Shown: piece after piece, positions 1 through 64,000 of the stretch | How positions within the stretch are numbered: the stretch's first letter is position 1 | Layout of the letters: each line of letters begins with the position of its first letter | Origin: a virus | Virus genome (UHGV): UHGV-0468246 | Strand: one strand, 5' to 3' | DNA: 64,000 nucleotides | The notes under the pieces: generated by a model | What the model was told of the DNA's origin: nothing | The model's database searches: none | What the model saw: the letters and a program-made list of their open reading frames with translations, nothing else | Translations under genes and position numbers: made by a program

Positions 1-3000
1 GAACACGTCAACCTGAACCGACGCTATGGCCTGCGAGCGGACGAGCTTGCTCTGCGACTGTATGCCGATCTCGTCGCCGTCGTCGGGTGCCGGGGTGTAC
101 GGTGTCGCCTTGCTCCCCGATTCCAGCTTCAGGGTGCCCTTCCTCACCTCGACCCATTTGGTAGCGTCGTACGAAGCGAGCGAGTAGAACAGCAAGGCTT
201 GGTAGTTCGTCCTGACGTTCGCGTTCGCCATGCTGAACGTCCATTCGTACCTGTTCCACTCGGTCTCCGACATGGCGGACGGGTTCTTCGACGCTATCGA
301 CACGTTCGGTGCCGTCTTCTGCAAGAAGTAGAACAAGCCGAACGAATCTATGTTCCCACGGTACTCGAAGGACAGCGTTACCGTCTCGCCGTCCTGCACG
401 CAGCCGGGGAACGCGAGCGGCACCGACATGCTCACGTTCGAGTTTCCGCCGAACGTCAGGCGCAGGGCCTCCCCCACGTCGGTCAGCTTGCCAACACTTG
501 CGTTGTACAGGCTTATCCCGTCCTGCCCGTTCGCCGTCGCCGTTATGGGCATCTCCTTGGTGAACTTCAGCAGGTTCGCCCCCGGCCCGCTGGCGGGAGC
601 GTCCATCTTCAGCACGGTTCCGGAAACGCCGAACTCGGTGCTCTCGACCTCGGCGTTCAGGCCGCTCCACTCCTCGATCATGTCGGAAGGGTGGTCGAAC
701 ACCTCGCGCGGCGGGTTCTGGTTCACGGCGAAGTCGAAGCTCTTGAACGCCACCGCGCTGTTCACGTTGACGAACTCCAAGCTGTTCATCTCCTCGGTGG
801 AGGGAACCATGCGCTCGTCGCGCGTCAGCTCGAAGCCCACGTTCTTGTCGATCACCGAAGCGTCGTTGGCGAACGCTAGGAACTCGCTGTCAGGCTCGAC
901 CGCCGCGCGGAGGCCCGACAGGCCGAACGACACCTCGCGTATGGCCGCGACGAACGCAAGCTCGTCGGAGCGCTCGCGGCGCACGGTCTTGTAGGCGTGC
1001 CGCCCGTCTTCGTAGAAGCGCATCTTCACCGTCTTGCCCTCGACCGGCTCGCGCGGCGACTGCGGAAGCTGCCGCTCGTAGCGCATGTTCTCCGCGAGGA
1101 CGGAGCTGATCGCCCCGTTGTCCGTGAAGCGCCAGCTCGCCGGTGTCACCAGCGAGGGGAGGTACAGGGGATTGTAGCTCTGCGATATGATGTCCTCGAT
1201 GCCGCGCTGGCGCTCGGCCTCTTGGTAGATGTTCGACGTTCCGATGGCATCGTACACCCCGAGCCGGTCTTCGTAGATCGGGCTGTCCTGCGTGGTGAGG
1301 AGCTGGCGGTACAGCTCGGTCGCGTAGGTGCTGGCGGGCTGCTGCTCGAAGTAGTGCTTCACCTCGTAGGGGTATTCCAGCTCCTCGACCTCGATGCCGT
1401 CCGACACAACCGTGTAGGGGATGGCCGACAGGCCGGTGAACTCCAACTTGACGAACGTGCACTTGCGCAGCGGCAGCGAGTAGTCGGCGCTCTGCAAGGA
1501 GTACACGGCGGGGTACGGCTTCCACGATGCCGTCTCCCAGTCGCCGTCCTCCGTCGAGTAGACGTTCATCTGGCACCCGCCGTACACCGCGTCGATTCTC
1601 ATGGAGTTCACGCGCGAGGCGTTGCCGCTCGCGTCCCTCAAATCGAACACGAGCCATTCTAAGGCGCTCTGCGTGACGTTCGGCTTGCTGCACCAGAACG
1701 TGGACGGCATGCCGTCGTGCAGCCTCTCCGGGCCGCTCACGGCCATCTCCGTCTCCACCTTGTTGCCGAACGGGTCGGAGAACACGGCGGGCGCGAAGTC
1801 CTCTGCGTCCATCACGTCGTAATGGAGCGACAGACCGGCCATGTCTATGGAGAACGGGAAGTCGTCGGCCTTCAGAGCGCCGTCCGGCAGCGTCTTGTAG
1901 TAGGGCGCTTCGAGGCGCGTGAAGACGAGGCGGAAGCCGTAGGCCGTCGCGAGGTTGAAGCGGAACGTAACCGTCGCCATGTCGCCCGTCACCGAAGCGC
2001 CGCCCCACGAGCGCGAGGTGTAGGACAGCGGCGTGCCAAGCTCGTTGGTGAGCTGAAGCCACGTTCCGGCCTCCTCGTCCACGAGGACGTACGGGACGAT
2101 CTCCACGGGCTTCTTCGACACCTCGAACTCCAAGCGGTTCACCGGCACGCCCTTCTGAAGGCGAACCTCGAACCACTCGTGCGGCCTGTCCGCCGGATAG
2201 GCCTCGTCGCTCGACCAGATGCGCGAGCTGCGCGCGTCCTCGCTGAACTGGCACTGCACGACGGGGATGTACTCGACGGGGTACGACCAGTCCACCATGC
2301 CGTCGGAGCCGTAGTACGAAGCGCTGTAAAGGCGGCTCGCAACGTCGGACACGGCGTTCGCCGCCTTCTGCAAGTCCGTCCGCTCCGACGTGCCGAGCGA
2401 CCTGAACGCCGCCGCATGGCGCACGTCGTACGCCCCTATGTGCTCCGTCGATGCCGTCGCGTCCTCGATGGTGTAGGTGAAGTCGAACGTCTCCTCCTGA
2501 TGGTTCACGAGGGCCTGCGTGGGGGCCTCGCGCCGCTCGTTGGGGGAGACCCACAGGTTCAGGTCGTCGTCAACGTCGTACTCCCAGTCGGGCCGCCCCG
2601 TGACGTAGCGCTTGATCTGCCACAGGGAGCTTGACGCGAAGACATCTGCCACGGGCACGTCGGAATCGGGCCTCGTCTCCAAGATGAGGCTGTTGAAGAA
2701 CTCGTCGCGCTGCACGACGGTTATGACCGCATCCTGCGGCCTTATCCTCTTCGTTACCTTGTTGATGTTGTAGCGCTCCGCCTCGGTCACCTCGTCGGCA
2801 TCGACGACCACAACGTACTCGTTGTAGTCGGCCTGCGGGTACACGCCGGGCCGAAGGCTCGCCTGATCGCCGTCGTCCACGTTGACGCTCTCGTAGAACT
2901 TCCACGCTTCGAGAACCTTGCACGGCTTTCCGCACGCCGCCTCCGATGCGAGGCGTATGCCGAAGGCGGTGCCGCCGTACTGGAAGGCCGTCACGTACTT

Positions 3001-3348
3001 GTGGATGCGCGCGCGGTACTTGGCATCCTTCGCGTCGGCCTCGTCCTCCTGCTCCTTCGTGACGAGGCGCGTGCGCGGGTCGAACGCGTACGATTCGCTT
3101 TCGAGCCGCCTGAAGCCGAGCACGCGACCGTAGAACTCGTCGAGGTCGTTGTAGTGCGTCTCGTCGAGGCTCGTCTGCAAGCGCTTCAGCATGAGGTGGT
3201 TGCGCGCGGCCTCGACACCAGCGCCGCCGCAGAGAGCGTCGAGCAGGCGCACCATGTGCGACGAGCGCTTCTTGCTGTAGACCTCCTCCGGGAGGCCGGA
3301 AAGGTACTCCGCCCTGTTCGTCGGGCGCAGCTTGTTCACGCCGCCCAT
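1..3348 (-). CDS. large virion structural protein (over 1100 aa), putative baseplate-associated or tail-fibre protein; 3' end truncated by window edge
   Basis: Manual minus-strand translation from ATG 3346-3348 (1 nt after the stop of the upstream gene) gives an unbroken, protein-like frame (D/E/Y/F/N-rich, no Arg/Ala bias) to position 1. It is missing from the ORF track because it has no in-window stop. It follows the gp25-like and J-like baseplate genes. Confidence 0.55.
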   Translation of the reverse strand, partial: MGGVNKLRPTNRAEYLSGLPEEVYSKKRSSHMVRLLDALCGGAGVEAARNHLMLKRLQTSLDETHYNDLDEFYGRVLGFRRLESESYAFDPRTRLVTKEQEDEADAKDAKYRARIHKYVTAFQYGGTAFGIRLASEAACGKPCKVLEAWKFYESVNVDDGDQASLRPGVYPQADYNEYVVVVDADEVTEAERYNINKVTKRIRPQDAVITVVQRDEFFNSLILETRPDSDVPVADVFASSSLWQIKRYVTGRPDWEYDVDDDLNLWVSPNERREAPTQALVNHQEETFDFTYTIEDATASTEHIGAYDVRHAAAFRSLGTSERTDLQKAANAVSDVASRLYSASYYGSDGMVDWSYPVEYIPVVQCQFSEDARSSRIWSSDEAYPADRPHEWFEVRLQKGVPVNRLEFEVSKKPVEIVPYVLVDEEAGTWLQLTNELGTPLSYTSRSWGGASVTGDMATVTFRFNLATAYGFRLVFTRLEAPYYKTLPDGALKADDFPFSIDMAGLSLHYDVMDAEDFAPAVFSDPFGNKVETEMAVSGPERLHDGMPSTFWCSKPNVTQSALEWLVFDLRDASGNASRVNSMRIDAVYGGCQMNVYSTEDGDWETASWKPYPAVYSLQSADYSLPLRKCTFVKLEFTGLSAIPYTVVSDGIEVEELEYPYEVKHYFEQQPASTYATELYRQLLTTQDSPIYEDRLGVYDAIGTSNIYQEAERQRGIEDIISQSYNPLYLPSLVTPASWRFTDNGAISSVLAENMRYERQLPQSPREPVEGKTVKMRFYEDGRHAYKTVRRERSDELAFVAAIREVSFGLSGLRAAVEPDSEFLAFANDASVIDKNVGFELTRDERMVPSTEEMNSLEFVNVNSAVAFKSFDFAVNQNPPREVFDHPSDMIEEWSGLNAEVESTEFGVSGTVLKMDAPASGPGANLLKFTKEMPITATANGQDGISLYNASVGKLTDVGEALRLTFGGNSNVSMSVPLAFPGCVQDGETVTLSFEYRGNIDSFGLFYFLQKTAPNVSIASKNPSAMSETEWNRYEWTFSMANANVRTNYQALLFYSLASYDATKWVEVRKGTLKLESGSKATPYTPAPDDGDEIGIQSQSKLVRSQAIASVQVDVF

Positions 3349-3349
3349 G

Positions 3350-5344
3350 CTACATCCACCCCTGCTGCGTGCGGCTGTAGAAATGGACGTACTGGACGTA
3401 GAAGCATTCGTTGCCCTTCTGCCTGAAGTCGGTCGTGTACTGCGCCTTCTGCGTCTTCCCGTCGCGCTCGTACTCCACGATGCCGTACGCGCCGAAGGTG
3501 CCGGAGCCGTCGGCCACCTTACCGGCAGCGTCGGCCTGCGTCGAAACCCTCACGTTATCGACACCGGCGACGTTGGCCGCCACCGTCTCGATGTCGGAGA
3601 ACTGGATTGTCTGGCCGAACGGGAGCGAGTTGGCCCAGTCTATCACGGCCTTCTCCACCGCCGCCTTTATCGCGTCCCGCGTGTACACGCTGAACATGAG
3701 CGTGAGGTGAACGCCGTACCTGCGTCGGCGCACCTCGTGAACCAGCGTGTTGGCCGTGACCACGCTCTGCTTCCCCACGAGCTTCTGCACCTCGGAGGGC
3801 ACCGTGTTGTAGACGAACGGGATGTTCAGCGGTGTCTCGTTGGTCAAGCTGATGTTCGTGCCAGCCGGAACGAAACTGTTCTTATCGCCGCTGTAGGTGC
3901 CCATAAGCTCCACAGCGTCCATGGCGCGCGAGCTGCCGTCTCGGTTCGCGTAGCCGGAATCGTACAGCATGCGGAACTGCTTGCCTTCTTGCAGGATGAT
4001 GTCCGCGCCGACGTTTATCATGCCGTTGTAAGAGCGCATGACGGGCTGGTAGGACAGGGGTATGTACAGGTTGTTCTCGGTCGGCATCGTCCCGTCGTCG
4101 TGCCGCCAGTTCCCACGGTTCTGCGCCGTGACGAGCTTGTTGAAGTCGATGAACTGAAGGTCGGCGACCGTCTGCCCGCTCTCGCCGTCCACGAACACCT
4201 CGACCGTCTTGATGCCGCCACGGTTCAGGTTGGACAGGTAGTCGTACTCGATGGTGATGAAGTCGCCGATGCTCGCCGCCTTGTAGACGTAGGACACCAG
4301 AACGGTCTGGCCCACGTAGTCGGCGGGGAACGAGGACGTTATCGTGATCTGGTTCCCGGACACCGTGAAGCCCGTCGTGATCGGCGTAACGCCGTCGTTC
4401 GACGTGATGCCGGACACGCGCAGGACGTTGGGCTGCGAAAGCGAGTAGGAGTTGCCCCGCATGACGGGGCCGATAAGCTCGGTCGTCGCCACGTCGTGGA
4501 AGGTTATCACGGCGTTCTCCGCGTCAACGTCGTACTCGCCGCGAGAGTACAGCTTGTCGGTGTCCGCGTTGCGCACCCAGAAGCGGTTCTGCACGTCGAG
4601 CATTTCGGCAACCTCGTCGATTGAGTACGTCGCCGTGTAGTTGCTCTGGACTGCCACCGTCTCCGTCCACGTGCTCTCCTGCCCGATGACCGATGCGCGG
4701 CTGTCGGCGGCATGCGCGAGCGCGAGGCCCAAGTACTGGTCTACGGTGCCGAACTCGCCACGGAATATCGTGTTCACGATTCGGGTGCGGAACTCCGCGT
4801 CCGTCTCCAAGTCGCGCCCGCCGGTCATGGGGAGGTCGTTCGTCACGCCGAAGTAGCCGGTGTAGCTCACGGAGTACGTGACGGTGTTGGCCGCGACGTT
4901 CGCCGCGCTGCCAGCGACGGTGGCGACCACCGGTATCTCCGCCTTGGTGACACCCTTCGCCATCTCCTGATAGCTCGTCGTCTGGAAGTACACGGCGGCC
5001 TGCGTCGCGGTCGCGGGCTTGTAGAACTGCGCGCCGTAGGCTATCGCCTGCACGCTGTCGGCGTTGTCGCGCGTGATGGAGATTGTGCCGCTCGCCGCCT
5101 GCGCCTGCTGGCGCGCGAAGCCGAACATCGCGCCGAAAGCGTCAAGCTCGGAGCCGCTGTAGGAATCGACCGACCACAGGGTGGTCGTTGTGTTCTCGTC
5201 AACCACGAGGCTCGCGAGCTGCGATGCCACGGCGGTGATGATCTTGCGCGTCGGGGTGCCGAGCGTCGTGCTCAACGTGGGGTCTACCGTCGCGAGCTGG
5301 TTTATGATGCTGGCCTCGAATTGCGCCTGCGTTTGTGCTGCCAT
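3350..5344 (-). CDS. baseplate J-like protein (putative)
   Basis: 664-aa ORF immediately downstream of the gp25-like gene, the gene order expected of contractile-tail baseplates. Protein-like composition. Assignment rests on position and size. Confidence 0.45.
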   Translation of the reverse strand: MAAQTQAQFEASIINQLATVDPTLSTTLGTPTRKIITAVASQLASLVVDENTTTTLWSVDSYSGSELDAFGAMFGFARQQAQAASGTISITRDNADSVQAIAYGAQFYKPATATQAAVYFQTTSYQEMAKGVTKAEIPVVATVAGSAANVAANTVTYSVSYTGYFGVTNDLPMTGGRDLETDAEFRTRIVNTIFRGEFGTVDQYLGLALAHAADSRASVIGQESTWTETVAVQSNYTATYSIDEVAEMLDVQNRFWVRNADTDKLYSRGEYDVDAENAVITFHDVATTELIGPVMRGNSYSLSQPNVLRVSGITSNDGVTPITTGFTVSGNQITITSSFPADYVGQTVLVSYVYKAASIGDFITIEYDYLSNLNRGGIKTVEVFVDGESGQTVADLQFIDFNKLVTAQNRGNWRHDDGTMPTENNLYIPLSYQPVMRSYNGMINVGADIILQEGKQFRMLYDSGYANRDGSSRAMDAVELMGTYSGDKNSFVPAGTNISLTNETPLNIPFVYNTVPSEVQKLVGKQSVVTANTLVHEVRRRRYGVHLTLMFSVYTRDAIKAAVEKAVIDWANSLPFGQTIQFSDIETVAANVAGVDNVRVSTQADAAGKVADGSGTFGAYGIVEYERDGKTQKAQYTTDFRQKGNECFYVQYVHFYSRTQQGWM

Positions 5345-5353
5345 GCCTTCTCC

Positions 5354-5791
5354 TTAGAGCGTCTGCGCGACGGAGACCTGCGTGGCCGCCGCCGTGCTCA
5401 CGATGACGAGGACGTTCACGTTCGTGCCGGTCGCGCTGACCGTTATGCTGTTGAGGGTGGAAACTATGTCGTCGTCCGTCCAGACCTGTAGGAACTCGTT
5501 GTCCGAGAGGCGCTGCTTGTCCCTTGCGATCTGCTCGTTCTGGGCCGCTATGTAGTTCGTCACGACGCGGTTGACCTCCGAGCGGATGGCCGTCAGGTTG
5601 TCGTCGAACGCGGGTGCCCCTATGTAGTTCCAGAGGTCGGAGCCGAACTTGGGGTAGACGGCATCCGTGCCGATAGGTTCGAGCAGCCAAAGCGCCATCT
5701 CCTGCTGGATGCGCGCGGCCCCCTCGACCATCACGGGCTTGCCGTCCCCTCCTATGACTATATCGCCATCCGCGACCTTGATGCACTTCAT
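5354..5791 (-). CDS. baseplate wedge protein, gp25/GPW-like
   Basis: 145 aa. The segment LWLLEPIGTDAVYPKFGSDLWNYIGAP resembles the GPW/gp25 core motif. AAGGAG-type RBS. A TGcTAGAAT extended -10 lies about 35 nt upstream. Confidence 0.5.
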   Translation of the reverse strand: MKCIKVADGDIVIGGDGKPVMVEGAARIQQEMALWLLEPIGTDAVYPKFGSDLWNYIGAPAFDDNLTAIRSEVNRVVTNYIAAQNEQIARDKQRLSDNEFLQVWTDDDIVSTLNSITVSATGTNVNVLVIVSTAAATQVSVAQTL

Positions 5792-5859
5792 GCGGTCGTC
5801 TCCTTACCCTAGTCGTCTTACGGACATTCTAGCAGCAAGGGCGGTCGGCGGCGACGGCC

Positions 5860-7743
5860 TTACGCGTCGCGGGAAACGGAGAACACGAACAGCTCGCTCG
5901 CAAGCTCGGTGAGCATGCTTTCCGCGAGAACGTCTATCCCCATGTACACGTGCCTGTCGCGGACGAGGACGGGTGCGTTCACGACCACATTGACGATGTT
6001 TTCAGCGCTCTGCACCTGATCGTAGCCCGTCGCCCTCCCCTTTCCCATGACGGTGAGCAGCCCGGTTGCCCCAAGCCCTATGTAGAACGAGCGGTCGTAG
6101 TCCGAAACCAAGCCGCCGTCGAGCGTGACCGAGTAGATGTACTCGCGGATGTTCGCTGCGCTCTCGCCGAACAGGCCGACGAACGGGTACGGTCGCATCT
6201 CCACGGTGTCGTCCACGTAGTATCCGCACCGACCGACGAGGCAGACGTACTTCCCGCCGCTCTCGATTATTTTATCGACAACCGCAATCGCGTCGGCCTC
6301 CATGTTCGACACCATGAACAGGCATGTGGCGGCGTTCCGGCTGTACTTGTCCTCATGCTTCAGATCGTCATCGAAGAGAACCCTCATGCGGTTGCTCGTC
6401 TTGTCGATCATGAGCGATGCCATGGAGTACCACGCCTCCATGTACGACACGTTGGCCTCGGTCTGCCAGTTCGCCGCCTGAAGCGAGCGCATGGACAGCG
6501 CCATGCCGTTGTAATCGGAGGCGTTGCGCTCCGATATGCGGTACTTGTCCATCGCGGCCCACAGCTCGATCACCTTCTCGTCCGATAGAAGGCGGTAGTC
6601 GGAGTAGTCGCCCACGACGACCTGCGAGGCGTTGTACTTCGCGAGCACGGAGAACATTCCGTCGGGCTGCGTTATGTCGGGCACGTCGAGCACGAATACC
6701 GGCTTGCACGCCTCCCCGATGCGGCAGCACACGGCGGTCAACGCCTCGAAGCTGCGAAGCTCGCTCTGCTCGTCGGTGCTCTTCTGGTACTTCATGGGCA
6801 TGCCCGCATAGGCCCAGCCGTACGTGCCGAAGTCGGACGCTATGCCGCTCCTCGCATACCCGGCACCGTCGGAATCGACTAGGCAGTAGGCGTAGTCGGG
6901 AACTATTGCCGTGAGGGCCGTCTGCCCTATCTTGGACTTGATCGAGACGCACAGCGCGCGCTGCTCCTCCGCGAGGAACGAGCGCCACAGCAGGTAGTCG
7001 TCGTCCACCCCGTTGATGACGTAGCGGTCGCTGGGCATGACGCGGTTCCGCTCGTAGAAGTTCCTGTCAGCCGTCGCGTTGCGGTCGTATCGCAGACCGG
7101 CAAGCCCGATGCCGTCGAGGCAGTACCCGTACACGTCGGTTCCGTGCATCGTGCGCAGCTCGTCGATGAGGGCGGTGAGCGCGTCCTTCGCCCCGGACGG
7201 CGAAAACATGCGCGAGTACTCGCCCGTGCTCGACCTCTGCTGGTACGGATGGAAGTCGGGGTTCGTCGTGTCGCTCCACAACTCTGACGACACGGCGCAC
7301 GTCACGGCCACGTTGCGGTGCCTGAAACGGTCGAGCAGCTGCTTCAGAACCGGGTTCTTGCCCAGCCCGTAATCGGCGGCGACCTCGCTGTCCCAGTAAA
7401 CCATGCCGTCCTTTGCGACGGTCAGAAGCACCTCGTCGAAGCCTGCGGACGCTATGTCCTCGACCACGACCCGCTCCTTGCCCACGCAGTCCGCCGCGTT
7501 CAGGCGGATGGCGTACCGCATCACGTTCGTCTCGCCGTTGGTGACGCGGTTCCACAGCTTCCACTTGTTCGAGGCGATGCGCTGGATGAGCCACACTTCG
7601 TTGACCTTCGGCGGCTGGTCGAAGCCCGACAGGTCGAACGATATGGTGAGCTTGCCGGTCTGCGTCATGCATGTTATTCCGTCGCTGCCAACGTTGGTTA
7701 TCATCGCGGGCAGCATCTCGTTCTTGTTCATGTTCCTCTGCAT
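5860..7743 (-). CDS. hypothetical virion protein (627 aa)
   Basis: Long ORF with protein-like composition in the tail/baseplate block. Contains the embedded 16-mer CTCGATTATTTTATCG, which encodes DKIIE. Confidence 0.5.
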   Translation of the reverse strand: MQRNMNKNEMLPAMITNVGSDGITCMTQTGKLTISFDLSGFDQPPKVNEVWLIQRIASNKWKLWNRVTNGETNVMRYAIRLNAADCVGKERVVVEDIASAGFDEVLLTVAKDGMVYWDSEVAADYGLGKNPVLKQLLDRFRHRNVAVTCAVSSELWSDTTNPDFHPYQQRSSTGEYSRMFSPSGAKDALTALIDELRTMHGTDVYGYCLDGIGLAGLRYDRNATADRNFYERNRVMPSDRYVINGVDDDYLLWRSFLAEEQRALCVSIKSKIGQTALTAIVPDYAYCLVDSDGAGYARSGIASDFGTYGWAYAGMPMKYQKSTDEQSELRSFEALTAVCCRIGEACKPVFVLDVPDITQPDGMFSVLAKYNASQVVVGDYSDYRLLSDEKVIELWAAMDKYRISERNASDYNGMALSMRSLQAANWQTEANVSYMEAWYSMASLMIDKTSNRMRVLFDDDLKHEDKYSRNAATCLFMVSNMEADAIAVVDKIIESGGKYVCLVGRCGYYVDDTVEMRPYPFVGLFGESAANIREYIYSVTLDGGLVSDYDRSFYIGLGATGLLTVMGKGRATGYDQVQSAENIVNVVVNAPVLVRDRHVYMGIDVLAESMLTELASELFVFSVSRDA

Positions 7744-7744
7744 G

Positions 7745-9199
7745 TCACTTCTCCCACGAGACCATGCCGGGGAACCGAGTGTCGCCCTTCTCGCACTGCG
7801 GGCACACGAGCGTCACGCTCGTGCTGTACTGGCCCGCGTTCGGGCCTCCGCTGTGCTGCACGTTGGTGACGTACCCGGAAAGCCCCAAGCTCTTCACCTT
7901 CACGCGCATGCCGGGCCAGATGTTCGGCATCCACGTTATCTGCAAGCTCATCTGGTACTGGTTGGCCCAGTTTCGCATGAACTCGTACAGCGCGTAAAGG
8001 AACGGGAGGATGTACTGCGGGTTCGCGTCCGTCCCTCCGCTCGTCCCGCTGTCGTTCGGCTTCTCGATGACGTGCTGAAGCTGCTTCTTGGCGGGCCTCG
8101 CCCCGTAGCGGCGGTACAGCTCGCGCGGCGTGAACCGCCACTCCTCGCCCTCCGGTATGTTGATGAGCTTCTTCAGCAGCTCGCTCGGCTCGTTCGATAT
8201 GGCGTTCTCCCCGACATCGTTCAAAACGCCCGACGACAAGGCGGCTGTGTTGCTCTCGATGGACACCACGCCCTGCGTGAGCGCCCATTGCATGTCGGAG
8301 GTCTGGCCGCTGCTTGTGAGGTACTGCCCGCCGGTGTTCACGCCTGCGCAGAACTGATGGCTCACGAACGTGTCGTCGGACTGGGTTATCTTCAGGTCGA
8401 TCAGCTCGATGTCGTCGAGCAGAAGGCACGGCGTGTTGCCAGAAACGCCCCAGTAGTCGGGATACCACGCCATGAAGGTACCGTCCGGCCCGGCCATCAC
8501 CGTGCGCATGGACGAGTTGAATATGTCCTTGACCGTGTTCCACACCGGCTCGTCGTTCGCCAGCGCGCGCTCGCCGACGAGCAGCTGGGATGCCGCCGCG
8601 TTCATCGTGTCGCCGAAGCTCGATGCGAAGAACCACGCCGTCGAGGCGAGGGAGCCTGACGAGGAGTTCGCCCCTCCGCCCTGCGCCTCGGCCTCCTCGG
8701 TGCTGTCAGCATCGCCGCCGTACTCGCTCGCCGTTATTCCGTCCTTGCTCTGAACGTACCTCGGCGTAACAAACAAGAAGCCGCCGCTGTCGTACACGTT
8801 CACCGACAAGTTGTACTTCAGGGCATAGGACGATATTGCGTTGACGGCGTTCAACTTGGTTCGCTCGCCAACGTCGATAAGGGAGAACTCCCATGCAAGC
8901 CCGTAGCCGAAATAATGTATGTACTGCAAGAACTTGACGTTGCCGTCCTCGGCCCACCTCTCGGCGCTCTCCTTTGACACGTAGCCTGAATAGCCGAAGT
9001 CTATGGTAAGCCCGTTGTAGTTCTTTTCGAGGTCTGCCGCAAACAGGCGACACGCCGCCTCGAACGCGCCTTGGAGGCCGTTCGTGCCCTCTCCGCGCGT
9101 TTCGGCCTCGTTAACCCCCGCGTACTTGTCGTCGTCGGTTGGCACGAAGTACTTCCCTAGCATCCTATCCTCCGAACTGGTCGTACGCCGACCGGGCAT
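7745..9199 (-). CDS. hypothetical virion protein (484 aa)
   Basis: Long ORF, protein-like composition, tightly packed with its neighbours. Confidence 0.5.
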   Translation of the reverse strand: MPGRRTTSSEDRMLGKYFVPTDDDKYAGVNEAETRGEGTNGLQGAFEAACRLFAADLEKNYNGLTIDFGYSGYVSKESAERWAEDGNVKFLQYIHYFGYGLAWEFSLIDVGERTKLNAVNAISSYALKYNLSVNVYDSGGFLFVTPRYVQSKDGITASEYGGDADSTEEAEAQGGGANSSSGSLASTAWFFASSFGDTMNAAASQLLVGERALANDEPVWNTVKDIFNSSMRTVMAGPDGTFMAWYPDYWGVSGNTPCLLLDDIELIDLKITQSDDTFVSHQFCAGVNTGGQYLTSSGQTSDMQWALTQGVVSIESNTAALSSGVLNDVGENAISNEPSELLKKLINIPEGEEWRFTPRELYRRYGARPAKKQLQHVIEKPNDSGTSGGTDANPQYILPFLYALYEFMRNWANQYQMSLQITWMPNIWPGMRVKVKSLGLSGYVTNVQHSGGPNAGQYSTSVTLVCPQCEKGDTRFPGMVSWEK

Positions 9200-10301
9200 A
9201 TGCGATGCGCTTCTCCATCATGGGGACGGAACCGCGCGTGTACACCCGCTCGAACGCCTCCGTTGCCCATGGCAGATCGGTGATCGCCTTGAACTGGTCG
9301 AACGTCATCTTCTCCGCTATCCACGCCTGCGCGCCGTTCGGATACGTGTAAACTCCGTTGCCGGTGAAAGCGTCGAACTGGGCGGGTGCCTCGCTGACGA
9401 AGAACAAGAGCTGCGCCTGTATGTCCGTCCATTCGGTGCCGCGCTCCGACGCGAAGGCGCACAGGTCGCTGAACCGGCCAGAACCCGCCTCCCACTGAAG
9501 CAGCCCGCGTCCGGGGCCTCCGCCTCCTTGGCACGCCGCCGGGTCTACGCCGCTCTCCTGCTGCATGTTCCCGATCACGCCAGCCGCCGCCTGCTTGCTG
9601 AAGCCTTGGCTCATGCAGAAGTTCCACACCACCTCCGCGTTGCTGTTGCCGCTGAAGTCGGCAGCTCCGCCCGACGACGAGCCTTCGCTTGCCCCTCCTA
9701 TGGCGGGGCCTGACGTTTGCAGCATCTTGTAGATTTGATTCACCATGTCCGCACCTTGGGTGTCCGAGAGCTTCGCTTGGTACATGGATGTCGCCCACTC
9801 GATCACGTCGCTCGGTATCTGGCCCACGCTGATCTTCGACGCGGGCCAGTCCGCGACCGCTTGGAGCACCTTGACCCCGCTCTTCCAATAGCCGCCGTCC
9901 TGCTCCGTATCGTCCTGCCCACGATAGACGAGCCAGAAGCTCTCCTCCAAGCCCGCGTCCCAGTAGAGCTTCTGCAAGCGGTACAGGACATCGCGCCCCC
10001 TTATCTCAACCTCGTCGGTGTTGAGGTTGTAGTAAGGGGCCTTCGTGACGTAGCCCGCGAGGACTTGGTAGCGGTCTGCCTTGGAGAGGTATATGGCGAT
10101 CTTGTCCATGGGCATGAGAAGCCCGGTGTACTTTTCCCCCTCGTTCTTCAGGTGCAGGATGAAGTCGCTCGAATCGTCCGTCTTCAGGTTGACGGTGAAC
10201 CGCGTGATGTCGTCCGAGAGGTCGTACGCAGTCGTCCTCCCGTCGCGCGTCAGCGACACGTTGGCCTCGACCATGGGGGTGTATGTAAGGATAGCCGTCA
10301 T
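9165..10301 (-). CDS. tail-associated cell-wall hydrolase, paralog 3 (shared N-domain plus phage-tail-lysozyme-like C-domain)
   Basis: The N-terminus MTAILTYTPMV and an internal GADMVNQIY motif are shared with two paralogs. The C-terminal part (GVIGNMQQESGVDPAA...GLLQWE) resembles the phage tail lysozyme domain. A TGgTAGAAT extended -10 sits 7 nt before the ATG at 10301, which suggests a leaderless transcript. Confidence 0.55.
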   Translation of the reverse strand: MTAILTYTPMVEANVSLTRDGRTTAYDLSDDITRFTVNLKTDDSSDFILHLKNEGEKYTGLLMPMDKIAIYLSKADRYQVLAGYVTKAPYYNLNTDEVEIRGRDVLYRLQKLYWDAGLEESFWLVYRGQDDTEQDGGYWKSGVKVLQAVADWPASKISVGQIPSDVIEWATSMYQAKLSDTQGADMVNQIYKMLQTSGPAIGGASEGSSSGGAADFSGNSNAEVVWNFCMSQGFSKQAAAGVIGNMQQESGVDPAACQGGGGPGRGLLQWEAGSGRFSDLCAFASERGTEWTDIQAQLLFFVSEAPAQFDAFTGNGVYTYPNGAQAWIAEKMTFDQFKAITDLPWATEAFERVYTRGSVPMMEKRIAYARSAYDQFGG

Positions 10302-10350
10302 GGCTGACATTCTACCATTCGCGGCGCTCCCCCTCCATGCAGCTCGGCAC

Positions 10351-10368
10351 CTCGATTATTTAATCGAG
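10351..10368. promoter_or_regulatory. near-palindromic motif CTCGATTATTTAATCGAG (copy 1)
   Basis: Read directly. It contains the TAA stop of 10356..11063. On the minus strand it lies about 36 nt upstream of the TGgTAGAAT extended -10 that drives 9165..10301. Confidence 0.45.
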
Positions 10369-11063
10369 CGGAGACTGTAGAAGTAGAGCCACTGCGTGGC
10401 GTTAAGCTCCTCATCGGAATAAGGGCGCTGCGAGTTGTCGCCGCTCTTGGGGTCGCGGATGCGAACGTCGCCGTCGAAGCTCTGCCACAGCAGCACGACG
10501 TGGCCGCCGTAGCAGTTGCCCTGGCCGCCGAGCTGACCGGTCATACCGGCGAACACCACCGCGCCGTCCGCGCACTCCGCCAGCGCCTCGTCGAGCGTCC
10601 AGTAGATTTCGGAGCCGTCGAGGCCGTAGGCCTCCTCCGCGTACGCGCAGAACTTGCCGGGGTCGTTGACCCCATCGGTCAGGCACGTGTCGCCAACGAC
10701 CGCCGCGAGGTCGCGCGGGTAGGTGATCTGGTTCGTAAGGTACTCTATCGCCATGGCGGCGCACACGAGGCCGCACCCGGCCTGCGAGATCGACGAGCCT
10801 GCGTACTCGATTCCTCCCCACTGCGGGTCGTCCTGAAGGTACAGCGGCATGTTGTAGCCCGTCGGTATGGCCCTCTGGGCCTCTGTGGCGGGCGCTGGGA
10901 GGTCGTTAGCGTCGAAGTCGAGATAGGGTTCATCTTCGAGCCAAACGGGGGTTCTGGGAGGCTCTGCGTCCGTCTGTGGCACATCGGAGAAAACCGAATA
11001 GCCGATGATCGCCGCGAACAGCGCGGCGACCGCCAGACATTTTATGTAGCCGTTTCGTCTCAT
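10356..11063 (-). CDS. secreted papain-like (peptidase C39-like) cysteine peptidase
   Basis: Hydrophobic N-terminal signal/TM segment. Q...C (SQAGCGLVCAAMAIEY)...H arrangement typical of the C39-like fold. The stop codon TAA lies inside the palindromic motif at 10351-10368. Confidence 0.45.
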   Translation of the reverse strand: MRRNGYIKCLAVAALFAAIIGYSVFSDVPQTDAEPPRTPVWLEDEPYLDFDANDLPAPATEAQRAIPTGYNMPLYLQDDPQWGGIEYAGSSISQAGCGLVCAAMAIEYLTNQITYPRDLAAVVGDTCLTDGVNDPGKFCAYAEEAYGLDGSEIYWTLDEALAECADGAVVFAGMTGQLGGQGNCYGGHVVLLWQSFDGDVRIRDPKSGDNSQRPYSDEELNATQWLYFYSLRSIK

Positions 11064-11096
11064 GGCCGATGATTATACCCCAGCGGGAGCCAAGCG

Positions 11097-11516
11097 TCAC
11101 CCGGTTCGCTCCCACAGCGGCACCGCCACCGACAACGGCATGTTGTTGTGAGGCCGGTTCTGCGCCATGGGCACGTCGTCCCTGTGGTTCTCCTCGTCGT
11201 TGATGAAGCCCCACCCGGAGGTACCGGTGCCTTGGAAGAACTCGACCCCCGACATGCTCGAACCAGAGGCTAGGTTGCACAGGAGCGCGTGCGCATGCCA
11301 CGGAAGCTCCGCAGCGGTGAGCGCGTGCGCGTTCTCCCCGTACCTTCCGCCCGTCCGGTACGTGCCGCCAGCCGCCACGAGGTACACGCCCTCGTCGTGG
11401 CGCTCCCACGTGGTGCCGGGCCACTCCGCGTTCGGGTCGCCCTTGCAGAACACGAACTCGCCGACGGCGTGCGGGCAGTAAACGGAGCGCTTCGGCCCGA
11501 AGAGGATGCTAGTCAC
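11097..11516 (-). CDS. tail collar domain protein, array member A
   Basis: 139 aa. Carries CPHAVG, WPGTTWE and HNNMP...PLWERTG motifs shared with the array. GTG start with GAAGGAGG RBS. Confidence 0.6.
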   Translation of the reverse strand: MTSILFGPKRSVYCPHAVGEFVFCKGDPNAEWPGTTWERHDEGVYLVAAGGTYRTGGRYGENAHALTAAELPWHAHALLCNLASGSSMSGVEFFQGTGTSGWGFINDEENHRDDVPMAQNRPHNNMPLSVAVPLWERTG

Positions 11517-11988
11517 GATGCGCCTCCTTCAGAGCGAGAAGCCCCCCCCCCGACGTGCACTTCCACACGTAGGCTGCGATGTACGGCGGAACGTTGTTGT
11601 GAGGCTTGTCGCCGCCCGTGTAGTAAATCAGGTTCTGCACCCAGTTCGACCACGCCCCCTCCGTGTAGGCCACGGTGCCGTCGTCCACCCTGTAGTCCCC
11701 GGAAGCGCTCATGTTGAACTTCTTCCCGTTCGGATTGTCGGGGGAGTGCGTGTGCCGGGGCATCTCATCGACCGTGAGGACGTGCGCGGCCTCGCCGCCC
11801 GTGCTGCCGACTGCGTACGCTCCGGAGGCCGCGCCCGCGCACACGAACGTCCCGGCGGCCAAAAGCTCCCACTTCGTCCCCGGCCATCTTGCTGACGGGT
11901 CGGTGTCCGACAGCGTGAAGTACAGGTCTCCCGCGTCGTACGGGCACAAGACCGATTTACCGCCGCCGCTCTGAACCTTGACCGTCAT
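11509..11988 (-). CDS. tail collar domain protein, array member B
   Basis: Has the LCPY...WPGTKWEL...GGEAAH...EMP.H.H...HNNVPPY..VWK motifs. The likely start is the ATG giving MTVKVQ. The C-terminal tail is translated through the G10 tract. Confidence 0.55.
   Translation of the reverse strand: MTVKVQSGGGKSVLCPYDAGDLYFTLSDTDPSARWPGTKWELLAAGTFVCAGAASGAYAVGSTGGEAAHVLTVDEMPRHTHSPDNPNGKKFNMSASGDYRVDDGTVAYTEGAWSNWVQNLIYYTGGDKPHNNVPPYIAAYVWKCTSGGGLLALKEAHRD
11542..11551. repeat. homopolymeric tract C10 on plus strand (G10 on coding strand) at the B/A junction
   Basis: Read directly from the sequence. It encodes the GGG in the C-terminal tail of B and lies about 30 nt upstream of the start of A. 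Confidence 0.8.
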
Positions 11989-12009
11989 AGCGGCATCGCC
12001 CCGCACAGA

Positions 12010-12411
12010 TCACGCGGTGCGCCTCCACAGCGGGACGCATACGGAGTACGGCATGTTGTTGTGGGGCTGGCCTCCGCCCGTGTGGACGGAACTGCTGTCA
12101 ATCCAGTTGTTGCCAGAAACAGCGGCGTACCTCCCCGTGTTGCCGCCCTTCGACAGCTCGACGTTCCAGTTGTTGCCGCCGTCGCCGGTGTGGCTGTGGC
12201 TCGGAATCTCCTCGATGGTGAGGATGTGCGAGTTCTCCCCACGGTTCGTGAGCGTCTTGAAGTTGTCGCCGGAAGAGACGAGGTAGGTTGCCTCCTCGTA
12301 TCTGGCCCATGTGGTGCCGGGCCACTCGCCGTTGGGGTCGAACTCGCAGTGCAGCCACGTTCCAACAGGATGCGGGCAGTAGTAGCCCTTCCCCTTGACG
12401 TTAAGCCGCAT
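12010..12411 (-). CDS. tail collar domain protein, array member C
   Basis: Starts MRLNVKGKGYYCPHPVG and ends HNNMPYSVCVPLWRRTA. Complete 133-aa paralog. Confidence 0.65.
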   Translation of the reverse strand: MRLNVKGKGYYCPHPVGTWLHCEFDPNGEWPGTTWARYEEATYLVSSGDNFKTLTNRGENSHILTIEEIPSHSHTGDGGNNWNVELSKGGNTGRYAAVSGNNWIDSSSVHTGGGQPHNNMPYSVCVPLWRRTA

Positions 12412-12844
12412 GGCGCATCACGGAGGCGGCTATGCCCCCCCCCCTGATCGTGCGCAGGTTTATCTTCACGGGCCAATTAGACCCGTTGCAGGTTCCGCCG
12501 ACATCGGAGAACGTCACCTTCGTCCCGGATATGGCGGCCCTCGCGCGCCAAAGGCACGAGTTGCCCCCAATCGCGGTTCCGAAATGGAGGTCTACCGTCT
12601 TGCCGTTCGGTGAGTACACGCGGAAGGTCGGGAGCCAAACGCCGTCGTTGTACATGCAGTCAAATTCAAGCCACTGGTAGCTCGCGGCGCTCGCGCTCAA
12701 CGCGTACACGTTGCCGTTGCTCAAAAGATGGCTGCCGCTCCACAAGGTCGCTACGCCCTGCTTCGAGTACGGGATGGTCGGTATCTGCGCGATGTTGAGC
12801 ACGGGCGTTTGAACGCCGGACGAGTTACGGTACTTCAGGTACAT
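12401..12844 (-). CDS. small beta-rich protein without collar motifs, inside the collar array (possible tip or receptor-binding module)
   Basis: About 147 aa from the internal ATG (MYLKYRN...). No HNNMPPY motif. The C-terminal tail RGGGIAAS is encoded by the G10 tract. Confidence 0.45.
   Translation of the reverse strand: MYLKYRNSSGVQTPVLNIAQIPTIPYSKQGVATLWSGSHLLSNGNVYALSASAASYQWLEFDCMYNDGVWLPTFRVYSPNGKTVDLHFGTAIGGNSCLWRARAAISGTKVTFSDVGGTCNGSNWPVKINLRTIRGGGIAASVMRHAA
12435..12444. repeat. homopolymeric tract C10 (G10 coding) at the D/C junction
   Basis: Read directly. It encodes RGGG in the tail of D and lies about 24-33 nt upstream of the ATG of C. Confidence 0.8.
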
Positions 12845-12864
12845 CTCATGCCTCCTCTCGGAGG

Positions 12865-13293
12865 CTACGCGGTGCGCCTCCACATATCGACGGAAAGGTA
12901 CGGGGGCCTGTTCTCATGCGGCTTGTTCCTTCCGGGGAGCCGAACGTACTTATCTTCCCACTTGACCTTACCGTATTCGCTCGTAATGCCCCAAGCGTCT
13001 GCTCCGCCGCTATTGTCGCGCTGCTTCGATTGCAGATAGATTTGCGGCAAAGCGTCTGCCGACAACGTGACGGAGGCTGCGCCGCCGGTATTGCCGACGG
13101 CGTAATCGCCGGTCGTCGCGCCTCCGCTCGACACGAGGAAGGTGCCCGCAGCGATGCGCGTCCAAGTCGTCCCCGGCCAGAGAGCGGACGGCGTGACGTT
13201 GGATGCGCTGATGTAAACCCCTCCCACCGGGAACGGGCAGAACTGCTGAACGGATGCTCCGTTGCGCCATTTGAGGACGGACAGGTTAGCCAT
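12865..13293 (-). CDS. tail collar domain protein, array member E
   Basis: Has FCPFPVGGVY...WPGTTW...HENRPPYLSVDMWRRTA. ATG giving MANLSV at 13293. Confidence 0.6.
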   Translation of the reverse strand: MANLSVLKWRNGASVQQFCPFPVGGVYISASNVTPSALWPGTTWTRIAAGTFLVSSGGATTGDYAVGNTGGAASVTLSADALPQIYLQSKQRDNSGGADAWGITSEYGKVKWEDKYVRLPGRNKPHENRPPYLSVDMWRRTA

Positions 13294-13314
13294 GCAGACC
13301 ACCGCCCGAAGATG

Positions 13315-13735
13315 CTACGCGGTGCGCTCCCACATGTACACGACGAGGTACGGGGGCATGTTGTTGTGCGACTGCCCCCCCCGCCAAATGCATGACATCG
13401 CTGTCAACCGGGTCGCCCGCCATCATGCCGCGCGATATGCACATTTGTTCTTGCGTTCCGCTGCCGGTGCGCCAATATCCCTGCGTGTCGTGGTTGTGGG
13501 GCGGCATCTCTGCCTTCGTCAAGGTATGCCTCTCCTCGCCGCCGGTCGAGCCTGCCGACTTGGAGCCTGCGGCGTACAGGAACACGTCCTGCAACCTTCT
13601 CCACGTCCCGCCCATGAACGTTGACGGGTCGGTCGCCTTGGTCGAATGGTAGATGCTGCCCACCGGGAAGAACAGGTTCAGGAGCGAGACGGTCGAGCCG
13701 CCCGCCCTCGCCTTGAAGCCGAGCGCGGTGGTCAC
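13315..13735 (-). CDS. tail collar domain protein, array member F (frameshifted at G8 tract: phase-variable or pseudogene)
   Basis: The N-terminal 118 aa are collar-like (FFPVGSIY, GGTW, EMPPHNH). The conserved C-terminus QSHNNMPPYLVVYMWERTA followed by a stop is in the other frame, directly after the G8 tract. It would be in frame with 9 G. Confidence 0.5.
13375..13382. repeat. homopolymeric tract C8 (G8 coding) inside collar gene F
   Basis: Read directly. It separates the N-terminal part of F from its out-of-frame conserved C-terminus. Confidence 0.8.
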
Positions 13736-13756
13736 AAGATCACCGCCTCTCGCTCG

Positions 13757-14167
13757 TTACGAAACCCTCTTCCACATATCGACCGCGAGGTACGGAGGCC
13801 GGTTCTCGTGCGCGCCTCCTTCTCCCGTGTCGCCGGAGAAGGTGTTAGACCAGAACGTGTTGCTGCCGTTGATGAAGTACAGACATGGAGAGCTTCCGCC
13901 GCCCGCGTCGTACCCGTTGTATATGGAGTGCTGGTGGCTCGGAATCTGCGCCGTGGTGAGGGCGACGGAAGCCGCCCCTCCCGTCTTGCCTGCGGCATAG
14001 TCACCCGACGCGACACCGCCGCTCGACGCGAGGAACGTGCCGGAAGCGATGCGCTCCCAAACCGTCCCCGGCCAGAAGCCAGCCGGGTCGATGTTGGAGA
14101 CGTTGAAGTAGACGCTGCCGACGGGCAGGGGGCAGTAATAGCCCGTGCCGACGACTTTAAGCCGCAT
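13757..14167 (-). CDS. tail collar domain protein, array member H
   Basis: Starts MRLKVVGTGYYCPLPVG and ends HENRPPYLAVDMWKRVS. GGGAGGTG RBS. Confidence 0.65.
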   Translation of the reverse strand: MRLKVVGTGYYCPLPVGSVYFNVSNIDPAGFWPGTVWERIASGTFLASSGGVASGDYAAGKTGGAASVALTTAQIPSHQHSIYNGYDAGGGSSPCLYFINGSNTFWSNTFSGDTGEGGAHENRPPYLAVDMWKRVS

Positions 14168-14179
14168 GGGGCACCTCCC

Positions 14180-14595
14180 CTACGCCGTGCGCCTCCAAAC
14201 GAACACGGTTGCGTACGATGGGTAGAACGGTGCCCCCCCCCGGTCGTGCCAGTGGTCGTGCCGGTCTTGGCATCTCCGTCTCCCCATGCGGGCGCGCTCG
14301 CCACTCCGCTCACGTTCCAGCAGAACTTGCCGGTGCTCACGTAGAGATGGCTGTGCGCTGGCATCTGCGACACGCTTATGGTGTCGCTGCCGCCGGTCGC
14401 CCCCGCCTTGGAGGACGCGGAGCCGCCGCGAAGGTACCTGTCGGTCGCGTACAGCGCCCACGTCCCGCCGAGGAACGAGGATGGGTTCTTGTTCTCGTAG
14501 GTGAGGTACGCGCTCCCCACGGGAAAGAACATGTCAAGAAGGGTCACGGTCGCGCCGTTCGCCTTCAGCTTCACGCCATGGGCGGTAACGGTCAT
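14180..14595 (-). CDS. tail collar domain protein, array member G (frameshifted at G9 tract)
   Basis: The N-terminal 118 aa are collar-like. The conserved end APFYPSYATVFVWRRTA is in the frame of track ORF 14180..14461. It would be in frame with 10 G. The 287-aa track ORF 13732..14595 is a read-through artefact. Confidence 0.5.
14233..14241. repeat. homopolymeric tract C9 (G9 coding) inside collar gene G
   Basis: Read directly. It separates the N-terminal part of G from its out-of-frame conserved C-terminus. Confidence 0.8.
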
Positions 14596-14613
14596 GCCAT
14601 CACCGCCTTTCGG

Positions 14614-15018
14614 TCATGAGATTCTGCGCCAGAAGTACACCGCAACGTACGGCGGCATGTTGTTGTGGGCGGCATTGCCGCCGACGCTGACGAGCCTTCC
14701 CAGATTGCCGCTCGGGGCGTATCCGTACTCTCCCTGCGCGAACGCCCTGTTCCCGAGGTCTCCGACGATGAGCATGTCGGCTGATGGGTTGTGGTTGTGA
14801 GATGGCATCTCCGAGACGGAGAGCTTATGGGCCGCCTCGCCACCGGTCGCCCCTCCGGCGTACGACGAACCTGCGCCGAGCAGGAACCGGTCTTTCCCGT
14901 AAAGGCTCCACGAGGTTCCGGGCCAATAGGACGACGGGTTGACGTTCTCCGTCGAGATGTAGATGCCGTTCGGCTGGACGGGGCAGTAGCAGCCGTGTCC
15001 GGGGACGTTAAGCCGCAT
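14614..15018 (-). CDS. tail collar domain protein, array member I
   Basis: Starts MRLNVPGHGCYCPVQPNG and ends AAHNNMPPYVAVYFWRRIS. GGGGAGG RBS. Confidence 0.65.
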   Translation of the reverse strand: MRLNVPGHGCYCPVQPNGIYISTENVNPSSYWPGTSWSLYGKDRFLLGAGSSYAGGATGGEAAHKLSVSEMPSHNHNPSADMLIVGDLGNRAFAQGEYGYAPSGNLGRLVSVGGNAAHNNMPPYVAVYFWRRIS

Positions 15019-15042
15019 AGGGCACCGCCTCCCCGCACGGGG

Positions 15043-15470
15043 CTACATTGCGGTTGCCCCCCCCCGGTTCGCTTCCACATGTACACGGCGAGCCAAGGCG
15101 GCATGTTGTTGTGCGCGGCATTGCCGCCGACGCTCGCCGACGCGACGATTGCCGTGTTGCCGGTGTACGCGAAGCCGTTGCCGGGAGAGCCGTCCGTTCC
15201 AGTCCATTGCGGCCACTCGACGTTGTGCGCATGGCTCGGCATCTCGTTCACGGTGAGCTTATGGGCCGCCTCGCCGCCGGTGTTCCCGACCTTGTAGGTG
15301 CCCGAGGCCGCACCGGCCACGAGGAACGTACCGGCTGCGACCAGCTCCCACGTCGTGTCGCCCCAGCGCGTCGCCGGGTTGACCGCCGACATGGTTACGT
15401 ACACGTCTCCGACCGCGTACGGGCACAGGTTCTTCTTAGCGCCGTTCTGGCTGTATGAGAGGGCGGTCAT
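15043..15470 (-). CDS. tail collar domain protein, array member J2 (3' end depends on G-tract length)
   Basis: Starts MTALSYSQNGAKKNLCPYAVGD and runs to AAHNNMPPWLAVYMWKRT, followed by the G9 tract. With 9 G the frame reads through gene I to 14592. With 10 G it stops at about 15043. Confidence 0.45.
15057..15065. repeat. homopolymeric tract C9 (G9 coding) at the 3' end of J2, upstream of I
   Basis: Read directly. It follows the VYMWKRT motif. Its length decides whether J2 terminates or reads through gene I. Confidence 0.8.
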
Positions 15471-15486
15471 GCGACCACCCCCCGCG

Positions 15487-15914
15487 CTACGCCGTCCTCT
15501 TCCAGACGTTGACGGAGATGTGGAGCGGGTAGTAGTCCGCCCCCCCCCTGTTGCGTTCGTCCATGCGTCGAACGTGTATAGCGAATCTTCGACAACGCCG
15601 GAAAGGGCGAAGTTCTCGCTGCCTTCCACGTTCTCCCTCAACGTGGTCGTGACAGACCTTGTTCCCGAATGGATGTGCGACGGCATCTGGCCGACGCTTA
15701 TCTTCTTCGAGCCGCCTACGGCACCAGCCGCAGCGTACCCAGCCGTCCCGGCGCACGCGAGCACGCCGCCCGTCAGCTTCACCCACGTGCCGCCGAAGAC
15801 GGTGTTCGGGTCTTCCGAGCCGACGGTGAGGTAAAGGCTGTTCACCGGGCGCACGAGGTCGAGCATCGTCTTGTCGATGCCGCCCTCCAGATGGAACCCG
15901 CTCAATCTTGCCAT
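15487..15914 (-). CDS. tail collar domain protein, array member J1 (frameshifted at G9 tract)
   Basis: The N-terminal 122 aa are collar-like. The conserved end ADYYPLHISVNVWKRTA is in the frame of track ORF 15487..15786. It would be in frame with 10 G. AGGAGG RBS. A TGcTATCAT extended -10 lies upstream. Confidence 0.5.
15540..15548. repeat. homopolymeric tract C9 (G9 coding) inside collar gene J1
   Basis: Read directly. It separates the N-terminal part of J1 from its out-of-frame conserved C-terminus. Confidence 0.8.
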
Positions 15915-15968
15915 TGCCGCCTCCTGTGTGTCTGACGCTGAAATGATAGCACAGGGCCGGGCGCTCGG

Positions 15969-17060
15969 CTACGCCGCCTTCTCGTAGCGGAAGAAGTGCG
16001 TCCAGCCGCCGGAGATTTTCACCACGGAGATTTCATCGCCCGTCTGGTCTCCGCCCTGCCCGTATATGCCGCCGTCCTCCGCGCTGTGAGCGCCCGCCGT
16101 CTCTCCGTTGCCGATGTACCATTCCGTGTGCGCTGCGCGCCACATGATGTCGCCGCGCTTCAGCGAGCCGACGTTGCCGTCGTACGGGTACATCTTCCAT
16201 CCGATGGGCGGAAGAACCTCCTGCATGCGCGTCGTGTTGAACGTCCAGCTTCCAAGCTCCTCGCGCGTCCATCCACCGGCGAGGAGCGAGTAGAAGACCA
16301 ATGACGAGCAGTCGTAATCGGGGTTCCCGTCGCGGTTCCCCTGACTGTACCCGTGGCTGTCGTCGTTGCATATCTGTATGGCCCACTGCACGGCCTTCTC
16401 GACCGCCTCGTACGAAGCGGTTCCCCCTCCGGCTGACGACGAGCCGCCGGAGCCTATGGCGGGGCCTGACGTTTGCAGCATCTTGTAAATCTGGTTCACC
16501 ATGTCCGCGCCTTGGGTGTCGGCCAGCTTGACGCGGTACATCGACGTTGCGAACTCGATCACGTCGTCGGGCAGCTGCCCTATGGCGATCTTCGACGCGT
16601 CCCAGTTGGCGACGTTGGTGAGCACGTTCGCCCCCACGCGCCAGTACTCCTCGTGCGTCTTCCACGTCGAGCTGTTCGTGAACAGGAGCTGCTGCGATTC
16701 GTACAGCCCCGCGTCCCAGTAGAGCGCTTGGAGGCGGTAGAGCGCGCACTTCCCGGACATCTCGAAGTCGGCGTTGTAGAGCCGCCAGAAGTCGCACTTG
16801 GTGATGTACCCGGCGAAGACCGGGTACTCGTCGCCCTTGGACAGGCGTATGACGATTCTGTCCATGGGCGTGAACGCCCCGTTGTACTTGCCGCCCTTGT
16901 TCTGAAGTGACAGGGAGAACGTGGAGCAGCTATCGACGTTCAGGTTTATCTTGAAGCCGGTGATGTCGTCGGTGAGGTCGTACGCGCGCACGGAGCCGTC
17001 CTGCTGGCGCACCGCCACCTCGGCCTTGACCATCGGCGTGTAGGTGAGTATGGCCGTCAT
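15969..17060 (-). CDS. tail-associated cell-wall hydrolase, paralog 2 (shared N-domain plus NlpC/P60- or CHAP-like C-domain)
   Basis: Internal start giving MTAILTYTPMV (the track ORF is N-extended with Arg-rich junk). Shares GADMVNQIY. The C-terminal part has a Cys...His arrangement (DCSSLV...H) typical of papain-like amidases. ATGA overlap with the upstream paralog. Confidence 0.5.
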   Translation of the reverse strand: MTAILTYTPMVKAEVAVRQQDGSVRAYDLTDDITGFKINLNVDSCSTFSLSLQNKGGKYNGAFTPMDRIVIRLSKGDEYPVFAGYITKCDFWRLYNADFEMSGKCALYRLQALYWDAGLYESQQLLFTNSSTWKTHEEYWRVGANVLTNVANWDASKIAIGQLPDDVIEFATSMYRVKLADTQGADMVNQIYKMLQTSGPAIGSGGSSSAGGGTASYEAVEKAVQWAIQICNDDSHGYSQGNRDGNPDYDCSSLVFYSLLAGGWTREELGSWTFNTTRMQEVLPPIGWKMYPYDGNVGSLKRGDIMWRAAHTEWYIGNGETAGAHSAEDGGIYGQGGDQTGDEISVVKISGGWTHFFRYEKAA

Positions 17061-18157
17061 GGCAGAAGCCCCGGCCTGCACGGATAGGCCTCGTCGAGTA
17101 TAACGCCGCCGTTCCAGCCCCACCCGGTGCCCTGCGGCACGTAGGTGTTGCCGGAGTTCACCCATTCCGTCAGCGACCACTCGTGCACGTACCCTATGTT
17201 GTCGAGAACCACGCCGTTGCCGACGTAGATTCCCACATGGCCGTACACGCATCCGGGGTTGCCGGAGTTGTCCCAGCCGTAGCCGAACACGGCTGCTCCG
17301 ACCTTGACCTTGCTCCAATCCGTCGATGCGCCCCACGCCCGCGCCGCCTCGCGCGCCGAAGACTTGCGGGGTATCTTGATTCCGGCAGCGTCGAACACGT
17401 CGTCAACCCACTTCTGGCAGAAGCCGCCCTGCGTGGTTATGCCGTACCTCTCGGAGTTCTTCGCGACCTCGACGATCTTCTTCTGCGCCTCGGTCACGTC
17501 GCCGTCGAACACGTCCCCGCCGAGGCCCCCGATGTCCCCCGTCGCCTCCGTGAAGGTAGGCCCCGACACCTGCAACATCGAGTAGATTTGATTCACCATG
17601 TCGGCTCCCTGCGTGTCGGCCAGCCTCGCATCGTACATCGACAGCGCCCACTCGATGACCTCGGTCGGTATCTGGCCCACGCTGATGCGCTCGGCGGGCC
17701 AACCGGCGACGCTCATCAGGACGTTGGCTGCGGCGCGCCAGTAGCCGCCGTCCTGATCGGAGCTTTCGGCGCTCTGGAAAGTGACAAGCTCGCGAGACGC
17801 GAGAAGGCCGCTGTCCCAGTAAAGGGCCTGCAAGCGCCATAGAACGTCCTTGCCCGTTATGGTGACGGGCTGCGAGTTCAGCATGAACATGGGAACCTTC
17901 GTGACGTAGCCCGCGAGGACTTGGTAGCGGTTCGCCTTGGAGAGGTATATGGCTATCGCGTCCATGGGCTTGAACGCCCCGTCGTACTTGCCGCCGACGT
18001 TCTGAAGCGTGAGCGAGAACGTGGAGCAGCCGTCGGTGTTCAGCGTCACGGAGAAGTCGGTGATGTCGTCGGTGAGGTCGTAGTACTTGTAGCCGTTCGC
18101 CGTCTGCGCCCTCACCTGCGCGCTCACCATCGGCGTGTAGGCGAGTATGGCCGTCAT
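17057..18157 (-). CDS. tail-associated cell-wall hydrolase, paralog 1 (shared N-domain plus CHAP-like C-domain)
   Basis: Starts MTAILAYTPMV and shares GADMVNQIY. The C-terminal part (GFCQKWV...GHVGIYVG) is CHAP-like. Confidence 0.55.
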   Translation of the reverse strand: MTAILAYTPMVSAQVRAQTANGYKYYDLTDDITDFSVTLNTDGCSTFSLTLQNVGGKYDGAFKPMDAIAIYLSKANRYQVLAGYVTKVPMFMLNSQPVTITGKDVLWRLQALYWDSGLLASRELVTFQSAESSDQDGGYWRAAANVLMSVAGWPAERISVGQIPTEVIEWALSMYDARLADTQGADMVNQIYSMLQVSGPTFTEATGDIGGLGGDVFDGDVTEAQKKIVEVAKNSERYGITTQGGFCQKWVDDVFDAAGIKIPRKSSAREAARAWGASTDWSKVKVGAAVFGYGWDNSGNPGCVYGHVGIYVGNGVVLDNIGYVHEWSLTEWVNSGNTYVPQGTGWGWNGGVILDEAYPCRPGLLP

Positions 18158-18666
18158 GCCCCGGTCGCCTCCCCACGGAACGCAGCGTCGCCCTGCGCCT
18201 TGATATCGTCCTGCTCAACCTTGTCGGCGGGGATGTCGCCAACGCCTCCGGTGTTCTCGCTCTCGTTGCCCTCCTCGCCCGTCTCGTCCTTGACGATGAC
18301 GCACTGGTAGGAGTTTTGGTAGACGGAATCGCCGAACTTCACGTCAACCGGGAAGCTGGTGAACGCGATGGAGTAGGACTTCTTTATGACGGGTATGGAG
18401 AGCACCATGTGGCTCGGCTTGGTCATCGAGGTGAGGTACATGTGGTACTCGGCTATCCAGCGCGAGAACTCCAAGTACTCCTCCCGGCTCCTGAACGCGA
18501 GGCCGAGCGTTATGTCGCTCTTGCGCCAGTTGCGGGGGTACGCCGTCTGCCCCTGCCGCGCGTACGACGTTGCCGTGAGGCCGAGCGACATGCCGAAGGC
18601 GAAGTCCTCGACTATGACATCCTTGCTCCTGCCGTTGTACGTCAGCGTCCCGTTGAACGTTCCCAT
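18154..18666 (-). CDS. hypothetical tail/baseplate protein (170 aa)
   Basis: Protein-like ORF directly downstream of the tape measure block. Confidence 0.4.
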   Translation of the reverse strand: MGTFNGTLTYNGRSKDVIVEDFAFGMSLGLTATSYARQGQTAYPRNWRKSDITLGLAFRSREEYLEFSRWIAEYHMYLTSMTKPSHMVLSIPVIKKSYSIAFTSFPVDVKFGDSVYQNSYQCVIVKDETGEEGNESENTGGVGDIPADKVEQDDIKAQGDAAFRGEATGA

Positions 18667-18667
18667 G

Positions 18668-19381
18668 TCAGCTCACCCTGTTGTAGGAGCCGTCTTCGTT
18701 CCACACGTAGCGAACCATCTCCGACGTGCCGCCCGACACTTCGAGGCGCACCACGCCGTCGTCGGTCGTGACCTCCCCGTCGTCGTTCTGCCTGATCTTC
18801 TCGTACTGCTCGTAGAGGCTCGCGCCGTAAGCGTCGTAGCTCCCGCTGTTCTCCACGACCTGCTTCAGCGCCTTCAGCATGTCTTCCCAGTTGTTCGTGT
18901 CGGGCGTGTTGTACACGCTGCGCGTCCACCCAACGCCGTCGGGGATGGCGTTGAGCGCGTCGGTCGCCACGATCTCCTTGATGGTGTCGAAGCCGGTATC
19001 GACGAAGAACGTGAGCTGGTAGCTTATGGCCGCGACCTTCGGGCTGTAGCTGAACTTCGACACGTCCTTCAGGAACACCTTCCCGTTCCATCCGAGCACC
19101 GGGAAGTAGAACGTGACCGGGTTGCCGGTGTCCACATGGTACTGCATGATGTCGGCCATCTTCTGCTGGAACTCCTCCATGCGCTGGTAGCGGTTCTCGT
19201 TCGTGAGGCCGCGCGCCGAGAGGTAGCCGGTGATGGTGAGGTCGCCGATGTTGCGCGCGATGATCTGGACGACGGTGCCGCCCTTCGTCTGAATCTTGTT
19301 CGTCTTCAGCTCGTAGCCCCATTTCGCCGTGCTGGGGTCGATGCCGAACGCGTAGTTGCCGAGCCTCGCCGTAGCCATCAC
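18668..19381 (-). CDS. hypothetical tail protein (237 aa)
   Basis: Protein-like ORF directly downstream of the tape measure gene. Stop and start overlap. Confidence 0.45.
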   Translation of the reverse strand: MMATARLGNYAFGIDPSTAKWGYELKTNKIQTKGGTVVQIIARNIGDLTITGYLSARGLTNENRYQRMEEFQQKMADIMQYHVDTGNPVTFYFPVLGWNGKVFLKDVSKFSYSPKVAAISYQLTFFVDTGFDTIKEIVATDALNAIPDGVGWTRSVYNTPDTNNWEDMLKALKQVVENSGSYDAYGASLYEQYEKIRQNDDGEVTTDDGVVRLEVSGGTSEMVRYVWNEDGSYNRVS

Positions 19382-21588
19382 ATGCCCCCGTTGTCCGATT
19401 GCATCTGCTCGCGCCCGTTCTCGACCATGATGGCGAGCACCTTTTCAGCGTCGTCCTGCCACCTCACGGTCAGCGCCACGGGCGTTTCTCCCGTGTCGGA
19501 ATCGGAGTAGCCGTACCACGCGCCCTTGTCCTGCCAGTCGAACTTGCCCGACAGGAACGACGCAGCGCCCGTCTGGTTGCCGAGCCAGTCCTTGCCGTAC
19601 TCGCCGTAAGACCACGCGGTGTCGCTGAACATGCGGGCCATGCCCTCGTCGGTCATCCCCGCCATGTCCTCTGCGGTCACTTCGCCGGAAAGCTCCATGG
19701 CCTGCATGAAGATGGCCTTCTCGTCGTCCGACAGGCTCGCGTAGTCCTTCGACAGGATGTCCTTCAGAACCGCGTCGCCCTTCTTGTCGCCCATGCTAAG
19801 GCCGCTCACGTAGTTGGACATCCCGCTGACCTCGATGATGCCCGCCTCGGAGTACGTGTTGATGCTCGATGCCTCGGTGCTTCCGCCAAGCTCCTTCGCG
19901 CGTTCGAGCATGGAGTTCACGCCGTCGCCGCCCACCGATTCCTGCTGGGCGCGGTTCGCGCCGCCCACGAGAACGTCGGACAGCATGTCGAACACCCCGT
20001 CGGGGTCTTCTATGAGGCTCATTGGAAGCTGCTTCATGCCGAACAGGGACGCGAGCTGCTGCTGCACGCTTATCTGCTTCGCCATGCCGTCGATGCCGAG
20101 GCCGCTTGCGTTCTTCAGCTCGCCCACCACGCTGTTGAACTTGTCCCGGTCGCCGCTCATGACCGCGCCGATGAGCGCTTCCACGTCGCCGCCCTTCGTC
20201 TGCGCGGCGTACCCGACCGTCTGCTGTATGGCCGCTGCGTACGCCTGACCGGTGTCCATGCCCTGCGCGATGTTCTGCGACACGTTGTTCTGGAACATGG
20301 GGTTGCTCCCGTACGCGCTTATGAAGCCGTTGGCGGCGCTGTAGGTGTTGCCGCTCGCGTCGCCGAAGAAGCGGGTGAGGTCAACGCCGACCTCCTGCGC
20401 CTCGACCGACGAGCCGGTAAGCCCCTCCATGGTCTTCGCGAAGCCCTCCTGCTGCTCCTGTATGGACGACAGGGACGCGCCCGTGCTCTCCGCCACCTGC
20501 GCGAGCGTGTCGAACTTCTCGTTCAGGTAATCGACGCTCTTGCCGCCCTTCACGACGGCCTTCACGTACTCGTCGGTCGCCTTCGATGCGGACAGGCCGC
20601 GCTCCTGCGTCGCGTTCACGACCCAATCGTAGCCCTGTCCGTACGTCTCGCTGCCGTAGGTCGCGCCGCCCGACATGAGGCCCTGCTGAATCGTCTGCAC
20701 GTCCTTGTCCGAGAGGTTGGTCGTGAACTCCGTGAGCTTCGACTGGATGCCCTGCTCCACGCCGACGTTGAGGTTGCCGGTGCCGCCGGTCGCCTCCAAC
20801 GAGGCGTTCTTCAGACCTTGGAACTGGTCGATGCCGCTCTCCACGAGGTTGAGGCCCGCAACGGCGGTGCCGAGCACCGCGCCCACGGGGCCGAGGAACT
20901 TCAGCACGCCGCCCGCCTTGGAAAGGACGTTGGCGATGGTGCCCATGCCGCGCGTGCCGCCAGCCCCCAGAGCGCCTATGACGGACGTAGCGCCCTGCGC
21001 GACCTCCGCTGCGGTTCCCGCACCCTGCATGACGCGATCTGCCGTGCTAGGCCCCTCGTAGCTCTCCACAAGCCTATCGAAGGAGCTTTGCTGCGCAGAC
21101 GCGCTGCCCTGACGCACGACGTTCGAGTACAGCTTGTCCATGAACTCGTCGTCGCGCGCCCGCATGTCCTCCGCCATCTGTCGGCGGTCGTCGTCGAGGG
21201 CGCGTATGAACTCATCGACCTTCTTGGTTCGCTCCGCCTGCTCCTTGTCGATCTTCTCCTGAAGACTGGCGAACGTCTCCCTCGTCTCGCGAGCGGCATC
21301 CGTCTGCTCCTCAACCGCCTTGGTGAGTTCGGGGGTTTCGAGAACCATGGCCGCGCCGGTGCCGTTGCCGTCGATGCCGACGCTGCCGCCTAGGTCGCGT
21401 ATCTCCTCAATGTAGTCTTGGAACACCCCTATCTGCTTGGTCATCTTATCGACCTCGGAGACGAGGGAGGTTGCCGCCTCCTCGACAACGCTCTTCGACG
21501 CGTCGGCGCGCTGCACCAGCTCGCCCATGCGCTGCGCAACGTCCGTGGAGGACGTTACGGGCCTGCGTACCACGTTGTCTTCGGCCAT
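19378..21588 (-). CDS. tail tape measure protein
   Basis: 736 aa. Ala/Gly/Gln-rich with predicted long helical stretches. Positioned right after the chaperone pair with the frameshift site and before the distal tail genes. Confidence 0.6.
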   Translation of the reverse strand: MAEDNVVRRPVTSSTDVAQRMGELVQRADASKSVVEEAATSLVSEVDKMTKQIGVFQDYIEEIRDLGGSVGIDGNGTGAAMVLETPELTKAVEEQTDAARETRETFASLQEKIDKEQAERTKKVDEFIRALDDDRRQMAEDMRARDDEFMDKLYSNVVRQGSASAQQSSFDRLVESYEGPSTADRVMQGAGTAAEVAQGATSVIGALGAGGTRGMGTIANVLSKAGGVLKFLGPVGAVLGTAVAGLNLVESGIDQFQGLKNASLEATGGTGNLNVGVEQGIQSKLTEFTTNLSDKDVQTIQQGLMSGGATYGSETYGQGYDWVVNATQERGLSASKATDEYVKAVVKGGKSVDYLNEKFDTLAQVAESTGASLSSIQEQQEGFAKTMEGLTGSSVEAQEVGVDLTRFFGDASGNTYSAANGFISAYGSNPMFQNNVSQNIAQGMDTGQAYAAAIQQTVGYAAQTKGGDVEALIGAVMSGDRDKFNSVVGELKNASGLGIDGMAKQISVQQQLASLFGMKQLPMSLIEDPDGVFDMLSDVLVGGANRAQQESVGGDGVNSMLERAKELGGSTEASSINTYSEAGIIEVSGMSNYVSGLSMGDKKGDAVLKDILSKDYASLSDDEKAIFMQAMELSGEVTAEDMAGMTDEGMARMFSDTAWSYGEYGKDWLGNQTGAASFLSGKFDWQDKGAWYGYSDSDTGETPVALTVRWQDDAEKVLAIMVENGREQMQSDNGGM

Positions 21589-21589
21589 G

Positions 21590-21955
21590 CTACACTCCCT
21601 GCTGCTCCATCATCCGCATAAGGCCCTCCATGGTGTCGGACGTGATGCACACGTCGTCCGCCTCCTGCGACTTGCGCCATTGGCGCATCTCAATCGACTT
21701 CTGGTAGCTGTCCGGGTGCTCGTAGGAAAGCCAGAAGTCCTTGTCCTCCCTATTATCGAGGAGTTCGCGCGCCCGTTCAAGACGCTTGGCGATGTCGAGC
21801 GCCGTGATCTGCACGACGTTCAGGTCTCCTTCGAGCATCCGCCGATGATAGGCCTGCTGGCACTGCGAGAAGGCGAGCGCGACACCTCGCGGCAGCTCGT
21901 CCTCGCTGCCAGTCAGGCCGATTATTTTTTTAGCGCGCCCGCCACCTCGGCGCAC
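21590..21955 (-). CDS. tail assembly chaperone, frameshift extension (gpT-like segment)
   Basis: A -1 frame ORF overlapping the 3' end of the upstream chaperone. Entered by ribosomal slippage at A_AAA_AAA. Confidence 0.5.
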   Translation of the reverse strand: MRRGGGRAKKIIGLTGSEDELPRGVALAFSQCQQAYHRRMLEGDLNVVQITALDIAKRLERARELLDNREDKDFWLSYEHPDSYQKSIEMRQWRKSQEADDVCITSDTMEGLMRMMEQQGV

Positions 21956-22518
21956 GACCTGCTCATGACCTTGTACTCGTCGTAAAGGAACTCGACGACC
22001 GTGGCGTACCAGTTCTTCATCTGCTCCGCCTTGGTCGCGATGGGGTCTACCTCCGGCTGTATGCCGCCGAGCATCGACTGGCCGTCAACGCTCTGCACCG
22101 CCGCCGCGACGGTGTAAAGCTTCAGAGCGCTTATCTCGTTGCGGCAACCCACGTACTCGCGCGTGAGCTGCCCCACGCGCAGCTCCTCGCCCTGCGTGAG
22201 CGTCTTCAGCGCGATCTTGTGCCCCGCGTACTCAACGGTCTTCGTCATGGCCCCGACGTAAAGCAGCCCTAGGAAGGGCTGCTTGTATTCTTCGGGGAAG
22301 ACCTCGCCGATAGCTTTCTCGGCCATTGTTCGTCCTCCCTGTCGCGTTAGTATGTGATGCCGCCTGCGGTGTCGCGCTCGGCGACGGTGAGCGTCTGCAC
22401 GAGGCGGCGGGTGTACTTGATCTCGATGTCCACGGTCATCTCCATGGTGCGGCTCTCGAACGTCTCCGGCTGGATGCAGTTCGTGATGACCGCGCCTTCG
22501 TAGGTGATGACCCTCCAA
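21922..22518 (-). CDS. tail assembly chaperone (gpG-like)
   Basis: The real product is about 145 aa starting MAEKAIGEVF. It ends with KK followed by a stop, inside the slippery heptamer. Classic position between tube and tape measure genes. Confidence 0.5.
   Translation of the reverse strand: MEGHHLRRRGHHELHPAGDVREPHHGDDRGHRDQVHPPPRADAHRRRARHRRRHHILTRQGGRTMAEKAIGEVFPEEYKQPFLGLLYVGAMTKTVEYAGHKIALKTLTQGEELRVGQLTREYVGCRNEISALKLYTVAAAVQSVDGQSMLGGIQPEVDPIATKAEQMKNWYATVVEFLYDEYKVMSRSCAEVAGALKK
21925..21931 (-). promoter_or_regulatory. programmed -1 ribosomal frameshift slippery heptamer A_AAA_AAA
   Basis: On the minus strand, CTA AAA AAA TAA in frame 0. The -1 frame continues ATA ATC GGC, giving ...KKIIGLTGSE... 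of track ORF 21590..21955. Confidence 0.5.
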
Positions 22519-22922
22519 AGGTTGTCGCTCGCTCCGCTACCGGCCCGCTCGAACTTCTTCACGAGGATGCGGTTGCCCGCCTTGCGCTGCGCCTCGAACA
22601 CCTCGTAGATGTTCACGAGGCGGTTGGCCTCCGTGGGGCCGCCGAGCACGTTGGTGTTCTCCAACGCCGTCGCGATGCCCTCCTTTCCCCAGAGCTGCCA
22701 TACGCGGCAGCGGATGGTGCCGGAGCCTTGCACGACGGGCGGAACGATCTCGACGGGGCAGAACGAGCCTACCGGGATGATGTCAACGGCGCTCGTGACG
22801 GCGGTGCCGGGGGTGTCGGTCGCCTGCGCCATGAAGCGCATGGGCTTGGTGGAACCCCCTTCGTCGCCGATGGCGATGAACGTGTTGCCGCCGCCTGCGA
22901 CGCGTACTTGGGAATCAGGCAT
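22347..22922 (-). CDS. tail tube protein (putative)
   Basis: 191 aa, immediately downstream of the sheath gene and upstream of the chaperones. Confidence 0.45.
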   Translation of the reverse strand: MPDSQVRVAGGGNTFIAIGDEGGSTKPMRFMAQATDTPGTAVTSAVDIIPVGSFCPVEIVPPVVQGSGTIRCRVWQLWGKEGIATALENTNVLGGPTEANRLVNIYEVFEAQRKAGNRILVKKFERAGSGASDNLWRVITYEGAVITNCIQPETFESRTMEMTVDIEIKYTRRLVQTLTVAERDTAGGITY

Positions 22923-22935
22923 TTCTCACTCCTTC

Positions 22936-24867
22936 CTAGACTGCGGTGGTGCCGTTGATGGAGAACTTGATGTAGATGCGGTTGATGCCGTAGGTCGGCG
23001 TGTACCCCAAGCTGATGTTCACCTGCGTGGGGTCGGTCGCATCCTGCTCCACCGACGGGTCGGTGTACTCGGTCAGGTACCCGTCGGTCTGCATGCGCGA
23101 CAGGAGCGCGGCGGTGCTGGACTTGATGTCGAGGAGCACCTGCGCGGTGGCGACAGAGCCGATGAAGCCCGACGCGAACGCGCGGCGCAGCGACTTCACG
23201 ATGTAGAGCTTGCACATCTGGATGTTCAGCTCGCGCTTGACGACGGACGCGGTGGACGTGGTGATTCCTTGGATGACCGTCATGGCCGCGTTGATGTAGT
23301 CGATGAACAGAAGGCCGTTGTTCACTTGGTTCGTCTTGACCGTGGTGGTGAACGTCTCGTTCGGGCCGTACAGCCCGAGCACCTTCTTGTGCGTGAGCGG
23401 GTTGTACTGCGCCATGGATGACGCGAGACCGGCGACCGCCGCCGCGCCGTAGAAACCGGCGATTGCCTCGACCACGTTGGTCTGGCGGTTGCGGAACTGG
23501 AACGTCGCGGGCGAGACCAGAACGCAGTCCTCGCTCGCGATGGACTTCGCGTAGGCGATCATCTGGTCGGAGGTCACGGCCTCCTCGGTGCCGTCAGCGC
23601 CCATGAACGCTATGCGCTCGTCCGCGTTCTCCTTCATGGTGCGGATGTGCGCCTGCGCGGCGTTCCACACCTCCGGTGAGCCGGACACGGGGACAACGAT
23701 GTCGATTCCCGAGACCTTGGTAAGCTGCTCGAACGCGTCCTCGAACGACTGGACGGTGTAGGTCGCGGCGCTGCCGCCCTGCGTGGCCGGGTTGCACGCA
23801 GCCGCGTAGAAGCCCGACAGGCCGCACAGGGACGCGATGTAGATCGCGAGGGACAGCGGGGACTGCACGTTGCCCGCAGCGTCCCACGGCACGCCGTACA
23901 CGTCGATGCACTCGTTGTAGGACGCGAAGTACTGCGGTGCGGTGTAAGCGTCCCCCTTGTAGTTGTACGAAACGACAACGCGGTCGCCGCTGCGGATGCC
24001 GCAATAGGCGTACGCGGCGTACATGTAGTTGCCCTTCGATTCGTCGAACGTCGGGATGCGGCTCGACGGCGTGCGCGATATGCGCCCCGTCTGGTAGTCC
24101 ACAACGAAGTCGATGCCCTCGACGTATCCGCCCTCGACCTGACCGCTGCCGTTGCCGTCCGGGGTGTCGCCGTAGGCGTTGCCGTCGGTCGCGCTGGACA
24201 CGATGACCACGGTGCTCTCGCCCGATTCGTCCTTCGACACGTAGGGGTGGGAGAGCGTGTAGGCCGCCTCGCCGTTGAGCTGGACAGGCTCCGCCGTCGC
24301 CCAGTCGAACGATATGGACAGATTGGTGTTGTTCGCCAGCGCCCCGCCGATCTTGGACGAGAACGTGCCCGTCTGGTAGTTGATGATGTAGTCGGTTCCC
24401 TCCACGTAGGTCTTAGACTGGTCGTCCTTGACCACGACCGTACCGGCGATGACGAAGCCCGCGATGGGGTTGTTCTCGCCGTCGAAGAGGATGGAGAAGC
24501 TGGGCTGCGCGGAGAAATAGGTGTACTGCTTCTCCGTCACGGTATTCTTCGTGGTTGTGCTGCGCAGCAGCTTTCGCGCGATTGTCGCCTTCTGGTCTGC
24601 GCCCTGCACGACGGTGTAGTCCTGCTCGTTCACGAACTGAACGCCGCTGGACGCACTTGTGACGGTGTAGCTGTCGGCTATAACGCCCGCGTTGTTCAGC
24701 GGCACAGCGGTCACGCCTTCGAGCGTGATCTGCTGCGTGGCCGTGCGGAAGCCGATTGCGGGGCCGACGAAAGCGACCACGGCGTTCCCACCCACTGTGG
24801 TATTCAGACGGGGGCCTTCTACTTCCTCCGTGTAGATACCCGGCAGCGAGTTGTTCAAATCAGCCAT
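22936..24867 (-). CDS. tail sheath protein (putative)
   Basis: About 643 aa from the ATG with AAGGAG RBS (MADLNNSLPGIYTEE...). Size, position and N-terminus fit contractile sheath proteins. Confidence 0.5.
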   Translation of the reverse strand: MADLNNSLPGIYTEEVEGPRLNTTVGGNAVVAFVGPAIGFRTATQQITLEGVTAVPLNNAGVIADSYTVTSASSGVQFVNEQDYTVVQGADQKATIARKLLRSTTTKNTVTEKQYTYFSAQPSFSILFDGENNPIAGFVIAGTVVVKDDQSKTYVEGTDYIINYQTGTFSSKIGGALANNTNLSISFDWATAEPVQLNGEAAYTLSHPYVSKDESGESTVVIVSSATDGNAYGDTPDGNGSGQVEGGYVEGIDFVVDYQTGRISRTPSSRIPTFDESKGNYMYAAYAYCGIRSGDRVVVSYNYKGDAYTAPQYFASYNECIDVYGVPWDAAGNVQSPLSLAIYIASLCGLSGFYAAACNPATQGGSAATYTVQSFEDAFEQLTKVSGIDIVVPVSGSPEVWNAAQAHIRTMKENADERIAFMGADGTEEAVTSDQMIAYAKSIASEDCVLVSPATFQFRNRQTNVVEAIAGFYGAAAVAGLASSMAQYNPLTHKKVLGLYGPNETFTTTVKTNQVNNGLLFIDYINAAMTVIQGITTSTASVVKRELNIQMCKLYIVKSLRRAFASGFIGSVATAQVLLDIKSSTAALLSRMQTDGYLTEYTDPSVEQDATDPTQVNISLGYTPTYGINRIYIKFSINGTTAV

Positions 24868-24941
24868 GGGTACTCTCCTTCGATTGCTCGACATTGACAA
24901 TGACCCCATTTTAGACGAGAAAGATGCCCTCCGCCATGCCC

Positions 24942-25631
24942 TTAGATCGCAGGCTCGACGAACATGCCCTCCTCCGCCTGCTTCTCGCCCGTGATTATCA
25001 CGTCAAGCTCGTCGGCGTCTATCATGAGATGCAGCTTGATCTTCTCGATGAACGTGGGGTTCACGCGGTCGATGTAGTAGAACTCGCCGCGCACCTTGAA
25101 CGAGAACTGCTTGAACACCGTCACCAAATCGTCGTCCCACGGAGTGCCCTTGCTGTCGTTGTTCGTGGTGTTCGATAGCGTCGCCATGTTAGGCTCTATG
25201 TTCACGTACGGGTTGTCCCGCAGGCACTGGCGGTACTTCGGGTCGATTCCGATTCCGCTCACGATGCAGTCGGCGAGGATGGCACCCTCGACGGGGGAGT
25301 TCGCGTACACGTCGATGGTGACCCTGCCGCTGAAAACGTAGGCCGCGACATCGACCCTGCCGCCGGTGCTCTTGTCGGTCACCATGACCCACTCGTTCGG
25401 GGCGGCTGGCTGGAAGTCCTCGTTCACGTAGCCCACGCGGACGTAGGGCCACGCCTCGGCCACGATGGGGTAGTCCGATTCGACCTTCAGGTCTTTGTAG
25501 CCGTGGACGGCCACCATCTCGGGGGATTGCAGGAACTTCCTGATGCTGTCGGTCGCAGCCGTAAGGCAGCTGTAGAAGTACCCCACGTGCTTCGGCTCGT
25601 GCCATACCATGTGCCCGTCGTTACTCATCAA
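24942..25631 (-). CDS. hypothetical virion protein (229 aa)
   Basis: Protein-like ORF between the intein-bearing gene and the sheath gene. Confidence 0.45.
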   Translation of the reverse strand: MMSNDGHMVWHEPKHVGYFYSCLTAATDSIRKFLQSPEMVAVHGYKDLKVESDYPIVAEAWPYVRVGYVNEDFQPAAPNEWVMVTDKSTGGRVDVAAYVFSGRVTIDVYANSPVEGAILADCIVSGIGIDPKYRQCLRDNPYVNIEPNMATLSNTTNNDSKGTPWDDDLVTVFKQFSFKVRGEFYYIDRVNPTFIEKIKLHLMIDADELDVIITGEKQAEEGMFVEPAI

Positions 25632-27240
25632 TCCACTCCATCATCCCGCCGACGAAGGCGTAGTCTATGTCCTCGCTGTGCATCGCTATCGCGTCGTCTA
25701 TCGCGTCGGCGATGAACTGCACGGGGCCGTGGCCCGGATGCACCCAGCTCCTCGATTGGCGCGTCTCCGGCATAAGCTCGCCGTCCTGACCGCGCACCCA
25801 GTACGTCTTCTCGCCCTTGCGCCACTGGTTGATGTTCGTCACCTTGCGGAACACGAGCTGGCCGCCGATCACCATGGGGACGGTGTTGTGCGTGACTATG
25901 TAATCGTTCGTGACGTACAACCCGTCCGCGCTATCGACGAGGATGCAACGGCACTCCTCGCGTCCGGAAAAGGAAACGCTCTTGAATCTCCTGCACCAAC
26001 ACTTTGCGCTCTGATGCGCAACGTTGTCAAGATAGCGCTTCAGCTTCTTTTCGTAAGGGGCGAGGAACGGCACAACGCCGTTGTCGAACCTCATCTCGAC
26101 GATGTACGCCACACCGTTTCGATATTTGCCGCTGCGCCTGTCCTCGTGAATATACGCATGGCCTCCGAGCGAAAGCGCTAGGCTCCGCACCTGCACCGCG
26201 AGGTCGCGGCACACCGTGGTGTACTGGCATATCGCACCGCGAGCGGCGCACGAGCCGTCCGTGTCCATGAGGCCCTGCAATAGAAGGACGCGATCTTCGA
26301 CGCACGAAAGCATGTACTCTTCTGGGATGGTCTTGCCGTATGCGTCATGCCCCCATAGTCCGAGCGACCTGAACGCATCTATGAGCGGCGATGTCGAATT
26401 GCCGCCGCGCCCCCAACGCGACGGCGCGGCATTGTAGCCGGGAGCGCCGCACGCCAACGCTATTCTAGCTCCATCTTCAGCGACCGCATGGGGGGTGACG
26501 CACTCCGGCACGAACCTCATGAACGTGTCGATGCCAGCCCCGTCATAACAGCAGAAGTACGGATACGGCCCCCGGAGGCATCCATCGCCTATCATCGCTC
26601 CGACAAAATATGGATGCAATGGAAGATCGCGCTTGTCGAACATGATCTTCGGGGCAAGACGGATGCGCCAGCTATCGCCGTGCGTCCTCCCTATCCTTCC
26701 CATGAAGTCTTCTAACGGCATCACCCGATCATCGACCCATGCCCCGTTGCGCCTGACAGACCATAAGTGCTCTTTCGTGCATCTTGTATGGCCGCCGTCC
26801 GTGAACTCGACATCGTAAACGTCGCACATGCCCTGATCGTAAACATCGATCACCTTCACAGGCGCTCCGTCCGAGCCGATGACCAAGCATCCCGGCTCTA
26901 TCTCCCCCATCGGCTTGAAGCCGTCGGGCGTGAGCACCGGCTCCGAGAGCGGCTGCGCCTTCCCGTACAGGCTCTTCATCGGGAACGTCTGGAAGCCGTT
27001 CTCTTGGTAGATGAGGTAGTGGTGCTCCGGCACGATGCCGACACCCGCGTAGCCAGCCGCGTAGTCGGGCGACGGGTAGAACGCCATCCTGCCGCCCTTG
27101 AACGTGGCGAATATGCCGCTTCCGTACTCCGCCGCGAGGTCGCATGCGGTCTCCGAAACCATGTCGAGCACGCGGTTCGCCAGACTTGTCCCGGTTAGGG
27201 GCATGTCGGCGTAAACGTCCTCGATCACTCGCTCGTCCAC
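25621..27240 (-). CDS. virion protein interrupted by an intein with LAGLIDADG-type endonuclease motifs
   Basis: A Hint-like block (SEPVLTPDGFKPMGEI...) after ...KAQPL. Two LAGLIDADG-like motifs (YFVGAMIGDG, LLLQGLMDTDGS). C-terminal ...YIVTHN then T. Confidence 0.5.
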   Translation of the reverse strand: MDERVIEDVYADMPLTGTSLANRVLDMVSETACDLAAEYGSGIFATFKGGRMAFYPSPDYAAGYAGVGIVPEHHYLIYQENGFQTFPMKSLYGKAQPLSEPVLTPDGFKPMGEIEPGCLVIGSDGAPVKVIDVYDQGMCDVYDVEFTDGGHTRCTKEHLWSVRRNGAWVDDRVMPLEDFMGRIGRTHGDSWRIRLAPKIMFDKRDLPLHPYFVGAMIGDGCLRGPYPYFCCYDGAGIDTFMRFVPECVTPHAVAEDGARIALACGAPGYNAAPSRWGRGGNSTSPLIDAFRSLGLWGHDAYGKTIPEEYMLSCVEDRVLLLQGLMDTDGSCAARGAICQYTTVCRDLAVQVRSLALSLGGHAYIHEDRRSGKYRNGVAYIVEMRFDNGVVPFLAPYEKKLKRYLDNVAHQSAKCWCRRFKSVSFSGREECRCILVDSADGLYVTNDYIVTHNTVPMVIGGQLVFRKVTNINQWRKGEKTYWVRGQDGELMPETRQSRSWVHPGHGPVQFIADAIDDAIAMHSEDIDYAFVGGMMEWIDE

Positions 27241-27250
27241 GGGGAGCCTC

Positions 27251-27964
27251 CTACGGCCAAGACGGCTCGGACTGCCACTTGCCGCCGCTCTGGTTGTCGG
27301 AGTTCATGAGCTGCGGCGGGTCGCACACGTGGTCGCGCGACACCGTGAGCGAGTGCGGAGCGCCGCCCCACAGCTCGTCGGAATAGCGGAAGTCGGTAGG
27401 GAGCAGCAGCTTCGCCGTCCCGCTCTGCGACACGAGCATGCGCTGCAAGTTGGTCGTCATCTCGGTGTTGTTCGACGACACAACGCCCTGAATCGTCTGG
27501 TACTTCACGGGGCCGTCCAGCTGGAAGATGCGACCGCGAAGCGTCACGAGCGTGCCGGTCATCTCCAACACCTCGCACAGCAGGTCGCCGTCGTGGTAGA
27601 TCGGCTCGACCGCCATCTTCACCGTAACGTCGAACTTCTCGCGCGTGCCGTGGTTGTCGTACTCGGTGTTGTCGCTGCCGTTCTCGTTCACCACCATGCG
27701 GCGCATCTCCAAAGGGCGGTAGCCTCCGTCGAACGTCGTGCCGTAGCAGTTCGGGCAGTCGTTCGGTCGCTTCGACTGGTGGTTCACCTCGTCCCAGCAG
27801 ACCGGGCAGCGCTTCACGAGGCCGTCCGCTAGGTCTTGCAGCGTCCACATGCGGCGCACGAGCCACGTTGAGCCGCACAGCCTCATGCCGTCCTCGACGG
27901 CCTTCCTCGTGTAGAGGACTTCGCGGGAGACGTGCCCCGCATCCCAGTAGGCGACCCGTCCCAT
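27251..27964 (-). CDS. hypothetical virion protein with Zn-ribbon (CPVCW...CPNC)
   Basis: 237-aa ORF with two CxxC pairs. Confidence 0.4.
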   Translation of the reverse strand: MGRVAYWDAGHVSREVLYTRKAVEDGMRLCGSTWLVRRMWTLQDLADGLVKRCPVCWDEVNHQSKRPNDCPNCYGTTFDGGYRPLEMRRMVVNENGSDNTEYDNHGTREKFDVTVKMAVEPIYHDGDLLCEVLEMTGTLVTLRGRIFQLDGPVKYQTIQGVVSSNNTEMTTNLQRMLVSQSGTAKLLLPTDFRYSDELWGGAPHSLTVSRDHVCDPPQLMNSDNQSGGKWQSEPSWP

Positions 27965-27965
27965 C

Positions 27966-28538
27966 CTAGCGCCCCCACCAAGGCAGGGCCTTCTCGTAGG
28001 AGCGGAAGAAGGGCCATCCCAGAGAGGCGTAGGGGGTGGATGCCCAGTCGATGAGCGCGATGGTGTTGTGCGCCGCGCTCATGTCCTGAAGGACGGTGGA
28101 CAGCTTCTTGCCCGCCTCCTTCAGCTGGTTCTGGTAGTCGGTCAGCACGGACTGCCAGCGGTTGAGGTAGTCGCGGCGCACCACGTCCGGCGCGCCGACG
28201 CGGGACGTGTCCGGTATCTCGACGTAGCCGATTATGTACTGGCGTATTATCTCGATCTTCAAGGCGACCTCGAACGCCGCCGACAGGAATGGAACCGCCC
28301 ACGGGAACGACTGCATGTCCCAGTTCGCGCTGGGGTGCATGCAGTACGTCATGAGGGTGCCGAGCGCCGCCGGGACGAGCGCAGCGTCAGCGTCGATGCT
28401 GTACGGCGTTACCTCTTCCAGAAACGGCCCCCAGTCGTTGTTGTCGAACTGCATGGTGAAGTAGGCGGCGACGTTGCGCACCGCCGACTGCGCGCCCTCC
28501 GGCAGGTCTGCGAACTTTATGCTTCCCTCTATCTCCAT
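27966..28538 (-). CDS. hypothetical head-tail joining region protein (190 aa)
   Basis: Protein-like ORF in the head-completion region. Confidence 0.4.
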   Translation of the reverse strand: MEIEGSIKFADLPEGAQSAVRNVAAYFTMQFDNNDWGPFLEEVTPYSIDADAALVPAALGTLMTYCMHPSANWDMQSFPWAVPFLSAAFEVALKIEIIRQYIIGYVEIPDTSRVGAPDVVRRDYLNRWQSVLTDYQNQLKEAGKKLSTVLQDMSAAHNTIALIDWASTPYASLGWPFFRSYEKALPWWGR

Positions 28539-28568
28539 GGTGCAGGCTCCTTCCCGCCGCGCCCAGAA

Positions 28569-29150
28569 CTACTCGTTGTCGAACACGGGACGCGCGTCTG
28601 CGGGCGCGAGGGGCGACGTGGCGGCCTCTGCGGGCTTGGAAGCGTCCGAACCCTCTCCTTCTGCGTTCCCCGCCTCTGCGGGCTTCACAGGTGCCTCTGC
28701 GGGCTTCTTGGCGGCCTTCTCGTCGGCCTTCTTCGCCGCCGCGCCGGTCTTCGTCCACTTCCCGTCGATCAGCTCGTAGTCGTCGGGGTTCTCGTCCTTG
28801 TGGCGACCGCAGAAGCGCGGAGCGTCCTCGTACCTCTCGCCCTCCGCGAGCTGCACGACGGCGTTGCACGGGTTGCCGTTCTTGAACACTCCGGGGCAGT
28901 GCACGGTGGTAAGAACCTCGGTGTCGCCCGCGTCGATGAGGTCGGCGACGGTCTCCTGCTCCTTCGCGGCCTTCGGCTTCTCGCCGTCCACGATCTCGAC
29001 GTAGCCGAGCGACACGAGCGTTCTGATCGCAGTGTCGTCCTCCTTCGCGTCGATCAGCGCCACGGTCTCGCCGGGTGCGATCTGGCGCTGGCGCTTGCCG
29101 TCGTTGTAGGCGAAGTTCTGGAATGTCTTGGACACGTTCTTCAAAAACAT
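28569..29150 (-). CDS. hypothetical protein (194 aa, Lys/Ala/Glu-rich C-terminus)
   Basis: Internal ATG giving MFLKNV, with AAGGAG RBS. It is preceded by a TAGACT -10 and the palindromic motif. Confidence 0.45.
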   Translation of the reverse strand: MFLKNVSKTFQNFAYNDGKRQRQIAPGETVALIDAKEDDTAIRTLVSLGYVEIVDGEKPKAAKEQETVADLIDAGDTEVLTTVHCPGVFKNGNPCNAVVQLAEGERYEDAPRFCGRHKDENPDDYELIDGKWTKTGAAAKKADEKAAKKPAEAPVKPAEAGNAEGEGSDASKPAEAATSPLAPADARPVFDNE

Positions 29151-29231
29151 GGCTTTCTCCTTACTTGCGGGTTGACTTTCCCTTGGTTGCAAAGTCTACC
29201 TCAAAACGGGAAGACGTGCGACATGCGCGGT

Positions 29232-29249
29232 GTCGATTAAATAATCGAG
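29232..29249. promoter_or_regulatory. near-palindromic motif GTCGATTAAATAATCGAG (copy 2)
   Basis: Read directly. On the minus strand it lies about 33 nt upstream of a TAGACT -10 and about 80 nt upstream of the ATG at 29150. Confidence 0.45.
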
Positions 29250-29266
29250 GCCCTTGACAGGCCGTG

Positions 29267-29275
29267 CCCCCCCCC
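29267..29275. repeat. homopolymeric tract C9 in the intergenic promoter region between the capsid terminator and the palindromic motif
   Basis: Read directly. It is the only run of 8 or more C or G outside the collar array. Confidence 0.8.
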
Positions 29276-29330
29276 ATAACGGTTCCTTCGGGCGGCCAGA
29301 TCAACATAGTCAGGCTCCCGACACCGGCGT

Positions 29331-29361
29331 AAAAAAAAAGAACCCCTCTCGCGAGGGGTTC
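29331..29361 (-). terminator. rho-independent terminator downstream of the major capsid gene
   Basis: On the minus strand, the hairpin GAACCCCTCGCGAGAGGGGTTC is followed by T9. Confidence 0.6.
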
Positions 29362-29375
29362 TTCTCTTGCTGCGG

Positions 29376-30329
29376 TTAAGCTCCATTCAAGTCCATGCGG
29401 ACGACACCGTAGGAGTTGGCGATGATCTCGTTGATGAGTTCGCTGTACACCCAGCCGATGGTGAAGTTCTCGGCCTTGGGGTTGTCCACGCCGTCGAGCT
29501 GCTTCAGAATCGGCATCCAGCCAAGATACTCCGGCTCCGGAACGAGGTAAATCTTGTTCATCGGGCAGATGATCGAGGTCATGATGGAGAAGCGGCCCAT
29601 CTTGGTGATCGGCTTGCCGTCCATCACGTCGTCGAGGAACTTAACGCCCGTGGTGTCGAGCTTCCACTTGTACAGGTCGTTCGCCGTCGCCGGGTTCATG
29701 ATGACGCGGTTGGACTGCAAGCGGTTCTGGATGGCGATCTTCTCGGCATCGTAGAACGCGCCGGGGTTGATCTCGCCGGTGACCGTGGTCACATGCGAGG
29801 TGAGGCCCGCCCAGTCCGGGTTTTCGGAGGTGATCTTGGACACGGCAGCGTCGAGCGAGGAGAACAGGTAGCCGTCCTCCTGCTCCATGATGCGCTGCTC
29901 GGCCTCGCCCTTGGCGTAGTCCACCATGTTGATGGCGAGCTTGTAGATGTCCTCCTCGGCGATCTGGGGGAACGCCGCGATGCGGATGACCTCGTAGCGT
30001 ACGCGGTTGCCCTCGTACTGCGCGATCTTCACTTCGTTGTCGTGCGGTTGCAGCTTGTAGGCCGCGCCGAACTCGGTGGTGATGTCGTAGAACAGGCCAG
30101 CGCCCTGCGGCAGCGGGTCTTCCATCAGAACGGAGCGCACGATGCCCTCGTAGCGGAGACGCATGATGATCGGGCCTACCACGCCCTGCGCGACCTTGGT
30201 GGACGCGAGACGCATGTCGTGGCGGTTGTCCGTCAGAATCTTGTTGAGCGCCGCCTGACGCTTCGCGGGGGACGACGGGTTCGCACCCATCTCCGCGACG
30301 ATCTCGGCGGAAGTCTTAGGCATTGCCAT
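29376..30329 (-). CDS. major capsid protein (putative)
   Basis: 317 aa. Lies after the scaffold and decoration-like genes and is followed by a strong terminator. Confidence 0.5.
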   Translation of the reverse strand: MAMPKTSAEIVAEMGANPSSPAKRQAALNKILTDNRHDMRLASTKVAQGVVGPIIMRLRYEGIVRSVLMEDPLPQGAGLFYDITTEFGAAYKLQPHDNEVKIAQYEGNRVRYEVIRIAAFPQIAEEDIYKLAINMVDYAKGEAEQRIMEQEDGYLFSSLDAAVSKITSENPDWAGLTSHVTTVTGEINPGAFYDAEKIAIQNRLQSNRVIMNPATANDLYKWKLDTTGVKFLDDVMDGKPITKMGRFSIMTSIICPMNKIYLVPEPEYLGWMPILKQLDGVDNPKAENFTIGWVYSELINEIIANSYGVVRMDLNGA

Positions 30330-30353
30330 TTCTCTGCACCTTCCCTTCTTGTC

Positions 30354-30863
30354 TTAGCGGGCGAACGTGACGATGAGGGTGGAACCCTCCATGCCGAGCA
30401 GTTCGCAGATGGTGTTCTCGGTCTTGGTCTGCGGCGCGGTTTCGAGCGTGAGCAGGCCCTTGGCGTTGGACTTCAGGTAGACGTTCTTGCCAGCCTTCAG
30501 GTTGGCGATCTGCGCCGTCCAACCAGCGCCCGTGTCGTACGCCGGGGGATAGATGGCGAACTGGCTGTCTTCGCCGCCGACCCACACGCCCATCAGGTTG
30601 AGGCCGTTTTCGCGCACCTCGTCGATGTTCATGCCGGGAGCGCAGAAGCTGTCTGCGAGGCCGTAAGGGGCCTTCGTGCCGTCGCACAGGGTCACAACGC
30701 CGTTGCCGAGATAGGACATGACGCAGCCGGGGAGGATGTCTCCGGATGCGGCGGTGAACGTCGGGTCGAGCGTCATGGACTGGTTGGTGGCTTGGGTCTT
30801 CGCGTACAGCGGCTTGATGGTGCGGTGCTGCAAGGGGTTGTTGGCAGGAACCATGAGTGCCAT
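30354..30863 (-). CDS. head decoration-like protein (169 aa), paralog of the N-terminal part of 36402..37313
   Basis: Real start MALMVPANNPLQHRTIKPLYAKTQAT with AAGGAG RBS. The track ORF is N-extended with Arg-rich junk. Confidence 0.4.
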   Translation of the reverse strand: MALMVPANNPLQHRTIKPLYAKTQATNQSMTLDPTFTAASGDILPGCVMSYLGNGVVTLCDGTKAPYGLADSFCAPGMNIDEVRENGLNLMGVWVGGEDSQFAIYPPAYDTGAGWTAQIANLKAGKNVYLKSNAKGLLTLETAPQTKTENTICELLGMEGSTLIVTFAR

Positions 30864-30886
30864 AGTAACCACTCCTTTCTTTCGTC

Positions 30887-31834
30887 TTAGTAGAGCGCAC
30901 CGAGTTCGGTGCGGGTTGCGGATACGGCCTTGCTCGCGGTCTTCGCCGCGACGTGTCGGGCCGGTGCGACACCGGCGACGCGCTGGGCGCTGCCCACGGC
31001 GCGCAGCTTCTCGGTCGCCAGCTTCATGGCCTCGACGGAGTAGCGGTTGGCGTACTCCTCGCACACGGCGGCATCGCGCACCGTCGGGGCGAGGACACCT
31101 GCGGCCTTCTCGACCTTCACGAGGTCGAGCGCGGCGCAGAACGTCGCCTTGGCGGCCTCCACGGACGCGGGCGGCTTAACGCCCTCGCCGTTGTCCTTGG
31201 TGGTGCCGTCGGGGGCGATGGACTTCTCTTCGAGGTCGTCGGAAACGGCGACCTCGGTTGCCGTGTCCTTCTGCGGAAGATCGGGGGCCTCTGCGGTGTC
31301 CTTCACGAGGTCGTCGGAGATTTCGCCGTCGGCGGTCTCCGCCTTCTTGCCGCGAGAGGCCACGCGCGCCCTGCGCGCCAGCTTCTTCTTCGACGCGCTG
31401 CGCTTGACAGCCGCTTCCACGGCATCCTCCACAGCGTCCTCGATGATCTCGGCCAGCTCCTCCTCCGGCAGCGCTGCGGCTTCCGGTATCGCATCGACGA
31501 TGGCCTGCACGGCCTCGTCGGAAACGGCATCGGCAACGTCGTCTGCCACGTCCTCTTCCTCGTCATCCACGATGCGCTCGATCTCCTCGGCGTGCTCGTC
31601 CTGCGCGATCTTGTAGGCGCGGCGCTTCAGCTTGCGGGCGAATCGCTTTGCCTCCTTGTCGTCGTCGGTCACGTCCTTGGTCTCGGTCTCCGTGACTTCC
31701 TTGGTCTCGTCGTAATCCTCTTGGGAAGTCTTGGCCGTGGGGCGAGCGGACTTGGGCATGGCGGATGCGTTCTTGCGCTTGGCAGCGATGGAGGCCAGCA
31801 TAGACCTGCGCTGCTCTGCATTGAGCTTACCCAT
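30887..31834 (-). CDS. scaffolding protein (putative)
   Basis: About 315 aa from MGKLNAEQ. Very acidic, Ala/Glu/Asp/Lys-rich and likely helical. Lies immediately upstream of the decoration and capsid genes. Confidence 0.45.
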   Translation of the reverse strand: MGKLNAEQRRSMLASIAAKRKNASAMPKSARPTAKTSQEDYDETKEVTETETKDVTDDDKEAKRFARKLKRRAYKIAQDEHAEEIERIVDDEEEDVADDVADAVSDEAVQAIVDAIPEAAALPEEELAEIIEDAVEDAVEAAVKRSASKKKLARRARVASRGKKAETADGEISDDLVKDTAEAPDLPQKDTATEVAVSDDLEEKSIAPDGTTKDNGEGVKPPASVEAAKATFCAALDLVKVEKAAGVLAPTVRDAAVCEEYANRYSVEAMKLATEKLRAVGSAQRVAGVAPARHVAAKTASKAVSATRTELGALY

Positions 31835-31928
31835 GTAACGCTCCTTTCGTGAAACTAGTGTCTCCTGAACGTGCACGCATGGTGCACGGCTCCATTTTGA
31901 CACATACAGAAAATCGCGCAACATAGAA

Positions 31929-31952
31929 AGCGCCCCTCCGAAGAGGGGCGCT
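31929..31952 (-). terminator. stem-loop (AGCGCCCCTC cgaa GAGGGGCGCT), putative terminator or attenuator, followed by a promoter-like region with GTGCAC...GTGCAC inverted repeat
   Basis: A perfect 10-bp stem read directly. The downstream T-run on the minus strand is weak (CTTTCTATGTT). Confidence 0.35.
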
Positions 31953-32014
31953 GCCGGTCTACCACTGGCCGTTCGGCTTATCAGGCTCGTTTCAACCCAC
32001 GTCCTCACGGGCGA

Positions 32015-32263
32015 CTAATCGTAGAAGTACAGTATGCTGCTGTCGTCGGTCACCATCGACGGGCTTACGCCGCCCCTATCGACGAACGGGTCGAGCACGG
32101 GCGTTGTGAACACCGCGTCGCCCTTCACGAAGTAATGCTCGCCGTCGGCGTAGAACGTGTCGTCCCACCTCGTCGATTCGAGCGCGCGGACGAACGCGTT
32201 GTCCGCCGGGGTGCTCCTGTCCCAAGCATCACGCAGAAAATTGTAAAGTTCAAGGCTCGTCAT
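32015..32263 (-). CDS. hypothetical small protein (82 aa)
   Basis: Protein-like composition, tightly packed. Confidence 0.4.
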   Translation of the reverse strand: MTSLELYNFLRDAWDRSTPADNAFVRALESTRWDDTFYADGEHYFVKGDAVFTTPVLDPFVDRGGVSPSMVTDDSSILYFYD

Positions 32264-32275
32264 CGCAAGACCTCC

Positions 32276-34678
32276 CTATGCACCCAATGCCGCATTGGAG
32301 CCGGTGCGCCTGCCGACCTCCTCGGTTACGGCGCTCTTCGCGCCCTCCAACGTGTCCTCGTCGCCCTCGGCCATCTTCTCGCCGGACGCGCCGCCGCTCG
32401 TCATGTCGATCAGCTCCCAGTGGTACTTTCCGGGCGTGGAGTAGTCGTAATCGACCTCCATCTCGTACGGGTGCTCGAACTTGGCCCACACGCCGTCCTC
32501 CTCTTCCCAGCCGTCGTCGGCGGTCTTCGCGGAGGCCGTGCGGCCCAGAGCGTCGTCGATGGCGGCCTGCGCGCTCGGGAAGTAGCCTTGGCGCGGATAG
32601 CCCTTCACGCCCACGTCTTCGGTGACCCAGTACCAGTTGTAGGTTCCGTCCGCCTCGACTTCGGCGTTCACGATCTTGCCGTCGCCCGTGAAGCGCCACG
32701 GACTGCCGAGAGCGCCGCCGCCCATGGTCTCGAACTTCGTCCAGCCGTCGGGCGCGGGCGTTGAGCGCCCGGTGTCGTGCCCGTCGCTCGCCGCCGTCTT
32801 GGCGGGGAGGCGCTGGGCGTTCTGCGCCAGCCACTCGTCCGCGAGCTTCGCGCAGTACTCCATGGCAGGCTCGATCATGCAGAAGCCGTCCTCCGGGTTG
32901 TCGTACTTCGCCAGCAGCTGGTCGTACGGCATGCTCTCGACCTCGGCGTAGGGCAGGCCGTCGATTGAGACGGTCTTGACGCGGGCGATCTCCAAGCTCG
33001 GCTCGTACGCGCCGTCCAGCGTTCCGTCGTAATAGGCGTAGCAGCCCTTCGCGTCGTAGTAGAGGTTTCCGGGAAGGTTCGTCCAGCCAGCCCACGACAC
33101 GTTGACGGTGGAGCCATCGCTTCCGACGTACTTGTACCAGTAGTCTTCGCCCGCATGCTCCCATCCTCCCATCTGCGCGGCCTTTTCAGCCGTGGTGACG
33201 CGCACGGTCTTGGGAGGCGCTGCGGAAACGACCTCGTTGTACGTCATCTTCTCGAACCGCTCCGCCTGACGCAGGGCGTAGTCCATGTTCGGCATCATGC
33301 CGAACTCGTGCACCTGCCCCTTGTCGGAGATGACGGTGAGCTGCGGCTTGGAACCGATCTGCTGTTGGACGACACCGATGGTAGCCCTCTTGTCCTTCGT
33401 CTGGCCTTCGTAGAAGGCGTAGAACGGCAGCTCCTCGTCATGGTAGCTCACCTCCGGGGCGAGGCCGCCGCTGGCCGTCTTGCGGGAGCCGACGGAAGAC
33501 CTGACGGAAACGTCGATGTCCTTCCCGTCGTTGTACTCCCTATCGAAGGAGACCGTGTATTCGTCCCAAATGGAAAAGTCGTCGAAAGGCGTTTCCTTGC
33601 CGGAGACCATCTGGGATATTTTGCGCGTCATCTCGCCGTCAAGCTCAACGTCGCTCCGCATGTGCACGTTGATGCCGTCAAACACCTGCCCGTAATTGAA
33701 CTCGGACGACACCTTCCTCGATGCCGTGCGGCGCGCGGAGCGCTTGCGCCCTGCGGAGCGAACGGCCCTGTTCTCGGCGCTCTTCTTCTCCATGTCGTCG
33801 TCCTTTCCCTCGGTCTCCCGCTCGACCTCTCCGATGCCTTCGTTGAACTCGTCCTCCTCGGACGGGTCGAGGTCGATGAGCAGCTTGTGAAGCTCTCCGG
33901 CGTGCTCCTTCTCCTCGTCGCGTATGTCCTCCAAGCCCTTGCGCACGGGGTCGCCCTCGGGCAGGAGGTCGATGTAGGCGCTGTACATCAGGATAGCGTC
34001 GTTCTCCGCCTTCATGTTGTCGCGGATGGCGCGCTTCTTCAGCTCCTCCTCCGAAAGCTCCTTGGGGTCAACCGGCATCTGCTGCGCGGTCTTCCCCTCC
34101 TTCCATTCGCCCTCGATGCCGTCGGCTTCGAGCTTCGCCACGACGGCATCGTACAGCTCGCCGCCGAGCGCGTCTTGGACGATCTGCCAGTAGCGGTTGT
34201 CGTGCTCCTCCATGGCGGTGCCGTGGTCGTATCCGGCCAAGTCCCCCGCCACGAGCCAGTCAACGACGGCCTGAACCGTGCGGTCGTCCGGCATGGACGC
34301 GCTCTTGGGCATCCTGCCGCTCCCTGAGACCTCCTGAAGCTCCTCGCCGTACTCTGGGAGGGTTATGGTCGTATCGCCCGTCAGATCGGCTCCTGCGGCC
34401 TCGGAGGCGGCGTTGCGCCCCATGCACAGGGGCAGCTTGCCGCTGCCCTCGATCAGCTTGCAGAACTCGCGGGCCTCGTCCTCGTCAGCGCACACCTTGA
34501 AGCGCGCGGCCTCGTTCGGCCTGTCCTTCTCGAAGACACCCGCCCAAACCGTGTCGCCGGTCTTGTCGATGGAGTAGTTGAACGCCTCGCCGCACGATGT
34601 CAGCACGCGGGGCATCTCCTCCTTCCACCGCAGGGCGGTCTTCGTGCCCTGCTCGATTATTTTATCGGGTGTGCCCAT
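32276..34678 (-). CDS. large multi-domain protein (800 aa) with ferritin/rubrerythrin-like EE..H segment
   Basis: The segment AILMYSAYIDLL...DIRDEEKEHAGELHKLL resembles a diiron-helix motif. Contains the embedded motif variant encoding DKIIE near the N-terminus. Acidic. Confidence 0.45.
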   Translation of the reverse strand: MGTPDKIIEQGTKTALRWKEEMPRVLTSCGEAFNYSIDKTGDTVWAGVFEKDRPNEAARFKVCADEDEAREFCKLIEGSGKLPLCMGRNAASEAAGADLTGDTTITLPEYGEELQEVSGSGRMPKSASMPDDRTVQAVVDWLVAGDLAGYDHGTAMEEHDNRYWQIVQDALGGELYDAVVAKLEADGIEGEWKEGKTAQQMPVDPKELSEEELKKRAIRDNMKAENDAILMYSAYIDLLPEGDPVRKGLEDIRDEEKEHAGELHKLLIDLDPSEEDEFNEGIGEVERETEGKDDDMEKKSAENRAVRSAGRKRSARRTASRKVSSEFNYGQVFDGINVHMRSDVELDGEMTRKISQMVSGKETPFDDFSIWDEYTVSFDREYNDGKDIDVSVRSSVGSRKTASGGLAPEVSYHDEELPFYAFYEGQTKDKRATIGVVQQQIGSKPQLTVISDKGQVHEFGMMPNMDYALRQAERFEKMTYNEVVSAAPPKTVRVTTAEKAAQMGGWEHAGEDYWYKYVGSDGSTVNVSWAGWTNLPGNLYYDAKGCYAYYDGTLDGAYEPSLEIARVKTVSIDGLPYAEVESMPYDQLLAKYDNPEDGFCMIEPAMEYCAKLADEWLAQNAQRLPAKTAASDGHDTGRSTPAPDGWTKFETMGGGALGSPWRFTGDGKIVNAEVEADGTYNWYWVTEDVGVKGYPRQGYFPSAQAAIDDALGRTASAKTADDGWEEEDGVWAKFEHPYEMEVDYDYSTPGKYHWELIDMTSGGASGEKMAEGDEDTLEGAKSAVTEEVGRRTGSNAALGA

Positions 34679-34735
34679 CGCACTTTTCCTTCCAACGTCC
34701 GAGGGAGGGCGCTCGCCCTCCCTTTGATTTCCGAT

Positions 34736-36391
34736 CTAGCGCACATGCTCCCATTCGGGGTCGTAGGCGAACGGGATGTCGTACCACACGTCGCCGTCGA
34801 TCTCGTCTACGAACGTGGTGACTTGGTTCTTGTACTCATAGCCGTCGATCAGCGTCTCCGTCTCCGGGGTCTTGCGCAGGTACAGGTCGGAGTTCCAGTG
34901 GTCGATATCGCTGTCCGGGATGTTCACGGTCTGCTCGTACAGGCTCTGGGCCTTCTTCACGCTCGCGGTCATGGCTGCGGCCTTCCTCTTGGGGTTCTTC
35001 CTGCCGCCCATCTTACCACAAGTCTTAACTTTTGTCTTAACTTTTCCCTCAACTTTTTCTTTTACACTTTCGGCGGCCTTGATGTTCCTCTCGGCCAGCG
35101 CCACCAGCATGCGGTCGTGGATGTCGCACGCGAGCTTCGAGCGCGATGCCACGCGGAAGGCGAAGCCGTTTTCGATGGTGTACCCGTCGTTGATAACGAT
35201 GTCGCGGCCGAAGCCCTCGTAGTCGAAGTACATCTCCTTCTCGTCGTCGCTGATGCCGTCGAAGCCAAGCTCATCGACGATGCGGTACCCCAAGTCGCGC
35301 TCGTCGTACACGTCGCTCCAATAGTCAACGTCGTCGATGTGCTCGGCGACGTATTCAAGGCTTTCGTAGTCGAGCAGCGCGTCGAGCAGATCGTCGTCGA
35401 GGTCTGCGTCCTCTATGGCCTCCACCCACTCGTTCACGCTGTATATGTCGTCGTACTCGCCGACGCTGCTGCCAAGCCCGTCGGTGTCGGCGATCATTAC
35501 CTCTTCGTAGAACTCGCCGTCGGGGCCGGTCTGCGCGCGCTCTATCGCCTCGTCTATCTCGCTGTCGCTCGCGGGGAGGGACAGCCAGTCGCCGTTGGTC
35601 GGGTTGGACACAGCGCCTATGAAGATCGCAACGTCGCCGCCGAACGCGACCTTGCGCGCCGCCCAAGCCTTGTAGCGCGCCTCCTTGGTCTTCAGGCGCG
35701 GCTTGCGGTTGCCAACGTGCTTGGCGGACTTCACGGCCTCCGCCTTGTACTCCGCGTAGGCCTTCTTCTCCGTCAGCTTCGCGCAAGCGATCAGGCCGAC
35801 GGTGCAGCCCATGCCAGCGAGGTGGTGGCGCACGTCGTCGTCGATCTTGCGGGCCATATGGCGCTCGGCCATGCGGGATGCCACCCATTCCGCCTTGGCG
35901 ATCTCCCCTGCGGGCACGCCGTCGGGGTCTCCGTCCATGAGGTCGTCAGCCGCGTCGGTAAGCTCGTCGATGTCCTGCGCGACCCTGAACGCGGCGCTCT
36001 CCTTCTCGTGCGCCTTCAGGTGCTCTTCCAAAGCGTCGTCGGCATCGTTCTTGGCATCCTCGATGCTGTCGGAATGCCCGCTGTCCACGGTGCGGTCGTC
36101 GGTGTCCAGCACGTCCCAGCGGTAGCGCTTCTCGCCGCCGTCGTCCCACTTGACGGTCGCCTGATAGCCGCCGTCGTGCTTGCGCCACGTGGTGTCCTTC
36201 TCGTCCGGGTTCCCCTCGTTGTCTGCCTTCCATTCAGCGGCCATCTTGCGGCCTCCTTCCATGCGCTTCAGGCGCTTCAGCTCGTCTCGCTGGTGGTCTG
36301 TCTCGTCGTAGTCGTAAGGCAGCGCGAAGTCCGTCACGCAGTCGCCGTCGCCCTCGCGAGCCTTGCGGCTCATACCCTTAACAAGCTCCAT
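34736..36391 (-). CDS. large acidic protein with ArdA-like antirestriction segment
   Basis: About 551 aa from MELVKG with AAGGAG RBS. The segment MYFDYEGFGRDIVINDGYTIENGFAF closely resembles the conserved ArdA block (YIDYQAYGRDL...HGIFE of Tn916 ArdA, as I recall it). Confidence 0.45.
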   Translation of the reverse strand: MELVKGMSRKAREGDGDCVTDFALPYDYDETDHQRDELKRLKRMEGGRKMAAEWKADNEGNPDEKDTTWRKHDGGYQATVKWDDGGEKRYRWDVLDTDDRTVDSGHSDSIEDAKNDADDALEEHLKAHEKESAAFRVAQDIDELTDAADDLMDGDPDGVPAGEIAKAEWVASRMAERHMARKIDDDVRHHLAGMGCTVGLIACAKLTEKKAYAEYKAEAVKSAKHVGNRKPRLKTKEARYKAWAARKVAFGGDVAIFIGAVSNPTNGDWLSLPASDSEIDEAIERAQTGPDGEFYEEVMIADTDGLGSSVGEYDDIYSVNEWVEAIEDADLDDDLLDALLDYESLEYVAEHIDDVDYWSDVYDERDLGYRIVDELGFDGISDDEKEMYFDYEGFGRDIVINDGYTIENGFAFRVASRSKLACDIHDRMLVALAERNIKAAESVKEKVEGKVKTKVKTCGKMGGRKNPKRKAAAMTASVKKAQSLYEQTVNIPDSDIDHWNSDLYLRKTPETETLIDGYEYKNQVTTFVDEIDGDVWYDIPFAYDPEWEHVR

Positions 36392-36401
36392 CTTTCTCTC
36401 C

Positions 36402-37313
36402 TTACTCGCCGAAGACGCAGGCGGTAAAATCGAACGTGTATTCCGTGCCGTCCGTCTTGCTCTCGGCATCCTCGGCGCTCGCGTACAGCGTCGCCGTGAA
36501 CTTCTTCACATCCTTCTGAATGGCGGCGACGAGAATGATGGCTCCCGGCCCGTCGCCCGTCTGGCCGAACACAAGCGTCTTCTCGCCGCTGCCGAGCGTC
36601 TGGCGGACGAACGCGGAGCCGTCAGCCGCCTTCATCTCGAACGCGGCGTAGTAGCCCGTTCTGTCCTCCTCTGCGGCGGAGAACTCCGTCCAGTCGGGAA
36701 CGTGGTTGACGGTTCCACCGAAGACGACGTTCGTGCCTTCGACTCTCGCGGTGAGGCCGCTCGTCAGCTCGCCTAGGTTCTTACCGGCGAAGTTCGTTCC
36801 GGCGAAGTCCGTCTTCCCTATCGTCAGCGCCGCTGGCTGCGGCGGCTCCGCGACGAGGGCTTCCGGCGCTTCTGAAACGGTTATCTTCGCCTGACCGACC
36901 GACATCAGCATGCACACCGGGTTCCCGTCGCCGACCGTCAAGCGACCGTTGGCATCCGATTCGAGCAGCACGCGGCCTCCCGACTTCAACGTCGCCTCCG
37001 CCGCCTCCCAGTCAGCATCCTTGTCGATGACGGAGCGCGACACGTCCGCCATCGCCCCGCCTCCGAAGACGAGAACGCCAGCGCTGGGAACCTCCCAGAC
37101 ATTGTGCGTCCTGTACGTCGAGAACAGCCCCAAGGGGCGCTCCGCCCCGGTTGACGGCCTCACCCCGTCAGGCCCCATGCAGGCGACCATGCCCGGCATG
37201 ATGTCGTGCCTCGAAGGGTCAACGGGCCAATCTTGGAACGTCGCCTGCGTCTTCGTGAACAATGGTTTCAGGGTTCGATGCTCCTGCGTTGCGAAATTTG
37301 ACACTATAGCCAT
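36402..37313 (-). CDS. head decoration-like protein, long paralog (303 aa)
   Basis: The N-terminus MAIVSNFATQEHRTLKPLFTKTQATFQ parallels that of 30354..30863. Confidence 0.4.
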   Translation of the reverse strand: MAIVSNFATQEHRTLKPLFTKTQATFQDWPVDPSRHDIMPGMVACMGPDGVRPSTGAERPLGLFSTYRTHNVWEVPSAGVLVFGGGAMADVSRSVIDKDADWEAAEATLKSGGRVLLESDANGRLTVGDGNPVCMLMSVGQAKITVSEAPEALVAEPPQPAALTIGKTDFAGTNFAGKNLGELTSGLTARVEGTNVVFGGTVNHVPDWTEFSAAEEDRTGYYAAFEMKAADGSAFVRQTLGSGEKTLVFGQTGDGPGAIILVAAIQKDVKKFTATLYASAEDAESKTDGTEYTFDFTACVFGE

Positions 37314-40300
37314 CTGCTTTCCTTTCCGATAACTCCGCCGCGCATCAATTCGTCAAGCGATGCGGAGTAAGAGGCGATCTTACCTCCGCTCGCAAGATCG
37401 TAGTCTATGCCCTCTGCGTACCCGGCATCGGCGAGCGCCGCGAGCACGGTGCCCTGATCGTCCGGAACGTCGAACAGGCGGGCCGCGACGCGGGCATCGT
37501 CGGTGTCCTCCGCGTACTCCTCCTCGGCATCTTCGGTCACCTCCGCGTCAGGCTCCTCCGCGTCGTCCAAGTCCTTGCGCAGCTCCTTGTTCTCCTGCGC
37601 CTCCTCCGTGTCGATGTCGCCGAAGCCCTCGGCGTACTCGACGTACTCGCACACGTCGCAGTAGATGCCGTCGAAGTCTGGGCTTCCGCATATCGGGCAC
37701 ACGCGGTCGGAGTTCTGCATGTCCACCTCTTCGGGGATGCGCAGCTTGTTCACCATGTTGTCGGCCAGCTTGTAGTGACCGGCGATCTCTTGGAGGGCAT
37801 CGGCGTAGAACTCCTCGTCGGCATCGGCGGCCTCCTCGACGGCGCTCCACACCTCTGCGGCAAGCTCGTCGTAGCTGTCGAAGGACAGGCCGAGGCTGTC
37901 GTACTCCTCGATGAAGTCGCTGGCGAAGCCGCTTGCGTCGTCTGCGGAGCCTTCCTTGCCCTCGCCGAACGGCTCGATGCCGAACCTCCTGCACGCGGCG
38001 TTCACCTTGTCGATGACGGCCTGCCTGTCATCGGACGGTATCTCGACCTTGTTCCCGCGATAGCCCTTGCCGAGCGCGGCCTTCGCCGCAGCGGCGTGGT
38101 CTTTGTCCGAGATGTCCAGCTTCCAATCGCTCGGATTGTCGGTCGGAGTGTACGCATAGTCCGACTTGCTCTTCTCCGCCGCCGTCACCCGAAGCAGCGT
38201 CCGCGCCTCGTCGTATACCTCATCGTTCATGTCGGTGTGCCTCCATTGCATCGTCCCGAACATATGGTCGGCAAGCGTCCCGTCTGCTCCGCTGCCCACG
38301 TAGCTCTCCACCACGTCGTTCAATTTCTTGTCGAAGATGTAGTCGTAGTTCTCCGTGTTCTCGAAGTCAGACCACCTCGCATAGCCGTACAGCTCGCCGC
38401 CGTACATCTGCCTGTTGATGCCGTCGAGGTACCAGTTGCACCCGCCAACGCCGTAGCCCCAATGGTCGGAGCCGCGAATAACGCCGTCAGGGAAGTACCA
38501 GTACTCGGAGCCTGATTCGCTCGTGTAGTCGGGAGCGCCCTGCGGCCTGTCCTCCACCTCCGCGAAGTTCGCCTCGGTCTCTATGTAGAAGTTGTCGGGG
38601 CCGAACTCCCTTTCCTTCGCGGCGACCTTGGCGGTCTTCGCCTCGGCCTCCAACGCCTGCACGGTGGCCGTCGGGTCTGCCGGGTCGTACACCCAGCTCT
38701 CCTCGAAGAACGCTATGCCGTTGCATATCTCGAACGCGAGAACGCCGTCGAACTCGCGCCCCTTCTGCTTGATGTGGTTGCAGAACTGGGCGGGCTGCTC
38801 TGCCACGTTCCCGCACACCGAGCACGTCGTGGTCTCGCAGTTATGAACGGCATACCCCTCGGCAATATAACTATGATCTTCCTCAACTTCAAAGTTATAC
38901 ACCATCCCCGTGTACGGAAGAACCCTTATGCGGTCTATGCGCCTCCAAGTGCCTTGTTCGTCAACATAGCACATCGCCATTTTCTTCTGTTCTTCGGAGC
39001 GATCTCCATAAGAGACGTAACGTGTGTGTTTGGCAATATCGGATATTCTCTCGGAAGACCTAGCGATTGGTTTGGACATCTTGATGCCAAGTTGAGTGCA
39101 TATTGAAAATATCTGATATGCAAGGTCTTTTGAAACGGTGGAATATGCGACCCTGTGATCATCAATGTAATGTCCGTCTCCATTAAGATACGCTTCGACA
39201 AGATCGCCAAGACACTCATCATCCCAGCGCATTGCTTCGTCGCTTATTCTTTTCCCATGGGAATACTTCCCACCATGCTCTAACATCATATTTGCAAGTT
39301 CCGGTGAATTGCACCTTATCGTAGCAGCTCCACGCTTGATATATGGCCCAACCGCCTTATATCCGAGTTCAGAGCAAAGCGCCATGACTTCATCGTGATA
39401 ATCAGTCTCGCTATCGCAAAACGTCCACTCGACAAACGCTGGTGCGCCAACACCAATGTTCAGCTTTTTGTCATATCCGAAGTTTCCCTCTGCGAGATAG
39501 TATCCAAGGAGCCTTGCGAACACGCGATTCCCGCCACGCGATGTGCGAACGGGCTTCGGGTCGAGAACGTAATCTCCAACCTCCAAGTCACTCGCAATGA
39601 CCCATCCTTCAAAATCGGGCTGGTATCCATGGCCGTCAACGCCGTTCTTCGCGGCCTCGCGCACATGCGCCGCAAGGCTTCTATGGCTCTTGAACGAGCG
39701 CCCGCAAATGCAAGAATGCTCTGCATTGTCGCCATCATGAGCTATCCTGCTTTCACGTATGGTTCGCATCGCGTCGTTCTTCATTCGACGCACCCAGACG
39801 GGATGCTCGTCGGTAAGAACCATCGGACGTTTGCTTCCATAAGATCGCACCTCATACACGATTCCGGAATGCAAGCTCGCCATCGTGTCGGCAACCCTTC
39901 GCACGTTCCCAAGATGCGTTATAACCTCATCGCCGACCGCAACGTCTTCGATGTTTTTGACGGTGCCGTTTGACATAGTTATATGCGTTCCGGGAACAAA
40001 GCAGTTGAGGCCCATGGAAACGGTGTCGATGTCGCCGCTGCGGATGAGCGCGCACAGCCTCGGGAACGTAACCTCGTCCATCTCCATCAGAATCTCTATC
40101 CAACGGTCTTCCGGGTCTTCGTCGTGGTACACCGCGTCGATGATGTAGCCGCGCGCCCTGTCGAGGTTCGTGTTCGAGTGGTTCACGTACACCGGCTTGC
40201 CGACGAACGTGCGGTACGCGGTCTTCAGCTCCTCGTGCGGCAGCATGTCGAAGTTCAGGTTCGGAACGTCTGCGGTGCATGCGCGGACGGAGACGTACAG

Positions 40301-40417
40301 GAACCCGTCGCCGCGATCATCGTACTCGAACGAGCCGAGGGCCTTGCGCGCGGCGACGCGCCCGGTCGTCCCGAAGCTCGTTCCGATTATGGAGCAGTTG
40401 GAGAACTTAACGAACAT
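37304..40417 (-). CDS. prohead protease-like protein with long acidic C-terminal region, interrupted by a LAGLIDADG intein
   Basis: The N-extein PVYVNHSNTNLDRARGYIIDA resembles the HK97-family protease His block. The intein runs from CFVPGTHITMSNG to VHN, followed by CETT, and contains LLGYYLAEGNF. Confidence 0.5.
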   Translation of the reverse strand: MFVKFSNCSIIGTSFGTTGRVAARKALGSFEYDDRGDGFLYVSVRACTADVPNLNFDMLPHEELKTAYRTFVGKPVYVNHSNTNLDRARGYIIDAVYHDEDPEDRWIEILMEMDEVTFPRLCALIRSGDIDTVSMGLNCFVPGTHITMSNGTVKNIEDVAVGDEVITHLGNVRRVADTMASLHSGIVYEVRSYGSKRPMVLTDEHPVWVRRMKNDAMRTIRESRIAHDGDNAEHSCICGRSFKSHRSLAAHVREAAKNGVDGHGYQPDFEGWVIASDLEVGDYVLDPKPVRTSRGGNRVFARLLGYYLAEGNFGYDKKLNIGVGAPAFVEWTFCDSETDYHDEVMALCSELGYKAVGPYIKRGAATIRCNSPELANMMLEHGGKYSHGKRISDEAMRWDDECLGDLVEAYLNGDGHYIDDHRVAYSTVSKDLAYQIFSICTQLGIKMSKPIARSSERISDIAKHTRYVSYGDRSEEQKKMAMCYVDEQGTWRRIDRIRVLPYTGMVYNFEVEEDHSYIAEGYAVHNCETTTCSVCGNVAEQPAQFCNHIKQKGREFDGVLAFEICNGIAFFEESWVYDPADPTATVQALEAEAKTAKVAAKEREFGPDNFYIETEANFAEVEDRPQGAPDYTSESGSEYWYFPDGVIRGSDHWGYGVGGCNWYLDGINRQMYGGELYGYARWSDFENTENYDYIFDKKLNDVVESYVGSGADGTLADHMFGTMQWRHTDMNDEVYDEARTLLRVTAAEKSKSDYAYTPTDNPSDWKLDISDKDHAAAAKAALGKGYRGNKVEIPSDDRQAVIDKVNAACRRFGIEPFGEGKEGSADDASGFASDFIEEYDSLGLSFDSYDELAAEVWSAVEEAADADEEFYADALQEIAGHYKLADNMVNKLRIPEEVDMQNSDRVCPICGSPDFDGIYCDVCEYVEYAEGFGDIDTEEAQENKELRKDLDDAEEPDAEVTEDAEEEYAEDTDDARVAARLFDVPDDQGTVLAALADAGYAEGIDYDLASGGKIASYSASLDELMRGGVIGKESRWL

Positions 40418-41003
40418 GCTTGCCCTTCTTCCTCGCCTTATACGCCATGTAGCAGTTCACGATCAAAGCGGCCTCCATGAGCGCCACCAGAGCCATTTTG
40501 ACGACGAGAAGCGCGTTCGGGCCCGGCAGGCCTATGAACGCGCTGTCGGCCAGCGTCACGACCGCGAGAACGCCCATTATGAGCGCTATGAGCATCTTGT
40601 CGTTCGCATAGTAGCGGATTGCCATGACGGCGAAGCCCGCGAAGACGACGAACGCCGACGGCATGACGACCGAGTGCGGCGCTCGCGTGAAGAAGCCGCC
40701 GATGACCGACGACATGAAGACGAACACGACGAGCAGCAGCATGTCTATCGAACGCCAGCTCTTGTCGGTCGCCCCCGCGAACATGAAGACACCCGCCATG
40801 CCGTAGGCTGCGAGCGAGAAGAAGCGGGCGAACATGTCGTGCTCGCCCACCGATGCGATGATCGAGGCGGAGAGCGCCATCGAGGCGAGCGCTGCGGCCA
40901 TGTAGGGCATGCTCTTGTCCCCGCACGTCCTGACGCTCAACGCGGACGCGATGACGAATATCGGAAAAGTCGCTCCGAAGATCGAGAAGACAGCGGCGTT
41001 CAT
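40407..41003 (-). CDS. integral membrane protein (about 5 TM segments)
   Basis: Real start MNAAVF. Hydrophobic throughout. ATGA overlap with the upstream gene. Confidence 0.4.
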   Translation of the reverse strand: MNAAVFSIFGATFPIFVIASALSVRTCGDKSMPYMAAALASMALSASIIASVGEHDMFARFFSLAAYGMAGVFMFAGATDKSWRSIDMLLLVVFVFMSSVIGGFFTRAPHSVVMPSAFVVFAGFAVMAIRYYANDKMLIALIMGVLAVVTLADSAFIGLPGPNALLVVKMALVALMEAALIVNCYMAYKARKKGKHVR

Positions 41004-41368
41004 CGCTTTTCGCCTCCCTTCGAGGAGCTTGCTTCGTCCTTCGAGCCTCCGAACTTCGATTCGAGCGAGTTTATGATCTGCTCCAATATCATGGGGGCTA
41101 TGATGGCCGAAGAGAAGGCCGTCCAGATCGACTGATCGACTATCACGCCGACCGCGCCGCCCATTATCAGCGACGCTACGAAGCCGAGATGGACGTACAC
41201 GCCTCCGTCGTCCTTGCGCTCGATGCGCAGCGGAAGCTCCAAGCAGCCGTCGTTCACGCAGATGTCGCGGACGAACGCACCGCAAGCACCGGCGAGGAAC
41301 AGGAACAAAGCCTGCTCGAAGCTGGTTATCTCGCTCATGTGCACGATCGATGCGAAAAGTTCGTCCAC
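41000..41368 (-). CDS. small membrane protein (122 aa)
   Basis: Two or three hydrophobic segments and an acidic C-terminal tail. Confidence 0.4.
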   Translation of the reverse strand: MDELFASIVHMSEITSFEQALFLFLAGACGAFVRDICVNDGCLELPLRIERKDDGGVYVHLGFVASLIMGGAVGVIVDQSIWTAFSSAIIAPMILEQIINSLESKFGGSKDEASSSKGGEKR

Positions 41369-41383
41369 GCTGCGCTCCCTTCT

Positions 41384-42367
41384 TTAGTAAAGGGAGGCAT
41401 CTTCTCCCTTGTAGCGGTCTCTGTTGCGAGCCAACTGGCCGGTGCTCTCCTCTTGGAGTTCCTTCTGCTCCTGCTGGCTGAATATCCTTGTGGCGCTTTT
41501 ATTGTATCCGCTGTTGCTTTTCGCCGCCACTGGCAACGCGACGCGCCGAGCGCCCGCAGACACGCACATGACACCGCCGTACTCGTGGACGCGCATCGCC
41601 TCGCGGATGCCGCGCTGCATCGTCTCGGGGGCCGATTCGTCGAGGAACGCGACGGCCTCGCGCCTCTCGCCCTCGTTGGTCGAGTACAGGCGCGCGACCA
41701 TGGCGTTGAACACCTCGTCCTCGAAGCAGTCGGGGCACAGTTCGTGCAGCCCATCGCGCTCGCCGTATTTCCCGCAGTGCGAGCAGAAGCCCGTCTCGTT
41801 GTAAACCATGCTTGCCGTCCTATCTCCGAAGAACTCTTTCCTCGCCCTCGCGTTGCTCACCATGAGCGTCGCGAGCGCGTGGCTGCACATCCTGCCGCCC
41901 CAGCCGCTCCTGCTGCTGTGGCCCGGAGCGCCGTCGTAGTAGCTGCCCCACTTGCAATCGCACAGGTAGCCCTGAACCCATCCGCCGTAGTTAGGCGACT
42001 TGTTCCATCCCTTGCGCGCGAGTATCACGCCGTAGGGGCCTCCGCGATAGACGGGGAAGCGCCCCGCCACCTGCGCGCTCGTGACGACGGCATCGACCTC
42101 CTCGCTGTCGTCGCGGGTGATGACAACGCCGCCCGTGGCGGCTATGGCCTCGGCCTTCGCCTTCACGTCCGCCCATGCCGCGCGCTTCTCCAACATCGAC
42201 GTTTTCCGCATGTCGTCTGCCACCGCGAGCGGGCAGTGCAGCAGGCGCTCGTCGGAGCGTTCGTAGGAGCATGCGCCAAGCTCGACGCTCGCCGTCCTCT
42301 CCGACACGTCAACCCTCTGCACGCACCGCCCGCAGTCCCAGAACATGCAGTCGCATCCGCTACTCAT
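41384..42367 (-). CDS. SWIM zinc-finger protein
   Basis: Real start MSSGCDC. The segment CDCKWGSYYDGAPGHSSRSGWGGRMCSHALA fits the CxCx(n)CxH SWIM pattern. Confidence 0.45.
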   Translation of the reverse strand: MSSGCDCMFWDCGRCVQRVDVSERTASVELGACSYERSDERLLHCPLAVADDMRKTSMLEKRAAWADVKAKAEAIAATGGVVITRDDSEEVDAVVTSAQVAGRFPVYRGGPYGVILARKGWNKSPNYGGWVQGYLCDCKWGSYYDGAPGHSSRSGWGGRMCSHALATLMVSNARARKEFFGDRTASMVYNETGFCSHCGKYGERDGLHELCPDCFEDEVFNAMVARLYSTNEGERREAVAFLDESAPETMQRGIREAMRVHEYGGVMCVSAGARRVALPVAAKSNSGYNKSATRIFSQQEQKELQEESTGQLARNRDRYKGEDASLY

Positions 42368-45300
42368 CGCCGCCGTCCTCCGCGACCAACGGCACGCCCT
42401 GCTCCACCAGAGATGCCGTTCGCTTGCTGCGGACGCTTGCGCGGTGGTTGGCGACCACGGAGCGCTTCGTGCTCCCAACGTCCTTCATGGCGCTTCTGGC
42501 GGCCTCGTGCGGGATGTCTCCGCCCTTCGCCGCGAACGTGCCCGGAGCGTCCATGTCCTCGCGCCTCTCGTCCGACACGTCGGGTCTTGCGCCGTCTCCG
42601 GGGGCGTACTCCTCCTCGTCCACCACGTCGGTCACCGCTTCGAGCTGCGATACCGCCTCCTCTTCGGGCGACTTCCCGAACGGGCCGTCCTTGCCGTCGT
42701 CCTCCTTCGGGGCTATCTTCTTCAGAAGCTCCTGCTCTTCCAACGGCGCTATGCCGTCCTTCATGAACTTCACCGTGTCGGGAGGAACGGGAACGCCCTT
42801 CTCGACGCACGCGCGGAAGATCGCGGCGTGCTCCTCCGCGCGCTGCACGGCATCGTGTATGGCATCCTGCGATGCCTGCTCCGCCGTCGCACGGTAGTCG
42901 ATGTCGGTTCCCATGAAGAACGCCTGACGGGCGATTGGCACGCCCTGCTTCTGCAACTGCATGAGGAAGTCGCGCGTCTTCTCCGTCGTGTTGAAGTTGA
43001 TCGTCTCCATGCGCAGCTCCGGATAGAGCAGCTTGGGAACCTCCTTGATGACGTAGCCGCCCTCTCCGTCGTTGACCGATTCGTCCCACACCTCGCGCCA
43101 CTCGGTCTTGTCGATCTTGACCCCGCCTATGATGTCGTAGTCGTAGATGCCGTTCGCCTCGGCGACGAACGCCGCGCGGCGGTTGTACAGCTCGCACAGG
43201 CACTTCTGGTAGCTGCGGAGCATCTGGCTCGCCAGCTCGAACTCCATGGCCGACGTTGCGTACGGGCCGCTCGCAGGCTTCAAGATCGACGATGAGAGGC
43301 CCCACGCCATGAACAGGCGGTCGTCGTACATGTCGATGTCGTTCTTGAAGTTCGCCATCTTGTCGCCGCGTATGACCTCCTGCACGTTCACAAACTGGTT
43401 TGTGACCAAGGCTCGGAAGTCGGACGAAAGCGCCTCGTCGAGACGCGTTCGGAAGGTAGCTATGGCGTTCGGAGACGGGATGTAGGGGCTTCCGTCGGCA
43501 AGGTTGCCTCCGAGCGAGAACAAGAGGAGCGGCGCGTACATGCGGTCTGCCGTCGCGAGCATGGCCGACTGAAGGCGCTCCTCCAACCGCAGGGTGTTCC
43601 AAGCGCGCAGGGCGACCGGCGTTCCGTGAAGGTCTCGCACGCTGTCCTTGTTCGCGAGGTGGACGCATCGGTCTGGCGATATGAGGATGTCCTTTCCGGT
43701 CTTCACCAGCTCGGCGAACTCCGGGTTCTCCTCCTCGAAGATGCGCCCTGCAACGTCCATGCTGTTGACGATGCGCTTCATGTCCTCGTCGGGAACGAAC
43801 TTCAAGATGTTCTCCGATGAGAACGGCACCCTTATTATCTCCATCTGGCGCGGGTCTAAAAGCTCCTCGCCCGTCCATATGCCCAAGCTGTCGTCCCACA
43901 CGCCGTTGGCGAACACCTCTCCGTACTGCCAGTACTCGCGGCCAACGTCGATCAGGAAGTTCTCGTAGTCCAAGTCCTCGAAGAAAATCTGCTCGAAGAA
44001 GTCTTTCACGTCCTTGTTCTTGCATTCGAGGTGCGCGCCTGCGGTGGGGTACCTCGCGTACACCTCCAAGCAGTTGTGAGACGCGAAGCCGTCGGCTAGA
44101 TAGCTATGGTCTTCATCGACCTCCAAGTTGTACACGGCCCCCTCGAACCTCTCGACGGACACCGACTTCACCGCGAAGTGCATGTAGTCGCCGCTTAGGA
44201 AGCCGAGGGAGACGCGCGAGTACGGGCGCTTCTCGCGCTCGTGCCGTATACCATTGTCGTCGCGAAAAGAGCATGCCGATGCCCCGCTGTACCTCACAGC
44301 GCCGAGCGACGTTTGCACGATGGACGCTTTCTCATTGTCCGCGACGAACCTCTCGAACATGCAGTTCCGAGGCCATTTCACGCACACCTCGTAACCGCAC
44401 CTGATCGAAATAGCGGCAAGGCCGTTCACAAGATCGCGGGAGACGCTGTTCATCACGATCTCGTTCTTCCCGTTGCAGCCGTCTCCACGGAAGAACCCGA
44501 CAAGCAGCTGACGCTGCTTCTCGATTGGAAGCTCCTGAACCCATAGCGGTATGCGCTTCGAGTGAGCGCCGCACAAAAACTCATCGCGCAGCCATTGGGC
44601 GAGCGGCGCGGAGTTCACATCGACGACCCACATGTTCCTGCGCCCGTCTCTGCGAGCCTTCGCCTCGATGCCGAGGCATTCGCGGCATATCCTCTTAACG
44701 TCATCAACGTACTCGACCTCATGCGCGCCGAAGCAGATGCTCGTCCTGTTGCCCGATGCCGCTCCGTCAGAGAGATGGTATCCCACGAACCTGAAGAAGT
44801 CTGCATTCGCCTTGATCTCCAACCGCATCGAACGCTTCGACTTCGTTGGGGGGACGACCTTGCCCGTCTTCGTCTTGTACGAACCCTGAACCCATTCGAC
44901 ATCGCGCTTCGCGACGATACGCTCGACATCCTCGACGCTTTTGCCGACCGGCATCACAAGATAGTCTCCGATGCGAACCTCGCTCGCCGAAACCCACTTG
45001 TACTCGCCCTCCGGCAGCGCTCCGTCAAGGTACGTCGTGCCGCCCGTGCGTCTGAACACGTACAGGTTGTGGTCTTCGGTGCAGCGCAGCTCCGAATCGC
45101 TCTGATGCACCTTGAACGAATACATGTCCCCGTCATACCCGAACGCCATTGTTTCGAGAACCTTGCGGTAGCGCCCAGCATGCGTCTTTACCTCGTCTCC
45201 GACCGCCACGTCCTCGATGGGCACGAGAGACCCTTCGACATCGACGAGCGTCCCGGCGGGGTGGCACGCGCGCATGACGGGGTTGGTCTTCATGATGACC

Positions 45301-45581
45301 TCAACGCCGTCGAGGAGGTTCTTCCTCGCCTCCTCGTTGTGGTCGATGTCCATGTAGTTGTTGTAGCCGTAGCCTCTAAGGCCGATGCGCTTCTGGCGCG
45401 CCGGGTCGAATATGCGCGGTATGGCGAACTCCGCCCCCGGCTCCCCGAACGCCGCCGTGTGCTCGAACTTCGAGCTTGCCGGTGCCGCCTGCTCAACGAG
45501 CACGCGAAGATGGGACGCGTCGTGCGCCTGCACCTGACGGGTGGGGAGGTTGACTATCGCCTTCTTGCCTTTAGATTCCAT
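42360..45581 (-). CDS. portal protein candidate interrupted by a LAGLIDADG intein
   Basis: 1073 aa. The intein runs from CHPAGTLVDVEGS to SHN, followed by CLEV, and contains LLVGFFRGDGCNG and FVGYHLSDGA. The extein is about 630 aa and lies downstream of the terminase. Confidence 0.45.
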   Translation of the reverse strand: MESKGKKAIVNLPTRQVQAHDASHLRVLVEQAAPASSKFEHTAAFGEPGAEFAIPRIFDPARQKRIGLRGYGYNNYMDIDHNEEARKNLLDGVEVIMKTNPVMRACHPAGTLVDVEGSLVPIEDVAVGDEVKTHAGRYRKVLETMAFGYDGDMYSFKVHQSDSELRCTEDHNLYVFRRTGGTTYLDGALPEGEYKWVSASEVRIGDYLVMPVGKSVEDVERIVAKRDVEWVQGSYKTKTGKVVPPTKSKRSMRLEIKANADFFRFVGYHLSDGAASGNRTSICFGAHEVEYVDDVKRICRECLGIEAKARRDGRRNMWVVDVNSAPLAQWLRDEFLCGAHSKRIPLWVQELPIEKQRQLLVGFFRGDGCNGKNEIVMNSVSRDLVNGLAAISIRCGYEVCVKWPRNCMFERFVADNEKASIVQTSLGAVRYSGASACSFRDDNGIRHEREKRPYSRVSLGFLSGDYMHFAVKSVSVERFEGAVYNLEVDEDHSYLADGFASHNCLEVYARYPTAGAHLECKNKDVKDFFEQIFFEDLDYENFLIDVGREYWQYGEVFANGVWDDSLGIWTGEELLDPRQMEIIRVPFSSENILKFVPDEDMKRIVNSMDVAGRIFEEENPEFAELVKTGKDILISPDRCVHLANKDSVRDLHGTPVALRAWNTLRLEERLQSAMLATADRMYAPLLLFSLGGNLADGSPYIPSPNAIATFRTRLDEALSSDFRALVTNQFVNVQEVIRGDKMANFKNDIDMYDDRLFMAWGLSSSILKPASGPYATSAMEFELASQMLRSYQKCLCELYNRRAAFVAEANGIYDYDIIGGVKIDKTEWREVWDESVNDGEGGYVIKEVPKLLYPELRMETINFNTTEKTRDFLMQLQKQGVPIARQAFFMGTDIDYRATAEQASQDAIHDAVQRAEEHAAIFRACVEKGVPVPPDTVKFMKDGIAPLEEQELLKKIAPKEDDGKDGPFGKSPEEEAVSQLEAVTDVVDEEEYAPGDGARPDVSDERREDMDAPGTFAAKGGDIPHEAARSAMKDVGSTKRSVVANHRASVRSKRTASLVEQGVPLVAEDGGDE

Positions 45582-47931
45582 GGACTTCGCATCCTATCTC
45601 CTTGTAGCTGCTGCCGTCGCTTAGTATGTACGGCTTCACGCTGTACTCGACCTCGCTGTTCATCAGCGTGGCGCTCGACTGCTCCAACCGCAGCGCGTTC
45701 TTTCCGCTAATTATACAGTCTTCAACGGTGAACCCGTCGCAATCGTAGAGGTACACGCCGGTGTCCACCGCCCGGTAAGAGTAGTAGACGGTGTTGGAAA
45801 GCTCGGAGACGGTGCCCTGCTTGTCTATCGCCCCTATGCGGAACGCGTTGTCCTTCGAGGAAAGGGCGGTCTCCATGAACACGACGGTGCCGTAGCTCGC
45901 CTTGCCCTTGCGCCAATCCGTCGCCGCCAGACCGTTCACGTAGATTCGGTACTTGTAGTACGTTCCGTCGTCCGTCCACGGCGCGCCCTCGCTCGCCGGG
46001 TTGAAGGCGAGTATCGCCTTCGAGCTGTCGGTTGACGAGCGCGTGACCGTGAGCAGCACCGGCGGCTTCACGTGCGGCGGGTTGTACTGGTACTCCACGC
46101 GCCCCGGCACGCTGGCCCAGTCGTTGTACGCCGTGACCGTGAAGGTCGTCAGCTCGACCTCGAACCAATCGACGGCCAGCGTGTAGTCGGTCTGCCCACT
46201 CACGTATTGGACGGTGAACGAGCGCGAGTTCACGTTGTTGGTTATCACGAACCGCGTGGGGGCAACGTCGATGATCGCGGAGAACGACAGCACCAGCTTC
46301 GTTATCTCCTGATCTTCGTAGTTGTTGTCCTGACGCGCGCGCACCCAGTTGAAGCCCATGGGAGGGCTTTTCAGCGTGAGGGTGGCGCTGTAGGGCGAGT
46401 ATCGACCGGACACGGAGCTGTAGACGCGCGCCCTCACGTAATAGGTGAGGTACTGCGTCGTGAGCGAGCCGTTGAACGATGTCCACGTGCTGTTGTTCGT
46501 CGAGTATTCGAGCTGCACGACCGAGCTGTAGGTGTTGCCAGCGTCGTTCTTCGACGATGCGGACAGCGACGTGCCGGAGCGCGAGCCTGTCGGTGTCGCC
46601 GGGGCGTAGAGGGTGCCGTACCCCGTGACGCTGCCGGAGTTCGCCGTGCCGCCCGTGCCGTACGCCTGCACGTACACGCTGCCGGTCTTGCCCTTGATCG
46701 AGGAGGGCCAGCTGATCGAATAAGATGCGCCGGAAACCGCGCCCGAAGCGCTCGCCACCGTCTTGACCAGCGAGCCGCCAGCGTAGATTCTGAACCCCGT
46801 TCGCGGCTTCGACGCGGTTGGCGCGTTCGCCGAGAACGTGACGGTCGCCGTCGTGTCGGTGACCGACGAGAGCGAAAGGCCGTAGGGAGCGTCGGGCGCT
46901 ACCGCGCCGTTCGCCAGCGAAACCGTCGATATGCTTCCCGCGAAGCCGTCGAGGTACGTGTACGTCGCGTAGCTCGCTTTGTCGGAGCGCTTCCAAGCGG
47001 CGTAGCTCGACACCTGCACGAGGCTGAACTTCTTCGTCTCGTAGCCGCCCGTGGTGCTCCAAATGCTCGCGTTGCTGTAGGTCGCAACGCCGGGTTCCAG
47101 CTTCGCAAGCAGCTTCGCGCTGCCAGCGTTCAGCTTGCCGTTCGAGGAGACGGACACCGTTCCCTCGTAGATGTAGGTGTAGTAATCGGTGAGCGACTGG
47201 GTGTTCTTCCACGTGAACGTAGCCCCGAACGTGGTGTTCGCCTTGACCGAGAAGCCGGTGGGGGCGCTCGGCCTCGTCAGGAGCGCAACGGTCTGCGACA
47301 GCTTCCAAGAGCCTGTCTTGCCGTACGTCGCTATCCTTCGAGAGCTGACGTTGCCGTTCGCGCTCACGCTGTTCGTCCACGGGTTGGCGCTGATCTGCGA
47401 GCCAGACCATCCCGGAGATGCCGCGTCGCTGTCGAACACGGCAACGTCAACGTTCGTCTGCGTGGCGGGTGCCTGCGCGGTCGAATGCGTGTCGTACGCA
47501 AGGCTCTCGCTCGTGCCGTTCGACGACGTGTACGATGTGATCGTCGGGGTCGCCTGCGTCGCCCAAGTAGCGTCGAAGTAAGTCCTGAAGTCGGGAATAT
47601 CGACGGAGCCTACCACGTTCGACGAGCCGGAAACGCCGCCGTCGCAGAACGTCGTGTAGTAGTCGGCATCGTAGCCGGGGTACAGCGTCACGCTCCACGT
47701 CTGGTTGCCGCTGCCAGCCTCGGTGTTGCTCCACGAGAACCGATGGGAGTTCCCGCCGATGGTGACGTTCACGTACCTCTCGTCGGAGTAGAGCCACGCG
47801 TTGTAGGTCTCGTAGTAGGCCGTGACCCTGAACGTGACTGCGGTGCCGGAGCGGGACGTGACCGACGTATCGACGTAGAAGCGAACGCCCCATCCTCCCT
47901 TGTTGTACGCAGACCAGCCGGAGTTAGCCAT
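45571..47931 (-). CDS. large Ser/Thr-rich beta-repeat protein (786 aa)
   Basis: Long ORF with protein-like but S/T/G/Y-rich composition. Unusual position between terminase and portal. Confidence 0.45.
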   Translation of the reverse strand: MANSGWSAYNKGGWGVRFYVDTSVTSRSGTAVTFRVTAYYETYNAWLYSDERYVNVTIGGNSHRFSWSNTEAGSGNQTWSVTLYPGYDADYYTTFCDGGVSGSSNVVGSVDIPDFRTYFDATWATQATPTITSYTSSNGTSESLAYDTHSTAQAPATQTNVDVAVFDSDAASPGWSGSQISANPWTNSVSANGNVSSRRIATYGKTGSWKLSQTVALLTRPSAPTGFSVKANTTFGATFTWKNTQSLTDYYTYIYEGTVSVSSNGKLNAGSAKLLAKLEPGVATYSNASIWSTTGGYETKKFSLVQVSSYAAWKRSDKASYATYTYLDGFAGSISTVSLANGAVAPDAPYGLSLSSVTDTTATVTFSANAPTASKPRTGFRIYAGGSLVKTVASASGAVSGASYSISWPSSIKGKTGSVYVQAYGTGGTANSGSVTGYGTLYAPATPTGSRSGTSLSASSKNDAGNTYSSVVQLEYSTNNSTWTSFNGSLTTQYLTYYVRARVYSSVSGRYSPYSATLTLKSPPMGFNWVRARQDNNYEDQEITKLVLSFSAIIDVAPTRFVITNNVNSRSFTVQYVSGQTDYTLAVDWFEVELTTFTVTAYNDWASVPGRVEYQYNPPHVKPPVLLTVTRSSTDSSKAILAFNPASEGAPWTDDGTYYKYRIYVNGLAATDWRKGKASYGTVVFMETALSSKDNAFRIGAIDKQGTVSELSNTVYYSYRAVDTGVYLYDCDGFTVEDCIISGKNALRLEQSSATLMNSEVEYSVKPYILSDGSSYKEIGCEVHGI

Positions 47932-48391
47932 GGTTTCCCCTCAACGTCATGCGGTATATGCCGGAGCGCGAGCCGCTTACCGACAGTATGGCGGAATCTT
48001 CCCCGGCCTTCTGCTTCAGAACGGTGTGCTCCTTGCTCTGACCTTCGAGCGACACGTTCCCGCTCACGACGATGCGCGTCACGACGTACACGCCGATGGA
48101 GAACTCGACTATCCCGCCGCCGAATCCCTCAACGTAGTCGATGGCCGACTGTATCGCCAGCGTGTCGTCGGCTATGCCGTCGCCCTTCGCGCCGAAGTCG
48201 GCGACGGACGCGTGGCGAAGCCCCGATTCGTACGCCGAAACGCTTATGGGGAGGGCGGACAGGTCGTTGCCCATCGCTATCGACAGGTAGTCGTCGTACG
48301 GCATCGACACCGAAGCGTTGGGGGCTATCGACTTGTCCCCGACCTGAATGCGGTAGTTCGCCAAGTTGCGTATTTCCATGAAACGAAGCAC
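47924..48391 (-). CDS. short protein with pectate-lyase/beta-helix-like N-terminal motif
   Basis: The block FGAKGDGIADDTLAIQSAI is typical of right-handed beta-helix glycosidases and tailspikes. Only 155 aa. It overlaps the downstream gene by 8 nt. Confidence 0.35.
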   Translation of the reverse strand: MLRFMEIRNLANYRIQVGDKSIAPNASVSMPYDDYLSIAMGNDLSALPISVSAYESGLRHASVADFGAKGDGIADDTLAIQSAIDYVEGFGGGIVEFSIGVYVVTRIVVSGNVSLEGQSKEHTVLKQKAGEDSAILSVSGSRSGIYRMTLRGNHG

Positions 48392-48476
48392 TGGCCGCCC
48401 TTTGCCCTTCTCTCGCTTTTACCCGATAATTGTACTCAAAACAAGGTCGCTCGGATAGCGGCCCGGAAGGAGCGCC

Positions 48477-48824
48477 ATGAAGTACAGGGTTGACGATATA
48501 TTCGCAACGCCGAGCGAGCAGGCGCGCGGCCTCATGTTCAGGGAGGACTATCCGGAGGACGCTTGCGCCGCGTTCCTCTACCACGACGAGCCGCGCGTGC
48601 TGTCGTTCCACGGGCGCAACTGCCTGTTCCCGATCATCGCGGCGTTCTTCAGGAAGGACTTGACGCTCGACTGCTGGCACGTCCTCGAACCCGACGGGGA
48701 ACCGGCCTCGTCGGTCGGCGAATGCTCCCTCGTCGTCGAGGTCAAGGCGACCGAACGCAACATCGCGGTCGTCTCGCAGTGCGTGAGGGCCGCAATCGAC
48801 AAGAACTGCATATCCCTCCTGTAA
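48477..48824 (+). CDS. DUF192-like protein, the only convincing plus-strand gene (moron-like)
   Basis: GGAAGGAG RBS. The RGLMFR...AAFLY pattern matches the DUF192/COG1430 family. A possible TTGCCC-N17-GATAAT promoter lies upstream. Confidence 0.5.
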   Translation: MKYRVDDIFATPSEQARGLMFREDYPEDACAAFLYHDEPRVLSFHGRNCLFPIIAAFFRKDLTLDCWHVLEPDGEPASSVGECSLVVEVKATERNIAVVSQCVRAAIDKNCISLL

Positions 48825-48851
48825 AACGAAAGAGGCCCCTCACGGGGCCTC
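48822..48851. terminator. hairpin GAGGCCCC tcac GGGGCCTC, putative bidirectional terminator
   Basis: An 8-bp GC stem. On the minus strand it is followed by TTTCGTTTTA. It separates the plus gene from the minus gene at 48868. Confidence 0.4.
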
Positions 48852-48867
48852 TCGCTGCCTCTTACGG

Positions 48868-49245
48868 CTATTCTTTCTTCGCGTGCTTCGCCTCGCCAAC
48901 GTCCTCGGCCTCGCCGCCGATGGGCAGCTCCGCCTTGTCGTCGCTTGTGAAGTGAAAGAACTTGTCGAGCCATTCGTCTGTAACGCCAATCGCCTTGAAC
49001 AGGTTGTAAGCCGCCTGAACTCCGCCCACCACGGCGGCCACCCAGAGCACGAACGTCTCCGGTGTCGGCGCTCCGCTGATGAAGGCGGTGAAAACGCCAG
49101 CGGCCAGCGATATGACCACGGCTATCGTCCAGTTGACCTTCTTAGACCAACCGCCGCGCTTGACGAGCTGAACGACATAGGGCAGGAAAAGCGAGAAGAA
49201 CACGGCAGCGATAGCCGGAACCCACGCCCCGAAACCCTCGAACAT
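48868..49245 (-). CDS. small membrane protein (about 3-4 TM segments, charged C-terminus), holin-like topology
   Basis: Hydrophobic segments and a Lys/Glu-rich C-terminal end. Confidence 0.4.
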   Translation of the reverse strand: MFEGFGAWVPAIAAVFFSLFLPYVVQLVKRGGWSKKVNWTIAVVISLAAGVFTAFISGAPTPETFVLWVAAVVGGVQAAYNLFKAIGVTDEWLDKFFHFTSDDKAELPIGGEAEDVGEAKHAKKE

Positions 49246-49315
49246 AGCGTCTCCTCTCTTCGGGGTCTTTCCGCCCCGCCTCGCGGGGCCTTCGGGACAT
49301 TATACGCCGAAGCCG

Positions 49316-51301
49316 CTACAGGCCGCCACCCCACGGCCTCCCGGCCCATCCGTCGGTGAGGCCCATCTGCCTCTCGAACTCCATGGAGCGCTCGAAGTAG
49401 AACTGCTCCTTCGCAAGGTTCTCCCTCATGCCGACCTCCGGCATGTAGCCGCCCTGCGCCGCGCCGGTGATGCGCAGCAGGGTTCCCTCTCCAAGCGCCT
49501 CGACCTGATCTGACAGGAGGTTCACGCACACCGTCGAAACGCAGTCCGCCATGTCGTTGTGGGTAACGTCGCCCGTCTCCGGGTGGTCTACCTTCTTGCC
49601 GTTCTTCAGGATGAGGAACTTCAGCTCCTTCTCCAACATGCACACCTCGCCGAGACCCAGTATGTCGTCTATCACGAACGGGGCGTGAACCCATCCTTGG
49701 TAGAGGGCCTGCTTGAACCGCTCCCAGCGCTTCATGTTCTTCTTCTCGGTGGCGGTGTCCTCCTCGATGACGACCGAGCCGTTGAGGAACGTCCCCATCG
49801 TCCTCTCCAAGTTCAGCGTGTCGATGAGCGACGCGCTCTGGTACTGGTCGAACGTGCAGCGGACGATGTTGAACAGCTTCAGGTACTCGATGATCTGCTT
49901 CTGCACGACCGTGTAGTTGATGCGCCGAACGCCGTGCTCGTCGGGAGGGAAGTCCTTCGCTTGGAAAATCTTCTGCACGTCGATGAAGGCGTGGAAGAAG
50001 CCGTCCTCGCACAGCTCCTTGTGGCCGATTGCTATGCAGAAGTTGTCGTTCACGCGCCCAGCGTCGCAGTGCATGACGTACTGGCGGTCGATGCGCCCGT
50101 GCCTAGCCGGGACGTTCGCGTTGCCCTGAAGGTCTGGGTACGCGTTGAACATCTTCTCAACCATGTCGGGGTTCAGGTACGCGTCCTGCGACTTGGCGAA
50201 CTGCGCACGGTACTCAACCCTGAACTTCTCCGGGTCGCGCTCCTCCTCCATGGCGAACGATTCGTCCTGCTCCGGAGGAAGCAGCAGGGGCTTGCCTATC
50301 GCCGGTACGTACTGGCCGTCCGTGAACAGCTCCCACGACGGCGCTTGCATGCAGAACATGTCGGGGTGCTTCGAGCTGCCGTCCTCGTCGCGCTCGAAGG
50401 CGTTCTTGAACAGCTTGTAGAACATGCCCACCTCCGACACGGGGGTGGACGGGACGACTATCATGGCCTCCTTGCCGACCTGACGCAGCGACGGCGTTAG
50501 GGCCTTCCAGATCGCCTCCGACGATGCCTTCAGGCCGTCGTCGCGACCGTAGGCGAACTCGTCGTACGCCTGTATGATCGAGGCGTTGCCTCGCGCGGAA
50601 TCGGGGTTGGCGGCCTTCGGCTCGACGAGAAGCGATGCCCTGCGCCTTATGTTCTTCCTGATGCCCGATTCGATCTGCCGCATCTCCTCGCGCTCGTTGA
50701 ACACCTTGTCCGCAGCCGTTTCCAGCTTTATCGCGGTCTCGGACAGCGAGCTAGTCCACGGGTCGAACCACGAGCACTCTATGATGGTGTTCAGGATGTC
50801 GAGGTACAGCGCGGACTTCGCTTGGCTGAACGTCGTTGCCATGACATCGACGTGCATCTCCTTGCCGTCCGGCAGGTGGAGGACGCGCTGGGGGTTGCCG
50901 AGCGAGAGCATCTGGGCCAGCTTGTAGTCGATGAGGTGCGACACGGTGAAGCCCTTTGAGCCGCGTCGCCCGAGGCAGAAGATGTTCTCGCGGAAGTGCT
51001 TGTATCCGCGCTTCTTCAGCCACTCGATGCGGTCGAAGATGTCGAGCGGAATCTTCACCGGGCCGCCGTTGCGCGTGCTCTCGCGCCACCCTTCTATCAC
51101 TTGGAAGTCGTACCGGTTCATCTGGTCGATCTCCAAGAAGATGATCTTCATGAGCGTCTTCTGGCGGGGGTACAGCGGTGTCCATTGCAGGGACGGCGTG
51201 TACATGTCGTAGAAGTCGCAGATCGGCGGGAGCCGTTCGAGCGCCAGCTTCGGGGCCGCCAGCGACGAGAAGACATCTATGCCGTGCTTGATCTCGCCCA
51301 T
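49316..51301 (-). CDS. terminase large subunit (putative)
   Basis: 661 aa. GRRGSKGFT is a Walker-A-like loop. Position and size are typical for the start of the morphogenesis block. Confidence 0.5.
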   Translation of the reverse strand: MGEIKHGIDVFSSLAAPKLALERLPPICDFYDMYTPSLQWTPLYPRQKTLMKIIFLEIDQMNRYDFQVIEGWRESTRNGGPVKIPLDIFDRIEWLKKRGYKHFRENIFCLGRRGSKGFTVSHLIDYKLAQMLSLGNPQRVLHLPDGKEMHVDVMATTFSQAKSALYLDILNTIIECSWFDPWTSSLSETAIKLETAADKVFNEREEMRQIESGIRKNIRRRASLLVEPKAANPDSARGNASIIQAYDEFAYGRDDGLKASSEAIWKALTPSLRQVGKEAMIVVPSTPVSEVGMFYKLFKNAFERDEDGSSKHPDMFCMQAPSWELFTDGQYVPAIGKPLLLPPEQDESFAMEEERDPEKFRVEYRAQFAKSQDAYLNPDMVEKMFNAYPDLQGNANVPARHGRIDRQYVMHCDAGRVNDNFCIAIGHKELCEDGFFHAFIDVQKIFQAKDFPPDEHGVRRINYTVVQKQIIEYLKLFNIVRCTFDQYQSASLIDTLNLERTMGTFLNGSVVIEEDTATEKKNMKRWERFKQALYQGWVHAPFVIDDILGLGEVCMLEKELKFLILKNGKKVDHPETGDVTHNDMADCVSTVCVNLLSDQVEALGEGTLLRITGAAQGGYMPEVGMRENLAKEQFYFERSMEFERQMGLTDGWAGRPWGGGL

Positions 51302-51302
51302 G

Positions 51303-51722
51303 CTACTGAAGCAGGTTGGTGTCCCAACCCATGTCCTTCATCTGCTTCGAGCTGTAGCGCTGCGCGTCGTACGCCTTGCGCTCGATGTCCACGCCCTCGT
51401 CGAGGTACGCCTGCTGGCGCTTGTCGAGGCGGCCCGTGACCGTCACGACCGGGTAGAAGGTCTCGGTCTCCCTGCCGGGGACGATGAGGCCGGCGACGGC
51501 CACCGGCTCCTTCTTCGATTCTATCCCTATGTAGCCGTCGAGGCCGAGCCTGTCGTGGAGGTAGGCGAGCGACCACTTCAGCATGTCGGCAACCAAGTCG
51601 ATCTTCTGCTTGCGGTCGTCGCAGGTGCGGCCTTCGTACCGCGCGGAGAAGTCCCGCTTGAACTGCTCTATGCGCCTCTGGTCGTCGGAGTTGATTCCCA
51701 CGTTCGCCATTCTGTCCTCCAA
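51303..51722 (-). CDS. hypothetical protein, possible terminase small subunit
   Basis: 139 aa, immediately upstream of the large terminase gene. Confidence 0.3.
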   Translation of the reverse strand: MEDRMANVGINSDDQRRIEQFKRDFSARYEGRTCDDRKQKIDLVADMLKWSLAYLHDRLGLDGYIGIESKKEPVAVAGLIVPGRETETFYPVVTVTGRLDKRQQAYLDEGVDIERKAYDAQRYSSKQMKDMGWDTNLLQ

Positions 51723-51756
51723 AAGTGAAACGGCGCTCCCGCGCCAAGTCGATTCC

Positions 51757-51981
51757 CTATGACGGGCCGTTGCCCATGTACCGCTCCGTCCAGTCGCCTA
51801 TCTCGTCGTCGCGGTTGGCGTAGCCCCCGCAGTTGCCGGAGTTCGGTTCGACGATCAGCTCCGGAACGTCGGCATCGCAGGCGCAGCCGAAGAAGCAGAC
51901 GGCGAAGTTGTTCACGCCGTCTATCCTCCTCCCGTGGAAGCACGAGAAGCACGACTGTTTCCTGTTGCCCGCCTTTTTCAA
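51757..51981 (-). CDS. small Cys-rich protein (74 aa)
   Basis: Contains CFSCFHG and CFFGCAC clusters. Confidence 0.3.
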   Translation of the reverse strand: MKKAGNRKQSCFSCFHGRRIDGVNNFAVCFFGCACDADVPELIVEPNSGNCGGYANRDDEIGDWTERYMGNGPS

Positions 51982-52049
51982 ACCGCTCCTTCAATAAAGC
52001 CCCGGCACGGATGCCGGGGCATAGTATCGCACAGAACAGCGCGCCGCCG

Positions 52050-53141
52050 CTACACCTCGTCTATCAGGATGGCGTCGCAGTTGTTGCATCGGTGCTCCTT
52101 GTGAGACTTCACCACGACGTAACCGGCGAGGCGCTGTAGCTTGCGCACGCTGTTGGGCTTGATCTCGGCGATGAAGCAGCTCGACGTGATGAGGTCGATA
52201 AGCTCGCCGGTCGTCCCGTGCTCGCCCGCCGACGTGCCGAGGCGGTATTCGTCGAAGCACGTGAGCGACGTTGCGCGCACGCGGGCGGGCAGGCCGTGCT
52301 CGGAGTACATGTGCATGATGCGCTTGCGCATGCGCGGTATCTCCTCGCCGTAGACCTCCCTCATGGTGTACGCGAGGCCTTCCAAGCTGTCAACGGCGTT
52401 CTCGACCTTCTCGCCGATGACGCGGAGGATGTCGTCGTACGATAGGTCGCGGATGTTGATCGGGTCTAGGTAGTCGTCGCACTCGATGATGCCGCAGCTC
52501 GCCTCGTTGAGGAAGATCGGGGACACCTCCGGCGCTTGGAACTTGCGCTTGTGGACGAAGCGGATGCCAGCCATGTAGGTCTCCCCCACGTCGTAGCGCT
52601 TGTCGGGGATGAGGATGTCGATCTGGATGTGCCCCAGCGAGCTGTCGGTTCGGATGATCTGGGCGCTTCCGCCGACCTTCTCGTAGAGCACCTTCAGGCA
52701 GTCCACGAAGTCGATGTTCTGGCGCTTCGCCTCGCCGAACTCGACGAGGTTGGGGGTCGTCTCGTCGCCGGAGCGGCGCGTTCCGAGCGCGAACTTCCTG
52801 TCGCCCTCCTTCTTCAGCCAGTAGTTGATGTTGTCGGCCCGCATGTCAGGCCCCAAGCGCACGAGGTACGGCACGGGAATCTTCAGCAGCGCGCCGATCT
52901 TGTCGTAGCACGCGATGTGCCCGACCAGATCAAGCTTCTCCTCGCCCATGGCGTTCTTGCCCACGAGGTACATGTCCTCGTTCTTCACGCGCATCTCGCT
53001 CCCGAGCGCTTCGGAGCGCTCGACCGCATCGTAGGCCTTCTTGGCGCGCTCGTAGGCCTGCCTGACCGTGATGATCTCCTTGCCCGCCTCGTTCACGTAC
53101 TCCTCTATCGTCTTGCCGAGGTCTGTGTATGCGTCTGCCAT
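52050..53141 (-). CDS. hypothetical protein (363 aa)
   Basis: Long ORF with protein-like composition. Confidence 0.45.
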   Translation of the reverse strand: MADAYTDLGKTIEEYVNEAGKEIITVRQAYERAKKAYDAVERSEALGSEMRVKNEDMYLVGKNAMGEEKLDLVGHIACYDKIGALLKIPVPYLVRLGPDMRADNINYWLKKEGDRKFALGTRRSGDETTPNLVEFGEAKRQNIDFVDCLKVLYEKVGGSAQIIRTDSSLGHIQIDILIPDKRYDVGETYMAGIRFVHKRKFQAPEVSPIFLNEASCGIIECDDYLDPINIRDLSYDDILRVIGEKVENAVDSLEGLAYTMREVYGEEIPRMRKRIMHMYSEHGLPARVRATSLTCFDEYRLGTSAGEHGTTGELIDLITSSCFIAEIKPNSVRKLQRLAGYVVVKSHKEHRCNNCDAILIDEV

Positions 53142-53145
53142 CTCC

Positions 53146-53580
53146 CTAGCCTTCCTTCGATTGTCTCTCTATGGTCTCGACGGCCACAGCCGCCTTCCTC
53201 GCGGAGTTCATCATGTCGGCGTAAAGCCCTCCGCGCGAAACGCCCATGCTCTCCGGCGTGAGCTGCGCCACCACGTTGACCGTCCCGACGGGGACGAGCA
53301 GGCAGCTAACGCCAGCGCCCACCATCGCGTCGCTTATCGCGCCGACGGCCTCTTGGCCGATGTCCGCGCTCACCTCGACGACGTAGGTGGGCCTGCCTAT
53401 GTCGTTCTGAAGCTCCATGACGCGCTCGACGTACTCCGCCGCCGCTCCGACGGCATCGAACCCGGCCTTGTCGGCGACGTACTCCGCAAGCGCCGCCCTG
53501 TCCCACACGACGCATCCGCCCTGCGGCTCCCGCCGTGGTGCCTCGTCGCGCTCCTCGCGCCTCCTACGGAACAAGCCCAT
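53146..53580 (-). CDS. hypothetical protein (144 aa)
   Basis: Minus-strand ORF packed against the upstream gene (stop at 53146) in the early-gene block. Composition protein-like. Confidence 0.35.
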   Translation of the reverse strand: MGLFRRRREERDEAPRREPQGGCVVWDRAALAEYVADKAGFDAVGAAAEYVERVMELQNDIGRPTYVVEVSADIGQEAVGAISDAMVGAGVSCLLVPVGTVNVVAQLTPESMGVSRGGLYADMMNSARKAAVAVETIERQSKEG

Positions 53581-53887
53581 GCGGCACCTCGCCTTCTATC
53601 TCCTTGAACATGTCGAGCGCCATGGAGAGCGCCTTGCGCGACGGGTTGCCGAACTCGTCGCCGTCGGGAACCGCCCAAGCTGGCGCGGACATGTCGATAG
53701 GCTCGCACCGCCTCTTGCACGGGTACCACTTCCGGTCGATGCGGACGCTGAAGGTGAACTCCCATTCGGCCCCCAAGTCATCGTAGCCGATCAGGATGCC
53801 GTCCGCGCCGTCCGTCTTGACGCAGTTGCGCCACCCGTTCACCAGAGAGCGCTCGACGAGCGCGGAAAACCTCTCGAAGTCGTTCAT
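53564..53887 (-). CDS. hypothetical protein (107 aa)
   Basis: Minus-strand ORF packed between its neighbours, with protein-like composition. Confidence 0.35.
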   Translation of the reverse strand: MNDFERFSALVERSLVNGWRNCVKTDGADGILIGYDDLGAEWEFTFSVRIDRKWYPCKRRCEPIDMSAPAWAVPDGDEFGNPSRKALSMALDMFKEIEGEVPHGLVP

Positions 53888-54210
53888 GCGAACACCTCCT
53901 CGTCCGCCATGCCGCCGCTGGCGACGTGAACGCCCATGATTCCCTTCACGTTGTCGGAGACTATGGCGTTGATCTCATCGACGGCCTGCGGGTCGTCGGC
54001 GTGCGAGGATGCCATCGACCGGAACTTCTCCCTAGCCGCCTCCTCGCGGTTGGCAGCGTCGGCGGACTTGACTTCGAGCGCCTGAATCGTCTCCGCGAGC
54101 GACGCTATCCTGCCCTCGCACTCCGAGCACTCGTCGAACGCCTCGCGCCATTCCTGCATGACCTTGGTGATCGCGCTCCGCGAAGCGCCGTCAAGACCGG
54201 GCATCGTCAC
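53884..54210 (-). CDS. hypothetical protein (108 aa)
   Basis: Minus-strand ORF with ATGA-type overlap to its neighbour. Confidence 0.35.
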   Translation of the reverse strand: MTMPGLDGASRSAITKVMQEWREAFDECSECEGRIASLAETIQALEVKSADAANREEAAREKFRSMASSHADDPQAVDEINAIVSDNVKGIMGVHVASGGMADEEVFA

Positions 54211-54848
54211 ACCGCCGGTGTCGTAGTCGAGAAGTCGTACACGGAGGCGAGCGATGGTTCTATCAGCGTCTCGGCACCGTCGTCTTCGAGGGTCGCCGCG
54301 ACCGCTCCGGGCTTCGCCTGCTCCTGCTTCCGGTTCTGCTGCGCCGCGCGCTTCAGCGGCTTAGGCCCGGAAGATGCCCTCTGCGGGGCGCTGACGGCCT
54401 TCTGGGGGGCGCTGGGCTGCTTTTCGGGTTCGGGTGCCGCCTCGTCCGCTTCGGGGGCGCAGAACAGCTTTGAGGGCTTCACGGCTATCTTCGCCGCCGC
54501 CTCGCTCCTTCCCCTGCTCTCCGCAGCCACCTCCTCGATGCCGCCGGGAATCTTCACCTCGCGCTTGCGGGAGGGCTTCTGCCCCTCCGCCGGTGCGGCC
54601 TTCTTGGCCGGTGCGGCCTTCTCGGAGTTCGCTGCGCCGCCCTGCGAGAGGAAGCCCTTCACGACCGCCTCGAACTGCTCGCGGTGCCTCGCGCACACGT
54701 CGTCGAGGAGCATGTACCTCTCGCCGTCGATAAGAACCTCGATTGCGGCGGGCTTGTCCTCGCCGTACTCTTCCAGAATCGCCTCGGTCTCCTCCGGGGA
54801 TATGACATCCCCGCAACCGGGCACGTCGCACACCAACGCTATGCCCAT
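54207..54848 (-). CDS. hypothetical protein with N-terminal Cys pair and Ala/Pro/Lys-rich linker (213 aa)
   Basis: AAAGGAGATGG RBS. The TGaTACAAT -10 and the palindromic motif sit directly upstream. Confidence 0.4.
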   Translation of the reverse strand: MGIALVCDVPGCGDVISPEETEAILEEYGEDKPAAIEVLIDGERYMLLDDVCARHREQFEAVVKGFLSQGGAANSEKAAPAKKAAPAEGQKPSRKREVKIPGGIEEVAAESRGRSEAAAKIAVKPSKLFCAPEADEAAPEPEKQPSAPQKAVSAPQRASSGPKPLKRAAQQNRKQEQAKPGAVAATLEDDGAETLIEPSLASVYDFSTTTPAV

Positions 54849-54870
54849 GAGCTTCCATCTCCTTTGAACG

Positions 54871-54888
54871 CTCGATTATTTAATCGAC
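54871..54888. promoter_or_regulatory. near-palindromic motif CTCGATTATTTAATCGAC (copy 3), immediately downstream of a TGaTACAAT extended -10 (operator-like position)
   Basis: Read directly. Confidence 0.45.
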
Positions 54889-54894
54889 ATTGTA

Positions 54895-55812
54895 TCACAG
54901 CCACTTGCCCTCGGTTGAGAATCTTTGCCAGTCGCCGGAGGCGAGCACGTTGCCGAGCGTCGGGCACCAGTCGCCGCGCCTGTTGTCCATGAGCCACTTC
55001 CGGAAGTCGGGGTTGCGAAGCGCCCGCAGAACGTCCTCCCTCCAACGCCCAACGCCGTCGCCCGCAGCCTCTGCCGCCTCGGCCACGATCTCCCGCTCGC
55101 GCTCCAAGAAGCTCTCGTTCTGGTACCGCAGCGGAACGTCCGGGTACGCCTCCCTGAAGTCCCGATGCGCAGCGTCGATTAAATAATCGAGTTCTGCGGT
55201 GCCCTGCCCTTGGGTGTCTGCGGAGATTTTCCGCGCGCGCGCGCGTTCATTCGTTCCTCCATCATGTCCCTCTCCGTCAGGAGTGGTTTGGTTGTTACAG
55301 GTTGAAGGGGTAGTCTCTGTAACGTAGTCTATGTATATGTCCCCTCTTTTTTGAGGAGACCCTGTCATCATTTTTGATGGGAGGGGGGTGTCCGGGTATG
55401 TAAGCTCGAAGATGCGCTCGACGTTGGGTTTGATGAACAGCACGTTGTTCAAAACCGTGTCGTCGGTTTCGATTGTCCTGAACACTCTGGTGATCGCTCC
55501 GAGCTTTTCCAAGAGGACGACGGCGCGCATGGCGGACTGCTTGGAGATGCCGAACTGGTCGGAGAGCTGCTTGTACGAACGTTGGAGCAAGTCCCCTTTG
55601 AACTTCCTCTGGAAGCCCACGGTCGCGCCCGTGCGCTCATCGCGCATCTCGGTCGGACGATACCAGTAAACTACGTCCGAAAGAACCATGATGGCGTTGA
55701 GGTTCGGCTTCCCCGTATCGCCCACGACCGTTTTGAACCAAGAGCCGGGGATGACGTTCCCTGTGATGTTGAGCTGGCCGATTGCCTCGACCTCCGGCGT
55801 TGTCTCTCTCAT
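54895..55812 (-). CDS. replication initiator-like protein (N-terminal winged-helix DNA-binding domain, low-complexity linker, C-terminal domain)
   Basis: 305-aa continuous ORF. The internal region 55200-55400 is AT-richer and carries repeats, which may be an ori embedded in the gene. Confidence 0.4.
   Translation of the reverse strand: MRETTPEVEAIGQLNITGNVIPGSWFKTVVGDTGKPNLNAIMVLSDVVYWYRPTEMRDERTGATVGFQRKFKGDLLQRSYKQLSDQFGISKQSAMRAVVLLEKLGAITRVFRTIETDDTVLNNVLFIKPNVERIFELTYPDTPLPSKMMTGSPQKRGDIYIDYVTETTPSTCNNQTTPDGEGHDGGTNERARARKISADTQGQGTAELDYLIDAAHRDFREAYPDVPLRYQNESFLEREREIVAEAAEAAGDGVGRWREDVLRALRNPDFRKWLMDNRRGDWCPTLGNVLASGDWQRFSTEGKWL
55174..55191. promoter_or_regulatory. near-palindromic motif GTCGATTAAATAATCGAG (copy 4), inside the replication gene next to the ori-like region
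   Basis: Read directly. It encodes LDYLID in the gene's frame. Confidence 0.4.
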
Positions 55813-55822
55813 GCCCCCTCCC

Positions 55823-56122
55823 CTAAATGCCCTTTGGGCCGACAGCTGCGTACCATTCGATTGACCTGCCGCCGTAACTCCCTGTTTTCACAAGACCGGC
55901 GCGAATGAGCTTGTCGAGCGCTTCGTCGATCTCCGTCTGCGAAGAGAATGTGAGAAGCGAGGCGAAGAGGCTAGGGTCACCCTGCGTCCAATAAAGGCCG
56001 TCGTGGAAGTGCTCGCCGTTCGCGGCGCTCCGCTCGCATCGGGCGGCGATCTTCTCGTAAACGACTGCTGCCGTTACGCCGACTTTCACCGCGACGTTTT
56101 GGTCGAACGACTGTAGTGCCAT
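55823..56122 (-). CDS. small winged-helix/HTH-type DNA-binding protein (putative)
   Basis: 99 aa. The segment VYEKIAARCERSAANGEHFHDGLYWTQ fits a helix-turn-helix pattern. It lies upstream of the replication gene. Confidence 0.4.
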   Translation of the reverse strand: MALQSFDQNVAVKVGVTAAVVYEKIAARCERSAANGEHFHDGLYWTQGDPSLFASLLTFSSQTEIDEALDKLIRAGLVKTGSYGGRSIEWYAAVGPKGI

Positions 56123-56267
56123 GAGATACCCCTAACAAAAAAAAGACCTGTCGGACATTTCGCGTAGGGGTGCGCGATGACCTAAACAAGTCTTTCCGAC
56201 ATTTTAGATCATCACGCACCCCTACGCAAGACCCCATTGTATACCCAAGCGCCCAGAGATTACAAGA

Positions 56268-56615
56268 TCATAACGCGTCGAACGGCATCCATTCGATTCT
56301 GTCCATCACGGCGCGCTCGGTTCTCCCGTCAATCGCGTCGCCCTCGAACCGAAGCTCGATGCCCGTCTTCCCTCCAAGGCCGCGCTCGATGTACGCTTCG
56401 AGCACCTTCTGCGCCTCGCTGTCGATGACCGATGCCCTGTGCATCTGCTCGACGGTCAGGCCGCAGCCGGTGAGCATGTCTATCCACTCCTTGGTGGCGA
56501 CGGTCGAGTATGCTATGGGGCGCTTCAGCCCCGGAGCGTGCCACTCCACGTCGTGGCAGTCCCAATCGCTCTTCCTCGTCATCGCGGCAGCCTCGCTCCC
56601 GGCGCGTAGCGGCAA
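56268..56615 (-). CDS. hypothetical protein (115 aa)
   Basis: Minus-strand ORF with protein-like composition, just upstream of the inverted-repeat region at 56123-56267. Confidence 0.35.
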   Translation of the reverse strand: MPLRAGSEAAAMTRKSDWDCHDVEWHAPGLKRPIAYSTVATKEWIDMLTGCGLTVEQMHRASVIDSEAQKVLEAYIERGLGGKTGIELRFEGDAIDGRTERAVMDRIEWMPFDAL

Positions 56616-56896
56616 CGGCAGCGGTTGCGGTCGTACACGTCGCGCCCCGCCTGCTCCATGGACGCTCCGTAGCGCTCCAAGAGCCTCTTGCCCTGCTCCA
56701 CGGCGTGGTCGATGTCCATGAACTCCTCGACGAGCCGCACGTGGTCTGCGTGGTCGCCGGTCTTGGCGAGCTCCTCGAACGCCTCGCGCGCCTCGGCCAG
56801 CTCCTCGGCGACCTTGCGCAGCTGCGTGTCGATGTCGGCGTACTCGCAGCCCGTGAAAAGCCCCGGCATCTCCGGGTAGTTGTAGCGGTGGCGCAT
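56579..56896 (-). CDS. MazG-like all-alpha NTP pyrophosphohydrolase (putative)
   Basis: Real start MRHRYNYPEM with TAAGGAGG RBS. The E/D-rich helical pattern LRKVAEELAEAREAFEELAK...EEFMDIDHAVEQ is MazG-like. Confidence 0.35.
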   Translation of the reverse strand: MRHRYNYPEMPGLFTGCEYADIDTQLRKVAEELAEAREAFEELAKTGDHADHVRLVEEFMDIDHAVEQGKRLLERYGASMEQAGRDVYDRNRCRCRYAPGARLPR

Positions 56897-56977
56897 GCCA
56901 GATTCCTCCTTACTCGGAACGTGAAAAGGGCACCCTCTCGGGTGCCCTTCGATGTTACATCCCATAGGCGCTCGGCG

Positions 56978-58096
56978 CTAGATGGCGACGTAGCCCTTTT
57001 CGTCGATCATGGCGTAGAACTCCTGCACCGGGAGCCACTTGGCGGCACCCTCGTTGAACATGGAGGCAGCGCTGGCGGTGTCTGCGTACTGCACCATGCC
57101 CTCGCCCTTCGCCATGACCTCTATCACGTTGCCGTCGTCGCCTTGGTACTGGCTCCCCTCGACGGCAACGTCGGCGTACACGTCGTGGCGGGCGCTCCTG
57201 ATGATGTCGCCGCGCTCGATCTGCCCGACGAGGGCGGCTGCGGTCGCGGTGAACAGCGCGCCGCTGTCGAGCTGCACGCCGCTCACGGAGTTGCCGGAGA
57301 CGGACGCTATGCGCATCTTGGAACCGGTGTGGGCCGACGCGTACACGTCGCCCTCGGCGATGCCTATGTAGCGGTCGTACCACGTCTGGCAGTGGTCTAG
57401 CGCCTCCGCGTACCCCTGCGCCGAACCGCTCGACACCTCGATGCCCTCCAACGTCACGCACCACGACACCCCGTCAAGCCCGAACGAGATGTGCGATTCT
57501 ATGCCGGGGCTGAACTCCATCGTGTCGGTCACCGGCTCGACGGCCATCGTGCCCATCGAATGGTCTACCGAGAAGGACGTTCCGCACTCGTTGCACATGA
57601 AGGTGTCTGCGGGAGCGTCCTCGTACACCATGGTGGTGTTGGCGGAGGAGCACATGGGGCAGCACGTCGGGTCTTGCGGCCCCATGAGGTATTCGATGCT
57701 GCCGATGTCCCCTGCGGTGACGTAGCGCCCCGCCACGTCCATCTGGGAGGCGTAGAGCCTAGATGCGAGCGTGGACGGGCGCTTCGCGAGCGCGCTGAAC
57801 CGGTACTTCCTGCCGTCCTTCAGGGCGTAGCGCTCGTCCGCCTCCTCGAACACAGCGTCGAGGTCGGCGAAGTCCTCCTCCGTCGCCTGAACGATCTCCA
57901 AATCGTCGTCGAAGACGACCTCCGGCTCCGTGAACGGTGCCACAAGCTCCTCGATCTCGTCGCGGCACAGAAGCCGTTCGTACTCCACGATGGCATCGGA
58001 TATGGCCTCGCGGGCCTCGGCCTCGGCCTCGTCCATCGTGTACACGTCCTCCACGCCTTCGGCGACCTGCGCGAGAACGTCTTGCCTGTGTCCCAT
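56978..58096 (-). CDS. hypothetical protein with Zn-ribbon (CCPMC...CNEC), acidic N-terminus
   Basis: GAAGGAG RBS. A TGcTAAAAT extended -10 and the palindromic motif lie upstream. Confidence 0.45.
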   Translation of the reverse strand: MGHRQDVLAQVAEGVEDVYTMDEAEAEAREAISDAIVEYERLLCRDEIEELVAPFTEPEVVFDDDLEIVQATEEDFADLDAVFEEADERYALKDGRKYRFSALAKRPSTLASRLYASQMDVAGRYVTAGDIGSIEYLMGPQDPTCCPMCSSANTTMVYEDAPADTFMCNECGTSFSVDHSMGTMAVEPVTDTMEFSPGIESHISFGLDGVSWCVTLEGIEVSSGSAQGYAEALDHCQTWYDRYIGIAEGDVYASAHTGSKMRIASVSGNSVSGVQLDSGALFTATAAALVGQIERGDIIRSARHDVYADVAVEGSQYQGDDGNVIEVMAKGEGMVQYADTASAASMFNEGAAKWLPVQEFYAMIDEKGYVAI

Positions 58097-58175
58097 AATC
58101 ACTGCTCCTTCATGCGCATGCGGGTTCTGCTTGAGATTTTAGCAGCAAAAGAAAAGCGGCGCACCCCAGTAGGCC

Positions 58176-58193
58176 CTCGATTAAATAATCGAG
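58176..58193. promoter_or_regulatory. near-palindromic motif CTCGATTAAATAATCGAG (copy 5), in the loop of a larger GC-rich inverted repeat followed by a T-rich tract
   Basis: Read directly. The flanks GCGGCGCACCCC and GGGGCGCGCCGC pair. On the minus strand the structure is followed by TTTTCTTTT and then TGcTAAAAT. Confidence 0.45.
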
Positions 58194-58224
58194 CCTGCGG
58201 GGCGCGCCGCCTCGTCCCTCGGAA

Positions 58225-58482
58225 TCAGTCCAAGTAGCGCAGGTCTGAAAGCGCCTGCCGCACGTCCATGTCCGGGCACGCCTTCAGTATCGCGAGAACG
58301 CCGGGCACCTCGTACTCGCGCACGCTCACCATCTCGCGCTCGCCGTGGACGTGCTGCATGTGCTCCTGAAACGTGACGCGCAGAAGCCCGTCGCGCGTGA
58401 TCTCGCCGGGTCGCTCCGGCTTCACCCAGTAGGCGTTCTCGCCGTCCTGCTTCGCATATTCGACGCTCGTAGCCATCTCCAT
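58225..58482 (-). CDS. hypothetical small protein (85 aa)
   Basis: Minus-strand ORF with protein-like composition. Its stop at 58225 is followed by the copy-5 motif at 58176-58193. Confidence 0.35.
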   Translation of the reverse strand: MEMATSVEYAKQDGENAYWVKPERPGEITRDGLLRVTFQEHMQHVHGEREMVSVREYEVPGVLAILKACPDMDVRQALSDLRYLD

Positions 58483-58494
58483 CTCCTTCTCGCT

Positions 58495-59028
58495 CTACTG
58501 CAAATACGGGTTGAGGTCTATTTCGCGACCGCTTCCGAGGTCGTATATCGCCTCCTCGAAGCGGGACACTCCGACCTCGATTGCCTCCTGCTCGTCGGAG
58601 AACACGTTGGACACGTCGAACACGACCTGCCCGCGGTCGTTCACCCAGAAGCCGACCACAACGTCGCCTCCCGACATCAGGCGGCGCGCCTCCTCGTCCA
58701 TAAGCTCCACGACGGCGCGCAGGTCTTGCTCGTCCTCGATGTCGTCGCGCGACACGGCGAACTCCTCGGCGCGCCGGAAGCCGCCTTCGTAGCCTCCGAC
58801 GACGTAGCCGCGCACGGCGCGCTGGCCGTCGAGGTAGTAGGAGCCTCCCGGCTCCCCGCGCTCGATGTCCTCGAATATGCTCTCCATGAGCGCGTCGGAG
58901 AAGGCGACCTTCTTGGCGGACGCGCTCCTGCGCATCGCCGTGATGGCGCTCCTCCCGACCTCGCGCACGACGGACGCACCGGCCTCGACGCGGCGCTGCC
59001 TGTAGTTCGCGTACTCAATCCAACCCAT
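58495..59028 (-). CDS. hypothetical protein (about 177 aa from MGWIEYANY)
   Basis: Internal start chosen because the track N-extension is Arg-rich junk. Confidence 0.35.
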   Translation of the reverse strand: MGWIEYANYRQRRVEAGASVVREVGRSAITAMRRSASAKKVAFSDALMESIFEDIERGEPGGSYYLDGQRAVRGYVVGGYEGGFRRAEEFAVSRDDIEDEQDLRAVVELMDEEARRLMSGGDVVVGFWVNDRGQVVFDVSNVFSDEQEAIEVGVSRFEEAIYDLGSGREIDLNPYLQ

Positions 59029-59042
59029 CGCTTCGTTCCTTT

Positions 59043-59273
59043 CTACGGCTGCATGTCCTCGAACGCCCGCTGCACGACCGCGTGAGCGTCGGCGTAGCCT
59101 TCGAGGTATCCCATCATATACGCCCTGTCGTCCACGGAGAACGATTCTAAGGTGCGTTTTAGCTGCTCCTCGACATCCGCATCGACGGAGCCTAGAACTA
59201 GGTCTAAGATCGTCTCCTTGTCCTCTTGGCTGACGCTCACCGCTTGTTCCACCTTCTCTCCGCAACGGCCCAA
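59043..59273 (-). CDS. hypothetical small acidic protein (76 aa)
   Basis: Minus-strand ORF with protein-like, acidic composition, lying between the homing endonuclease gene and 58495..59028. Confidence 0.35.
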   Translation of the reverse strand: MGRCGEKVEQAVSVSQEDKETILDLVLGSVDADVEEQLKRTLESFSVDDRAYMMGYLEGYADAHAVVQRAFEDMQP

Positions 59274-60121
59274 TGGTATCCTCCTGCCGACTGCCTGCGT
59301 CCTTTGAGGCAGTCGCCTATGTTGTGCGGTTTCTTGATTCCCTTCGCCTTCGCTGCATCCGATATGCAGGGAAAGCTCTCACCCGTTTCGACGCATACGA
59401 CGGGCACGCCCTGCTTGCAGTTCGCCTTGCGCGTCGAGAGAACCCTTTCGCGATACTCCGGGTCTTCCCATCTTGCGATAAGACGCTCCGATGCAAGCCT
59501 GCGCTCTTCCTCGCGCTGGAAGCGCTTATGATTGCCCTCGGATATTGCCGCGCTTATTGCCGCCTTTTCCTCTGGCGTTCTGTTCGAGGCGCGACGTTTC
59601 GCTGATGCTGATATTTTCTTCCTTACATCGTCAGGACGTTTCTTGCCGATATGAGTAGCAAGAAGCGCAGCGCGCGTGTTCGGGTGCATCGGCATACTGT
59701 GCTTGCCACGGCTCTTCATGCCGATCTTCGCGTAGCGGTCGGGAGAACTCATGGCGTGCCCGCGCTTCGATGCGGCGCTCAACTTCGCCCTAGTCTCCTC
59801 CGACACGACGTATTCCCTCTCTTGGCTCGCCACTAGGTTGTAGCCGTTCGGGGACAAGGTGCCGTACTCGATGATCTTCTCCGTTTCCAACGCGCAAAGC
59901 TCTTCGACGGGAACGCCCTCGGCAATCGTCTCGACGGTGAACGAATCTGCGCCGTACTTCGCTATGGCGCGGTCTATGGCGCTGTTGTTCGTGATTCCGT
60001 GCAGGGCGCAGTAGCAGTGATCGTACCAGCGCTCCTTCACCGTCCTGATCGTCTGGCCTACGTACTGCTTGCCGTTGGCATTGTTCGTCGCCAAGTATAT
60101 GCTTCCTACCTTTTCAGCCAT
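59237..60121 (-). CDS. GIY-YIG homing endonuclease with NUMOD3-like repeats
   Basis: Real start MAEKVGSIYLATNNANGKQYVGQT (GIY-YIG block). Repeated E..RAK.SAA motifs. C-terminal GGYHW. Codon usage is AT-richer than the neighbours (ATA, AAT). Confidence 0.6.
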   Translation of the reverse strand: MAEKVGSIYLATNNANGKQYVGQTIRTVKERWYDHCYCALHGITNNSAIDRAIAKYGADSFTVETIAEGVPVEELCALETEKIIEYGTLSPNGYNLVASQEREYVVSEETRAKLSAASKRGHAMSSPDRYAKIGMKSRGKHSMPMHPNTRAALLATHIGKKRPDDVRKKISASAKRRASNRTPEEKAAISAAISEGNHKRFQREEERRLASERLIARWEDPEYRERVLSTRKANCKQGVPVVCVETGESFPCISDAAKAKGIKKPHNIGDCLKGRRQSAGGYHWAVAERRWNKR

Positions 60122-60639
60122 CGTCTCTCCATGTAAGGCAGAAATAAAATTTTCCTTCCCTCCGACCCCCAAGAAGCGCTCTGGCGCGGCTGGTAGTACG
60201 TGTAGGTGTCCACGACGTAGCGCACGATCTCCTCGCCCGTCGAAGGCTCGTTGAAGTAGAGCCACAGCTTCAGCGTGAACTTCAGGCTCTGGTTGTACTG
60301 AACCTGCGTCCCACGGTAGCCCGCGTCCCAGTCGGTCGCCGCCTCCTGCTTCTCGTGGTAAGCGTCCTGCCAGTACGGGTAGACCAGCGCGCTCGGGTAC
60401 GTCCAGAACTCGACCGCAGCGCCCGCCTCTTCCGGCTTCGCCGGGTCGTAGTCCTTAACGTCGTTGCGCCATATCTGCGCCATGCCGAACTTGGGCGCTC
60501 CGCACCGGTCGAGGATTTCCTGCGCGTCACCGGCGACGGGGACAGGCTCGTCCCACACCAGCTTGCACATGGTCGTCTGCTCGATCTGCTGCACGGCCAT
60601 GCCAGCGCTGAAGTCGCCGAGCGATCGCTTGTCGAACAT
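60106..60639 (-). CDS. hypothetical protein (about 177 aa from MFDKRS)
   Basis: AAGGCAGG RBS before the internal ATG. The track N-extension is Arg-rich junk. Confidence 0.35.
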   Translation of the reverse strand: MFDKRSLGDFSAGMAVQQIEQTTMCKLVWDEPVPVAGDAQEILDRCGAPKFGMAQIWRNDVKDYDPAKPEEAGAAVEFWTYPSALVYPYWQDAYHEKQEAATDWDAGYRGTQVQYNQSLKFTLKLWLYFNEPSTGEEIVRYVVDTYTYYQPRQSASWGSEGRKILFLPYMERRWLKR

Positions 60640-60641
60640 CG

Positions 60642-60971
60642 TCACACCTGCCTTACGCATTCCATGGTCAAATCTCCGGGCCTGCTCTCGCGAAGGTACG
60701 CCGCCGTCCCGCACAGGGGGTAGTCGTCGCAGGCTAGGCAGCATTGTCTCACGTCTTGCTCGCCGAAGATATTCACTTTGCCGTCGCCGCACTCGCGCAT
60801 GACCGACCAGCACGATTCGCACCACGTCATGCTCCTGCGCTCGCCGAACTCCGACACGTGCCTGCGGTGTATGTCGGAGCCTTTCGGCAGGAGCCTCCCG
60901 CATCCGTCGCACGGGCGTTCCTTGCGCAGCCTCGTCAGCTTCGGGTTCCCGGTGTCGATCATCGCGCACAT
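60642..60971 (-). CDS. small Zn-ribbon protein (about 109 aa from MCAMIDTG)
   Basis: Contains CDGCG...CESC...CLAC cysteine pairs. Confidence 0.35.
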   Translation of the reverse strand: MCAMIDTGNPKLTRLRKERPCDGCGRLLPKGSDIHRRHVSEFGERRSMTWCESCWSVMRECGDGKVNIFGEQDVRQCCLACDDYPLCGTAAYLRESRPGDLTMECVRQV

Positions 60972-61147
60972 TCCGCCGCCCCGTTCTCCGGGCATTCCGC
61001 GCAGTCGCGCCAAGGCGACACGTGGCCGCCCTTCAGCGCGCAGGTGTAGCTGACCGTCTCGACCGCCCTGCCGGGCCGATGGCCGTGCTCGGCGTAGTGC
61101 TCGCACTCCACCTCGACCCTCTCGAACGAGGAGCCTATTTCTTCCAC
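60959..61147 (-). CDS. small Cys/His-rich protein (62 aa)
   Basis: GTG start with GGAGGAGGAGG RBS. Not Arg-rich. Confidence 0.3.
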   Translation of the reverse strand: MEEIGSSFERVEVECEHYAEHGHRPGRAVETVSYTCALKGGHVSPWRDCAECPENGAAECAR

Positions 61148-62358
61148 GGCGGCACCGCCTCCTCCTCCGCCTTGAAGTTGTACACCGGTCGCATGACCTG
61201 CACAACGTCCACCGTGTCGGCCACGCTCTCGATTATTTTATCGGCATCCTTGTACGCGCCGGGTGCCTCGTCGAGCGTCGAGGAGCCTATGCACGAAGAC
61301 CAAACGCCGTCCATCTGCTCGCGGTAGTCCTTGACGCGGAGGCTCCGCTTCGCCTTCGCGCGGGACATCTTGCGCCCGGCCCCGTGCGGGGCAGACCAGT
61401 TGTAGTCCTCGTTGCCCTTCCCGATGCCGATGACGCAGCCCTTCGCCATGTTGAGCGGGATGATGACCTTCTGGCCCTCGTACGCCGCTATAGCGCCCTT
61501 GCGGATGATGCGGTTCGCCGTATCGACGTAGTTGTGCGTCGAGGAGACCATATCGTCCCAGCCGCCCCATCCCATGCCGGAAAATATCTCGCGCGCCATC
61601 GTCTCGCGGTTGGCCGACGCGTACATCTGGCAGAAGTCGCAGTCGTGAAGGTACTCTTCGAGCAGCCTGCCTTCGGCCCATGCCAGCTCCTTGCCGACCG
61701 AATGCTCGCGCTGTATGCCGTTCATCGTTTGCAGCACGTAGCCGATAAGCTCCTGCTTGCCGTCGGCCTTCAGGCGCTCTATGAAGCCCTCCTTCAGGTA
61801 CCCGGTCGATTGGATGCCGACGCGGGAAAGCTCCTCGTGCGCCGCCTTCTGGTACACGCCGCACACCTGCGAGCCGAGGTTGCGCGAGCCGGAATGGATG
61901 ACCAGCCACAGGTTGCCGTCCATGTCCTCGTCGATCTCGATGAAGTGGTTGCCGCCTCCGAGCGTCCCCACCGACCTCTTGATTCGGTCGAGGTCGTGCA
62001 GGCGGTCGATGCAGGCGAGGTCGTCCCATCCGAACCAGAAGTCCTGCTGCTCGTTTTCGCGCCAGCTCATGCCGGACGGTATGCGCTCGCGCACCACGTC
62101 GTCGAGCGTCTGGAAGTCCACGCGCCTCTTGCCCACGAGGTAGGCGTTCACGCCGCACGATATGTCAACGCCGACGACGTTGGGTATGACGGCATCGCCG
62201 AACGTTGACGTGAGGCCCACCACGCATCCGATGCCAGCGTGGGCATCGGGCATGACGCGTATGCGCTGCTCCTTGAACGGTCGGAGCGCTGCAAGCTCCT
62301 CGACCTGCCTGCGCGCCTCGTCCTCGATCTCCTCCGCGTAGATTTTAACGTCTTCCAT
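61135..62358 (-). CDS. rtcB: RtcB-family RNA 3'-phosphate ligase
   Basis: The conserved blocks PDAHAGIG, GGGNHF, HSGSRNLG and HGAGR are spread along the length. Real start MEDVKIYAEE. Contains the embedded motif variant encoding DKIIE. Confidence 0.7.
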   Translation of the reverse strand: MEDVKIYAEEIEDEARRQVEELAALRPFKEQRIRVMPDAHAGIGCVVGLTSTFGDAVIPNVVGVDISCGVNAYLVGKRRVDFQTLDDVVRERIPSGMSWRENEQQDFWFGWDDLACIDRLHDLDRIKRSVGTLGGGNHFIEIDEDMDGNLWLVIHSGSRNLGSQVCGVYQKAAHEELSRVGIQSTGYLKEGFIERLKADGKQELIGYVLQTMNGIQREHSVGKELAWAEGRLLEEYLHDCDFCQMYASANRETMAREIFSGMGWGGWDDMVSSTHNYVDTANRIIRKGAIAAYEGQKVIIPLNMAKGCVIGIGKGNEDYNWSAPHGAGRKMSRAKAKRSLRVKDYREQMDGVWSSCIGSSTLDEAPGAYKDADKIIESVADTVDVVQVMRPVYNFKAEEEAVPPWKK

Positions 62359-62360
62359 CT

Positions 62361-62741
62361 TCAGCCTTCCTCCTCGCAGTAATAGCGCCAGCGCTCCTCG
62401 ATGCACTCGACGCTGACGACCTTCGGCGACAGGCGGTAGTCCTCCATGTCATCCATGTAGGCGACCGCGAGCGGCCTCCTTCCGAAAAGCTCCTTCGACA
62501 TGACCGCCGTCAGCATGAGGCCGTACGGCACGCCGCCCTCCTTGCCGACGGCGTGCGAGCAGAACGCGTCGAGCAGCCGTTCAACGTCCCTCTTGAAGAA
62601 CGTCGCCTCCTCCATGGGCAGCGACATGCCGAACATCGGGGAGTACCCGGCTCCGGGCCTCGCCTCGACGCAGTACATGAACGCGAGGTCTCCCGTCTCC
62701 GTCGCCTGAAGCTCTACGCACGCGCGCAGCCTCCGCTCCAT
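62361..62741 (-). CDS. hypothetical protein (126 aa)
   Basis: GGAAGGAGG RBS. A TGgTAGACT extended -10 lies about 30 nt upstream. Confidence 0.4.
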   Translation of the reverse strand: MERRLRACVELQATETGDLAFMYCVEARPGAGYSPMFGMSLPMEEATFFKRDVERLLDAFCSHAVGKEGGVPYGLMLTAVMSKELFGRRPLAVAYMDDMEDYRLSPKVVSVECIEERWRYYCEEEG

Positions 62742-62799
62742 AAAGCCTCCTTCCAGAACCTTTGGGACAACAGTCTACCATGTAAGAGAAGAAATTAAA

Positions 62800-62843
62800 A
62801 GAAGAATTAAGAATAAAATGGAAACCCCCGCCGAAGCGGGGGT
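62800..62843 (-). terminator. rho-independent terminator (hairpin AACCCCCGC ttcg GCGGGGGTT followed by a long T-rich tract on the minus strand)
   Basis: Read directly. It lies downstream of the stop of 62855..63979. Confidence 0.55.
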
Positions 62844-62854
62844 TCCGGGAGGCC

Positions 62855-63979
62855 CTACGGCTCGATTATGAGAACCGCGTTCGCCGGTGCCGACGACGCG
62901 GCACCCACGTATATCTCCTTGGCCGTCGATGCCAAGGCGGTCGCCGTCACGGCGGTGACGTTGATCGAGATGTTGCCCGACAGGTCTCCGGAGCCGGAGC
63001 CTGTCGCGTTGCCGGTGAGCGAGAACGTCCGGGAAGCCGACAGCTTGCCAGCGCTCGTGGCGCTCGTGGCGGTGGTCGCGTTGCCCGACAGCGCGCCGTA
63101 GAACGTCGTGGCGTACATCGCCAAGAACTTGTTCGCGCTCGTGCCGACGGTCTTGGTGTTCGTGGCGGACGACAGGATGTTCCCAACGCCCGACATGTCG
63201 CCGGAGACGGCGGCGCTGCCGTCGAAGCTCTGCCCCCATAGGCCGCGCGCCGTGGCGAGCTTCGTTGCCGTCCCGGCGTTGCCGCTCACGGCGGTCTGCA
63301 CGGGGTGCACGTGGTCTTCCCTCGCCCACTTCGTCGCCGTGCCGACCGCCGCCGTGGCCGCGACCTTCGGAGCTGCGGTGCCAGCGTAGGGAACGCCGAC
63401 CGTCGTCCACGCCTCCGCGACCGTCGTGCCGCCGAAGCCGCCCTTCGACACCGCCACCGGGTTGATGAAGTCGGTTCCGCCGTTGGGCTGAACGTCTCCG
63501 ACCACCACGAACTGCGTGCCGTCGTACATGACGAGGTACGGCACGGAGAGCCTGAAGTAGCCAGCCGTCGGGACGGCCACCGGCGTGCCGGTCTGGGTGA
63601 AGCGGCGTATGTTCTTCGCACCGAGCGAGTTGATGTTGAGCGTCACGTCAACGCTCGCCGACGTGACCGACGGGACGATCACCAGCAAGCGCCCCTTCAG
63701 GCCCGCGAGCGTCGTTGCCCACGGAGGCCCGGAGAGCGTGCCCGTGTACGCCGACGACGTTCCAGCGAGCGTCACGACGGGCGCTGACATGCGACCGTCA
63801 ACCGTGTTGAGCGATATGAGGCCGTTCACGCTCGCTGACGCGACCGGTATGGCGGCAACCGTTTCCGAGACGATCTGGCGCTGGTCTGCGTCAGTCCAGT
63901 AGTCAACGCCGCGCACGGGCGTGTCGCCCTTCGGGATGCCGAACTCCAACTGCGCCGCGTTCGACGTTCCGGCGTTCAC
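62855..63979 (-). CDS. Ala/Gly/Thr-rich fibre-like protein (374 aa; start may lie beyond window)
   Basis: Repetitive G/A/T/S-rich sequence with NAGTATKLATARGLWGQSFDGSAAVSG-type fibre repeats. GTG start near the window edge. Confidence 0.45.
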   Translation of the reverse strand: MNAGTSNAAQLEFGIPKGDTPVRGVDYWTDADQRQIVSETVAAIPVASASVNGLISLNTVDGRMSAPVVTLAGTSSAYTGTLSGPPWATTLAGLKGRLLVIVPSVTSASVDVTLNINSLGAKNIRRFTQTGTPVAVPTAGYFRLSVPYLVMYDGTQFVVVGDVQPNGGTDFINPVAVSKGGFGGTTVAEAWTTVGVPYAGTAAPKVAATAAVGTATKWAREDHVHPVQTAVSGNAGTATKLATARGLWGQSFDGSAAVSGDMSGVGNILSSATNTKTVGTSANKFLAMYATTFYGALSGNATTATSATSAGKLSASRTFSLTGNATGSGSGDLSGNISINVTAVTATALASTAKEIYVGAASSAPANAVLIIEP

Positions 63980-64000
63980 GACGGTCGCTTGGCTCCCCGG

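Follow-up and report, generated by a model that had tools for sequence, protein, structure and literature searches.

Gene organization of the head-morphogenesis region

The window analysed here, a 64,000-nucleotide stretch of the virus genome UHGV-0468246, shares about 98% identity with Eggerthella phage LE2-3 and was assigned to the LE2-3-like Eggerthella lenta phages of the gut. Two adjacent late genes on the minus strand, encoding proteins of 551 and 800 aa, were found within the head-morphogenesis cluster in the order protease, cement-like gene, ArdA gene, large protein, scaffold, cement and major capsid protein (MCP) (Table 1). A sequence-only reading had placed both ORFs here, between the protease and the scaffold and capsid genes, and the PHROG and Pfam matches of the neighbours agreed with it, with one extra cement-like gene intervening. 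The protease gene matched PHROG 2774 as well as, with E = 1.5e-19, PHROG 18299 “head maturation protease”; the gene next to the 800-aa protein is a probable scaffold, as judged only by where it lies and by its composition.

The ArdA gene starts at ATG 36391, 5 nt past the Shine-Dalgarno sequence AAGGAGAG and 10 nt past the stop of the cement-like gene, giving 551 aa and bearing out the earlier estimate of its size and start. A mechanical 577-aa ORF from 36469 was rejected because it would overlap the upstream gene, and ATG 36391 was therefore taken as the right start. The 57-nt spacer between the ArdA gene and the 800-aa gene contains a GC-rich hairpin with no T-run downstream. The D+E content of the 551-aa protein is the highest of the window (23.0%), the excess being due to the ArdA domain (net charge −42, pI 4.05), and that of the 800-aa protein is 19.4% (pI 4.5). 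Thus, the acidic composition noted earlier was confirmed, but acidity alone is not special because the proteome is acidic phage-wide, most proteins having a pI of 4.1–5.7.

Table 1. Features of the head-gene region (window coordinates; a hyphen within a linker marks the junction).
Feature	Coordinates	Strand	Basis or remark
MCP	29376–30329	minus	PHROG 2522 “major head protein”, E = 8.5e-61
Cement protein	30354–30863	minus	Pfam Phage_cement_3, E = 9.8e-33
Scaffold-like gene	30887–31834	minus	Position and composition only
Gene, 800-aa modular protein	32276–34678	minus	ORF; homologue of LE2-3 LE23_74
Linker RTA-S	32531–32542	minus	Between last two small W-rich modules
Linker KTA-A	32789–32800	minus	Junction where P0147 has last two modules swapped
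Linker KTA-S	33470–33481	minus	Alignment
Linker RTA-S	33719–33730	minus	Downstream of EncFtn module
EncFtn (half-ferritin) module, residues 199–319, 121 aa	33722–34084	minus	phmmer, Pfam, AF2, Foldseek
Linker KTA-Q	34082–34093	minus	Directly upstream of EncFtn module; K(T/V)AQ in homologues
Linker KTA-L	34631–34642	minus	End of N-terminal leader of 800-aa protein; homologue P0149 junction
Hairpin GGGAGGGCG-AG-CGCCCTCCC	34703–34722	minus	Read directly in intergenic spacer
Gene, 551-aa ArdA-containing modular protein	34736–36391	minus	ORF, RBS, start codon, LE2-3 homologue LE23_73
Linker RVA-S	35144–35155	minus	ArdA C-terminal edge; R413 and A415 invariant in alignment A1
ArdA DNA-mimic domain, residues 250–415, 166 aa, 18.6 kDa	35147–35644	minus	Pfam, PHROG, PDB matches
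Linker KVA-F	35642–35653	minus	ArdA N-terminal edge; K247 and A249 invariant in alignment A1
Leader MELVKGMSRKA, 11 residues	36359–36391	minus	Conserved, ends in basic-x-Ala site; alignment A1
Cement-like paralogue, Phage_cement_3 N-terminal domain and extension	36402–37313	minus	Pfam PF23968, E = 4.4e-9
Prohead protease, intein inserted, ~430-aa acidic C-terminal extension	37304–40417	minus	PHROG 18299, PHROG 2774, intein domains

The ArdA domain of the 551-aa protein

The ArdA-like segment proposed earlier was upheld by profile search. Pfam PF07275 aligned to the domain over profile positions 15–154 of 155 and scored 80.8 bits (cut-off 27; E = 2.2e-22); further matches were PHROG 2059 “anti-restriction protein” (E = 1.7e-12) and the Tn916 ORF18 ArdA (PDB 2W82, E = 4.3e-7). 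It contains 44 invariant columns among lineage homologues, and the peptide MYFDYEGFGRDIVINDGYTIENGFAF corresponds to residues 387–412 of the protein (35156–35233). The AF2 model of the complete protein was poor, with pLDDT below 60 in the ArdA region. At the sequence level, the module is a complete and genuine ArdA DNA mimic, its similarity being far beyond chance. It is homologous to Tn916 ORF18 and PF07275 ArdA over nearly the entire fold and has their length (166 aa) and the extreme DNA-mimic negative charge. Unlike the stand-alone ArdA of early or leading regions, it is embedded in a modular head-operon protein, with linker motifs at its edges that hint at release by proteolysis. The LE2-3 homologue LE23_73, labelled “antirestriction protein” in GenBank, is 86% identical to the 551-aa protein and has an extra 80-aa N-terminal module.

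The leader, in the form M(E/K)LV(K/E)x(M/I)S(R/K)xA, is retained in homologues irrespective of the module that follows (alignment A1), and the ArdA protein of the L002 lineage begins with MKLNRKVS, which is the leader of the ferritin-family protein P0152. This short conserved segment is a candidate capsid-targeting propeptide and recalls the capsid-targeting sequence of T4 (PMC12373910). The ArdA proteins of L002 lack the C-terminal modules seen in the window and stop about 25 residues past the RVA-S site, just beyond the last conserved block.

The EncFtn module of the 800-aa protein

The ferritin-like helix pair recognized earlier in the 800-aa protein is present as E...ExxH at residues 204–296, within a module that corresponds to encapsulated ferritin (EncFtn; conserved core 33791–34069). 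The phmmer search against PDB matched this module to EncC (7S8T, E = 1.7e-8), P. furiosus EncFtn (5N5E, E = 2.2e-6) and PfV (2E0Z, E = 6.5e-6). The Pfam Rubrerythrin model (cut-off 22.8) scored 22.0 bits within the whole protein and 26.0 bits when the module was scanned alone; it is the only Pfam model to report the domain, as the dedicated EncFtn-like model PF22277 gave no match. The core was modelled by AF2 with pLDDT of 82–96, and the best 50 Foldseek matches of this model in PDB were all EncFtn structures (probability 1.00, rmsd about 1.8 Å). In phage and cellular sequences alike, the metal ligands E, Y, E and H do not vary. With the Family 1 encapsulin cargo EncFtn/Flp of R. rubrum (5DA5), P. 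furiosus (5N5E/2E0Z) and M. xanthus (EncB/EncC) as reference, the phage module is 38–51% identical to cellular EncFtn and has the same ligands and the same predicted two-helix fold. By sequence and predicted structure, the helix pair is thus an encapsulated ferritin with intact di-iron ligands.

This EncFtn ferroxidase module is the only identifiable domain of the 800-aa protein, which carries no anti-defence signature, and the anti-defence role earlier suggested for it was not supported. The protein has a 15-residue N-terminal leader closed by KTA-L; the homologue P0149 has SRKTA-LRWKEE at this junction, preceded by an extra module. LE23_74 is labelled “ferritin-like superfamily protein” in GenBank, and near-identical variants of 800 and 876 aa are present on many metagenomic contigs of ~117 kb.

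Basic linkers and module shuffling

Both proteins are beads-on-a-string of small modules joined by short basic (K/R)(T/V)A(S/Q) linkers. The motif [RK][TV]AS was counted nine times in head proteins, where 0.44 occurrences were expected (none of 5000 shuffles reached nine), and twice in the remaining 11.8 kaa of the window. An unbiased k-mer count returned KTA and TAS as top 3-mers and RTAS as top 4-mer (5 observed, 0.07 expected, p = 1e-8). Each identifiable domain has the motif at both ends, and the fragments so defined, of 166 and 121 aa, have the natural sizes of ArdA and EncFtn. Furthermore, many long homologues have K(T/V)AQ ahead of EncFtn, and L005 has RRTAS at the C-terminal edge of ArdA.

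In near-identical phages, module insertions, deletions and one order swap all fall exactly at linkers; for instance, a 76-aa module is inserted immediately upstream of KTA-S (33470–33481) in LE2-3 and the 876-aa variants. The leader and linker grammar extends to portal, protease and scaffold. In four lineages the motif is kept, with varying flanking residues, in a SWIM-like protein and about 22 residues from the protease N-terminus, as (R/K)(T/V)A. The SWIM zinc finger earlier called at 41384–42367 is itself only a by-eye CxCx21CxH pattern, for which Pfam gave no SWIM match even at E ≤ 10. The strict motif is rare in L002, where linkers resemble KKVA-Y or KKTA-T. A candidate site of this type in the MCP is not conserved, and the motif is absent from the nearest cultured relative beyond the group, Mycobacteriophage I3. 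The linkers may be prohead-protease cleavage sites at which ArdA and EncFtn are liberated within the capsid, the protease of the cluster being the presumed processing enzyme; they could also be merely flexible spacers or recombination junctions.

Conservation of the modules and EncFtn in other viruses

The head-module gene order is maintained in relatives with MCPs 47–88% identical, and both EncFtn and ArdA modules are kept even where genes are rearranged; in L005, EncFtn lies within a 354-aa protein adjoining the protease. The 551-aa and 800-aa genes are the least conserved of the head region against LE2-3 (86% and about 91% with indels, compared with 99.7% for the MCP), as expected of accessory or conflict genes.

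The EncFtn domain is encoded on at least 102 viral contigs, and several lineages have it in head modules. Portal-EncFtn fusions were found in L054 (with an added topoisomerase IB) and L042; the gene lies between portal and a MuF-like head-morphogenesis gene in L019 and directly upstream of portal in L021, and the jumbo contig L012 has it beside terminase and protease. In L009 and L013, it adjoins helicase or methylase genes and not head genes. Independent phage lineages have thus joined the same domain to capsid-internal parts. Cellular homologues lie immediately 5′ of encapsulin shell genes, and a rough NJ tree separates most of the viral sequences from the encapsulin-linked ones.

Discussion

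The head-operon position of ArdA and EncFtn suggests that both are loaded into the phage capsid. As core or internal proteins, both would be taken up by the prohead, perhaps by way of their leaders, and the protease would cut after the Ala of each linker, so that the mature head would hold free ArdA of about 18.6 kDa, free EncFtn of about 14 kDa and several modules of 8–25 kDa. We give this packaged-cargo model as a whole, including ArdA ejection and EncFtn activity, a probability of roughly 55%; virion presence, cleavage and ejection into the host are inferences. For ArdA, a packaged role is the most economical reading because the domain and its head position are conserved while capsid proteins are only 47–88% identical.

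Several known systems offer parallels. In the T4 core and the phiKZ inner body, several internal proteins are encoded near protease and scaffold and share a short cleavage-type motif, as do the phage proteins here; the putative cleavage motif, (K/R)(T/V)A followed by S/Q, is nearer to the A-S site of herpesvirus assemblin than to the x-x-E sites of T4 and phiKZ. The proposed logic, by which the head carries a ready-made inhibitor that its protease matures and that is injected along with the DNA, is that of T4 IPI* and P1 DarA/DarB, whereas the phage ArdA is unrelated to them in sequence and would act by DNA mimicry against type I enzymes and not by GmrSD inhibition or DNA coating. As in encapsulin systems, EncFtn is associated with an HK97-fold shell, and the portal-EncFtn fusions of phages have a counterpart in the EncFtn-shell fusion of P. 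furiosus. In contrast to encapsulins, the shell is an infectious tailed-phage capsid, EncFtn is one bead of an 800-aa polyprotein, and the phage has neither an encapsulin gene nor a C-terminal cargo-loading peptide. Several points count against the model: besides the uneven conservation of the linker motif, the poor AF2 model of the ArdA protein and the lack of a PF22277 match, the well-studied DNA mimics T7 Ocr and plasmid ArdA are synthesized soon after entry and are not packaged, and a protein of net charge −42 is electrostatically awkward within a DNA-filled head.

There is perhaps one chance in four that both are late accessory (“moron”) proteins staying in the cytoplasm, with the head operon a mere insertion site, ArdA inhibiting the type I R-M or BREX enzymes of the host while the phage replicates and EncFtn, as an auxiliary metabolic enzyme, buffering the infected anaerobe against iron and oxidative stress. 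Other phages do carry ArdA as the stand-alone ~19-kDa product of an early-region or replication-region gene, such as gp70 of Paenibacillus phage API480 (PMC6937236), gut-phage ferritin-superfamily genes (Dps, Mn-catalase) are described as oxidative-stress functions outside the virion (PMC8008677), and the EncFtn genes of L009 and L013 lie away from head genes. However, a restriction inhibitor produced only late cannot shield an incoming genome, the head-operon position is conserved over deep divergence, the portal fusions put EncFtn inside the capsid, and the common leader and linker grammar reaches portal, protease and scaffold.

We consider it rather improbable that the proteins are scaffold or core components that are degraded and expelled at maturation, their modules being mere filler or oligomerization units for the assembly stage, with the ArdA and EncFtn folds reused structurally and without anti-restriction or ferroxidase roles. 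The proteins are acidic, contain helix-rich stretches and adjoin the scaffold gene, their module order is interchangeable, an EncFtn D5 decamer could serve as assembly nucleus, and the T4 prohead core likewise has acidic proteins cut up by protease. Against this, all four EncFtn metal-site residues are invariant in phage and cellular sequences, and ArdA retains near-full profile coverage, its invariant positions and its extreme charge, which indicates selection for biochemical functions.

Membership of the P1 DarA/DarB-type system or the canonical polyvalent class, to which the sequence-only reading had likened the locus, is very improbable: the multi-domain architecture and head-module context are similar, and ArdA is fused to other modules in polyvalent proteins mainly of Firmicutes conjugative elements, thought to be delivered along with invading DNA, usually found with ArdC-N and carrying a zincin peptidase on the same chain (Iyer et al, 2017; PMC5512222), but DarA-N, DarB helicase/methylase, MuF, ArdC-N and zincin-peptidase were undetectable by Pfam and PHROG in both proteins and their separated modules, PDB sequence searches returned only ArdA and EncFtn, and any processing would occur in trans by the prohead protease. 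Of the joint anti-defence pair proposed earlier, the ArdA identity and head-module position stand, and the role of the 800-aa protein, the DarA/DarB kinship and the SWIM partner were not supported.

GenBank labels were already available for both genes, and their reading as head cargo appears to be new. If packaged, ArdA would exit alongside the DNA and would inhibit type I restriction-modification enzymes ahead of any phage gene expression, in a host whose genomes commonly carry at least two R-M systems (10.64898/2026.03.31.715625). EncFtn would dimerize and oligomerize within the capsid and oxidize Fe(II) as inside encapsulins, and would thereby shield the packaged genome, in a phage whose host is a strict anaerobe, from damage driven by iron and oxygen or, alternatively, deliver ferroxidase activity into the cell.

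Results

The two genes under study encode proteins of 551 and 800 aa, and the 20 kb around them share 98.4% nucleotide identity with Eggerthella phage LE2-3 (MW679026.1, 112 kb), for which E. lenta DSM 2243 is given as the host. Identity of the major capsid protein of the window is 99.7% with its LE2-3 counterpart and ~38% with its counterparts in cluster C mycobacteriophages. A haloarchaeal virus had first been suspected because of the acidic proteome, the 63% GC content and the inteins, and was ruled out by the 98% nucleotide match to LE2-3. Nearly all the called genes of the window are carried on the minus strand, and ORF calls together with Pfam, PHROG and the LE2-3 GenBank annotation were used to assign the head genes, which are listed below in the order of transcription. 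The LE2-3 homologues of the 551-aa and 800-aa genes are named in GenBank as “antirestriction protein” and “ferritin-like superfamily protein,” respectively. No publication on LE2-3 was found among open-access papers and bioRxiv, and the Eggerthella phage papers on PhiKL11 (PMC13131767) and PMBT5 contained nothing relevant.

Genes of the head module in the order of transcription
Feature	Coordinates	Remark
Portal with intein	42360–45581	Head module, first
CxC...CxH protein	41384–42367	Head module, second
Small gene	41000–41368	One of two annotated here in LE2-3
Prohead protease with intein and long acidic tail	37304–40417	Head module
Cement-like paralogue	36402–37313	Head module
551-aa gene	34736–36391	Head module
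800-aa gene	32276–34678	Head module
82-aa gene		Between the 800-aa gene and the scaffold-like gene
Scaffold-like gene	30887–31834	Head module
Cement protein	30354–30863	Head module
Major capsid protein	29376–30329	Head module, last

The N terminus of the protease gene matched head maturation protease in PHROG; beyond this, searching Pfam and PDB with the spliced protein for its family gave nothing but zinc-ribbon noise. Its LE2-3 homologue LE23_71 (7711–10824 of locus L001) is named “tRNA synthetase” in GenBank, and the sole basis found for this name was a chance-level zinc-ribbon likeness to methionyl-tRNA synthetase (E = 0.3). Both the protease and the portal are split by inteins of the Hint type, whose LAGLIDADG-like similarity is weak and sub-threshold, and the one in the protease starts four residues past the probable catalytic motif VSMGLN|C. 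These inteins are absent in the related loci L002 and L004, and the related locus L005 has one, in the protease. The operon contains two paralogues of the Phage_cement_3 family, of which the upstream one (303 aa) has a C-terminal extension of ~150 aa matching a PHROG family of unknown function. The spacer between the 551-aa and 800-aa genes contains, at 34703–34722, a GC-rich hairpin of 9 perfectly paired bp (GGGAGGGCG-AG-CGCCCTCCC) that is not followed by a T-run and may act in transcription attenuation or mRNA stabilisation. Elsewhere, small paralogous genes of about 130–165 aa with similar N termini (e.g., MRLNVKGKGYYCPHPVG and MRLNVPGHGCYCPVQPNG) are arranged in tandem at 11097–15018, a region with the tail-sheath-side genes on one flank and the distal genes on the other.

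By profile and sequence comparison, residues 250–415 of the 551-aa protein are a complete ArdA domain. In Pfam, this region matched PF07275 with 80.8 bits (cut-off 27; E = 2.2e-22) over profile positions 15–154 of 155. The protein also matched PHROG 2059 “anti-restriction protein” (E = 1.7e-12), and a PDB sequence search aligned its residues 267–410 with chain residues 21–159 of the solved ArdA 2W82, Tn916 ORF18 (E = 4.3e-7). All the testable features of ArdA proteins were found, and assembly into an elongated dimer, binding to type I restriction-modification (R-M) enzymes and their inhibition are predicted. Everything that the sequence-only reading had described in the sequence is present, and the ArdA likeness it reported is borne out by the profile search. 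It had also pointed to acidity; the 551-aa protein is indeed very acidic, but the whole proteome of this phage is acidic, and the excess belongs to the ArdA domain, which has a pI of 4.05 and a net charge of −42 (a total charge, not a spatial pattern).

ArdA was present in 26 of the 26 homologues of the 551-aa protein, the lengths of which range from 391 to 911 aa because their N- and C-terminal modules differ, and an 11-residue leader, M(E/K)LV(K/E)x(M/I)S(R/K)xA, is constant in them whatever module comes next. The other modules of the 551-aa protein showed no recognisable family in Pfam scans of the separated modules or in Foldseek. The AF2 model of the whole protein, built on a shallow alignment, had a mean pLDDT of 54.8 with low confidence in the ArdA region, and a Foldseek search of PDB with it gave nothing significant and one small-module hint, H. 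volcanii HVO_2922 (probability 0.87). Small modules at 32531–32800 and 36050–36230, and in the homologous proteins P0149–P0163, have in common a W-rich beta-meander-plus-helix pattern (...GxYxWxL...G...(F/Y)xSxE(D/E)A...); they gave nothing in Pfam and, with the HVO_2922 match as the sole support, appear to resemble YegP/UPF0339 (DUF1508) domains. The IMG/VR pattern scan with the ArdA domain returned this lineage only, and tblastn of the full-length protein against 50,697 cultured-phage records returned LE2-3 only. ArdA within multi-domain proteins is known from conjugative elements as well, although with other partner domains (PMC5512222). In the 724-aa metagenomic ArdA homologue P0001, the linker and the first ~100 ArdA residues are partly duplicated in tandem, which could be real or an assembly artefact.

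When 1.84 billion representative proteins were searched, the 800-aa protein showed wide homology over residues ~200–300 only, and the matches were roughly 150 proteins, mostly of 90–140 aa, and some two dozen long modular proteins. The module containing this stretch (residues 199–319) matched the solved encapsulated-ferritin (EncFtn) cargo proteins M. xanthus EncC (7S8T, E = 1.7e-8) and P. furiosus EncFtn (5N5E, E = 2.2e-6), the P. furiosus EncFtn-capsid fusion 2E0Z (E = 6.5e-6) and, when scanned alone in Pfam, Rubrerythrin PF02915 (26.0 against a cut-off of 22.8). PF22277 (EncFtn-like), the Pfam model dedicated to such domains, gave no match to the domain of the window; several viral homologues match it only under the cut-off, and the protein of the cellular locus L123 passes. 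In an alignment of EncFtn sequences (A2), the ferroxidase residues E24, Y31, E55 and H58, that is, a Glu, a Tyr seven residues later and then ExxH, are invariant across phage and cellular sequences, and we take them to be equivalent to the Glu32/Tyr39/Glu62/His65 site of the R. rubrum enzyme. The alignment with EncC pairs AENDAILMY and EEKEH of the window with AELDAINLY and EEREH. The AF2 model of the module had a confident two-helix core (pLDDT 82–96); the alignment behind it was shallow because the third homologue search gave only eight proteins. EncFtn structures made up all 50 of the top 50 Foldseek matches in PDB, with target-normalised TM of 0.67–0.85 and rmsd of 1.7–2.1 Å over ~75 residues.

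No encapsulin gene was found in the window by Pfam and PHROG, the neighbours of the EncFtn module being phage head genes, and the combination of an encapsulin neighbour with a C-terminal cargo-loading peptide is absent. Thus, because sequence, metal ligands and modelled fold place this domain with EncFtn and its context and PF22277 do not, it is called an EncFtn-type domain in a new setting and not an encapsulin system. Decamer assembly and ferroxidase activity are predicted for it. With the exception of ArdA and EncFtn, every separated module was without a Pfam match. Variants of the 800-aa protein with 800 and 876 aa coexist, one 76-aa module apart, and public metagenomes are rich in this phage type, single 90%-identity clusters of the 800-aa protein (proteins P0027–P0146) being present on up to 109 contigs of ~117–120 kb.

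Short basic linkers of the form (K/R)(T/V)A(S/Q), which are candidate prohead-protease sites, recur from module to module and bracket both ArdA (KVA|F and RVA|S) and EncFtn (KTA|Q and RTA|S), and the bounded fragments of 166 and 121 aa, respectively, have the natural sizes of those proteins. The head-module proteins contain nine copies of the motif [RK][TV]AS where 0.44 would be expected, a count that none of 5000 shuffles reached, and the remaining 11.8 kaa of the window contain two. Since the motif had first been spotted by eye and was tested afterwards, an unbiased count of all k-mers was added, in which KTA and TAS were the top two over-represented 3-mers and RTAS the top 4-mer (5 observed, 0.07 expected). 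The motif is located before the EncFtn domain in many long homologues, and in four lineages it is kept ~22 residues from the protease N terminus although the residues around it differ. Among near-identical phages, two module insertions and one order swap were found, all exactly at linkers. The motif was not enriched in gp102 and gp103 of mycobacteriophage I3, and a candidate maturation site in the major capsid protein (RLA|S) was not conserved.

The CxC...CxH protein had been read from the sequence as a SWIM Zn-finger protein, for which no profile support was obtained (no match in Pfam, PF04434 included at E ≤ 10), leaving the pattern CxCx21CxH. It showed weak similarity to part of the 1266-aa gp102 of phage I3 (E = 3.7e-4). 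In this protein and its L002, L004 and L005 homologues there are three conserved linker-like sites, namely KTS/KTA near residue 55, FFGDRTAS near residue 183, which is conserved amid variable neighbouring residues, and KSATRIF near the C terminus. This protein, too, may be an internal component of the head that is processed.

EncFtn relatives are encoded at at least 494 loci of cellular genomes, mostly those of anaerobes, and the encapsulin shell gene (PF04454, E = 1e-66 to 1e-82) was the next gene downstream in nine of the nine cellular loci tested, one of them in Slackia, a member of the family to which the host of the phage also belongs. As the cellular relatives tested adjoin encapsulin shell genes, the phage domain is a homologue of true encapsulin cargo. 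In IMG/VR, EncFtn relatives are encoded on at least 102 viral contigs, and the best 80 of these fall into 33 sequence clusters. The viral contexts, viewed at a handful of loci and not as a statistic, include a 94-aa EncFtn gene flanked by the portal and by a MuF-like gene for head morphogenesis (L019), a gene directly upstream of the portal (L021), one adjoining terminase and protease on a 364-kb contig (L012), a portal–EncFtn fusion (L042) and a portal–EncFtn–topoisomerase IB fusion (L054). On some viral contigs, the EncFtn gene adjoins helicase or methylase genes and not head genes, and the 126 neighbours of viral EncFtn genes analysed in bulk with PHROG were mixed (portal, sheath, capsid and terminase, also helicases), with no clean enrichment statistic. 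The L054 fusion (5980–8637) is an 885-aa protein in which a portal domain (PF06381) is joined to a half-ferritin of the EncFtn type and a type IB topoisomerase (PF01028, E = 2e-26), and from these domains it looks like a portal-anchored multi-enzyme protein. Among the 50,697 cultured-phage records, tblastn detected a copy of the EncFtn domain in LE2-3 only. A rough NJ tree without support values set most viral EncFtn sequences apart from the encapsulin-linked ones, which argues weakly against a recent capture of the phage domain from a host encapsulin operon.

Discussion

Two domain identities, the operon position, a conserved arrangement, linker statistics and modular shuffling were observed. 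In the mechanism proposed here, the 551-aa and 800-aa proteins would enter the prohead and be cut at the linkers by the prohead protease; ArdA would then leave with the DNA and block type I R-M enzymes, and EncFtn would oxidise iron inside the capsid. A bolder reading, with a probability of about one in four, is that tailed phages of anaerobes package an EncFtn ferroxidase in their heads, here with pre-made ArdA; the virion would then also be an encapsulin-like iron-detoxifying compartment, and the shell and Flp cargo of Family 1 encapsulins could have been domesticated together from, or repeatedly exchanged with, such phage head modules.

The two proteins might instead have a late function in the cytoplasm, or a purely structural role in the core of the head. 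The packaging of ArdA is argued from logic, as a restriction inhibitor whose synthesis is confined to late infection would be useful only if carried to the next host. The ArdA dimer has approximately the width and charge of B-DNA, as seen in the structure of Tn916 ArdA, and so could plausibly pass down the tail. For EncFtn, the strongest evidence comes from the fusions to the portal in other lineages, which suggest that it works inside capsids. Membership of the Dar or polyvalent-protein families, suggested earlier by likeness to polyvalent packaged proteins such as P1 DarA/DarB, fares worst: these proteins resemble polyvalent proteins (Iyer et al, 2017) in being modular chains encoded in a virion-gene context, here the head operon, but Pfam, PHROG and PDB searches found no homology to DarA-N or the DarB helicase-methylase, and neither the full-length proteins nor their isolated modules showed a polyvalent signature (MuF, ArdC-N, zincin-like peptidase, SNF2, methylases and others) in Pfam or PHROG.

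If ArdA is packaged as proposed, it would be a DNA mimic serving as an injected, pre-made restriction inhibitor; no description of a packaged or injected inhibitor of this kind was found in open-access papers and bioRxiv. It would also bear on the host range of phages against E. lenta, a medically relevant gut bacterium. The EncFtn result has wider implications. HK97-type phage capsids are regarded as the probable origin of encapsulins, whereas the cargo has been taken for a cellular addition. In the main encapsulin census (PMC8346489), the genomes of phages were classed as false positives and dropped, a 2024 review of EncFtn brings up phages only through the HK97 fold of the encapsulin shell, and a 2025 preprint merely speculates on cargo-like enzymes in procapsids (10.1101/2025.06.18.659913). 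The ferritin-superfamily genes reported so far in phages are those of Dps and Mn-catalase, which lie outside head modules (PMC8008677; PMC6669764). Judged by sequence, genuine head operons of phages encode a cargo-type ferritin, in some cases as a fusion with the portal, and this makes enzymatic cargo in phage capsids directly testable in cultured LE2-3.
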